Under the pieces are notes generated by a model. It was not told where the DNA came from. It did not search any database and saw only the letters and a program-made list of their open reading frames with translations. From Botryllus schlosseri (lineage: Eukaryota), in the NCBI GenBank assembly GCA_051294905.1, contig CM119372.1, forward strand, positions 13,270,001-13,334,000: DNA of 64,000 nt. Direction: 5' to 3'. Below, piece after piece: positions 1-64,000 of the stretch. The position numbers and the translations under genes are program-made. Position 1 is the first letter of the stretch; each line of letters opens with the position of its first letter.

Positions 1-191
1 TATGACGTCACCAGCATGGAATTTCTAATATTCGGGGCGAAATTCAATATTCGCTTGAGTAGGTGTTGCGAGTACACAAAAACTGTGTTTGAGTTCTCTA
101 AAAAAGTAAAAGTACTTGTTGTTGACTGCCTGTGATAGCTTACTTTTCAACTTCTGGGAATCTGTATTCACTATTTTATTTTTCATATCAG

Positions 192-3100
192 CGGAAGAAA
201 GGTGGAGAGATGCTGAGAGCGACAGCAAGGATTTAGAAATGAAGGTACGGTGTGAAATTCTGCTCTAGCATTTTAACTAAACTGCCGACTCCGTTGATGT
301 ACAGTTGACTAACAAAGCCAACCCGAAGAAAGCGGAACTGGCCGAATTGCGGAAGCGACAAGAGAAATCGCGACTGTTGAAAAACGAAGCCTCGCAAACG
401 AGGGAGAATTGGACGAAAAAGAAATCGTGCGGTTCCTTTTGAGGCGTTCGTGTAGTGCACCGAGTTCTCTGAACGGCGTGTCTCGTTGCAGGTCGTTGAA
501 GGAGCCGAAAACGCTGGATTTCATTTTCGGGTTTAATATCACGAATCGACAGTATTACGGGATGTTCATTTACAATTGCAATCGGCTCATTCGCATGTAC
601 GAGCGTGTCGGGCCGCAGATCGACGGCGGCGTGTAAGTAAAGCGTAAAGCTCTTGGTCGTTTGGTCTTTGAGCGCGACTTTTTTGTATTCGAATTATAGG
701 ACGATTGTATTTGTGATCGCCCTCAGCAATATCATTTGGATCGACATGTCGTCTTCTGTTTGTCAGTTTCCCGTTAAAACTTGAATTATTTGCCGATCGA
801 GTATTCACAGGAGCATAAATTTCGTTGTGTGAATTTCCACACGAAATCAGTAAAACTTTTTTTGTTTGACAGTCAATATATCTATAAACTTGATGACGTC
901 AAACTTCTGTGCAAATAGTCACACATTTAACGACTTCTTGTATTTGTGACGTAATACGACCACTCGAATGCCTGTCCTCACACACACACACTCACATCAT
1001 TTACCTTGCGCCTCGTGTTAGCACAATGTACCATTGTCACAGCTCACAGGGATTCCTGTTTTTTTGTTTATTATGTATTCACGGCTTTCACAATCTGGAC
1101 ATTAGAAAGTTGAATAGGCGAGGAATATAACATCAATAGTCTGCGTTGGTTTTTTTATCTAAAATTTGGAAATTGAAAGACGATATGACCTGCAGGAAAT
1201 TGTATTGCGATTCAAGTGGCCGGCAGTACTTAGAAGGTCATTGTTGGTACTCGAGTGGAAGTAATGTCATAAATTTCTACTGAAGTACAATAAAAGTAGT
1301 GACATCCAAGTAATGACAAAAATGTAATTATTCTAGGCCCACTTTGCTTAAAAAATAGTAAACTGAAGCAGAAGTAGTTTTAAAGAATAAGTAGGCAAAC
1401 GTACTTTTGGGACTTCGTGATACGCAATTACGACGGTCACATGACGAAGGGGTATGGTAGATAGCTGCGTTGGTCACGCACAAGCATTCTCGCTCCTATT
1501 TAACTATGATGATTTGGTGTTGGCATGTCCCTTTTCGATTTAGCAATTGCTCCGGCGTGATCGGAGTCGTAAATGTGCCCTACTTGGTGTTGGAGCCGAC
1601 ACACAACAAGCAGAACTTCGCAGACAACAAAGAGTACATGCACATGATGAAAGCTATGGGTATGGCTGTCAGTGTTTAAAAACATTGAAGGACATTTCTA
1701 GAGTATCTTTGTCTCTAGGTGATCATCTGCAATGCTATTGGCGGGAATCGAAAATCACCGAAGGCAAGGGTGTACATAGTTTCTGGGAGTCCTTTGGGTA
1801 TTTGTCGCAGTCGTGGTCGGACGAGCCTTCCAACGAGTCGCGGTATCTGCGGTCGCGAGCGATGCACATCCCCAAAGTGATCCAGTGCGGTGGGTAGCTT
1901 GAATGCGCGTTAATGCAACTGTATGTGATTAGCGCATTGGTTTTTACTCCAATCTGCAAGCCTTCAGGTTCAGTGAACCCAAAATTTTACGCTGAGTAGC
2001 AGAGCAAAATTACTAGGACACGTATCTTATATTTTGCTCTTTAAAGGCAGAAATCGGCATTGTTCCAAGCAATCTGAACATTGCATTCTGCTGTTGATTT
2101 CTGACGTTGAGGGCAATCCCCAGCGCCCAGACCAGATTATAATTTATTAGTTACTTCTACTTCTAAGTAGCAACGATCACTGCTTTAACTATCTCCGTGC
2201 AGCCACGTGTTTATCCGTATGTCAGTTTTTATAGTCTGTCTTCAAAAATTGTGTCTCGATTCTCATTTCAATTTCTTTCTGTTAGATGGGTGTCGGAAAT
2301 GGCGGGTGTTGCCATTTCAGTCCAGCACCATAGGCCGGGAGCCGCCGGACAATTGGATTTGCTCGATGAACCCCGATCACAAGCACAACAAGTGCCAGTG
2401 CGCGGAGGAGAAGCCTTCCGTGCCGCTCGGGGAATTTAAAAAGGAGACGAAATCGGTCGAACAGAAACGTGCCGAGAAAGCGGAGAAGCTGCAGAAAATG
2501 CAGCGGGATCTGGATAAACTTTCGGTGGGCATTGAGTTTGTGGCTGTGAATTCAGAATCTGTTGGTTTCTGGTCTGCAAGCAGTGTCGGGAGGTGGTCAG
2601 TAGCTTTTGTTTTTCAGAGAACTCGAGCAGATTTTGCCTTCTTGTACCTCTACGTAACAGTTTTTTCCAGTTCTTTTAGGCAAAACTCGAATCCCTATTT
2701 TTCCAATTAACTCTGACAACTGGGTGGAAGTAGCTTTAGTAGGGTTAGGATGCGCGTGCGCTGTTGGGTTACCCGGCGCTTGAGCATGTGCCACGGTGAA
2801 TAGCAACAAACATATAGTTGGTGAAAGCAGTCGGCATTGTTACTAGCGTAGAACTAATGTAGTATATCTCTTCTCTCCAGCAGACAAGCAAATTAATGTT
2901 CTCTTTCTCTTAATTAAATGGTATTTCCGTCCATATTTGTTAGCAAAAGAATTCTTGAGTTAGTTTCGTGATAGTCTCATTAATTGGAGCCCGAAATAGG
3001 ACGGTGTGTTTGTGTATGCCTGCGACTTGAAAGTCATCCCTGCCAGACATGGGGTGATTACTTCATGAATGTAATCGATTGCGATTACGATTACTTCTGT

Positions 3101-6100
3101 AACTCACGATTACGATTACAGCAAAATCAGGAAGTAGTCGAGTACGATTACGATTACATTGGAAAAGTAATCACGATTACTCACGATTACATTTATTTTG
3201 CTTCTTAGAATTATCTTTGAACACATATTGGAAGACAGTATAACGATTGCGAAGAAAAAGCCACATGAGAGAACAACTTTCTTTTCAAATGAGACGTCAT
3301 GACGTCATTTTCTGTCTACGTCAAAATATACCTATTGCTCAACTTCATAGCTGACGATTTCTTGCACCGAACGATTTGCATTCTAGACAGGGCCGTAACC
3401 GAACCTCTCAAGAGGGGGGCACCAAATTATTTCGTAAATCCACATAAATTATAGAGTATTTTCAAGAGATTTATTTAACTTGAAAATTTTCTTCGCGCTT
3501 CGCGATTTAATGTCGCTAAATATCTTAATTTTGAAATGCCCACGTCTCCACCCCAAGGAAAAATGTGCATAATTTATAAAATAGGCATTTCGGTGCCGGC
3601 CATTACTTTTAGTATGTATCCATCGTCCATAACCGAGCTGGATGGCCGCAACGAATAATCCTGTCCTCCCAATCCGAGCCCCACAATACAAATGCCACCC
3701 AGGGCACCCACAGAGGAATATGCACACGTGAAGAAATGACAAGTTGTGTGTGCGTCTCAAGGAATATTTGCTTCGGTTTTGTTATAGTCTGCTACGTTTG
3801 GGTGACTCCAATATCTCTTGACTATAGCAGACGATAGGTCACCAGAAGATATTATAATCATGAATTGCGTGCCCTAAATTTTCAAAGACACCACATCTTC
3901 CAGCTCGTCCTGTATCTCTGACGACGGGCTGATAGAGGATCAAAAATGAATAGTAGGCTAATATATGGAATTACCAATAATATGGATAAACTAAATTCAG
4001 TCACGAACTTGAAATATTTTTCGCACTTGGCTCGACTTGAAAGCAAATACACAGCGAATCCACATCGCATCAAAAGGTGTCGTCCAGATGTGACTAAAAT
4101 CTCGTTCGTAAAACGGGAGTCAGGGGGACTTCGCCCGTCAGAAGTTTGATTGATCATCCTGTGGGGGCCCAAGATCAACGTTTCGGGTACGAATTGCTGT
4201 TTTTGTCCAGGTTCTAGCTGCAACCCATACTAGCATGGTATATATAAGCGGATATAGTTATGGTTGCAGATCCAAATGTTGAGTAAAGAATTGCGAAAGA
4301 ACGATTGGTGCCCGTTTCAAGTAGGGTCATATGAGAATAAGATGAAGTGAAAATAAAATTCGGCCTTCAATACCGATATTGTGAACTGCCGTTCCGAGTA
4401 ACGGCAAATAACGACTCGGATACGATCAATATCAGCAGCGGTTGATGTTTAATTCTCCGATATCGAAATTGTTATGTTCAATTTGTCGAGTACAAAATTT
4501 CAGTTCTTTGTCCGGTGTACGTATATAGGGTGCTCGTCAAGCAGCAACAGTGAAATTGCATTTAACCAAGCGTACCCGAACATCAAAAATACGGTACTAT
4601 TTGAAACTAGGCAAAGTTGTGATTATTATTATCCTGCTGCGAGGTAGTGGCTTCTGAGTGTATTGACAACCTGACATAAGGCATGGCGGGTGTTCTTCCA
4701 TCACACAAATACATGTTCATGTACATGTACATCAAATATATGTTTACTACGTGTGGATAATTCGTTGCACAATTACGAGTAAAGTCCATACTTGTGATAT
4801 AATAATGGGCGGTAACATCTGAAAATCTGACGTTTCTCCCACCAATAACCTAGTATAATATCGCACTCTTCATTATTCAAGAATGTTCATTGTTCAGTTC
4901 ATTCATATTTAGTCATTGTAGAAATAAAAAGTAATCGTTCTTTCACAAAGAAATCGATTAGATATGTGAAATAGTCGATTACGATTACGATTACTTTGGA
5001 TTTTTTTCGAATGTAATCGATTACGATTACTTGAAAATGCTGTAATCGTCGTAATCGATTACGATTACTAATCACGATTACCCCATGTCTGATCCTTGCG
5101 CAAAGTGCGCATATTCATTAGGCTACTCTAACAAGGCTTTGCCAACTTTTATCGGGAAATGCAGCAATGCAGCTCAAACGTCGTTATAATGAGCAAACAA
5201 ATTGTTGCGATGTCAGATTCGCAAGTTAAGGAATTACTGATTAGATGCGGACTCCTCATTCGCTATCATCTGTAGGCTACTAATTCTTGTCTGCTTTATA
5301 CTCTCGTATACCCTCGATGTACCTTGTCAGTGTTTGATTTGTTATTATTACTGCGCATTGTGCAGTGCACGGCGTTGAATTACGTTGTCAAATATTGATG
5401 AAACACGAGATTCTCAGTGTTGGGATGACTCGAGTCATGACTTGACTCGAGTCACCTTTTTCGTATGACTTGACTTGACTCGAGTCACTCTGCTAAAATG
5501 ACTTGACTTGACTTGACTCGGCGCATCAGAAATGTGGATTGACTCGTGACTCGGAGCAAAATTCACGAGTCAATTTCGAGTCATCAAGTATAATCGGTTT
5601 CGATAAAAATCACTGTATCTTGCATTTGTTCGGATTGTTCGCGAAACGCTGATGTGACCCGTGAGAGCGACCAATCATTCAATGATCGTGCGTTTTACTG
5701 AGCCTCCATTGTTCTCTCACAAATATATTTACCGCAAGCGAAGTGATCGAAGCTTACAGCTTACGTTGTCGTAGACTAGTATAGTAAGAATTTTATAGCA
5801 AAATGTTTATTTCTGTTCTCCGTTCTTACCTTAACCAAACTTCTTGTTTTATTGAAATTGAATTCGAATATTATATCGTCCTCAACCATTGGCGCAGATT
5901 CGAATTGTATCATATCAATTTGTAAATGGGTACTGTATTGCATCTAATCGATTCGTTTCTCTCACTCTATTTTGGCCGTTGAGTATAAACTGAGGCTATG
6001 CAATTATATACATACGTAGTTTAGCAGTTCTACTCATATGTGAACGATACAGCGCTTTCTTGTGTTTATATTTAAATCTATATTCTTTCATCGGTTCAAA

Positions 6101-9100
6101 ATCAATGACCACTCAGTCTGTATTTCAGACAGCTAGCAAAATGCCATAACGTAGCATACCTCATACTTCGAAAAGGCAACTTGACTTGAAATGTGACTTG
6201 ACTCGTGACTTGACTTGACTTGACTCGACTTGACTCGAGTCACCTCCAAAAATCGAGTGACTTGACTTGACTCGAGTCACCTTCGAAAATCGATTGACTT
6301 GACTTGACTCGAGTCAAAATGTGCAATGACTCGAAATGACTCGTGACTCGAAGGTAATGACTTGATCCCAACACTGGAGATTCTCGGTAGCGCAAATTCT
6401 GAATTTATTCGATTAGTTTGAATGGGCACCTTCTATGTTCCAATAAACTTAATTGCTGGACGGACTCTATCGAGCGCAACCATATCGCGGATCGAATTAC
6501 AAACAATTGCGATTTGTATTTCTATTGATAAGGTCGCGTCATGCGCCCATATTGCTCTTGCTGCAATAACACCTGGATAATTGAAATCGCACCATTTCAC
6601 GATCAAATTGACTGGCTGATCTGGGCTTCTGTAGGCCCCGGGCTGATATTAACCGGCTGACGATTATCCCCGACGAGTGTCAGCCGAAAATATTCGGGTT
6701 CATTTCGATATGAATATACTATTCAACAGGTTTGATTTAACGTGCCTTTATGCAGGCCTGCACGCTATAATCGCTGGAATGAACTATCAGGTGCACCAGG
6801 CTAAGCCTGAACTATTGAGTCTACTGCAGGGCTGGCGCATGTGATAACATCGCTGGCCTAAACTGTAGCGTCTGCTACAGGCCTCGTATGATTTGCCTGC
6901 TATCTCTACTTATGCGATTGTTATGTGATACTGGCTTAAGACGGACAGCATGAAATTGAATAACTTGGAATCTGCGCAATTGGCAACGAACAGACTCGAA
7001 CGGACGTAATTGATTAGCGCTTATACTAAATTATCATAAGATGCGTGTTAAGGCCGAGTTATCAAAAGATACGACAGTCCTGAATCACCTGAAATATGTG
7101 CCACAACAGAACAGATTTCGCAGCAGACTTCAATCCTATTAATCCGTGAAACAGTTCGTCGTCATCGTATTCAATTGTTCACGCATGTGTTGGTTAATAG
7201 TGAATAGTTGATATTGAATCGAGATCGAGGAATCGCGTCAACACGATGAAGCTTATCCTATCCATGTATTATGGGCAGTCACTGATTTACGCACGTACTT
7301 AAGGGTAATAAATAATGAGTTAGTGAGTGCGCGCAGACTCTTCAAAAATTGAGGGGAACATTGCTCGCAAGCCAGTATAATGCTGACCAGTTTCACTTAT
7401 TCCGCACACACAGAATATCCAGACAGTGTCGAGCTCGCGAGACGCGCAGAAAAAGTTGTCGAACGTGTCGTTTTCCCCGCCGCGCAGAGTATCGGGTCGC
7501 AGCGGAAGGAAATCGACGTATTCTTCGGATTCTGATTCGGAAGAAGAGGAGCAGAGGCCGGCGCGTAGAAGTTCCAGCCAACGCCGACAGCCTAGTGACG
7601 ACGAAGATGAGGAAATGGAAGAGACGCAGGTAAGACAAACGGGTATACTCGCGTCACTACCAGTGTTGGGATCAGGCCGCTACCCTAGGGTCACGAGTTA
7701 ATGCCAGTTTTGACTTGAGTCGAGTAATTTCAAAATTCGCAAAGTCACGAAAATTTTCAAGTTGACTCGAGGCAATTTCGAGTCGTCAAATGTTTGCAAT
7801 TTGTGTCATAAACCGCATTATGGTGCAGAGGAGGGGTATTTGTTAAGAAATGACACACATACCGTTTTCAGCTGAGCGACCACTCGACCAGGCGCGACAG
7901 TACCAGCCTGAAGCGGAAAGCGTCAAACGCCAAACCGCCGACGCCCCGCAAGCTGGCCGCCGTACTAGCTTCGTCCAATCACGTGTCGAGTTCCAGGCAA
8001 GTCAGGGATCACTCGCCGAAGAGAAAGAAAAAGGTCAGGCAGTTTTTTTTTGTGTGGAGCTTTCGCCCCCGAGGTATTCACACTCTTTTTTTCTGTGCAG
8101 CACTTGGAAGAGGACTCTGATGCCGAAGAGGACGAATCAAGTGCGTGTTTTATCGAGTATCAATTATAATGATAGGAGTCGAGTAGTGAGTGCCGACACT
8201 AATATTTTATGACCTTTTCCATGAGGTATATTATCAACGAGAGTCGTACCTCCAACACTGCGGAAGTCTTCAAACCTTGATCGTTCTGTATCCGAAACAT
8301 CTCTGCTAAACCGTGATCAGCTCTCAGCGCTGTCACAAAGTGCAAAGAAATGAGCATTGTTAAAAATAATGCTAAATTATCTTCAATGTGATGTGAAACT
8401 GGCTTGTTATTATTAACTTATTATTTTATGGTCATATGCATGGTGCCTATTCATACTTTCCCGCGTCATCCATGCGGTTTCAACTTAATCATGAGCGATA
8501 ATCTAATCACTTTTGTACACGATTTTGCACAGTCCTATGCGCTGGGGGTTTCTCGTCAGACAGTCCTATGAATTGAATTTTCTCTCTCTCTGTCTTCTTC
8601 CAGTTAAGACGGACATCGGGCAGATTGTCGAGGTCGAGCTGAACGGCAAATGGAGACGTGGCAGCATTGTCTCGACCAAGGTGGTCAAGAATCAGCCGGC
8701 TCGGTGGAGGGTCAAATTCGAAGCGCACCCTCAGGTTTGCGGCTTCTGTTTTTGCGCGCCATCGTCGTTGCTGATTTGATGGCTACCACATACTTTTTCA
8801 GTTAGCAGCCCTTAATCTTAACCCTTACATACCGGAATATGTTAATACATACATGCTTGAGTTTACCATGCTTAATTTGCCAAGTACTGCATATCACTAA
8901 TCAAGTGAAACCTTCGGTTTTGAATTTCATAATGGTGTTGGCGTTTCAGGACCGTTTTGACAAATGGCTTGACGAAGGCTCCCCAGGTCTTCGATTTGTA
9001 AAGGACGATGGTCTCTCGAATGGGAATGTGAAAGCGAAAATCACTGCCAAACCGAATCCCGGTGAGTGTTATATTATTGTCTTGTAAATTTTGAAGAGAA

Positions 9101-10965
9101 TTTAGAATACTATCGCTCCGGTGTGATGTAACGCCTGCCGCACCTTTTGCGACATTTTAGTTTCAGTTTGAAACCTGCTACTTGAGAGAAGTCGCTCGAA
9201 TATTGGAGCTTTGTCAAGTACCCAGTGCTATATCGCCATTACAGATACAGATTCGATTTGCGATTATTCTTTTCCGTCGTCAACAAGTCATAAATAAGCA
9301 TAAATTTTATGTGATGGTTGCACGTTCTTCGCGAGTCGAGTTGTGATAGCGTACGAATGTTTTTGAAATGTGCACTCCTGCTGTAATCCAGTACTTCAAT
9401 TGCAACTATGGCAGTACTTACGTGCAGAATGAGAATTGAAAATTATGAGGTGGAAGTACCACCAAAATTCTTGTTTGCACAGACTTACATTAATTGTTTG
9501 TCCGAATAAACGTGGATTGGAACATTTCAATGAATTAACAGTACCCCACAAAACGAATATGTCATACAGATGGCCGCATACTCAGTTATACCGCAAATGC
9601 AGTCCTGCCCAATTCATGTCCGGGACATCTTGCAAAATTAGGAGTGTATTTACAATAATAATTATTTCACCACAATTCAAAGCGAAAACTGTGACGAAAA
9701 ACACCGTTGAGGAATCCGAGACTAATCTGGAGAAGGAACAGCATGAAAATGCTTTGGGTAAACTCAGGTTGGTGCTAGGGAAACACTTGTTGAACGCTGC
9801 TCGCTTGCAGTTGACCATTGTAAATATCTAGAACGTGCCTGCGTTATTTCTTGCCGCCCCAGTGGAAAATGCCGAAAGAAGAAATCAATAATCTGACGCT
9901 TCAAGAATTGGTCGACTTTCCGATGGTATGCTTGTGACGGTGATCGACCATGTCGAGTCTTGAACATGTGCTTTGTGGTTTCAGGATGACTTTTTCGATC
10001 ATTACGAAAAAGGTCTCAGAAAATTAGTGAGTAACTTCAGAACTCAGGCTGACCAGCAACGGACAATCGCGAGCAACTGCAAGAAAGAGCTGGAAGCCAC
10101 GAGGCAGCTGCTTCTGAGTACTCTGCGTAAAGTTGAACCCGTGAGTTTGATGTCGGTACAGGCCATACTTCGATGTCGTGTAGAGCCCGACTACCAATAT
10201 AACACAAAGTCATAAGTTTTGGCTGTTAATAAAATCTTACATAGATCAATTGCAGCTTTTACTTGATCGTAGCTATTTGAAAAAATATATCCCTCTGTTT
10301 CGCAATAAATATCGCAAGCTTCTAAATTTGTATCCGCTCAAAACATACAAATGTACAGTGCGATACGCAAGACATGACGCAACATATTGAGCGGATTTGG
10401 GTATGTGGAGACAAATAATTTTGGTCTCTTATCCCTCTCTTCCAGCTCGATCTACCCCCCCCCCCCCCCCCTTCCGATATTGATGTATCAGCTGACTTTC
10501 TTTGGATAATTCTTGCTCTGTTCATTTTTTGTTCGCTTGCTTGTATACATGCTTCATCTGGTATTTTTCTTGTCTGACTTGTAAAGACGTCATAAGGGGA
10601 ACCAATCTTGATAAACCCAGTACGCTCCCACGATTTTTTTGGGTGCTTCCATTTTCACGAAGTGAACTCTGATGGCCACTTGAATCAATACAATTAACAC
10701 ATGCTTGAAACAGATATTGTAAATTCCCTCGTGAAGAAAAACAGTACAGATATGATAGCTAGAGAAACTGAAAGATGCTCATCAATTCCACTCGTAAACT
10801 TTTTTTAGACTTGAGTATCGCGTACTTGGGATGAGTAGAAGTTGATGGATGGGTACTCTACTGGGATTGCTATATTTTGTTGATTTCCAAATTCAGGATA
10901 CACCGGACCTGGAGGGAGAGGCTCTCATGGAGCATGCGAGAAATTTTGTGGAGGAGGACACTTGA
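192..10965 (+). CDS. MORC2: MORC family CW-type zinc finger protein 2 (GHKL ATPase), 5'-partial, multi-exon
   Basis: GT-AG exons in consistent phase: 192-244, 305-426, 492-632, 1544-1659, 1719-1889, 2286-2524, 7414-7629, 7872-8033, 8101-8140, 8604-8734, 8950-9061, 9683-9767, 9832-9925, 9985-10140, 10897-10965 (TGA). Peptides match MORC2 as recalled: [55 protein letters not shown] finger [22 protein letters not shown]; chromo/Tudor-like [15 protein letters not shown]-terminal [16 protein letters not shown] at 11183-11188. Boundaries of the low-complexity middle exons are less certain, and a small extra exon near 9570 is possible. Confidence 0.95.
3044..5091. mobile_element. Non-autonomous hAT-like DNA transposon (GATTAC-repeat ends) in MORC2 intron
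   Basis: TIR CAGACATGGGG...CCCCATGTCTG, subterminal (CGATTA)n arrays, 8-bp TSD ATCCCTGC (3036-3043) / ATCCTTGC (5092-5099). An uninterrupted copy of the target repeat is near 27805. Confidence 0.85.
5415..6376. mobile_element. hAT-like MITE (GACTT/GACTCGAG-repeat family)
   Basis: TIR CAGTGTTGGGAT...ATCCCAACACTG; perfect 8-bp TSD GAGATTCT (5407-5414, 6377-6384); empty-site copy at about 28092. Confidence 0.92.
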
Positions 10966-12633
10966 TGAAACCAGCTGTTGCTGATAAGGAGTGGCAATGG
11001 TGACAAGACGCAGTTATTGCTGGATGCAGCGCTGCCGGCGACCTCTTATGATACTTAGTACATCGGCGTACTTGTTCCTGGATTGTTTGACGTAACATCT
11101 GACATGCAGACTAGCATCCACCGATCATGCCTGTTTTAGCGTGAACCACTTTTTCCTGGGAATGCCTCTTTTAAATGTTTGTAATAAAGATTCCGCTACT
11201 TTTTTGATAAATGCTTGAACTCCGTGCAGCAATTTCGACTGGTGTTATATTGCTTGGGTATATATTATGTCACCATTTCGCATTTGGATGGATTTTTCTC
11301 TACCTGGTCTTGCATTACGTTTACTGCCTGTAGGACTGATCTGTGGTTGAGTGGCTACTTATTGGGATTATTTTGTCCATTTCTATCTGATTTAGGCGGG
11401 TTCACAACCACTCCCAATCTACAGAATCCTTGGTTAACCAATACTGAATGCCTCTCACTTGTAATGCATACGCAACTAATCTGAAGTCTCAAGCACGTTG
11501 TTAGTAGGGCTTCGCAAATTAGGCACTATATCTTGGGGTTACCATATTTTGGAAATCTGAAATGAAGTTTTCAAAATTTCAATACCGGATGAAATCCTGA
11601 AAAGATGTAGCGCACAAGATAGTTTTTTCCTTCATTCACGTTATCAGGTGATCAACTAAAAATAACGGTCAACTTTCCAGGCCAACTCCCGTAACACTTG
11701 CTGGAGCGTTACTTCGGTGCTGATTTAGAGGACGTTTGGTAACCCTACTATACCCCGTTAGCGGTAGCCTATGATTTGACAAGTAGAATATACCCATTAC
11801 GAGTATTTTAACGATGACAGTTCAAATTTCAATACCTTCTGATACTGAGTGTTTGTTACCAGGGGATTTGAATTAGTCAGCGTTGCTACTCAAAGTGAAG
11901 TAATTCAGTTAAATTTTACAGGATTACAAGCAGAAGTACCAACGTTGAAGCTACTTTAAGTGGAAGCAGAAAGCAATTCGTCTGACAACAGTGCGTATAG
12001 ACTAAAAAAAGGTCATCACTTCGGATTTTTTTTGTGCGCAACTTAGATTCTGGGCGCGGAGACCTTGTCAGCACTGCGCATTTGCGCAGCTTAGAGGGAA
12101 CATTGCTGACAAGTACTCTGACAGATTTGCTCGAGGGTTGAAGTAGCCTAAAATCATGCCACCGGGGGAGAGATCAACTACATAAGCGCTTTAGAAAAGC
12201 AGTAAGTCCAACTGACTACCGCCGGTTGAAACAGCTTTCAAAACATGTCGCACTATACAGCTCATGTTAATAGCTGTAGAAATGCCAGCTCTTCATTGTA
12301 TTCGAACAAAAATCTACAGTCTTGAAGTTGTATGTAACTGGAAATATTCTTATCATCACTCAAGGGTACATACTGGAACTTCCAAATCTTCTTGGTGCTA
12401 TTATGTCATCACTGTGATACTAAATTACTTCCAACACGCTAGTTTCAAAAGAAAGCAGCAGAAAGTAATATTTATTCCATAACCTACTGGACTTCATCAT
12501 CAGCTAGCAATAAACTTCATATAGATCTATTTCCTTCTGCTGTACTGCTCGTAAATCAACTCATAACCAGGCTCTTGCACACACTGTGATAGTACTTTTA
12601 TTGGTGCATTGTTGCAAATAGATGTGATCGGGA

Positions 12634-13320
12634 TTACTTCTTTTGCTGCTGAGCTTTTAGCACTCGAACAACGATCTTTTGCTCCTCCACAAGGAATGCA
12701 CGCACAATACGATTTCTCAACGCCGACGAGCATAAGACACCACCGTACGTTCTATAAGAAAGGGAATGTATATAACAGGGAAGACGAAGTGTTTATGGCT
12801 GTCTTACCTTGAGACGGTCTTGATACGTTTACATCTTGACATAAGTTGTTTCGGTCTGCCTGGTTTGATTCCAAACAGCTTCTTTTTTGTCACCGCACAT
12901 TTTGGTATGGTTCCAACCTACAAACATCAAAATTTTAATGGCTATATACTGCACACAAGCTCTTGAGGGAATCATATTTGCTAATTATTTTCATAAGGTG
13001 TTGACTCGGGAAAACGCCTCCTCAATTAAGTATAGACTCGACAAATCCCTGCTGTAGGTGTAAATTATGCATGTGTATTGAATGCACTACAAACAATAAA
13101 AACCACCTGTCAAAACAATTAAGGTATATACCAGCTCAATAACAACACATATAATTAATTTGGTGGAACAGACATACTTCTTTACTTTAATAGAGCTGCC
13201 ACTACTCACCTTCTTAGTACGAAGATATACTAGACGACCACCTGGAGTCTTCGATATCCGCCTACGGTTTGATGTTGTGTTGTAAGCAGTGCGCCGGCGA
13301 TAACGCAGTCTTTGTACCAT
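12634..13320 (-). CDS. RPL34: 60S ribosomal protein L34 (eL34)
   Basis: Exons 13320-13210 ([37 protein letters not shown]), 12917-12808 ([37 protein letters not shown]) and 12751-12634 ([38 protein letters not shown]), with GT-AG introns. Confidence 0.97.
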
Positions 13321-13444
13321 GGCGTATCTGATAACCAACACCAATAATTACTTACAATATGGTATCATAAAATAACAGAATGGCTAGATGATCATAGTCC
13401 TTCAAGTTTGTTACTGTTAACAAAGCGACCTGCATAAACATTAC

Positions 13445-13514
13445 CTTTTCGGCTATTTCCTATATGAGAAAATCAACCGCAACGTCCACGCTGAACGTCG
13501 ATAGAGAGAGAGGC
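13445..13514 (-). promoter_or_regulatory. Probable non-coding first exon of RPL34 with 5' oligopyrimidine (TOP/TCT) tract
   Basis: Minus strand reads CCTCTCTCTCTAT... and ends GAAAAG|GTAATG; acceptor TATCAG| lies just before ACGCCATG. Ribosomal-protein genes typically start in such pyrimidine tracts. Confidence 0.6.
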
Positions 13515-13990
13515 CGGCTAGCATCCCGACTCTCTACCGCCAAATATCCTACTCGACACCATCGAGCCATAACTGTATTTTCACTATCAGTATTGGTTTT
13601 ATCAGCAATTTTTATCAGTTCAATACACCACAAAAATGCAATACAATGAAAATATAGGGACTTTTGAAGCGACTTGGAGTAGTCTACATCCTACAGTCGG
13701 TTACGAAAAACAATTCTCAATTCCAGCCTCAGCGAAGCGGAACGAAGCTGCAAAATCTGTCGTTGCCGTTCCATTATAGAAATTAAACATGGAACGGTAA
13801 CGACCGATGTCTGAAATATCGGCATTGTTCGAACAATTGGAGAGTCGCAACGGGTCATTGTTATCGCCACTGTGTTGCGGTTACCCGATTATTCTGAACA
13901 ATGCCGATATTTCAGTCTTGGAGGGCGGATTCTAAGTGGATCAGTGCCTGATCATATTTTAATTTATATTTTATGGAATCGGTGCAACAG

Positions 13991-14322
13991 TAGGCTTACC
14001 ATATTTTGGAAATAAAACAAGAGGACACTTTTTCAGAAATTTGAGACTCAAAATCCGGTGATTTTTCCCACTTTGTGATCGGTTGACTAAAAAAAAAGTC
14101 ATCTTTCCGCCCGGAACTAAAATAACCGTTTTTCACATCGAAATACCCGCCGGAGTGTCAGTTATGTGCTAATTTACGGTATATCACTCGCAATTTGCTC
14201 TAAATCTGACCTAAATTGTCAAAAAAGAGGACAAAATCTCAAAAGGGCGTCCTCCGAGGACACTTTCAAAAAAGTCAAAAAAGAGGACAAATCCTCTTAA
14301 AAGAAGACGTATGGTAACCCTA
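13991..14322. mobile_element. hAT-like MITE (TAGGGTTACCATA ends)
   Basis: TAGGCTTACCATA...TATGGTAACCCTA with perfect TSD TGCAACAG (13983-13990, 14323-14330). Related copies at about 51179-51576 (inverted) and a degenerate one at about 11534-11747. Confidence 0.88.
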
Positions 14323-15739
14323 TGCAACAGTAGCTTTCGATCAACACCAGATTCAGTAATTTCTGCACTCGGGAAGATAGCTTTTGGATTGCCAGAAATC
14401 ATACTGTCGCTTACGCAAAACAATTCTCCACTCCAGCCTCAGCGAAGTGGAACGAAGCTGCAAAGTCGGTCGTTGCCGTTCAATGTTTTTTATTTCTATA
14501 GTTGAGCGGTATTTTTCCCCGAGCAAGCAAGCGTGAAGACAGGTGTTGCGTATCTATCCGTTGGTTAGTTATCTATAATCGAAGTCATCACCCAGGAACA
14601 CGATTTTGCCCAGCTCTATTCACGAGTAAGTATAAATTTACAAGCCAAAACGAGACAATTTCGGAAAAAATCAGAATGTACTCAAGGTTTATACAATGAT
14701 ATATATACAATGATTGGAAACTGCCACGCCCCTTAACGCTGTAAGATAGGTTCCCAGGGAAATCAGTCCGTCGCGGGACAATTTCTTGAGCGGAGGTACG
14801 GGATGGCATATGTCGACTGTGGGGAAGTGCTGCAATCGACCTTGCTTGAGTAATATTTCACTGATTTTCCTTAATGGGGATGGTGAAAGTATCCATATGG
14901 ATGTCAAATAGCCGTTAGCGACGAAAATGATGCTTTTTCTTAACGTCTTGTCCTCGTGATGGAAGTGCAGAAATTATGCTTCTGTCCTTATCATCACCAA
15001 CTGTAATGGTTTCTATTCTCCATTTAGCGGCCAAAAGTACACCAGATTGGACTGGATTCAACAAAAAACTTTTTTAGATATAATATGACCTTGGCCAATT
15101 GTAGCTGTCTGGTTGAAAGACTTGATGTCATTTCAATACCTCCCTATCCTAATCTTACCACTATCTGTTGGTACTTTTAAATGATAAAATACCAATAATA
15201 CCAACTAGATCTCATCCTCTCTGATGATTGACAATTAAAGGATGTGCTAGTTGTATTGTTACAGTTATATTATAAAATGGAACAGTTATAGTCGAGCAGA
15301 GGTTCTCGAATAAATTGTATGGTAAGCAGATAAAACTTGGATTATAAACTTCTAAGCAATATATTATTCATGGTCATATTATTACTCGGTTACATAATAA
15401 TTCTCAACTTGAAGGAATGTCAACCCGCTATTTGAGAAACCCATTCATCGTATGGGACTGCCCTAAGACACAAAGGAAAATACTACGGTGGATTTGATAC
15501 AATTGATACAAATAGCATCACGATATCCAAGAACTTTCAACGAGAATGATATTGTGAAACACAAAAACGAGCTCACGAGCAGTGGTCATTTTTGATCATC
15601 TAGTTTGAAATTCGTGAAGATTTAAGCAAAGTTCGTTGCGCTAGCAACATAATATGTAGAGCATACATATAATAGGAGTCCGGGTACCGAGCATCCTACA
15701 GCAGTCGTCAGATTATATTTTCATCCGAACAAGAAACAC

Positions 15740-16200
15740 ACAATGTAGCCTACAATGCGATGCAATGAACAGCTAGGAGGATGCCGAACGACCAGTTGCG
15801 GTCTCTGGCATCCACCTCAGCCTGGTACCCGATGTCACAGTACCTTTTTTTAGTGTTTCTCTTCTCCGCGAAGCTCTTTCTTGTTGATTCACATGTGATC
15901 GTTTGCTTTACTGTCCTACAAGTTTGCTTAATATCCAAGTTTTTCAGTTGAAAGTAAAAAATGACGCCATGCTTCAATATCCGACAGTGCTGATGGATAT
16001 CATGAACGCAAATAGAGGAGATGAGCTCATAATCCAGACCAGAAACCGGGGTTGTTTTCGCCAATATGTTGCGTATGACAGGTTTACTTGCATGTGGCGA
16101 GGCAATGTTTCACACGAAAACGTATACCAATGCCCGTTTATTCAAAATATACCTGATAAACGTTTTGACACTTCTTGGATATAAACTAAACGTTGTGAAG
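15740..16200 (-). mobile_element. Probable LINE (CR1/L2-like) or SINE 3' fragment with stem-loop tail
   Basis: Minus strand has the stem-loop GGATGCC-AGA-GACCG-CAA-CTGGTC-GTTC-GGCATCC followed by a CATTG/ATTGT-like tail. A homologous segment is at about 33040-33240 and a fragment at about 20770-20820. Family assignment is inferred. Confidence 0.45.
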
Positions 16201-17559
16201 TGCTCCCCATGAATTACCTGTAAATCTTGAAAATTAACAAGGAGTAGCCTACTTGTCAAGATTGATAGCTGGAAGGATTGTACAAAATAGATGATTTATG
16301 TATTTGCGAGCAACATTCTATCAGTGTTGGGATCAAGTCACTACCTTCGAGTCACGAGTCATTGCAGATTTTGACTCGAGTCAAGTCAAGTCACCCGATT
16401 TTTGGAGATGACTCGAGTCAAGTCGAGTCAAGTCACTATTCGAGTCCAAGTTGAATTTTCAAAGTAGGAGACATGATTCAAAGTCATTGCATCATGCTAA
16501 CTGTTTTAAATACAGATGGAGTCCCCATTTAATCTGAATTGAAGAACGAATCAAGAGCTAATGTACAATGTACATTGTACACGCAAGAAGGCGCTTATCG
16601 CTCATGCATACGTAGAACAGTCAAACTACGCAGGTATAGCGGTATAGCCTCATTCTGTAACAGGGGTGGGAAACAACGACTCGCGAGCCGCATGCTACTC
16701 TTTGAGCCTTTGATTGCGGCTGTTCAACGAGTGTGCAATGTGCATTCGGTGATGCTGAACGTAAGCCACTGTGTCCTTTCTGTCAATATTCGCCCAATAA
16801 TCACTTAACTAGAATTGAAACGGCATTATGAAACCAAACACCACAGACACTTACGTGACCTTTGACACGAACCAATCAGGTTGCAGCAGGATGTAAACAA
16901 AGAACAAGGCCGGGCAAGCTTACTATGAGCTCTTATGGAAAAAGGTTGAAAAATGAAGGTTTTAAGCAAAATTACGTTGAATTGGGGATGGCTGGCCTTA
17001 ATGAAAACTAATAGCGTAGAGCTAGTATGTAGTTGCAGCTTTTAGTCTCGGATGAACATGAATGGTGGCAAGTACGCATCAGCGTGCTGTGTCCAAATGC
17101 ATGGATTTTTGACAACTTTTCGGATTAAGCGATGATTGTTGTACAGGCTACTATACTATAGGATCGTGGTAATGTATATGTTGACGATTTCATAGGCTCC
17201 AGGTCTAGAGCGACATTTTAAAGCATATTTTATGTTTAGAAATATATGCTATAAAATACAGCTTCTGCCACACATCACAATTTTAGTGTATTGAAAGCTA
17301 TGGAGATTCTATCGAACTTCTGGATTTGAGTGGAACAGCATCTTCTTCTAACACCGCGGAGAAAGCTACGAAGTATTTCATGGAGCGCTATGTACACGAC
17401 TTAAGGACAAAGATTGAGGAGACAATTCACTCTTTGTGGAAGTGTTATTCTAGTGAACAGCCAATGTTATCGCAACTTGCGGAAAAGAGAGATATCACAC
17501 TCAATGGAAATACACATTCTCAGAAAATCCATTATTGATTCGTCTTGCACTTGTAAGAC

Positions 17560-18472
17560 GGTTGCCGGAGAACCCGGCCCTCGGAGAACCCGGCCCTTGG
17601 AGAACCCGGCCCTCGGTGAATTCCTCGGGAAATTTTGAAATTAAGTGTATTCACAAGTATTAATATGAATTAATAAAGTAATAATGTTATTATCAACTGA
17701 TTTGTCGGTCTTGTAAGGAGGTCAGGGCATGCGTAGGTCACGCAGTCACGGCGTGATCAGATCACGTGATCACGGATTGCGCAAGCGCCAAGCGCGGGAA
17801 AGAACGCGACTTTCACATATCGACCACGCGTGATTTTGTCGTTTTTATTTATATTAGATGTGATTTTGTCGTTTTTATTCCATTATATTGGATGTGACAT
17901 TTACCTGATTCAATTGATTGTGTGAAGTTGGTCAGAGCAGGCTGTTAAGGGCAATGCAACTGTAGGTTGAGGTGGGGTAGGGAGACATTAGGGTTCGGGG
18001 AGTGGAATATTGGGTTCAGGTAGGATACTAGGGTTGGGGGAGGGGGGGATATTAGGGTTAGGGTTAGGATATTAGGGTTGCCGGGGGTGGGATATTAAGG
18101 TTGCCGGGGGTGGGATATTAGGGGTAGGGTTAGGGTTGCCGGAGGTGGGATGTTAGGGTTGTCGGGGTGGGATATTAGGGTTAGGGTTGTCGGGGTGGGA
18201 TATTAGGGTTGCCGGAGGTGGGATATTAGGGGTAGGGTTAGGATATTAGGGTTGCCGGAGGTGGGATATTAGGATTGCCGGTGAATACAAAATTTCGCGA
18301 GGGCCGGGTACACCGAGGTCCAGAGTAGTCGAAAAACACCGTGAATACCACAAGTAGACCACGCGTGCTTGATATACAAAATTTCCCGAGGGCCGGGTTC
18401 TCCAAGGGCCGGGTTCTCCGAGGGCCGAGTTGGTAGGGACGGGTTCTCCAAGTGCCGGGTTCTCTGGTAATC
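17560..18472. mobile_element. MITE with internal telomere-like (TTAGGG-derived) G-rich array
   Basis: Ends GGTTGCCGGAGAACCCGGCC / GGGTTCTCTGGTAATC, TSD TGTAAGAC (17552-17559, 18473-18480), internal GGATATTAGGGTTGCCGGAGGTG-type repeats at about 17970-18280. Confidence 0.85.
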
Positions 18473-18939
18473 TGTAAGACAGGGTAAGTAAGGAAAAAGA
18501 CATTTTGTCAGAGACTCCTGCAATAGATATTGTAACCATGATTTGCATTTGCATTGATTAAGACAATCCAGCATCAGTGAGCTCGATTGTGATTGACAAG
18601 CCATCTCTCGACCGTACTCGCAACCGATCAACTCCTGCCTCAAGGTAGATTTTGGTGCGTATCTGGTGTCTTCAGTTTTATAACATTGCACCAAACACAA
18701 ATAATCCTGGAACATTTTCATCTGGAGAATTGTTCATTCTACAAATTGGGCCTCTAAATGAGCTTCAATGCACACCACTGGAATATAGTATGAATAGACA
18801 TGCACTGTTGGTACACATTGTCCGTGGCACCGCACAATTACGATCCATAGCATGCTATTAGGCATTACGATATTAATAATGGAACTGAATTTTCACAATT
18901 GCTGAATATGTTGTATCATTCACTTTTAATTTTCAATCT

Positions 18940-19400
18940 TGAATTAGAGTAAGCAATTAGTCCATATTTGGTTAGTTGATACACAATGCTGCATAGTATG
19001 ACACCAGACAAAATTTTATACTTGTTGATTCTTCCAATCAGCTGTTCAATATGAATACGTTGTCCCACCATCTTTCTTGTTGTGGAACAGTCTGGCTCAG
19101 GCATACAAATCATGTGCAGGAATATTTAAATCTAGATTCAATTTCTTGATTTCAGACTCAATGGTGAATCCCTTTTCTGCCATGATAGCATTTCCTGGTT
19201 CACCATAGCTGAACTCCGTCATTTTCTCACATTTCATGTCGAACCCACATATTTCACTAATATTTCGATCTGAAATGGTCCCCGTGAGTGAATAGTTCCT
19301 GCACAAAAGTAAGTGCATCACAATCCATCAATCCTTTCAAAGTTGTATGTGATTTATTGACAGTCAGTAATCATTATAGTTTTGAGAAATCATGAATGAA
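18940..19400 (-). pseudogene. Frameshifted DDE_Tnp_4 (ISL2EU/Harbinger-like) transposase remnant
   Basis: Fragments NKSHTTLKGLM, TGTISDRNISEICGF, PGNAIMAEKGFTI..LNIPA and RIHIEQLIGRINKYKILSGVI resemble the family motifs YKSHNT.KGL / GxISD / PGD.xMADRGF / RIHVERxIGRIK. Confidence 0.8.
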
Positions 19401-20181
19401 TGCAAATGGTGCATTTTTAAGAACCACATATCTACATGGCCAAATCGAAATTTAATGCAGCAGTTACACACGGTTGACCCAATGGTTTAATACTATGCTT
19501 ACAGCAATACTATAAATTTGACGTCAGTAGGATAAGTCGGGCAATTCAGAAAGAATTTATTGTAGTCTAGCATAAATTTCAGCTTCTCCGCATCTTTTGA
19601 CATTATGATGCTCCTCTGAGAACTAAACTTCACAATAATTGTCCGTCAATTTGTAATTTTCCTGGACGAGTTTCCTGTTTTGTGCTTCTACTTGTTCCAG
19701 AAATTTGATTTTCTTGCGTTTTATCGACCGACTTCCTCTTTCTGCAGCTTCCTTAAAGATATCCATCAAGCCTGCACAAAATATATAATATGTTTATTTT
19801 ACAGAGCAACACTGCTGTGCAGGCACCTATCAAGGCGTACTCGTCCGACTCATGCAACGTATCACCGCTACCAATTTCAACTATTCATCTCATTATTGAA
19901 TATATTGCTCTGAACAATTTCAACCCACAACACCATGCAGCAAAACTGTGGAATAAAACGTGACACACACCAAGTCGATTGTGGCATCATGTGTGACTGC
20001 ATTTCAGATTAGACTCATTCTGAAACACAGAATTATTTCATCTTAATTATGTCACGATTCAATATTTTTGGTACAATAATAGATATGTCATTTTATTAAT
20101 AAAATGAGAATTCAGATGACTACATGGAAGTTCACATGCCTTTATCCAGATTTTACATTCTTCCATGCATGGTATTGGCTC

Positions 20182-21118
20182 GATTACCAGTGAACCCGTC
20201 CCTCGGTGAACCCGGCCCTCGATGAACTCGGCCCTCGGTGAATTTTGTATTCACCGGCAACCCTAATATCCCACTTCCGGCAACCCTAATATCCTACCCC
20301 AACCCTAATGTCCCCCCACCGGCAACCCTAATATCCTACCCCAAACTTAATATCTCCCCTCCCCCAACCCTAATATCCCCCTCCCCCAACCTAATATCCC
20401 ACCTCCGGCAACCCTAATATCCTAACCCTAACCCACCTCTGGCAACCCTAATATCCCACCTCCGGCAACCCTAATATCCTACCCCAACCCTAATGTCCCC
20501 CCACCGGCAACCCTAATATCCCACCTCCGGCAACCCTAATATCCCACCTCCACCAACCCTAATATCCCCCCTCCCCAACCCTAGTATCCTACCCGAACCC
20601 AATGTCCCACTCCCCGAACCTTAATGCCCCCCCCCTACCCTACCCAACCCTAACACCCCACCTCAACCTACAGTTGCAATAACGAGCAGACCACGCGTGG
20701 TTGATATGTGAGCAATAACAATCGTTGGGATATATTTTTCATCTGAACAAGTCACACACAATATACAATGCGATAAGACCCAATGCGATGTCATTAACAG
20801 ATACGAGGATGTCGAACGTCGCACGTTCGCCCCTCGCCAAGTCAATTCAACAATGAGCCGACCACGCAATCGTGATCACGTGATCTGATCACTCCGTGAC
20901 TGCGTGATCTACGCATGCCCTGACCTCCTTACAAGATCGACAAATCAGTTGATAATAACATTATTAGTTTAATAATTCATATTAATACTTGTTAATACAC
21001 TTAATTTCAAAATTTCCCGAGGGCGGAATTCACCGAGGGCCGAGTTCATCGAGGGCCGGGTTCACCGAGGGACGGGTTCACGGGACGGGTTCACCGAGGG
21101 ACGGGTTCACTGGCAACC
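20182..21118. mobile_element. Second copy of the telomere-like-array MITE, inverted
   Basis: Ends GATTACCAGTGAACCCG / CACTGGCAACC, TSD ATTGGCTC/ATTGGCCC, C-rich CAACCCTAATATCC arrays at about 20255-20670. Confidence 0.85.
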
Positions 21119-21754
21119 ATTGGCCCTGGGAAAGGTGCAAGCGCACACCAGGAATGGACTGAGTAGCCATCTCCAAGTTACACAGGCTATTAGCACAGTG
21201 TTTATCCGACATTTGTCCTGATTGATTCAATACATGAGCTAGAACAATAAATGATGATTTCAGCTGGGAACAGATCATATTAATATGATCATTGAATATG
21301 CAGACAAGTCTCCAGTGTAACAGTAATTTGCTAGATAATGAGGCAGACTGTAGACTGTACTACATACGATTCCATAAATAGAACGCAGATAACGCAAAGC
21401 CCACATAATGAATACCCCACATATCCTGACTCAAGATTAATCTAATACATGCTATTCGGTACGACAGTCCTATAGTATACGACTAAGGACAGTACAGCAA
21501 TAGTTGCTTCATCCGAAAAGTTGTAAGAAATCCATTTATTTGGACATACCATGCTGACGAGTGCTTTTGCCACCATTCATGTTTATTGTAGGTTAGAACA
21601 CTGCAAATACATACTAGCTCTACGTTATTACCATTCACCAAAGCCAGCTATTCCCAATTCAATGTAATTTTGCTAAAAACCTTCATTTTTCAACCCTTTT
21701 CCATAAGCGCTCATAGTAAGGTTGCCCGGCCTTGTTCTTTGTTTACATCCTGCT

Positions 21755-23407
21755 CCTGCTCCGGATGGAAAAAATACGCTAAAACTGGTGTCAAAAATCG
21801 CTAGATGTCGCTAAATATTGGGAAAAAAGCGCTAAAAAATAGCGCTAAATCTGCATTAATTGCTAAAGGTGTTAAATTGAACCAAAATATCAATATACTC
21901 TTCTCAGCTGCATTTTATTCGTCTGGGGGCAAAGTCACTTATCATATTTCTAGTTCATAATACGTAATAGTCATCTCTAAGCGGAACAAAACATGCAGTG
22001 CATTTCGGTAGAGCAGATCGCTTTGCGCAATGATCGATATAAGACGATACGTGGCCACTGACCAGGTTTGCACGCATAACCGCTCACTATATAAGCGCGA
22101 CTTGCTCCATGCGTCCGTGAATACGTGATGCGATGTACCGTGGAAATGCGCTTGACTTCTCTAAACTGAGTTGGGGTACTTGAACACGACGTGCGACTTG
22201 ACACACTTGCACGCGACATGCGACTTGACCCGACACAACACGACTTGAACCGGGTTTGCTAGCCACTAAAAGTATAGGACCAAATCCGGAGTATGAGATC
22301 CAATGAATCTCGTCTTAAACGAAAGCTAGTGTCACACTGATTCCGACAATACAAATAAATTCTTGTAAAGACAATGGAACGACCTCAAAACAGCCCCCAG
22401 AGTTTGAAAATCGGCATTGATCAGAACAATCGCTAGACGAAATTGGTCATTGTTATGTTCATTGTGTTGCGGCGGTGCCATTGTCGGAGCAATGCTGGTT
22501 TTCAGACTTCGACGGCTGTTTCGGGGGGCATGGTTCCATTGTCCTGACGATATTTTATTTTGTATCTTTGAAATCACTGCGACACTATCTTTCGATCAAG
22601 GCCAATTATTTTAAATTTCAGCGGTCAGGTCGCCAGATGTAGCACTGTCAATTATGCTACTTTTAGATTACTCAGCAAGAAGAGACACTGTTTGCCCATG
22701 CGTAACTGTCAGGAGTTGCGTATCTATCAGAGATGAGCGGATTTGAAATTTCCATGTCCTAATTTAATCCAAATCCGAACCTTCAAATCCAAATCCAAAT
22801 CCTAATCCATAACTTTCAAAGATACTAGTCCATGTCCAATCCTAATCCGATTCCAACTGGAAATTCAGAAAAAATACTAATTTATGCAATGGAGGGATTC
22901 GAAAATTTTCTTTCACAACCAACGATTCACATGATTCAAGATAACTTAGTAACCATAATTACATTAATAACTGATCTGATTAAAGTTTGTCGCCATTCGC
23001 CACACGACATTTCGATCTCCCAGAAAATAGGTAAATCCAATCCAAATCCTAATCCGTTCTGAAAAAAATGTCTAATCCAAATCCAATCCAAATCCGACAA
23101 AATTTCACAAATCCTGTTTTTTCAAAACCTAATCCTAATCCATGCTCATCTCTGGTATCTATCCATAGGTTAGTAATCAATAATTATATATCATCGGAGT
23201 CCACACTTTGGTGGCAGATGAGTCGCCAGTCGTCGGCCAGAACCGATCTTTATTAGTTATTTTCCGTAAAAAAGCGCTAAATAATCGCTAAATACCTTTT
23301 CAAAAATCGCTAGATTTATCGCTAGGCGCTAGATCCATATTTCTTAGCGCTAAACCGGATGAAAAATCGCTAGATCTAGCGCGAAAATCGCTAAATTGGC
23401 AACACTG
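21755..23407. mobile_element. hAT-like element (CGCTA-repeat family), left end truncated
   Basis: Right end ...GCTAAATTGGCAACACTG; TSD ATCCTGCT at 21747-21754 and 23408-23415; it splits the right TIR of the ISL2EU-like element. Confidence 0.78.
22728..23154. mobile_element. hAT-like MITE (AATCC-repeat family)
   Basis: TIR CAGAGATGAGC...GCTCATCTCTG; perfect TSD GTATCTAT (22720-22727, 23155-23162); second copy at 53621-54045. Confidence 0.92.
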
Positions 23408-25152
23408 ATCCTGCTGCAACCTGATTGGTTCGTGTCAAAGGTCACGTAAGTATCTATTGCCACGTGTTACCCAATAAAGACATATTTACGAAGTATTATG
23501 ATTACCGAGCTCCGCACTGTTAGACGTCTTATCAGCCCGATTTCAAACACCTTCGGGCAAGGCGGAGATGCATCGTATTATACTACTCAATAATATACTT
23601 CATTCGATACCCTACATTGCCTTGTGACGGAATAAATTAGTATATATCAATTTTTGGGTTGTGACTCTTTCAAGGCAACGATTTTTGATATGCGACTCGC
23701 ACGTGAAGCCGCTTTGCCCACCGCTGATCTATAATCATCGGCCAAAATATAGGATAACATATGAAACATCAGAAAGTTCAAAAAATGATATGGAGCAATA
23801 GAACCCTACCCACATATATATTTATGGCATACCATCACATCCATATGGACGATATCCGTTCGATTTAAAGCACACAAGAGGGTTGGTTGAGGTGAGCAAG
23901 TTTACGACAACGTAAGCTATAACCTCCGATCACTGCGTTAACGATCAATTCATTAGTGATGTAACAATGGAGGCTCGGTAAAAGGCACAATCATTGAGTG
24001 ATCGAATAAAAATCCAAACTTATACAAGATACGACGATTTAATCCACATCGATTACTTGATGACTTGAAATTGACTCGTAAATTTTGCTTCGAGTCACGA
24101 GTCAATCTGCATTTCTGAAGCGTCGAGTCAAGTCAAGTCAAGTCATTTTTGCAAAGTGACTCGAGTCAAGTCAAGTCATGCGAAAAAGATCACTCGAGTC
24201 TGACTCGAGTCAAGTCATGACTCGAGTCATCCCAACACTGCATTCTATGGCATCTTATTCATTGAAAGGTTAGGAAATCATTTTGTAACCTTCATCATTG
24301 TATTAGTGTGAACGTTAGGGTTGTCCAAAATTTAGAAAATCTTTAAAATGCCCCGTTGTAATGTCTTATTCTATAGCTTATTGATCAAAAACAACAATGG
24401 GCCAAAAGAAGTTCACAGGAAAGCCGTTAAGATTTCGTGCGAAGCGTTTGAAAGTAGCGGCTGAAGAATAGGCGAGCCACCGACCATAGAACGGCGAGAA
24501 GACTAGTAATCACGAAACCACGGCTCTTGATTGGCTGATCGGCTATGCTTTCATGATCACGACAGCACCAGCTTTTCTGATTAGGTGATTAACAAGGAGT
24601 CTGCTACCGGCAATGACATATATATCATTGGCTACCGGCGATGATTCTGAAAGCACATTGTAGGTAGGTTGACAGATGATGATTTAGGATTAATTCAGGG
24701 CATGTTAAGGTACGAAATACATGATGAACAAACAACAGCTGCTTCACACCAACATCTAAAGCATTAACGCTGTACCCTACATGCCTTGTTTTCATCGAGT
24801 GAAAGCAAAGGCGCTTATGCAAGTGGTGAACGAACTCAGAAGGCATGTATCATCATTGAATACAAATATAAAGCTTAACAATGTCTACAGTCTCTATAGT
24901 ATATATTATAATATTATATCATTGATGAAAATAGGACTGAACTTGTGCGCCTCTAGTGACCTTACCATTGGAATGAATGTCTCTCACTCAAGTTTACTGT
25001 TTGTGTCGTCATATTCGGATCACGACCCCATTCATTTTTACCAATTCTCGAATGTATTAATTGTATATGTACCATACTTCGCTTCGTTCGTGACCAAACG
25101 TTTTCACTTAACTGACTACTATCCTATAGCTGGAAAGATAGAGTGATACTGC

Positions 25153-26051
25153 ATGTGTACTGAAACGAAAACCAGAGACATGACATCGCTTACGACCGTC
25201 ACCCCGTCCAGGTACTGTGCCACGTAGGAGCAATTGTACAGGTAGCATATCATAATGTAATTTTTTATTATTCAAGTATCATATGGTCCGACGAATCAGA
25301 AGAAGGAAAGCGCTCGAATGGATGGTTGTATTGTGGAAGATACCTACTGGTCATTCTCAATGTTTTCTTCTTCGTAAGCGAAATTTTGTTGCTGGTAGGT
25401 GAGGTGACTATAGAAAAACTATGTTCCCTCGGCGCGTATTAGAAACGCCTCGTTAAGTCAACCAGTAATACACAATTCGGTAATTTTCCCCCGGATTTTA
25501 CGAAATTGATCTATACACGATTTTTAGGTCTTGGGTGCGCTGCTTATAGGCTACGGAATCTGGTTTCTTCTGGTACCAGCAAACCAAAACCTCATGCTCT
25601 TGGTTGCTTCTGCATCAACAAGATACCACTGTAATATATCTATGTACGTAATCATCGCGATTGGAGTATGCACTATGATATTCGCCAACGTTGGATGCTG
25701 TGGTGCAGCTTCAAATAGCAAATGCATCCTTGGAGTCGTAAGTTGTTAAGGGAATGTACGGAAATATTCATCGATTAAAATTAATTTAATTCCTAGTTTT
25801 TTCTGCTGCTGATCGTTCTCTTAATGGGACTTATCACGGTGATTGGATTGACGGTATGGTTACGCTTTGAGGTAGCTGGTTAGCACATTTATGATATCAA
25901 ATTTGATACTGGTTTGATTGTGAGTTTCTCATGCATTGAACAGATAGCGGCCGACATTCAGGATAATATGTCTAAAACCCTAATGGAATCATACGAAGGA
26001 TACAATGCTGTTAATCAAGAATCCGTAGCCTGGAACGCCTTGCAACGCAGC
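25153..26051 (+). CDS. Tetraspanin family protein, 5' exons only (TM1-TM3 and start of large extracellular loop)
   Basis: Exons 25153-25211 (first exon less certain), 25277-25373 (..YCGRYLLVILNVFFF), 25528-25737 (VLGALLIGYGIW..FANVGCCGAASNSKCILGV), 25797-25871 and 25944-26051 (..AWNALQRS). Has the tetraspanin N-F, GCCGA and W..LQ motifs. No CCG/TM4 exons were found downstream. Confidence 0.85.
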
Positions 26052-29000
26052 GTAAGTAAAGCTCCGTGCTTGGTGCGGATACCGTTTGTGACCGTAATGA
26101 TAAATCAGCGCTTCTATTGTTTTCGTCCGCTCAAGACTAGAGCCAGACCGATATAGGATTTTTGGGCCGATACCGGTAAAACCGATAACCCGAGAGGTGG
26201 TCAAAGTAGTCACCGTCGCTACTCAAGTAGAAGTAAAAGTATCGCCGGAATTTCTACTCAAGTAGAAGTAGGAGTGGGGGTTCACGAGTAAGTAAGTAGG
26301 TATATTTTACGCCTATTTTTACCTAAAAAACTGAAAACTGTCAAGTAGAAGTAGTCTAAAATCATAACTACTTAATATTAATAAGTAGTGTAAGTAGGAT
26401 TACGCCAAATCTACTTCAAGTACTTCAAAAAGTAGAAGTACTTCGTCACTGACCAGTGACGACCTCTGTATATATATCAGAGTGGGCAAACTGCGGCTCG
26501 CGAGCCATATGCGTCTCTTTCGGCCTTTGATTGTGCCTCTTTAATGATTGCGCAAATGCGCATACTTTTCACCATTTTGCTGGAGAGGTCTAACTCAGGG
26601 GTGGGCAATTATTTTTCACCGCGGGCCAAATGAAAGTAGAAAATACATTGACGAGCCGAGTCAACATTTTAACTATATTCTTCCACGTAATAATTGTATT
26701 TCTAAATTGAAAGCAGTGAATCACGTTGTTAATACATGCGCTCAGTGGATGTATTGAATTTCAGGCAATGAGAAAGTGACGATTAATTAACAAAAATAAT
26801 ATTTATTCGCCGTCATAATTCAAAACAATGGTAGGCATGATACATTTTAAACTCTTTTGTAACCCAGAGACACGCTTTCACTTTTTGACATGCCTGCCCG
26901 GGGCCCGTTCATCGTTTCATCACGAGCACTGATTGACTTGTTTTATGAATTAGGGGTGTGAAAGCGTAGCAATTCGAAGCACGGATTGTGTAAATGTGAC
27001 ACTGGCAACAAAGAAGGTTAGGACAACACTATGGGAAGAGCGACTTTTTGCGTCTTCATTTGTCACGGCGCACTTTACTACATTCGCTTTATTTTGACCC
27101 TCTGTTACTCTTATGACGTATGTAGGCTGCGTAATCGCGACAAATAAATAAACAGGCTTAAGAGTGAACGAATGTCCGCTTCAGTTTATACAGCCTACTA
27201 TTCTAGTCCACGGATTATCATTCAAAAGTAGGTTTTATGTACTTAATTCACGGCAACTTTTCGCGAGCCACTGAAAATCGCGTCGCGGGCCGCACTTTGC
27301 CCAGGTCTTGAAAGGCGCCGAGTTACGGGGTGGCGGGGTGGCGGCCACCCCATACAATAAGATTAAACGCCCGCCGTCTGTGATTTCAAATCATCAGCTC
27401 TGTAAATTATCGAGTCCGTGATAGCGCGTAAATGCCAATTATTCACCAATAACCGATACGCGCGGAAATAATTGAATGCGCAGCTTCGTTGGCGACGACG
27501 AACTAGTGCTTAACAAGCCCCAATAAATTGTAATCCGTGATTACTGATTAGTAATCATAATCAGACAGTCGAAGCAACCTCGTTTACGACGTCCGTTTCG
27601 ACACGCTTACGCTGAGAAACCCAATCTTCTCTCTCGACCAGACGAGCGAATTCGCGCTCTCTTTCTCTTGATTAAATTGTGTGCGATCATATTCGTTTAC
27701 AAAATAATTCTTTAGTTCCGAGATAGTCTCTTTAATTGGATGTTTTGAAGCGCGAAATAGGACAGTGTGTTTGTGCACGCCTGCGAATTGAAAGTCATTC
27801 CTGCGCAAAGTGCGCATATTCATTAGTCTAACAAGGCTTTGCCAACTTTTATCAGGAAATGCAACAATGCTGCTCAAACGTCGTTAAAATGAGCAAACAA
27901 TTGTCGCGATGTCAGACTTGGAACCCCGTTGTGCTGTACGCAAGTTGAAGAATTACTGATTACATGCTATCTTGTCTGCTTTATACACTTGTACTCCCTC
28001 GGTGTAGCTTGTCAGTGTTGGATTTGTTATTAATGCTGCGCTTTGTGCAGTGCACGACGTTGAATTACGATGTCAAAAATTGATGCAACACGAGATTCTC
28101 GGTGGCGCAAATTCTGAATTTATTCGGTTAGTTTGAACGGGAACCTTCTGTGTTCCAATAAACTTTGCTGGGCGGACTCTATCGAGCGCAGCCATATCGC
28201 GCATCGAATTTCAAACCTTTAGGATATGTTTTTCTATTCACAAGGTCGCGGCATGCGCCCCTATTGCTCTTACTGCAATAACACGTGGGTAATTAAAAGC
28301 GCACCTTTTTACGATCAAATTCGACTGGCTGATCGGGGCCCACGTATAGGCCTTAGGCCCCGGGCTGATATTAACCAGCGCGTTGTCGGCATAAAAACCC
28401 CAGGTGCGTAGCCAGGGAGTTTCTCATTCATAACTTGAAATCCCGTCCTTTTGAAATGCCAATTCACTAATTCGTATTATCGATGCTGCGTACTGCAAAT
28501 TAGCGAGAATCATGTGTATGCGAAATGGGTCATCGATATCTTATGTGCAGTGTGCACTATCGTCGGTGGTTTCATTTAGCGCGTCCATTTGCAGGCCTAC
28601 TACCGTCCGCAGAAACACTTTCGCCAAACAGTAACAATCTCCGAGTGTAATACTGTTTGTGTTTATGTATCTTTTTGATTAAAACTTGTGACCGCGTCTG
28701 AACAAATTGTGCTCGTTGCCTTTGCCGAATCTGGGTATTTTGGTATGACTAACGCACCCTGTAATTGTAATTATTGCTGGTTTGCGGCATGTCTGCAATT
28801 TCGTTATAACCGCAACTTTGCCGGCCGATTGTACAGTCCGATAAAATTGATCACTACTATGTATTTCGCACAGCGTACTGATGCTGATTTCAGCCAACTA
28901 ACGATCGTTATTAGATGTACAAATTCGACCTCATCGTCAGAAACGTAGATTTCATCGCGCGCTCTGAGAAACACCATGTCCTATCGCAGGGGTGGGCAAA

Positions 29001-29104
29001 CTTTTCAGCTCGCGGGCCGCATTCAACATCTTAATACATTCGCGGGCCGCACTATATATAATTGGGATTATAAACCAAAATGCAATATTGGTATTTGATT
29101 ACAG

Positions 29105-29979
29105 CAGTGGTTCTTAACCTGGGGGTAATTACCCCCAAAGGGGTAATTTACCAATTTTTGGGGGGTAATAGACATTTTTTAAAAACTTGTAACGCTGCAC
29201 TGAAATATTTTGAAACGTAAATATGAATGTAGGCTAGCTTATATTTCTGCGCGCTTGTATATATTTTGTTTCACTTTAACACACCATGCCTGCTGTGATA
29301 TCATATTAACCACTAGTGATTATGAATAAAAGGATCGAATGTCGTTTAGTATAGTGCTAGGTAAGTCCTATTTATTTTGCAGTAGTGGGGATCATTTATT
29401 GTTACGCATGCTGGCAAATTGAAAGACAACGGGGGTCGTCTAAGTTCAGCTTTTCACCTATAATACAGTAACAATATCATAGAAATAGAGTTATCAGTAT
29501 TGAAAAGTGTAGTGGTCTAGTCTAGTCAAAGAAATTAAGTCTAACATCATCACAATGCCTTCGAAGAAACGAGGCAAGATATTGGAACCTTTTGGGTTCG
29601 CCTTCAAAATGAATAACCAATCTTCGTCATCTTGGGATTGAACTTTCTGATTGAATTTCATTGAACTTATTGCCGTGAAATAGGATTTTCTGCAATGGTA
29701 TCTATCAAAACGAAATATCAAAATAAGTTTGCGATCGACAATTACAGGAGATGATGTCTATTATCCTCCCCTTTGTCCAGATGTGACCACTGGATAACAC
29801 AAAAACAGCCACAGCTTTCCCATTGACATGATATTTTCAACAGGCATTTCAGTGTACATTATGACGTCACGTTATGATGTAATATTATGATGACGTCACG
29901 TTATTTTCTGAAAAGGGGTAATTGCATCCCATCATTTTCTTCTCGGGGGTAACGATATGAAAAAGGTTAAGAACCACTG
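29105..29979. mobile_element. hAT (Charlie-like) non-autonomous element nested in 28987-31080
   Basis: TIR CAGTGGTTCTTAACCT...AGGTTAAGAACCACTG; perfect TSD GATTACAG (29097-29104, 29980-29987). Confidence 0.92.
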
Positions 29980-30522
29980 GATTACAGTGAGGACATGGAT
30001 ATAATATATATGCTTATTTAAAACAAACAAAACATTGCTTTGATGATATCATACACGCGTCAGAAGCAGTGACGTGATTTCATAGGCTGTTCGACCTCAA
30101 TGACCAATTTGCCAAAACTATAGAGATGAAAGTCGGTTGTCCCGATTCTTAGAACAGGATTGAAATTGAAATCTGTTAGCAGCGATCTGTTTATAGATTT
30201 ACTAATTCCACTTTTGGTTCAGTTCGAGGACACACAATGCTGACAGCATCATAACCATGTTAGATTCAAACACGCTTCTACTATTTGCAGATAAAATATA
30301 AATACCCTAAGTCTACGCATAGAACGAATCTATAAGCGCATCACTAAAATAGTTAAAACTGGAGTGGCCAATCTGAAATCACACTCGTGATCAGAATTAT
30401 GTCAATCTCGTTTAGGATTTCTGTGATTTTTAGCAGTTGAAACCTTTCAAACTCTGTGGGTCTTGAGATGGTCGAGCCAGAAATTAAACATAAAACTAAT
30501 ATAGGAAATATTTAACTTAGAA

Positions 30523-30831
30523 CAGTGGTTCTCGAACTTTTTAAGACACGTTCCTCTTGTGATGGTGAAAGATTTCGCGCCCCCTTATCGCCATATCACA
30601 AAACTTAACCAGGATGCTAGAAAACCCAACGGATAATTTGATGGTATGGAAGGTTACGACTGTGGATGAGAGATTTTTAGATATGAAATGCAGACTTACA
30701 GAGCACTAAATATGAATTGGGGGTAAATCGCGCGTAGCGCGAAAAATTTTTTCAGTTGAGCTCAGCTTCGCCCCCATTCAGATGCTTTCACGCCCTCAAG
30801 TGGAGCACGCTCCCCAGTTTGAGAACCACTG
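30523..30831. mobile_element. hAT (Charlie-like) MITE nested in 28987-31080
   Basis: TIR CAGTGGTTCTC...GAGAACCACTG; TSD ACTTAGAA/CCTTAGAA; inverted sister copy at 61601-61878. Confidence 0.85.
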
Positions 30832-30834
30832 CCT

Positions 30835-31001
30835 TAGAATTATACTAAGAGAAAGTTTAATTAATCCCTGCATTAATTCGATATTTAGTACGCATTTTAT
30901 TAATATTTTTAATAAGTTAAGAAATATACTAAGAGAAAGTTTAATTAATCCCTGCATTAATTCGATATTTAGTACGCATTTTATTAATATTTTTAATAAG
31001 T
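30835..31001. repeat. 84-bp tandem duplication
   Basis: TATACTAAGAGAAAGTTTAATTAATCCCTGC...AATAAGT starts at 30841 and again at 30925. Confidence 0.9.
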
Positions 31002-34000
31002 TTCTTTTGACTCTCGCGGGCCGCACAAAACGGTGTTGCGGGCCGCATGCGGCCCGCGGGCCGTAGTTTGCCCACCCCTGTCCTATCGCGATTTGACGAC
31101 CAAATATACGTCAACCTTCTTCAAATTATAGTGCATTATTGGCATCTATGCGGGCGCAATCCGCGTGTAAGATATTTTGTGAAACATTTTTGAGATCAAT
31201 ATTCTCGGAGCGCAAAGTTGAACAGTGTTTTATTGTGTGTGTCTGCTTGTTGGAATTTATTCCAGTGCCCATAACTTTAATCCAATTATGCTTTGCGAAC
31301 GTAAATCGGGAAACGCTGGAATGCAGTCAAAATCAATGTTTTAATCAGCAACCAATTGTCGCGATGCGAGCTACTCAATACTAAGTAAAAACCCATTGTG
31401 TTGGCGGCAAGGTTTATATTCATATTTCTTGTCTGTCTTTCGTATTCCAGAATTGTCGCGCCGTATTACTGCTCACTGCTCAGTTCAGCGATGATTGCCA
31501 AGCTCGGCAATCAATGACCTAACTTCGCAAATCATCTCAGCGGCAGATCGCGTCGCGTTACATTGTCGCGTCGCGTCGCGTTACATTGCACCGACGAATC
31601 TCGCTAATTGGTCGTGGCTGCGCGTAACACTGACAATACGACTTGTTGAATTGCAACTGAATAATAGCATCAGAATGGTCATTTCAAAAGGACGGTGTTT
31701 TGCGTTTCAAAAAGATGGGTTTCGATACCCCTTATGGCTACGAGCCGACCGCCACCCCATGCAAAAATAAATGTCGACGCCTATGAGTGGTGGAACCTGA
31801 TTATAAATTGATACATTCTATCGCGAATTAACGATATGCGTATTGTTTTCGTGTTGTTTATTTTCTTATGGATTGCGCTCAAGACTTGTAAAATTTAGGG
31901 GAGGGTGGCGCTATAGAGACTGTAGGCCTGTAGGGGCACTACGGTTAGAAAATTGCGAATGAATTCTCGAATCGACTTCACATAAACGTTTCCCCGCAAC
32001 AGGTGCCTGGTCATCAATCAATGACGAATCATTGTGTTCAACAATGAACTAGATAATTAATCACGCCAGCGCAGGTCACAATCGTCTCCGGGCTAGCACT
32101 GCCGTGAATACGGCTCTTCCATTTGTATAGAAAAGGCTAGCAATAACTGCAGAGTTTGGCCAAGAAAATTTCGTTGAGCGATGATCGCAAGAAAAGAAAG
32201 TATGACCAGAAAATAGAACAGTAACTTGAAACGTCATTATTACGAAACCAAACACCGCAACTTCGCTACGTGTTACCCAACGAAGACCGACTTACGGAGT
32301 AAATTTGCAGATTTACGGAGTAAACTTCATTCGCTAGCCTACATCTCATTGTGACGTCTCAAATTCGTATTTTTGCATTCTTGTGTTGTGCATGGCTAAG
32401 ATTTTTGGTATGCGGCTCGCGCATGAAGCAGGTCTGCCCATCCTACGAGGCTATGCGTTATGCAATTTACATAAACACGTTATTACTCTCGGGCATATAG
32501 TCAGACTATATATAATAAGAGTGTGGGACGAGGCAAGGAACGAGTGGCGAGGTCACGGGTTCGCTGAGTGACAGCCAATATCTTGATAACGCACTGTTCG
32601 AAAAGTAATATATAATAGGGCCCCGGTGCATATTCCTCTCAGTCGCAGGCTTGCTTGACAAACCAGGAGTACCTGCCTTAAAACAGCGGTTCTGAAAGTA
32701 TGGGTCGCGAAGGGTATAAATTTGAGTCGCGACCGCACCAGAGCTATCATGTACGTAATAATTGCTGATTTTTTATGTTTTTTTCAAAAGTATGTACACA
32801 ATCATGGCATAATTATACAACTTTTGAAAATATAATCGATTTTGCTTTTGTGGCATTTTTAATCACTGTTGAAAACGTGGTAAAAAGTGTTCTCAAGCAT
32901 GATTTGTTTTAAATGCAACCCTAATCAGAGACCATTTGATTAGTAATTGTTAAGAAGATAGTTTATCAAAGATGGAACGACGTAGGACGGGGCTCTTAAT
33001 AATCGTCAGATTATATTTTCATCTGCCCAAGACACGCAATGTACAATGCGATATACAAGACACACAATGCGATGTAATGAACAGATAGGCCATAGGGGGA
33101 TACCGGAACGACCAGTTGCATGCTGGCATCCACCTCGGCCTAAGTTCCTGATGTCACAGTCTTCTTCGATGTTAGTCCTTCTTCGTCTGTCCTTTTAGAA
33201 GCTATTTCTTGCTCTTTTCTTTCTTTATCGGGTCTTTTTGCTGTTTTTATTTGTCACCGTAATAACAGCGACACGGGGACGAGGAGCCCAAAATAACTTC
33301 CGACGACGGGACTTAATCCCGGGCCGCTTGCGTAGATGGCGCCGACGCTCACCACTACGCCATCTTGTAAAACTACGTCTTTCTAGTTTGAGTGTTGTGG
33401 AGTTTCTGCAACTGACGGCTTTCTCGATTACACGAGGACTTCGGAGAAATATCCTGACGGCTCACGTTGGTATATGGCAGAATTAGGAAAAGATAAACCA
33501 GGTAATCACCGAATGATTCAGCTATAGTTAAGCTCATAGATCCATTGACTGTGCCAAGCTGCCAACCATCTTTTTTTCCTAGAACTGTGGCCTTCGTCAT
33601 GCTGTCGGGGGGAATTGGTTATCACGGCCGAGAATTCGGCATGCCATGACCAACAGAAACCACCTGAAAAATTGATATACACCGGGGTATCCGTAAAACT
33701 GCGAATAAATACTATTGTAGTTGCATCATGTAACTCATTCGAGCCTTTTAATTATAGGGCTGCAAACCGAAAGTCGAATCATTCGTTAACGACAGCCTTC
33801 TTCAAGCGTCGATCATAGCAGCCACGCTTGTGTTAATCGAGGTAACTTTTGCGAATTGCTGTTGCTAATTGTGCATGATGATATATTAAGGTTGTATGAT
33901 TGCGCCTTCGACTTGCCTTATTGCCGTGTAAAATGCGATGTTCAATGGTTAGTTTCATATTTTACTTCCTCTAATGGCACTGTTCCTCCCGTGTCGAAGT

Positions 34001-35051
34001 CAGGGCATATGGAATGGAATGGGAATTTTCCATACTCCATACCCGTCCCAATCGTTCCATACCATACTTAACAATTTTCCATACCATAGCAACCTTCTTC
34101 CATACCATATTTGATACTTTTTACATACTTTCTCAACTTGCCCAACCTCTCAAGTGATGTTCTAATTTTGATATGTGGAAATGTTCCAGCGTTTTTATTC
34201 TAATTATTTACGGAATTATCCATTTAAACAGCCCTATGATCCACCAATGATATAGCCCCAGTTTCTTTATATCATTTGTCGTTAGCAATGTATGTTGCCC
34301 AATCGTCGAAGACCGAACGTATAATATATACAGTTATACACACGGGATTATTTGACAATCGCAACAAAATCTCATGACATGTAAATCTAATGTGGTAACT
34401 CACTGCTAGCAGTATCACCATCTAGAAAATCACATAAACCAAAGGTATATATCGTGAAATCAGAAGATTGATTCCCAAATCCCAACCTTTTTTTTCTTTA
34501 TTCCCATAGGCCACAACCTGAAATCTATATTTCCACCCTTTAAAATTGCTCCCTCCAATAAAATTTGGCCTGACTTTGTTTTGTAAAGACTCGCTATTAG
34601 TGAAAGTCAAGACCCCCAGAATTGAACAGCACGCAATAAAATTAATGAGCAGTGAACTGGTAGCCGTAAACGCAATGTTGTGCCTCCGTAAAATGTATAT
34701 GTGAGCCGACAGAAAAACAGGAAGGGTTTGAAATATTTCCAAATGTATACCGAGGTAGCATCAATTTACATGTGTAAATGCCAGATAATGCATGGGTCAG
34801 ATAAAAGTCCTGCTGTTGACGAACTTATGCGTAGGCTATGGTAGATATAAGCCGCCATAAGCTACACTTTCGCATGCTAACTCGAAAAGAAATATGTCAT
34901 TTCATCTGCACAATTAGCGAGTCTCCGATCTGCCGTGGATACATATTCGTATACATATGAACTCTCATTATAACGAATCAGGTGATTTCAATCACACCAT
35001 TTCGCATACGCATCAACAACCTTATGCGTGAGATCGCCTGCCGCTGTCCAG

Positions 35052-35713
35052 TAGGGCTCTTCAAAAATGACTTTTTTTCTCAAATCGTACTTGCTACTTA
35101 ATAAAATTGTTAGGTTACCTAATTTAAGCCTACACACAAAATTTGGTTCAATTCCAGCCAGTAACCGCTTTGCTACAGGAGAAGTAAGTTTCTATTTATT
35201 ATATAAAAATAAATATTAAAAAATTTGAAAATTTTTTGTTCACCCCATGAAAGTGTTAGGCTGTCTATAGAAACGATGCTCACCAAATTTGGTTCAATTC
35301 CAACCAGTGGAAGCGGAGTTATTGCCGTCGAAAAATTTGGATTTGAATAAAATAGTATTTACGGTGAGCACAACTATAATAAATAAACAAAGAACCGGTC
35401 ACCGTAAATACTATTTTATTCAAATCCAAATTTTTCGACGGCAATAACTCCGCTTCCACTGGTTGGAATTGAACAAAATTTGGTGAGCATCGTTTCTATA
35501 GACAGCCTAACACTTTCATGGGGTGAACAAAAAATTTTCAAATGTTTTATTATTTAATTTTATATAATAAATAGAAACTTACTTCTCCTGTAGCAAAGCG
35601 ATTACTGGCAGGAATTGAACCAAATTTTGTGTGTAGGCTTAAATTACGTAACCTAACAATTTTAAGAAGTAGCCAGTACGATTTGAGAAAAAAGTCATTT
35701 TTGAAGAGCCCTA
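35052..35713. mobile_element. About 660-bp palindromic (foldback) MITE
   Basis: Arms of about 316 bp (TAGGGCTCTTCAAAAATGAC... / ...GTCATTTTTGAAGAGCCCTA) around a loop of about 30 bp; flanked by CTGTCCAG(T) direct repeats (35044-35052, 35716-35724). Confidence 0.88.
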
Positions 35714-36137
35714 TACTGTCCAGTCGATTCTCGCTAATTGGAGGCACTGATAATACGAATTACTGAATTGCAGATGAGCTAATAGGCCTGAATATTAGAG
35801 ATACGATCGGCATTTCATACAGACGTAATAAACGAGGTTAATACAAGTGAGTCCATTCCCTACCAGAAACCACCAAATTCTCCACCGGTTAGAAACCCCT
35901 GCATTAGAATACATCTTAGAATATAAATTTACATCACTACAATCATTTTGGTACAGCGGATCAAATGTCCATTTTCCCCGCCAATCTGTGGGTCACACAT
36001 TAGATTCGGAAGCCAACATCAGAGTGCTCATTCTTCTATCAGAGATAACCAAATTTCATGAATTTTAATGCGTGTTGGAGGCCGGCATATCATATAGCGT
36101 CAGTAGTATAGTCGATCGCTCGCACATTGGCGTTGGT

Positions 36138-36640
36138 TCTTATGGGCGGGGTGGCGAGCTAACGAGAAACCGGGGGTGGCGAACTAACGTTTTCGTCTTA
36201 TGGCGGGGGTGGCGAACTAACGTTTCGTCTTATGGCGGGGGTGGCGAACTAACGTTTTCGTCTTATGGGCGGGGTGGCGAGCTAACGAGAAACCGGGGGT
36301 GGCGAACTAACGTTTTCGTCTTATGGCGGGGGTGGCGAACTAACGTTTTCGTCTTATGGCGGGAGTGGTGAGCGGCTCTTATTTCTTATGGTGGGGGTGG
36401 TGAGCGGCTATTGCGTCTCATGGCGGGGTTGGTGAGCGGCTATTGCGTCTTATGGGTGCGGTCGTGATTCGCCTTTTCGGGTATAGGCTGCGGCGGTGAG
36501 GTGCCTGAAAACCCGGGGTGGTGACTCGCCTTTTTTGCTATAGGCGGGGGCGGTGATTCGCCTGTCGTGTATTCTTACGGGTTCTGTGGTGATTTACCAT
36601 GTGTTCTTACGGGCGTGGTGGTGATTCGCACTTTCAGGTA
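36138..36640. repeat. GC-rich subterminal tandem repeats of the palindromic element (left)
   Basis: Units of about 33 bp, TTATGGCGGGGGTGGCGAACTAACGTTTTCGTC, and variants; mirrored at about 48715-49160. Confidence 0.9.
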
Positions 36641-39600
36641 TCTCTCGCGTGGTGTTGAATATGCACGAGTCACCAACAATAACCGCACAAACGGAAACGT
36701 GGCTTGTAAGAGGATTTATGCAGTGCGTGCGACCTATATTTCGAATGACCTGCGTGCGGAATTGTTTCCCGGCCAAATGCGTGCTACTATCGATTATTAC
36801 ACTAATCCATTCAGTGCGAAATAGTTTGCTAAATCTAGGAGTCACTTCCAAGGTAATATTTTGGTAATTAGTTTACCACAGAGCCGGCGTAGACGGCGAT
36901 TCGAATATCAGCAATAACCGCGTTCACAAACTAACACTTCAAAAATGTGTGAAATAGTTTGCAAAACCCCGCGATCGCTGACAAGATAATGTCTCGGACA
37001 TAACCATCTTTCGCGACTTGGTGTTACAGGCACATCGATCGCTCACGCGGTGAAATATTCGTAAGCATCACTCGCAGAATTATATTTTGGTAATTATTTT
37101 GTCACAGAGCCGTCGCAGGGGGTGGTTCGAAAACCGACAATTTGTCACTCGCCCGCGATCGCTATATGTTTCACGCCTCCAGAATAGTGGCTGACTTTAG
37201 TTGCGTGATAAGATCCATGAAAATATTCAATCAATGTGTTAGTTTATCAACTTGAAATGAAACTCACTACACAAATCAAGTCGATTCGTATCTGAATGTT
37301 TTAAATCGGTACAACTCTAATCCTTTGACAAATCCCTTAACGCGTTTTTGTTGAATCGAACGTAACCCGAATATTACTGACGCGGACTTTCAGCCGCATC
37401 GAATTATTCGCGCATTCCGCGCCACTGTTTTCACACTTATAGAATCAATACCAACTATAACTCTACAAGAATCAAGAATCACAAGTATGTGCATTACACA
37501 GTTATTGTCTTTATTAACTTGAAATCAAACACTTAACAAAAACACGCAACTAATCATTTGGCAACTCTAGCATTACCAAAAAATTCCAGTATTGTTGATT
37601 GAAAATCCTTGAGTCATTATTATCAAAAATGTTATAGTACCGCATCGGAATCCATTCGCGGGATGTACTAAAGGTAAATCCAGATAATCCAAAATGAAAT
37701 ATTTGGACTTTGACAAACATGACTACCAACTTTGATCCAGTCACATTTCAAGATCATACTTTGAAACAATCCTTGAAACTTACAACTCTATTCACGACCG
37801 AGTTTTCCGTTTATCAAATAGAGTTTCAGTAAATACTATCGCGATATTTTAATGTGTTACTACACACAATAGAATCAATCAATGAAATAGCACCTGTTGT
37901 AAATATTTCTAACTTGACAACCACTTGTGCATACCGCGATCGACTTGTGACGCGATGAGTTAAATCGGAATATTTCAATCTATTTGTCGAAACCTTGAAC
38001 AAACTAGCAGGTTATTTTTTGTTGCAATCGAGAGAACGGAAATAGTATTATGTCTCAACATTTTAACATCTTCCCATACACAAAAGAGTAAAATACAAAA
38101 AAGCCTTGTCAAGTCAATCCGTTTGTAACTTACCCAACCAAAGCAAAAAGTATCCTTATGAAAAGTAGACAAGACTACGCGAGTAATCACCATAATCCAA
38201 AATCCATAGCAAGTTCGGTTGTACTCATAGTCCACCAAATCGTATTTTTGTTCAACTTCAAAAGTCGTTACTATTCTGTAAGATAAAGTAATTACTACTC
38301 GGTATATTTCATAAACCAAAGTAAATACTACTCGGTGTATGGTTTGAGATTAACATATTACATTTGAGTATACCGGATTTGAATATCCGACCAATGTAGT
38401 TGAGAATTCATTTCTTACAATCGAACGCAGGCGTTATATTGAAAATTTTCACGATGTAAACATATGAATTGACACATTGATTTTGACATATGAGATTTTG
38501 TAATAGTCGATCATGACTTGATTATTAAATTATGACATTATTAGACCAGGCTGTGTTGAAGGCTATTACGATACCAACAAACTTTTCAGAAACATTGTTA
38601 TTAACACATCGATTTGTGAAACTAGATTAACATATCTGAAATGTTTTGATGAGGAGGTTTAACCCATGTTCGTAAAAACCACGCAGCGTATTGTGGATAT
38701 CAGGAAATATTTTACAAATGTAATTGCCTCCAGTAACCAAGACTAAAGATGAAACAACAATTTCCTTTGTTGAACAATAACCGGCACAATACTTTATCAT
38801 CGTAATCTGTGGTGAGAATTGAAACACTTTCGCACATTACCCGGTGTCAAGATATCACTCTAGGTGAATTGACATACCACCGCTTGATTAATACCTACTC
38901 CGTTCGCACCATTTCACATACTTTGATCATTACAAAAGTAAATTGGAATATGTTTGCTAGATGCATTCAATTCAGTTAGAAATGTCTGGTGCACAACAAT
39001 CGTAATATCGAAAAAGTACTTGCTACACTATAATTCACTAAACGTGTTTTGTATTGTTGTTCATTTGTAGTATTGATTGAAATTGTTTTTGAACCCTCAA
39101 ATAATAATTCCCGACATGAAACTAAGCCGCCGAAAGTCGTTACCATCACAAAGAAACAATTTGCACGATGTTTACTAAATGTGTCCTATAGTTAGGTGTA
39201 CTGGAATTATTTGTAAAACACACACACACACACGATCAGAGAAATTGGAAATTTTTCCGTTGTCATTCGCTAAAGTAAATGTCATCACAATACTCTGTCA
39301 CTAAAAGACGTTACTTGGACGTGCTTGAATTCTAGACATAATTCTGATTTACCCAACACAAGACCCAAGGACAACCCTAGTTTCAGCCGAACACAGATAT
39401 CCAAAATATCACACACTTCGCTATTCCTAAAGCACAAACACCCGATACAAAATAATACTTGTTGTGTTGTTGCGGCATCATCACTCAACAATATCACCCT
39501 CAATACAAATGATGTTTATGTGTAACATGCTATTGATTTGAACCACACCCACCTGACGGAAGAGGATTTACTCAATCTTTACAAAATGGATATTAACCAA

Positions 39601-41039
39601 CATCACATCACCGGATTGTATCTGTTTCGCTGGATACGAGTTATGTTAGTTTAACAGTAAACAAATTTCACCCTCTTGGATTATGAACTCAATGCGTTAG
39701 CAGTCATTCAATATTTTGTTTGTGTCAACTAGTTACTTGGTATGTTACTCCACAACTCTTACAAAAGTACGAAGGATATTAACATCGCACTAAGTAATTA
39801 ACTTTACTCGATATTCTCGCATTACGAAACTAAAGAATGGTTGGTTAGACTCTACAAACTGTTTCGATATCACAAGACCTTTATTGTCTGAATGGGTGTT
39901 CATGTGTCTTAAGAACCAAATAGTTCAACACAGCACTAGTACCAACAGAAACATCAGAGTTGTTTACACAAAAGTTTGTATGCGTGCAGTATGCGAATAC
40001 CATGTGTAAGTCCAGCACAATTGTGGTATCCATCCGGGTTTAGTTAACACAATTTACGACACCGAGGTCACCTCATCTTTCGTAAGACAACAAACCAACC
40101 AAGGTTTCAGGATATGTCCATGTCATAGCAATAAATCAGCTACTCCAACAACAGAGTACATATGTTTTCTAGTTACGGTGCTTACATCTTACACACAAAT
40201 CAATCTACTTTGCTAACAAAAAGTGCTGGGTCATCAAGTGATTGCCCTAGCAACAAAACAGCTAAACGTACTATCATACAAAATGACCGTTATAGTCACC
40301 AACGGTACATGGTACAAGTAACAAGTCTCGAGAATCCAGTTATTGAAAAAACATGAAAGTGTTTCTCCTGCGCCAAGTCGTTATGTTGACGAAAGCGTAT
40401 ATTGTAATATCATGATCGATTTGCATTCGTTGGTCACAAAATGTCACAACTCTAAATAATTATTTTTCACTCAAACACAAACGCATACTTGTCGCCAATC
40501 GTTTTCATCAAGCACGAGTTCAAGAAACCTGCTACGACATGAATTCCGATTTAGTTTTACAAATATTTTATAATTGTTTTTAGTAACACTATATCAATGT
40601 CATCAAGTTGAGTGTTTACGATATTGGTGTGTAGGTGTGTGTCATACTTGGGGGATCCGTATTACAATTGACTCGAATTGACTAAATGTAAGAAGGGTTG
40701 AAATGTTTCGAATCGATTCATAAGTGGTCTTCGTTGTGGTTTTCGTCGGACATACAGCACGAACTAACTGTAGACTCCTCTCTGTTGTACAGCTACTCGG
40801 TAATCGAAATGCATTAACATGTAAACAACGATCTTGTTTCGTCACACCAAAAATATGTTCACTGTCGCGATACTCTGCACAAGACGTGCATAGCCTTTTC
40901 ACACTCGTAATAGTATACCAACGTCAAGCGATAACGTTTAACAAGACCAACGACACTGAACCCACGACGTTTACCTATGTAAAATTACCACTTTCACTTG
41001 CCAGTCCATCGTTTACCTGACTAAACATATTATTTTCCT

Positions 41040-41530
41040 TTGGAGATCTGACGTTTACCCAGAGTAAGAAACCATTTTCACTTGTAAATATATTTTTTCC
41101 CCGGCTAACAAACCTTTTTTCACTTGGAAATATATTTTTTTCCTGAGCAACAAACCTTTTTCACTTGGAAATATATTTTTTCTCTGGTTAACAAACCTTT
41201 TTCACTTGGAAATATATTTTTTCTCTGGGCAACAAACCTTTTTCACTTGGAAATATATTTTTTCCCCGGGTAACAAACCTTTTTCCCTGAGCAACAAACC
41301 ATTTTCACTTGGTGGTCCGTCGTTTACCCGAGTAAAAATATCATTCTCCTTTGGAGATCCGGCGTTTACCCAGTGTAACAATACATTTTCACTTGGAAAA
41401 ATACTTTTACCTAGAGTAACTAATCATTTTCTCCTGGGTAACAAACCCTTTTCGTCTGGAAACTATCATTTAACTGAGTACCAATACCGTTTTCACTTGG
41501 AAACACATTTTTTACCTGGGTAACAATACC
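41040..41530. repeat. About 38-bp minisatellite inside the palindrome arm
   Basis: Repeats of TTTTCACTTGGAAATATATTTTTT..GGTAACAAACC; mirrored at about 43825-44315. Confidence 0.88.
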
Positions 41531-44500
41531 ATTTTTGTTTTGAAAACTGACAACCACACCGGCCAATTTGATATTTTTGTATATTGTTACATCGGTCAGT
41601 GACAAAATATACACCAACAACGACTCCGATACATTTGTGTAATCGCATACTCATTTGCTCTGGCGCAGTCCCATCAAAATCGACGGTTAGCCACACACAC
41701 ACACAAACACAATAACAACGCGCTATTTCGATATGACTGCGATGTCCGGGTTCATGCTTTAGATTTTCCAGAACCAATCCGTCTAAAGTTGTAATCCCCC
41801 ACCTTTGTTAACTGGTTGATACACGGATAACAATCTTCGGAAAATGTAGGAACGCATACTACCCATCGTGCTAACGATTCCAGGTTACTTGTGATTAATT
41901 TCCTTGCTCACCCTATACAGATTATACGTACAGCGATATGTAGTGGTAATCGGTTTGGTCAATACATATCGCCCCATTCAGTATGGAATTACAAACCCAA
42001 TACAGGTCAGTTCATAACCGGATCCGGATATTCAATGCAAAGCGATAAAGCAGAACCAATGACCAAATGTAATTAAACATGTAGATTCACAACCCTTGAT
42101 TTTTTTTTCGTGAAAAATGACAATACATATCGAATATATATTATACGATGGTTCAACCCTGCCAAGTATTCACGTAAATGTGGTTTATGACATTACATAC
42201 AATGTATCAGTGTATCAATGTTGGGTGTTTATGCACACATCGGTATGACCCATAGACAACATCATCATACCCTCCAGGACTTCGTTATTGCATCGTGAGG
42301 TCAATAAAATCAATCGGTGGCATAGACGACAGAAGGCTTGGAGATCCAATGTAAAATTCAGACAAACAAACGGATATATTTGTCCATCTTGGTTATTCAC
42401 TCAACTACCATTGGTGCTCTCGATACAGCGAACGGTATAGTATGCAACGCATATCATTACAGTGATATATCCACAGATAAATATGGGGCCTGGCCACAAT
42501 AATTGTATCGAGATTTAACCCAGATTACTCTCCGTTCACTGATTCACTCGATGGTTTTAGCAACTTGTAACAACACAAGATAGATACGACTGGAATTACT
42601 AATATTCATAATGTTTATGATAAGTGTCGTTACCGATCGTTCACTAAGTCGATATGAATATTCGAAAAATCGGATATCACTACTCTCAACACAAGTGATT
42701 CGGTTTAAGTTTAAAATCGATTTGATAATGTAATCCAAGGTGTGTTTCTGTGGGATCTGCTAACCTTTACGAGAGAGTACTGTCTCTTTGACACATGAAA
42801 CAATTATTATCAACCACACCTTGCGTGCATCGATTTGTCGGCGTCGTACAATTATTGTGGCCAGGCCCCATATTTATCTGTGGATATATCACTGTAATGA
42901 TATGCGTTGCATACTATACCGTTCGCTGTATCGAGAGCACCAATGGTAGTTGAGTGAATAACCAAGATGGACAAATATATCCGTTTGTTTGTCTGAATTT
43001 TACATTGGATCTCCAAGCCTTCTGTCGTCTATGCCACCGATTGATTTTATTGACCTCACGATGCAATAACGAAGTCCTGGAGGGTATGATGATGTTGTCT
43101 ATGGGTCATACCGATGTGTGCATAAACACCCAACATTGATACACTGATACATTGTATGTAATGTCACAAACCACATTTACGTGAATACTTGGCAGGGTTG
43201 AACCATCGTAAAATATATATTCGATATGTATTGTCATTTTTCACGAAAAAAAAATCAAGGGTTGTGAATCTACATGTTTAATTACATTTGGTCATTGGTT
43301 CTGCTTTATCGCTTTGCATTGAATATCCGGATCCGGTTATGAACTGACCTGTATTGGGTTTGTAATTCCATACTGAATGGGGCGATATGTATTGACCAAA
43401 CCGATTACCACTACATATCGCTGTACGTATAATCTGTATAGGGTGAGCAAGGAAATTAATCACAAGTAACCTGGAATCGTTAGCACGATGGGTAGTATGC
43501 GTTCCTACATTTTCCGAAGATTGTTATCCGTGTATCAACCAGTTAACAAAGGTGGGGGATTACAACTTTAGACGGATTGGTTCTGGAAAATCTAAAGCAT
43601 GAACCCGGACATCGCAGTCATATCGAAATAGCGCGTTGTTATTGTGTTTGTGTGTGTGTGTGGCTAACCGTCGATTTTGATGGGACTGCGCCAGAGCAAA
43701 TGAGTATGCGATTACACAAATGTATCGGAGTCGTTGTTGGTGTATATTTTGTCACTGACCGATGTAACAATATACAAAAATATCAAATTGGCCGGTGTGG
43801 TTGTCAGTTTTCAAAACGAAAATGGTATTGTTACCCAGGTAAAAAATGTGTTTCCAAGTGAAAACGGTATTGGTACTCAGTTAAATGATAGTTTCCAGAC
43901 GAAAAGGGTTTGTTACCCAGGAGAAAATGATTAGTTACTCTAGGTAAAAGTATTTTTCCAAGTGAAAATGTATTGTTACACTGGGTAAACGCCGGATCTC
44001 CAAAGGAGAATGATATTTTTACTCGGGTAAACGACGGACCACCAAGTGAAAATGGTTTGTTGCTCAGGGAAAAAGGTTTGTTACCCGGGGAAAAAATATA
44101 TTTCCAAGTGAAAAAGGTTTGTTGCCCAGAGAAAAAATATATTTCCAAGTGAAAAAGGTTTGTTAACCAGAGAAAAAATATATTTCCAAGTGAAAAAGGT
44201 TTGTTGCTCAGGAAAAAAATATATTTCCAAGTGAAAAAAGGTTTGTTAGCCGGGGAAAAAATATATTTACAAGTGAAAATGGTTTCTTACTCTGGGTAAA
44301 CGTCAGATCTCCAAAGGAAAATAATATGTTTAGTCAGGTAAACGATGGACTGGCAAGTGAAAGTGGTAATTTTACATAGGTAAACGTCGTGGGTTCAGTG
44401 TCGTTGGTCTTGTTAAACGTTATCGCTTGACGTTGGTATACTATTACGAGTGTGAAAAGGCTATGCACGTCTTGTGCAGAGTATCGCGACAGTGAACATA

Positions 44501-47500
44501 TTTTTGGTGTGACGAAACAAGATCGTTGTTTACATGTTAATGCATTTCGATTACCGAGTAGCTGTACAACAGAGAGGAGTCTACAGTTAGTTCGTGCTGT
44601 ATGTCCGACGAAAACCACAACGAAGACCACTTATGAATCGATTCGAAACATTTCAACCCTTCTTACATTTAGTCAATTCGAGTCAATTGTAATACGGATC
44701 CCCCAAGTATGACACACACCTACACACCAATATCGTAAACACTCAACTTGATGACATTGATATAGTGTTACTAAAAACAATTATAAAATATTTGTAAAAC
44801 TAAATCGGAATTCATGTCGTAGCAGGTTTCTTGAACTCGTGCTTGATGAAAACGATTGGCGACAAGTATGCGTTTGTGTTTGAGTGAAAAATAATTATTT
44901 AGAGTTGTGACATTTTGTGACCAACGAATGCAAATCGATCATGATATTACAATATACGCTTTCGTCAACATAACGACTTGGCGCAGGAGAAACACTTTCA
45001 TGTTTTTTCAATAACTGGATTCTCGAGACTTGTTACTTGTACCATGTACCGTTGGTGACTATAACGGTCATTTTGTATGATAGTACGTTTAGCTGTTTTG
45101 TTGCTAGGGCAATCACTTGATGACCCAGCACTTTTTGTTAGCAAAGTAGATTGATTTGTGTGTAAGATGTAAGCACCGTAACTAGAAAACATATGTACTC
45201 TGTTGTTGGAGTAGCTGATTTATTGCTATGACATGGACATATCCTGAAACCTTGGTTGGTTTGTTGTCTTACGAAAGATGAGGTGACCTCGGTGTCGTAA
45301 ATTGTGTTAACTAAACCCGGATGGATACCACAATTGTGCTGGACTTACACATGGTATTCGCATACTGCACGCATACAAACTTTTGTGTAAACAACTCTGA
45401 TGTTTCTGTTGGTACTAGTGCTGTGTTGAACTATTTGGTTCTTAAGACACATGAACACCCATTCAGACAATAAAGGTCTTGTGATATCGAAACAGTTTGT
45501 AGAGTCTAACCAACCATTCTTTAGTTTCGTAATGCGAGAATATCGAGTAAAGTTAATTACTTAGTGCGATGTTAATATCCTTCGTACTTTTGTAAGAGTT
45601 GTGGAGTAACATACCAAGTAACTAGTTGACACAAACAAAATATTGAATGACTGCTAACGCATTGAGTTCATAATCCAAGAGGGTGAAATTTGTTTACTGT
45701 TAAACTAACATAACTCGTATCCAGCGAAACAGATACAATCCGGTGATGTGATGTTGGTTAATATCCATTTTGTAAAGATTGAGTAAATCCTCTTCCGTCA
45801 GGTGGGTGTGGTTCAAATCAATAGCATGTTACACATAAACATCATTTGTATTGAGGGTGATATTGTTGAGTGATGATGCCGCAACAACACAACAAGTATT
45901 ATTTTGTATCGGGTGTTTGTGCTTTAGGAATAGCGAAGTGTGTGATATTTTGGATATCTGTGTTCGGCTGAAACTAGGGTTGTCCTTGGGTCTTGTGTTG
46001 GGTAAATCAGAATTATGTCTAGAATTCAAGCACGTCCAAGTAACGTCTTTTAGTGACAGAGTATTGTGATGACATTTACTTTAGCGAATGACAACGGAAA
46101 AATTTCCAATTTCTCTGATCGTGTGTGTGTGTGTGTTTTACAAATAATTCCAGTACACCTAACTATAGGACACATTTAGTAAACATCGTGCAAATTGTTT
46201 CTTTGTGATGGTAACGACTTTCGGCGGCTTAGTTTCATGTCGGGAATTATTATTTGAGGGTTCAAAAACAATTTCAATCAATACTACAAATGAACAACAA
46301 TACAAAACACGTTTAGTGAATTATAGTGTAGCAAGTACTTTTTCGATATTACGATTGTTGTGCACCAGACATTTCTAACTGAATTGAATGCATCTAGCAA
46401 ACATATTCCAATTTACTTTTGTAATGATCAAAGTATGTGAAATGGTGCGAACGGAGTAGGTATTAATCAAGCGGTGGTATGTCAATTCACCTAGAGTGAT
46501 ATCTTGACACCGGGTAATGTGCGAAAGTGTTTCAATTCTCACCACAGATTACGATGATAAAGTATTGTGCCGGTTATTGTTCAACAAAGGAAATTGTTGT
46601 TTCATCTTTAGTCTTGGTTACTGGAGGCAATTACATTTGTAAAATATTTCCTGATATCCACAATACGCTGCGTGGTTTTTACGAACATGGGTTAAACCTC
46701 CTCATCAAAACATTTCAGATATGTTAATCTAGTTTCACAAATCGATGTGTTAATAACAATGTTTCTGAAAAGTTTGTTGGTATCGTAATAGCCTTCAACA
46801 CAGCCTGGTCTAATAATGTCATAATTTAATAATCAAGTCATGATCGACTATTACAAAATCTCATATGTCAAAATCAATGTGTCAATTCATATGTTTACAT
46901 CGTGAAAATTTTCAATATAACGCCTGCGTTCGATTGTAAGAAATGAATTCTCAACTACATGGGTCGGATATTCAAATCCGGTATACTCAAATGTAATATG
47001 TTAATCTCAAACCATACACCGAGTAGTATTTACTTTGGTTTATGAAATATACCGAGTAGTAATTACTTTATCTTACAGAATAGTAACGACTTTTGAAGTT
47101 GAACAAAAATACGATTTGGTGGACTATGAGTACAACCGAACTTGCTATGGATTTTGGATTATGGTGATTACTCGCGTAGTCTTGTCTACTTTTCATAAGG
47201 ATACTTTTTGCTTTGGTTGGGTAAGTTACAAACGGATTGACTTGACAAGGCTTTTTTGTATTTTACTCTTTTGTGTATGGGAAGATGTTAAAATGTTGAG
47301 ACATAATACTATTTCCGTTCTCTCGATTGCAACAAAAAATAACCTGCTAGTTTGTTCAAGGTTTCGACAAATAGATTGAAATATTCCGATTTAACTCATC
47401 GCGTCACAAGTCGATCGCGGTATGCACAAGTGGTTGTCAAGTTAGAAATATTTACAACAGGTGCTATTTCATTGATTGATTCTATTGTGTGTAGTAACAC

Positions 47501-50500
47501 ATTAAAATATCGCGATAGTATTTACTGAAACTCTATTTGATAAACGGAAAACTCGGTCGTGAATAGAGTTGTAAGTTTCAAGGATTGTTTCAAAGTATGA
47601 TCTTGAAATGTGACTGGATCAAAGTTGGTAGTCATGTTTGTCAAAGTCCAAATATTTCATTTTGGATTATCTGGATTTACCTTTAGTACATCCCGCGAAT
47701 GGATTCCGATGCGGTACTATAACATTTTTGATAATAATGACTCAAGGATTTTCAATCAACAATACTGGAATTTTTTGGTGATGCTAGAGTTGCCAAATGA
47801 TTAGTTGCGTGTTTTTGTTAAGTGTTTGATTTCAAGTTAATAAAGACAATAACTGTGTAATGCACATACTTGTGATTCTTGATTCTTGTAGAGTTATAGT
47901 TGGTATTGATTCTATAAGTGTGAAAACAGTGGCGCGGAATGCGCGAATAATTCGATGCGGCTGAAAGTCCGCGTCAGTAATATTCGGGTTACGTTCGATT
48001 CAACAAAAACGCGTTAAGGGATTTGTCAAAGGATTAGAGTTGTACCGATTTAAAACATTCAGATACGAATCGACTTGATTTGTGTAGTGAGTTTCATTTC
48101 AAGTTGATAAACTAACACATTGATTGAATATTTTCATGGATCTTATCACGCAACTAAAGTCAGCCACTATTCTGGAGGCGTGAAACATATAGCGATCGCG
48201 GGCGAGTGACAAATTGTCGGTTTTCGAACCACCCCCTGCGACGGCTCTGTGACAAAATAATTACCAAAATATAATTCTGCGAGTGATGCTTACGAATATT
48301 TCACCGCGTGAGCGATCGATGTGCCTGTAACACCAAGTCGCGAAAGATGGTTATGTCCGAGACATTATCTTGTCAGCGATCGCGGGGTTTTGCAAACTAT
48401 TTCACACATTTTTGAAGTGTTAGTTTGTGAACGCGGTTATTGCTGATATTCGAATCGCCGTCTACGCCGGCTCTGTGGTAAACTAATTACCAAAATATTA
48501 CCTTGGAAGTGACTCCTAGATTTAGCAAACTATTTCGCACTGAATGGATTAGTGTAATAATCGATAGTAGCACGCATTTGGCCGGGAAACAATTCCGCAC
48601 GCAGGTCATTCGAAATATAGGTCGCACGCACTGCATAAATCCTCTTACAAGCCACGTTTCCGTTTGTGCGGTTATTGTTGGTGACTCGTGCATATTCAAC
48701 ACCACGCGAGAGATACCTGAAAGTGCGAATCACCGCCACGCCCGTAAGAACACATGGTAAATCACCACAGAACCCGTAAGAATACACGACAGGCGAATCA
48801 CCGCCCCCGCCTATAGCAAAAAAGGCGAGTCACCACCCCGGGTTTTCAGGCACCTCACCGCCGCAGCCTATACCCGAAAAGGCGAATCACGACCGCACCC
48901 ATAAGACGCAATAGCCGCTCACCAACCCCGCCATGAGACGCAATAGCCGCTCACCACCCCCACCATAAGAAATAAGAGCCGCTCACCACTCCCGCCATAA
49001 GACGAAAACGTTAGTTCGCCACCCCCGCCATAAGACGAAAACGTTAGTTCGCCACCCCCGGTTTCTCGTTAGCTCGCCACCCCGCCCATAAGACGAAAAC
49101 GTTAGTTCGCCACCCCCGCCATAAGACGAAACGTTAGTTCGCCACCCCCGCCATAAGAACCAACGCCAATGTGCGAGCGATCGACTATACTACTAGCGTC
49201 GCTCCAAGACAAGCTACATATTATTGAATTACAATGATCGTTATGTCGAATAGATATTGCGTGATGATCATCCTACTAAAGAGCAGAAAATTATTTCCAG
49301 GTTCAACAAATTGATAAAAATATTCATATAACTTCTACCTACATTCTCAGAGTCTACGATTTTAAAACTCCCTTGGTAGTTTACGGAGTTGAAGTTACGA
49401 TTACGATAAGCGAAATGCAAGTAGTTGTAACAACGCGACTGCGATAGAATAGTATTCGTTTTTAGGATATTTAGATTGGAATAATCATTATTATTTTCCT
49501 TCATATACGCGCATTGCGCAACTTTGTTGTCTTTAAATAGATGTCGGCCTGGCTGGGTGAGTCATGAATCACAATTTGAGATATGAACAATTGAACGTAG
49601 ACAGTGAGTGATTTTCTAAGGTATGCAATCAATTTGACAAATCGAAAGAAGGACCATTGTCATGATTCTGGCAAAACTGGCAAAGTATGGAAAAGTATGG
49701 AAGTATGGAAAACACGTTCCATACCATACTTGGGAAATTTCCATACCATACCATACTTGCACTCTTCCATATTCCACACTGAAATTCCGTTCCATACCAT
49801 ACTTCCATACCGTACCATACCATGCCCTGGTCGCAGTCGCGATTCACTTGGTCTTGAGAGAGCCCTTATGGTCTGTCGATATACCGGTTCCATTACCTGG
49901 TTGAAGTGAAATATTCCACACTTTCTTTTATCTCTTACATGTATAATTGTATACTCTCAGGTAGTACATTTCGCCACCGTGAAGAAATTGGAGGGAGCCT
50001 TAAATGATGGTTCTTAACGAGAATTTGCACGTTTCTCTTACAGGCCATTATATTTATCTTTACTATCTTCATATTATACAAAGTATTATCTGGGATATAT
50101 AGTTGATATATAACAATTGTTTCGTCATTAAATGTATTTTTGGACTGTTTTCATGTTCTCTGTACAAGTTGTAACGCATTGAAAGTAGCTGAAGGCGGCC
50201 CCTCTCTCTCTCTCTCTCTCTTTTGTGGCCAAGCGAACGATCTGAGCTAGATTATACCATTTAATTCACGGGTGTGAAACTCACATGCATTTTGACATTC
50301 TTGGTGTTGCATTAGGACGATATCTTCGTCATTCACTGTCGATAATCGAACCAGGCAAATTCACATTGTTTGTGATTACATCAGGTTCCGGTTCGTTTGT
50401 ACACGAACTTCAACAAGAGGTTCGACGTGAATACTAACATCTGACGTTACAATGCTATTTCAAACACTCTTCCGTAAGGGGTGGTTATATCCAAATGTAT

Positions 50501-51178
50501 ATTTTAATCGGCACAATTTAAATCTGATAATGTTACGTTTTGGACAACTACTGTACTGCCTCCCCCAGCTATTGTACGTGCCGGTAGTTTGGTCGAAGAG
50601 CAATACGGAGAAGTTGTGTCATACTTTGCGCGATTAGTAAACGATAATAAAAAATATGGCTGATCATAAAAATGCCATATAGTGTAGCTTATTTTCGCAA
50701 AATAGAGGCATCTTTCTTTTTTTTCTTCATTTAGTCACGAGCACTGATTGTCTTGTTTTACAAATTAGGGGTTTAAACACTTATATCACGCAACAATTTG
50801 AAGCACGGGCTCGTAGGCTCCTCGACTCCACGTGATCCGCGCAAGCGGTGTCTTAGAAAAGCCTAGAAGTGGGCCGTGCTACAAGTCGGTAAATATCGGC
50901 CTTGTGTAAAATGAGATGACCAATGTAGTCGAAACACCATGAATATCATAAACAACAAGCACAGACTTTGTAAATGTGACAATGGCAACATAAAAAGGCT
51001 TGAACGAAACTTATGGAAACAGTGACACACTTTGTTACATTCGGCTCATTGATATATATATCATTGATTGACTATATTTTGAATCTGGATTGCTCATAGG
51101 ACGTACGGGAGGCTACGTATTGCGGCACATAAATAAACAGGCTTCGCAGTGAACGAGTGTCCGGTTCAGTTCATATAT

Positions 51179-51576
51179 TAGGGTTACCATACGTCTTCTT
51201 TTAATAGGATTTGGCCTCTTTTTTGACTTTTTTCAAAGTGTCCTCGGAGGACGCCCTTTTGTCCTCTTTTTTGAGAATTTTGGTCATATATATAGCAAAA
51301 TCCGACTGAGATGCCGTAAATCAGCACCGAAGTGACGCTCTGGCGACTATTTCGGGAGCGGAGCGTAAAGTTGACCTTTTTTTTTAGTCAACCACCCGAC
51401 ATGCAATGCGAGTGGAAAAACTGTATTTTGGGCACCGAAAGTTGACCTTTTTTCTAGTCAACCGACCACGGAGTGGGTAAAACTTACCATTTTTTGAGAA
51501 CTCTCCTGCGGTTTTGCAAGTCTGAAAATTCTGAAAAAGTGTCCTCTTTTTAGATTTCCAAAATATGGTAACCCTA
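51179..51576. mobile_element. hAT-like MITE (family of 13991-14322)
   Basis: TAGGGTTACCATA...TATGGTAACCCTA termini; internal similarity to the reverse complement of 13991-14322. Confidence 0.85.
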
Positions 51577-51869
51577 TTATATAGCGTTATAGCCTATATG
51601 ATTAACATTCAAAAGTAGGTTTTACTTCTGGATTCCAGGTAACATCTCGCGGGTCGCTCATAATGGCGTCGCTGGCCGCACATTTCCTAGGTTTGATCTA
51701 GAAAGATATAAATATTTGGATATGAAATTTCAATGTTGAAATGAGTAAGTAAATTTTGGATTTAAAGTTAGGAAACGTAGGCCTACTTCAAATTTGATTC
51801 CAGAAGAAACAAGTTAGATGTCAAATTTGGCTTTATGCGTGGACTGACCTTATTTGGCACGTAGCTACT

Positions 51870-52220
51870 GGGAATAACGTCAAAGCGTTTGCAGGAACCA
51901 ATGATATGCAGGAACACATAAATCAGCATGTCCTAAGATTTATTTGAACACGCATATCACGCTCAGTGAAAAGCTCATCCGCTCAAGATTGATGCGGAAC
52001 AAACAAAGGCCATAAATTCTGCAATTGGCAAACACTCGTTCGATAATCCCGCCGGCACGAAACCGTTATCGGGATGGCAGGTTTCGCGTCGTCGGAAGCG
52101 GTCGGAATGGGCCGTTCACACTTTCATTTGTGTGCCTTGGAGGTGACTTCTATCAAAATACACCAGCCAAGGCTGTGTCAACAAAAAGAGTTCGTGTACC
52201 ATCTAAAAATAGTACATTGA
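51870..52220 (+). pseudogene. Penelope-like retroelement GIY-YIG endonuclease C-terminal remnant
   Basis: Frameshifted fragments GITSKRLQE / HINQHV / SAIGKH..DNP / RYRDGRFRVV / FHLCALEVTSIKIHQPRLCQQKEFVYHLKIVH* resemble the 3' end of Penelope-type ORFs. Confidence 0.75.
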
Positions 52221-52845
52221 ACGCTCTAGTATTCGACATTTCGTGCTGGTGACGTCATATTTTGTGATATGATTATTGATATACGACTTTCTTCTGAATT
52301 CTCTACTATAAATGCTAACGATTACCCCTGACGAGTGTCAGCCGAAAATATTCGGGTTCATTCAATATGAATATACTGTTCAATACTAGCCAGTCTTCAT
52401 GATTACCGGACCACGACCTAACATCGACCTCGCCCTCCGCCACATGCCACCCCATTTAGTCGCTTGCGTCTTATATTCTCTGCATTACTTTTCATTCAGT
52501 GTGCATGCCTCTTATTTACTTCGCCTAGGCTAAGGTGGGTGGCTGATCTTAACGGCTACTCCAAGTTGTTTCGACACCTTCCTATCTTTTCATTGTATCG
52601 CAGTCTTGTGATGTTTTGAAACGATGAAAATATTAATAAACCTGATTGATTGATTGTATATTGAAGTTCGGTACCTCCATGAAGCTGACCTTATTCTGCA
52701 TGCAATCACGCCAACCTTGTAGGTTCTTCTGAGCTACGCTACGTATATATTGGCCTTGGCGTAAAGAGTACTTGCAAAACAGTGAGCGGAAACAAACGAT
52801 CTTTATCTTGCAAATTCCAGACCACCGGTCCTCATTGTGTCTCCT

Positions 52846-53610
52846 GGTTGCCAGTAAATTCGGCCACCGGTAAATTCGGCCAGTAAATTCGGCCGTAGGT
52901 CACTTCGGCTCTCGGTAAATTCGGCCCTCCGATAATATTGCATTAAGATGCATTACCAACTGCTAACATGAATTAATTACATACCATGATCAAGTGATTT
53001 GGAGGTCAGGGTATGCGTAGATCGCGTAATCACGGGAGTTAGCGCGGATACGGGGCCGAATTTACCGTTGGCCGAATTTACCTGATATGTTCGGCCCTGG
53101 GAGAATTTTGTATAAAACCGTTAATAAAACTATTAATGTGAATAAATTACATAATAATATCATTATCACGTGATTTGGAGGACAGGGTGTGCGTATATCA
53201 CGCAGACACCGCAGATAACGCGGATGTTTGCGGGGCCGAATTTAGCGAGGGCCGAATTTAATCGGTAAATTCGGCCCTCGGAGAATTTTGTGTAAAAATG
53301 TATTACCAACCGTTAGCATGAATTAATTATATAATTATATTATTATCAAGTGATTTGGAGGTTAGGGGTTAGGGTTAGGTAATGTAGGGGTTAGAGTTAC
53401 GGTTAGGATTCGGATTAGGGTTTGGATTAGGATTAAGGTTAGGATTAGGGTTAAGGTTAGGTAATGTTATTGTAACTGTTATTGTTACCCCGGTCCAGGC
53501 CGAATTTACCGAGGGTCGAATTTACCGAGAGCCGAATTTACCGAGGGCCGAAGTGACCTGTGGCCGAATTTACTGGCCGAATTTAGCGGTGGCCAAATTT
53601 ACTGGAAACC
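52846..53610. mobile_element. MITE with telomere-like array, related to 17560-18472
   Basis: Ends GGTTGCCAGTAAATTCGGCC / GGCCAAATTTACTGGAAACC; internal GGTTAGGG/GGATTAGG array at about 53360-53465; flanked by TGTCTCCT direct repeats. Confidence 0.8.
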
Positions 53611-53620
53611 TTGTCTCCTG

Positions 53621-54045
53621 TAGAGATGAGCGGATTTGGAATCTCTATGTCTATGTCCTAATCCAATCCAAATCCGAACCTTCAAATCCAAATCCTAATC
53701 CATAACTTTTTCATATTCAAGTCCATGTCCAATCCTAATCCGATTCCAACTGGAAATTCAGAAAAAATGCTAATTTACGGAAGGGAATTTGGGAATTTTT
53801 CTTTCACTACCAACGATCCCCTCGATTCAAGATAACTTAGTAACCATGAGTAAACTAATAGCTGATTTAAATAAAGTTTGTCGCCATTCGCCACACAACA
53901 AATCAATCTCCCAGAAAATCGGTAAATCCAATCCAAATCCTAATCCGTTCAGAAAAAAATCTCTAATCCTAATCCAATCCAAATCCTAAAATTTTTCACA
54001 AATCCTGTTTTTTCAAATCCTAATCCTAATCCATGCTCATCTCTG
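53621..54045. mobile_element. hAT-like MITE (AATCC family), second copy
   Basis: TAGAGATGAGC...GCTCATCTCTG; perfect TSD GTCTCCTG (53613-53620, 54046-54053). Confidence 0.9.
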
Positions 54046-54929
54046 GTCTCCTGATATACTATTGCATCCGGTTTATATTGGCGGGAAAATACATAATTGC
54101 GTCACTGCACTATTATTGAGTTGAATCGTTCATTCGTTTGTTATTAATATCTGTCACCTGTCAGAAGTACAAGATGGTGATAAAATGAAAAGTTAGGAAG
54201 GAGTTGCGACGACTTACAGTTATTTTTCAATCAAGCACCCACCTTGGCCTAGAATATGTAAATAATAGGCATACACACCGATGAAAGTAACAGAAGATAT
54301 AGCATACCATACCCTAAAAAGGACAAGCAATGTATATAAATGAGCGGTATCGTCGTGTTGGTGTTGGGGGGTGAGATCGTTATGTCACGTCGTAGCCCGG
54401 TAATCTCGAGTGCTGTCTAGTATGCCCGACTACAGTAAGATTGCGGGCGAAAAGCTTTTTCCGTTACTTGATCTTGATCGAGCGATGATTTATCTTACTT
54501 TCCGTATTTGGATAAATTTCTGTGGTGTATTGAACTGATGAAAATGCTAATAAACTAAACCGAACCAAATACAAACGGTAGCACTCAGCACAGAAGCCTA
54601 TACGCATATCGTAGAATTCACTATCATTCTATCAAGTATCAATACTTACTTCTTTGCACTTACAAGCCATTTTGCGTCACAACAATTGCTCTAACATGAA
54701 TGCAAGAGTATTTGGTGTCGTCGTGTCGTGGTTCGGACCAGATTTGTCTTTGAATTTTCAGAAACGATGCAAATGTTGCTTTTAATTGTGACCGGTTTAG
54801 TTTGATTAAATTTTTGTACTCTGGAGTCTGGTCGCCAGCTATATAAGATTCCCCAGTATATACCTAGTTCATGTAGAATTAAACTGATCGAAGCAATTCA
54901 GTGACGGTAATTTTCGGCCACACAGTGCA

Positions 54930-56609
54930 ATGGCCCTCGAAGAGGAACTTCGAAAAAAGTATGACTTCATCATGCGACCAATCAAAGATCTGACAAAGAA
55001 TTGGGAAATCGACGTCAGCCATATATTAGAACAATATATGGGCGAAATTGAGAAGCTTTCATTCACAGTGAATCACGATGGTGCCGTCATAAATTTTGCT
55101 GAAGCGTCGCTACTGATTCAAGGCACGGCATGTGTATGGGGTCGTAAGGTCGAATATCTCTACACTTTGATCAAAAAGTCTTTGGATATGATCGGAAGTA
55201 AACAGTCTTCACCTGGTCAAATATCTTTGGGACCGGGAAATTCAACAGTTGAAGACGGTAATTTCTGTGATGACGAGGAGAAATTAATTAAATTGGACGA
55301 CGTTTCAATAACTTCTCAAAGACTTATGAAAGGTCAGTACGATCTGGTCACCCCCTTTCCTCTCCCACCACCGTCCATGTTAGAGGTCCATTCCGATGAA
55401 AAAGGTCGGGTCGTTATCATGGAAGAGAAAAGTGACGCTGTTTGTTACTCTAATGATTTTTGGGTGAACCACTATGTACCGTTTGATGATGATGTGAGTG
55501 TGCTTGATAGAGACACCAATGGTGCTCTTCATAGAATGCATGTTGCGACACCGTCGGTTAGCTGTGAATCACCATCGTTTGACGATGTGCAACCAGACGA
55601 ATGGGATTGCGAAGATCAAGATCCTACTGAAAGTGATAAGAGTATGGATATCTCAGCTCCATTGGTAGATGACGTATTTCCAGAAGTAAACCAAGAGATT
55701 GTTAACACGGAAATTAATATGAGACAGAGATTAAGGGTGCCGAAAACACCTGTGGTACAAGATGAAGAGGTTGTAAAAAGGTTAGACCCTTACGAAGAAT
55801 GTGTAATATCATCCTGGACGAATAAGTCACACCGGAAATTGAAATGTTACAAACCGCCTCGTTCGAAGTCTCAGAAGAGAAAGCATGATGGAACGCAGGA
55901 GTCGGCCGTGGAACCAATTAGTGATTTTATGGACAAGTTCACAAAGCGAAACGTAGACGCAAATGAACAAAATCCGCTTTCTCTTATCATGCAGGTGGAG
56001 CAAAAGAGTAGGAATAATATATGGAAGCTGATTAAGAGTAAGGCTTTATTATCAGAACAGCCGATCGATAATGGCATTGAACATGACTATCCGGAATCTG
56101 ATGAAGATTGCTCGATATTTGGTGACAACGAGGAACAGATAGAGCACGATTTTCCAGGACAAGCAGAAAATATACACCCGAATGATCAAGCTGTACTATC
56201 GTACGAAGACTTGGTGCGTCAGCATGTCGAGAAATTTTACAGTGGCGCGCAGAAATTTAAAGAAGAAACGGAATTAGCTCAGCGAGTAAAGCGATGGGAG
56301 GGTGTCGTGTCCCAACACCTGGAAAAACAGAATCAAATGCCTGTATTTGATATCCACACTTATGGAGACAAAGTCTTGAAGAAGTTCACCGATGTCAACG
56401 AAACGAAAGCGTTTACGGATATTTGCCGGTCCGAGAACAGATGGGATGTTTGTAGACTGTTTTCTGCTACGCTGCAACTTGTTAATGACCAAAACTTCCT
56501 TATCAGTAAAAGTGAAGATTTTCAGAACTCTCTTAATTCTATAAAATTGACTTTATTGACAAAGCATCGGCTTCGCGATCGCTTTGACAACTATGCGGGA
56601 GAAACTTGA
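54930..56609 (+). CDS. NCAPH2: Condensin-2 complex subunit H2 (kleisin beta), single-exon CDS, 559 aa
   Basis: N-terminal PIKDLTKNWEIDV..NFAEASLLIQGTACVWGRKVEYLY and C-terminal SYEDLVR..ETELAQRV..FDIHTYGD..VCRLFSATLQLVN match the CNDH2_N and CNDH2_C regions. Confidence 0.95.
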   Translation: MALEEELRKKYDFIMRPIKDLTKNWEIDVSHILEQYMGEIEKLSFTVNHDGAVINFAEASLLIQGTACVWGRKVEYLYTLIKKSLDMIGSKQSSPGQISLGPGNSTVEDGNFCDDEEKLIKLDDVSITSQRLMKGQYDLVTPFPLPPPSMLEVHSDEKGRVVIMEEKSDAVCYSNDFWVNHYVPFDDDVSVLDRDTNGALHRMHVATPSVSCESPSFDDVQPDEWDCEDQDPTESDKSMDISAPLVDDVFPEVNQEIVNTEINMRQRLRVPKTPVVQDEEVVKRLDPYEECVISSWTNKSHRKLKCYKPPRSKSQKRKHDGTQESAVEPISDFMDKFTKRNVDANEQNPLSLIMQVEQKSRNNIWKLIKSKALLSEQPIDNGIEHDYPESDEDCSIFGDNEEQIEHDFPGQAENIHPNDQAVLSYEDLVRQHVEKFYSGAQKFKEETELAQRVKRWEGVVSQHLEKQNQMPVFDIHTYGDKVLKKFTDVNETKAFTDICRSENRWDVCRLFSATLQLVNDQNFLISKSEDFQNSLNSIKLTLLTKHRLRDRFDNYAGET

Positions 56610-56745
56610 GCGCTGCTAAAATACTGTTGAAACATGCGTCTACGCCGTGTCGCCATCCTAGCGTGGTTCTCGGCACTTCTGGATTGTGTGGAGAGGATGG
56701 CAGGGCTCAATCAATTAAGTGGTGGTTTCTTAGCATGCATCAACG

Positions 56746-57347
56746 CAGGCGCGTAGCAAGAGGGGAATTTTGGTGCTTGAAACCCCTCCCTTTTGAAACT
56801 CGAAACCCTGTCCTATTGAAATCCCCATTCTATCGCCAATATTCAGTTGCAAATCAGTTATTCATATTAGCTAGAAGTGCGTTGCCAGTTGCCAATTAGC
56901 AAGAACTGACTGTGCAGAACGGTACACGATCTCCCATTCGGATTGTTTTTCATCTCTACGCATGATATCACCACTGTCCTGAACAATCGCATCCGTAATA
57001 GACCTGGTTTCCGCAAAATATCTACACTGGCCTGCACAATGAAGTAGGACAATCGGTACCATTTCAGAACAGATTCCACACCAGACTTGACATTGAGAAT
57101 AGCGAAATTCGCTAGCGTGGTTGCCTTTTACGCAAAGCGTATTGAATTGTTCACGAGAGATCAGGAACTCGCTAATTGACAGCATTGCCAGCCTCGCTGG
57201 CAAACGTATACGCGAAAGTTCGTCAACACAAGAAGCTTGTATAATCGTCATTCCCGCATTTACATAACCGTAATGAATTGATGCTATATTGGTAAAATGA
57301 AAAAAAATTCAAACCCCTCTCTTTTTTCTCGGCCGGCTACGTGCCTG
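56746..57347. mobile_element. hAT-like MITE just downstream of NCAPH2
   Basis: Ends CAGGCGCGTAGC / GCTACGTGCCTG; TSD CATCAACG/CATCAGCG. Confidence 0.75.
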
Positions 57348-57688
57348 CATCAGCGCACTGAATGGTGGAGATTAAAATAAACTAAATTCTTTCCGTGATC
57401 ATTAAATGACATCGTGAGATGTGTATTGAGACAGCAAACTTTGCGTCATGGTTTTGTGAAAAATATATATAGGACTATCCGTGAATGTTTTAATAGGGCA
57501 CTGTCAATAAAAATAGTCCATTGCTGCTACAAGAAAGATTCCGACTCCACTTCGAGAATGACATATTTTTATTCAATATATTGCTTTATACTCAATGCAT
57601 AGCAATGTGATAATGACTGATAAATAAATTGGTAAAATTAGTGATAAAAGACATACTGCGAACATCGTTTTAGTTCAGCTAATATATA

Positions 57689-62719
<5,031 letters not shown>

Positions 62720-63595
62720 ATTGCAAAATGTCTACAAATATATTGCAGATTTATGAAAAACACTATAAAAGTATCTTGTTAAGCTATCTTTACTAAGTAT
62801 CTCGTATTTACAAACAACTCACTTTACTGTGTGACACGAACAAAGCCGAAAAGGGAGTAAATCATTAACACAACACTCGGTTGCAGAAGACTTCTGATTG
62901 ATATGTATCTATAGATTACGCTGCAATGATACTTTCTACCGTCTGCACAAAGCGACGAAGTCATTGCCGAAGATCGGCAATCATGATCGCACACATACTG
63001 CATGGTTGAGTAATTTTTGCAGTGTTATGATATTTGGATTGTACTGCTGGCTTTTGTGAGATTCGTTCAGTTATTAGCTTGTTCGACTCCACTGCGTTGA
63101 AAACCGGAGTTACTGAGAATTGAGAAAACTCTCTGTATTAGTGCCATGCAACATCTGAGCATGCATGATGCTCATCAAGTTGCAATGTAGAAGTGCAGAC
63201 TGAATAAACTGAGTGTTGCAAGTTGCAACGACATACTGAACTCTACATTGCTTCATTTCTTCTATTATGTGCGTGTTATTGATGTACGTTGATACAGTAC
63301 TGACGAAGTCCGTGTACCTTGCGTTGTATCGACAATATTCTGTTGTTTGTTCGCTGATTTCCTCTCACTAGTCAATTTTTCGATTAATGTGATGAAATAT
63401 TGTTGATATGTAGCCTATATAATTTCTTATTTATACACATGGCCAGAAACCATCGTGATGAGCAGAGCAATAGTGATCTCCTTTTCATGCAGTGTAATCC
63501 CCATTATAATCTACCTGTATAAAAATGCAATAATAACAAGATCGTTTACTATATTTTGATTAGAACAGAAACGGTTGACAAATTTAGGTGGCGGA

Positions 63596-64000
63596 ATGAA
63601 TTTTGATAAAGATCTGTCGGTGAAAAGGTTTCAAGAGTATCTGCGAATAAAAACTGTCCACCCCGAGCCGGATTATGAATCAGCTGTAAAATTTTTGGTC
63701 AACTATGGCAGAGAATTGGATTTGGAAACTACCTGCCATGAAGTATGTAAAAACTATACAGTTGTGGTGATGAAATACCCTGGAAAAAATCCATCTTTGC
63801 CTTCAATACTGCTAAACTCCCATACCGATGTTGTTCCAGTTTATCCTGAAAAGTGGACACATGATCCCTGGACTGCTGATATTGCAGAATCTGGAGAAAT
63901 TTATGGTAGAGGAACTCAAGATATGAAGTGCGTTGGCATTCAATACTTGGAAGCAATACGAATGCTGAAAAGTAAAAATCAGCAGTTTGAGCGTGACATT
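63596..64000 (+). CDS. ACY1: Aminoacylase-1 (M20A peptidase family), 3'-partial
   Basis: Open frame to the window end: MNFDKDLSVKRFQEYLRIKTVHPEPDY..SILLNSHTDVVPV..WTHDPW..IYGRGTQDMKCVGIQYLEAIRMLK. It is absent from the ORF track because no stop falls inside the window. Confidence 0.93.
   Translation, partial: MNFDKDLSVKRFQEYLRIKTVHPEPDYESAVKFLVNYGRELDLETTCHEVCKNYTVVVMKYPGKNPSLPSILLNSHTDVVPVYPEKWTHDPWTADIAESGEIYGRGTQDMKCVGIQYLEAIRMLKSKNQQFERDI

What the first reader, a model, noticed from the sequence alone, without database searches (positions are those of the whole stretch)
36102..49194. A 13-kb almost wholly palindromic Polinton/Maverick-type element: a candidate integrated snap-back (defective-interfering-like) genome
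Seen: arms of 6406 bp (36102-42507) and 6348 bp (42847-49194) are reverse complements around a 339-bp spacer. The termini read AGTAGT...ACTACT, an exact 6-bp duplication AGCGTC flanks them, and the sequence beyond is unrelated on the two sides. Known: AG..CT termini with short terminal tandem repeats and 6-bp TSDs characterise Polintons/Mavericks, which normally have sub-kb TIRs and encode pPolB, integrase and capsid proteins. Inference: one end of a Polinton-like genome was copied back on itself by template switching during protein-primed strand-displacement replication. That would give a self-complementary molecule with two functional ends, which a helper element could integrate in trans. 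At 13 kb it approaches normal Polinton length, so it might be a packageable satellite or DI particle; if transcribed, it would also be a potent dsRNA source.
Basis: partly seen in the sequence, partly recalled or inferred. Interest (0 to 1): 0.92.

Follow-up and report, generated by a model that had tools for sequence, protein, structure and literature searches.

The report
Mirror-image satellite of Polinton viruses
This 13-kb insertion is a real, gene-less, mirror-image mobile element, one of at least 190 related copies in this genome that share their ends with virus-like Polinton elements, which likely copy and insert them, and its near-constant size may be a footprint of packaging into virus particles.

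Summary
Arms of 6,406 and 6,348 bp differ by 6 substitutions and one 58-bp indel. They surround a 339-bp spacer, with AGTAGT/ACTACT ends and a 6-bp duplication. The element splits an older host repeat whose paralogues show the empty site.

It is not a one-off snap-back. The same spacer occurs at 40 loci or more, and 16 of 20 copies read have paired ends and their own 6-bp duplication (12.8-15.9 kb). Within a copy the arms are 99.9% identical; between copies they are mosaics (median 72% alignable, 87% identical), while spacers stay 98.8% identical. So arm changes are likely copied onto both sides before insertion.

Coding Polintons in the genome (80 near-identical capsid-like genes) share the exact 21-nt end and 0.7 kb of arm, and recombine with the satellites. 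A sister subfamily keeps one small loop gene under purifying selection; this copy lacks it. Satellites are about 80% of helper length, like packageable inverted dimers of gutted adenovirus; packaging is untested.

This scan noted the family before in this genome and a similar one in another. I found no published description, but the founding paper and Repbase were unavailable.

The parts
36096..36101 (+). left copy of the 6-bp target-site duplication (AGCGTC)
   Evidence: single target in 5 of 5 paralogues of the host repeat
36102..42507 (+). left arm, 6,406 bp, starts AGTAGT
36102..36828 (+). outer part of the arm homologous in pieces (about 70-90%) to the terminal repeats of coding A-family Polintons; first 21 nt identical to some coding copies; predicted origin and integrase site
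36137..36455 (+). GC-rich 32-33-bp tandem units; holds the 58-bp indel between the arms; unit motif shared with A-family ends, absent from families B-D
41065..41535 (+). 21/41-bp tandem array specific to the satellites: 5-18 motif hits in 39 of 39 palindromic halves, 0-1 per strand in 23 of 24 coding loci (the exception is a chimera); function unknown
42508..42846 (.). 339-bp unique spacer (loop), full length at 40 loci at 97-100%; lacks the 91-93-aa gene of the sister subfamily; 42532-42583 matches the start of the ~920-bp spacer type
43809..44290 (-). mirror copy of the 21/41-bp array
42847..49194 (-). right arm, 6,348 bp, ends ACTACT
49195..49200 (+). right copy of the 6-bp target-site duplication
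35716..36094 (+). left half of the older host repeat that the element interrupts (right half from 49197 to about 49700)

Best explanation
This is a recently inserted, gene-less member of a large family of palindromic elements that share their ends with coding Polintons of the same genome and are likely copied and integrated by those Polintons' proteins. Shown: the layout, the shared ends, many independent insertions, arms identical within a copy but mosaic between copies, and satellite-helper chimeras. Inferred mechanism: the helper's protein-primed polymerase starts at the AGTAGT ends and displaces one strand. That strand folds into a 6.3-kb stem with a 339-nt loop and so rebuilds a duplex origin. 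Template switches with co-replicating satellites and helpers swap blocks in one arm, and the paired stem copies the change to the other arm. The helper's integrase then inserts the product with a 6-bp duplication, after which the arms drift apart. The most likely reason for the mirror shape is that doubling a ~6.5-kb unit restores a length the helper machinery, possibly its capsid, requires; this last step is the weakest.
For: Same 339-bp spacer at 40 loci (40 scored of 362 candidates). 16 of 20 fetched copies have paired ends and perfect 6-bp duplications. In 17 copies, within-copy arm identity has a median of 99.86% at full coverage; between copies (136 pairs) the median is 72% coverage and 87% identity; spacers are 98.8% identical. 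Identity to this copy falls with distance from the spacer. The 17 copies carry 16 different terminal 40-mers, yet both ends agree in 16 of 17. One-arm transposon insertions with their own duplications are not mirrored, so homogenisation likely precedes insertion. The exact 21-nt end marks both satellites and coding elements. A2-family polymerases have canonical motifs in 2 of 2 copies read, and their database relatives carry PF03175; integrase rve E 4.5e-16. A 14.0-kb chimera joins a polymerase segment to a satellite arm. Some satellites carry a helper gene in both arms that is predicted to be an RPA-like single-strand-binding protein (Foldseek E 5.7e-11). End motif, duplication and a size constraint match vertebrate Mavericks (PMC8097293).
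Against: No replication intermediate, transcript or particle was observed. Most of the arm has no detected source in the coding copies read, so the origin of the family is not traced. Which family is the helper rests on end similarity only. Sizes are not strictly bounded: a 21.1-kb four-arm copy and 8.6- and 9.1-kb short copies all have perfect duplications. Several copies have arms that differ in blocks (C5, C12c, C7, C2b), so homogenisation is incomplete. No read or contig spans this locus from flank to flank.
Confidence: 0.78

Rival explanations
1. The element is a helper-dependent Polinton derivative, but its arms are kept identical by gene conversion after integration, as in sex-chromosome palindromes, not during extrachromosomal replication.
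For: Long, closely spaced inverted repeats can convert (general knowledge). Block-wise differences between arms in some copies could be partial conversion tracts.
Against: Three one-arm transposon insertions with their own target duplications, and several one-arm deletions or duplications, persist unmirrored. Substitutions build up evenly along the arms in the more diverged copies (19 in C3a, 12 in C4a). Each copy has its own terminal 40-mer at both ends, right up to the target duplication.
Confidence: 0.1
2. A foldback-type cut-and-paste element that uses only the Polinton integrase or a related transposase; the size is inherited from a founder and has no link to protein-primed replication or packaging.
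For: No polymerase or capsid gene in the element. Long arms with tandem sub-repeats recall foldback transposons (recalled). Short and long variants integrate cleanly.
Against: Cut-and-paste gives no route for new blocks to appear in both arms at once. Chimeras and gene exchange with coding Polintons point to shared replication. Length stays near 13-14.7 kb despite block swapping and two spacer types.
Confidence: 0.08
3. A one-off snap-back of one end of a coding Polinton that was integrated once.
For: The arms are 99.9% identical and the ends are Polinton-type. Arm boundaries do move by copy-back in relatives: a coding copy's terminal repeat has taken in part of the protease gene, and one satellite has its loop gene doubled.
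Against: The spacer is shared by at least 40 loci. Essentially only ~0.7 of 6.4 kb matches coding elements, and no gene remnants were found.
Confidence: 0.02
4. Assembly fold-back artefact.
For: No long read was available, and no contig spans the locus.
Against: The arms differ at 6 sites plus a 58-bp indel. The flanks are the two halves of one host repeat with a target duplication. 16 of 20 relatives have their own duplications. Contigs of two other runs bridge the right spacer-arm junction with 31 or more letters on both sides (records 13 and 21; these may come from any same-spacer copy).
Confidence: 0.02

Closest known systems
Polintons/Mavericks (Polintoviricetes); vertebrate set of Barreat and Katzourakis 2021, PMC8097293 (passages and section 7 read)
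   Same: (AGT)2//(ACT)2 ends, 6-bp target duplication, total length inside the reported 12.7-24.6 kb range
   Different: Terminal repeats of 6.3 kb against 46-1,447 bp; none of the core genes
Non-autonomous or gene-depleted Polintons: polB-less insect polintons and ~2-kb coding TIRs (bioRxiv 10.1101/2025.02.07.637071, passages read); Polinton-1N1_DR (name seen in PMC9341505, structure not seen)
   Same: Mobile without own polymerase; terminal repeats that grow over neighbouring genes
   Different: Here 97% of the element is terminal repeat and no core gene remains; hundreds of copies with a conserved loop. I recall, unverified, that some zebrafish non-autonomous Polintons in Repbase have multi-kb repeats; the paper was not held.
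Helper-dependent (gutted) adenovirus genomes (PMC4189039, passages read)
   Same: Only ends are needed in cis. Genomes below 75% or above 105% of helper length tend to rearrange, and a 15-kb vector is packaged as direct and inverted dimers. The satellites are about 80% of a 16.5-kb helper.
   Different: Laboratory vectors, not integrated and not a natural family; packaging of the satellites is not shown
SYREC symmetric recombinant of adenovirus 12 (named, and its helper dependence stated, in PMC2396429; original paper not held; its palindromic layout is recalled)
   Same: Viral end plus non-viral filler in a symmetric, helper-dependent genome
   Different: A single cell-culture product; here an amplified family integrated by an integrase
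Foldback transposons and MITEs (recalled)
   Same: Long inverted arms with internal tandem repeats, no transposase
   Different: Polinton ends, 6-bp duplication, 13-14 kb size and recombination with Polinton genes

Membership tests
Autonomous Polinton/Maverick | (AGT)2//(ACT)2 or (AG)3//(CT)3 end motif | tested here: met
   motif described in PMC8097293
Autonomous Polinton/Maverick | 6-bp target-site duplication | tested here: met
Autonomous Polinton/Maverick | protein-primed polymerase and integrase genes | tested here: not met
   no ORF over 151 aa; no tblastn hit in the window element
Autonomous Polinton/Maverick | capsid, packaging ATPase and protease genes | tested here: not met
Non-autonomous Polinton derivative | ends shared with a coding Polinton family in the same genome | tested here: met
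   identical 21-nt end on coding copies; ~0.7 kb of homology
Non-autonomous Polinton derivative | many independent insertions, each with its own 6-bp duplication | tested here: met
   16 of 20 same-spacer copies; 11 of 15 copies found by the terminal region
Non-autonomous Polinton derivative | mobilised in trans by the helper's proteins | not testable with these tools
   inferred from shared ends, chimeras and gene exchange
Copy-back/snap-back defective-interfering genome | self-complementary genome with the same end at both sides | tested here: met
Copy-back/snap-back defective-interfering genome | arm is a direct copy of one end of the helper genome | tested here: inconclusive
   essentially only the outer 0.7 kb matches the coding copies read; the full right end of family D was not located
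Copy-back/snap-back defective-interfering genome | packaged in helper capsids and interferes with the helper | not testable with these tools
   size fits a 75-105% window by analogy only
Foldback transposon (FB/Galileo type) | long arms with tandem sub-repeats | tested here: met
Foldback transposon (FB/Galileo type) | ends and duplication length of a Mutator- or P-type transposase (7-9 bp, recalled) | tested here: not met
   6-bp duplication and Polinton ends

The most novel reading that the evidence does not exclude
These elements are natural, heritable satellite genomes of an animal Polinton virus. Each is an inverted dimer of a ~6.5-kb unit, held at about 80% of helper length because only such lengths are packaged, so the family is a genomic footprint of a virion stage and of panhandle strand-displacement replication in animal Polintons. 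The satellite-specific 21/41-bp array would be a competitive cis signal.
Probability: 0.4. Interest if true: 0.87.

Novelty: new variant of a known kind. Interest (0 to 1): 0.7.

Why it matters
Whether animal Polintons form particles and how they replicate are open questions; PMC8097293 states that particles have not been observed. A gene-less parasite should shrink, as MITEs do, yet these stay near 13-14.7 kb while swapping blocks. That gives a direct test for a packaging constraint. Arms that are identical within a copy but mosaic between copies give a sequence record of end-to-end copying. The genome holds helpers, satellites, chimeras and a subfamily with a degenerate polymerase, so it is a natural system for these tests. 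Hundreds of 13-kb palindromes also bear on genome stability, assembly and possible hairpin RNA.

Tried and rejected
A genome search with Pfam PF03175 found nothing, and its controls did not ring either; polymerases were then found by protein search. Pfam, PHROGs and the PDB sequence search did not name the polymerase, capsid or protease ORFs. The capsid, penton and protease labels rest on size, gene order and recalled motifs, plus 'F54H12.2-like' relatives (that this label marks Polinton capsids is recalled).

No Rfam match in the arm or spacer. The terminal 21-mer had no match in viral contigs. The loop protein has no Pfam family, one database relative, Atlas scores under 0.9, and only weak beta-sandwich matches: small heat-shock fold, Z 5.3, rmsd 4.0, 74 aligned; no Foldseek hit at E 0.001. 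I assign it no function.

No RNA holder was listed, so transcription is untested. The left spacer junction was covered by a contig with only 30 letters on the arm side, so it was not counted. One contig starts at 49194 after 23 unlaid letters and may be an empty allele or a paralogue; it was not read, so presence or absence in other individuals stays open. The bacterial promoter scan is not informative for this host.

Four of the 20 same-spacer copies failed my paired-end filter: two have full 6.7-kb arms, one has only 3.1 kb of matching arm, one has a large one-arm insertion. Ten of 58 end matches had no partner within 20 kb.

Literature searches found no description of wholly palindromic Polintons in the listings and passages read. 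Kapitonov and Jurka 2006, Krupovic and Koonin 2015, Deuring 1981 and an adenovirus replication review were not held. Repbase could not be searched, and no supplements were read.

Full report
OBSERVATION. Self-alignment confirms the palindrome at the stated coordinates: arms 36102-42507 and 42847-49194, spacer 339 bp, 6 substitutions and one 58-bp indel in the terminal repeat units, AGTAGT/ACTACT ends and a duplicated AGCGTC. No ORF inside exceeds 151 aa. The right flank is a dispersed host repeat. In 5 of 5 paralogues read, it continues directly into sequence matching the left flank, with one copy of the target. The element is therefore a true insertion. Contigs from two other public runs bridge the right spacer-arm junction, but none spans the locus.

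FAMILY. The window lies in a 496-Mb eukaryotic genome; that it is an animal is inferred. The near-terminal 441 bp hit many paired sites (40 scored of 2,722 candidates). All 10 pairs first fetched were 13-16-kb inverted-arm elements. Of 15 such loci tested, 11 gave matching ends with perfect 6-bp duplications. Most share a ~920-bp spacer. The window's own 339-bp spacer is present at full length at 40 loci at 97-100% (40 scored of 362 candidates). I fetched 20 of the 39 others: 16 have paired ends and their own perfect duplication and measure 12.8-15.9 kb, median 13.6 kb with the window copy. The ~920-bp subfamily has at least 150 loop-gene matches (150 scored of 1,193 candidates). The family thus has about 190 copies at the least, probably several hundred.

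ARMS ARE RE-MADE SYMMETRICALLY. Among 17 same-spacer copies, the two arms of a copy are 99.86% identical (median). Arms of different copies align over only 72% at 87% identity (medians of 136 pairs), whereas 21 spacers are 98.8% identical. Identity to the window copy is 92-99% next to the spacer and patchy, from unalignable to 100%, further out, with nearly the same value in both arms of each copy. The 17 copies show 16 different terminal 40-mers built of shuffled short blocks, and both ends agree in 16 of 17. Simple inheritance from a palindromic founder predicts the opposite, so changes must be copied from arm to arm. Three transposon insertions with their own target duplications sit in one arm only, which places the copying before integration (inference). 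Exceptions exist: copies whose arms differ in blocks, and a 21.1-kb four-arm copy with 99.97-100% identical parts.

HELPERS. An exact search for the first 21 nt gave 58 matches, control 0. They form 24 pairs of 8.6-19.0 kb, 16 of them 12.7-14.7 kb; 10 ends were unpaired. Of 12 pairs read, 8 are palindromes, 2 are coding Polintons, 1 is a chimera and 1 is a short remnant. Coding elements measure 15.4-16.7 kb (8 copies with ends located) and have terminal repeats of about 0.3-1.1 kb. They carry a polymerase whose database relatives bear PF03175, an rve integrase with chromodomain and an ATPase, and ORFs that I read as capsid, penton and protease from order, size and recalled motifs. Eighty full-length capsid-like genes match at 96-100% (100 matches listed). 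Family A shares pieces of the outer ~0.7 kb of the arm at about 70-90% and two short inner stretches; families B-D share little more than the end motif. Polymerase motifs are canonical in 2 of 2 A2 copies and degenerate in 7 of 7 A1 copies read, so A2 is the likely helper. Exchange is visible: a 14.0-kb element joins an A2 polymerase segment to a satellite arm under one target duplication. Six of 36 satellite halves fall in the ORF cluster of a 211-aa helper gene, and one copy has it intact in both arms. Its model (pLDDT 82.8) matches tandem OB folds of RPA70 (E 5.7e-11), so it is a predicted single-strand-binding protein.

LOOP GENE. The ~920-bp spacer encodes a 91-93-aa ORF. Against a diverged type, dN is about 0.27 and dS about 0.9; within the main type pN/pS is about 0.5. 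A 32%-identical relative lies downstream of the protease in family C. It is predicted to be an all-beta protein with no convincing fold match. The window's subfamily lacks it, so it is dispensable in cis. All satellites read share a 21/41-bp array that coding loci lack.

MECHANISM. Shown: layout, shared ends, repeated insertion, symmetric mosaics, chimeras. Inferred: helper polymerase primes at the repeated end motif (the jumping-back role is proposed in PMC8097293) and displaces a strand that folds into a long stem. Blocks gained by template switching are copied across the stem, and the integrase inserts the product. Repair of adenovirus ends through such a stem is recalled, not read. On size: gutted adenovirus genomes under 75% of helper length rearrange, and a 15-kb vector is packaged as direct and inverted dimers (PMC4189039 passages). 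The satellites are 79% (this copy) to 82% (median) of a 16.5-kb helper, which fits an inverted-dimer reading. The 8.6-, 9.1- and 21.1-kb copies argue against a strict limit, and no particle has been seen.

COMPARISON AND NOVELTY. It works like a helper-dependent, defective-interfering-type genome and belongs with non-autonomous Polinton derivatives; it fails the test for an autonomous Polinton. Published repeats reach 1.4 kb in vertebrates (PMC8097293, passages and section 7) and ~2 kb in butterflies (bioRxiv 10.1101/2025.02.07.637071, passages). PMC6431247, PMC3014272, PMC11296320, PMC9341505, PMC2396429 and PMC9863843 were read as passages only. Seven searches showed no description of wholly palindromic Polintons, but the founding paper and Repbase were out of reach, and I recall, unverified, long-armed zebrafish entries. 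This scan already holds 72 Polinton notes for this genome, the eight shown all on this kind of element, and one on a similar family in another genome. These are unchecked AI notes and not independent support; I found the family and the loop gene before opening them.

VERDICT. Real; new variant of a known kind; interest 0.70. The packaging reading has probability 0.4 and would deserve 0.87.

Noticed in passing
L043:4942-8526, L051-L056, L071, L073: Subfamily A1 keeps a long polymerase ORF and near-identical capsid-like genes, but the catalytic motifs are degenerate in 7 of 7 distinct copies read. About 37 such hits appear, which suggests a second helper-dependent class.
   Followed up: partly
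L043:1881-2516 (-); L131:1320-1952 and L132:5363-5995: A 211-aa Polinton accessory gene found in families A-C is predicted to be an RPA70-like tandem OB-fold protein; some satellites carry it in both arms.
   Followed up: yes
L135/L136 (G000:C15:3043945-3057957): A 14.0-kb chimera of an A2 polymerase segment and a satellite arm with one 6-bp duplication.
   Followed up: partly
L031-L033 (G000:C16:1579220-1600356): A 21.1-kb copy with two spacers and four arm segments at 99.97-100% identity under one duplication, suggesting a template switch during replication.
   Followed up: partly
L075/L043/L042 (G000:C1:40.81-40.84 Mb): A coding A1 Polinton is inserted into the right arm of a satellite that has the window-type spacer.
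   Followed up: partly
34 target duplications: Insertion targets favour an ACGT-like core (A 41 of 68 at position 2, C 43 of 68 at position 3, both strands counted).
   Followed up: no
window 42494-43253: Contigs 98-99% identical to the spacer and inner arm occur in runs filed under two other organism labels, where the right flank has next to no cover. Close relatives, mislabelling or horizontal spread are all possible.
   Followed up: no
window 35052-35713: A separate 662-bp, 94% palindromic MITE-like element with very high contig depth, 390 bp left of the finding.
   Followed up: no
window 54888-56609 (+): An intronless 573-aa ORF for condensin II subunit CAP-H2 (PF06278, PF16858).
   Followed up: no
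window 16885-21754 and 52846-53610: Older inverted-repeat elements with TTAGGG-like and 16-bp minisatellite arrays.
   Followed up: no
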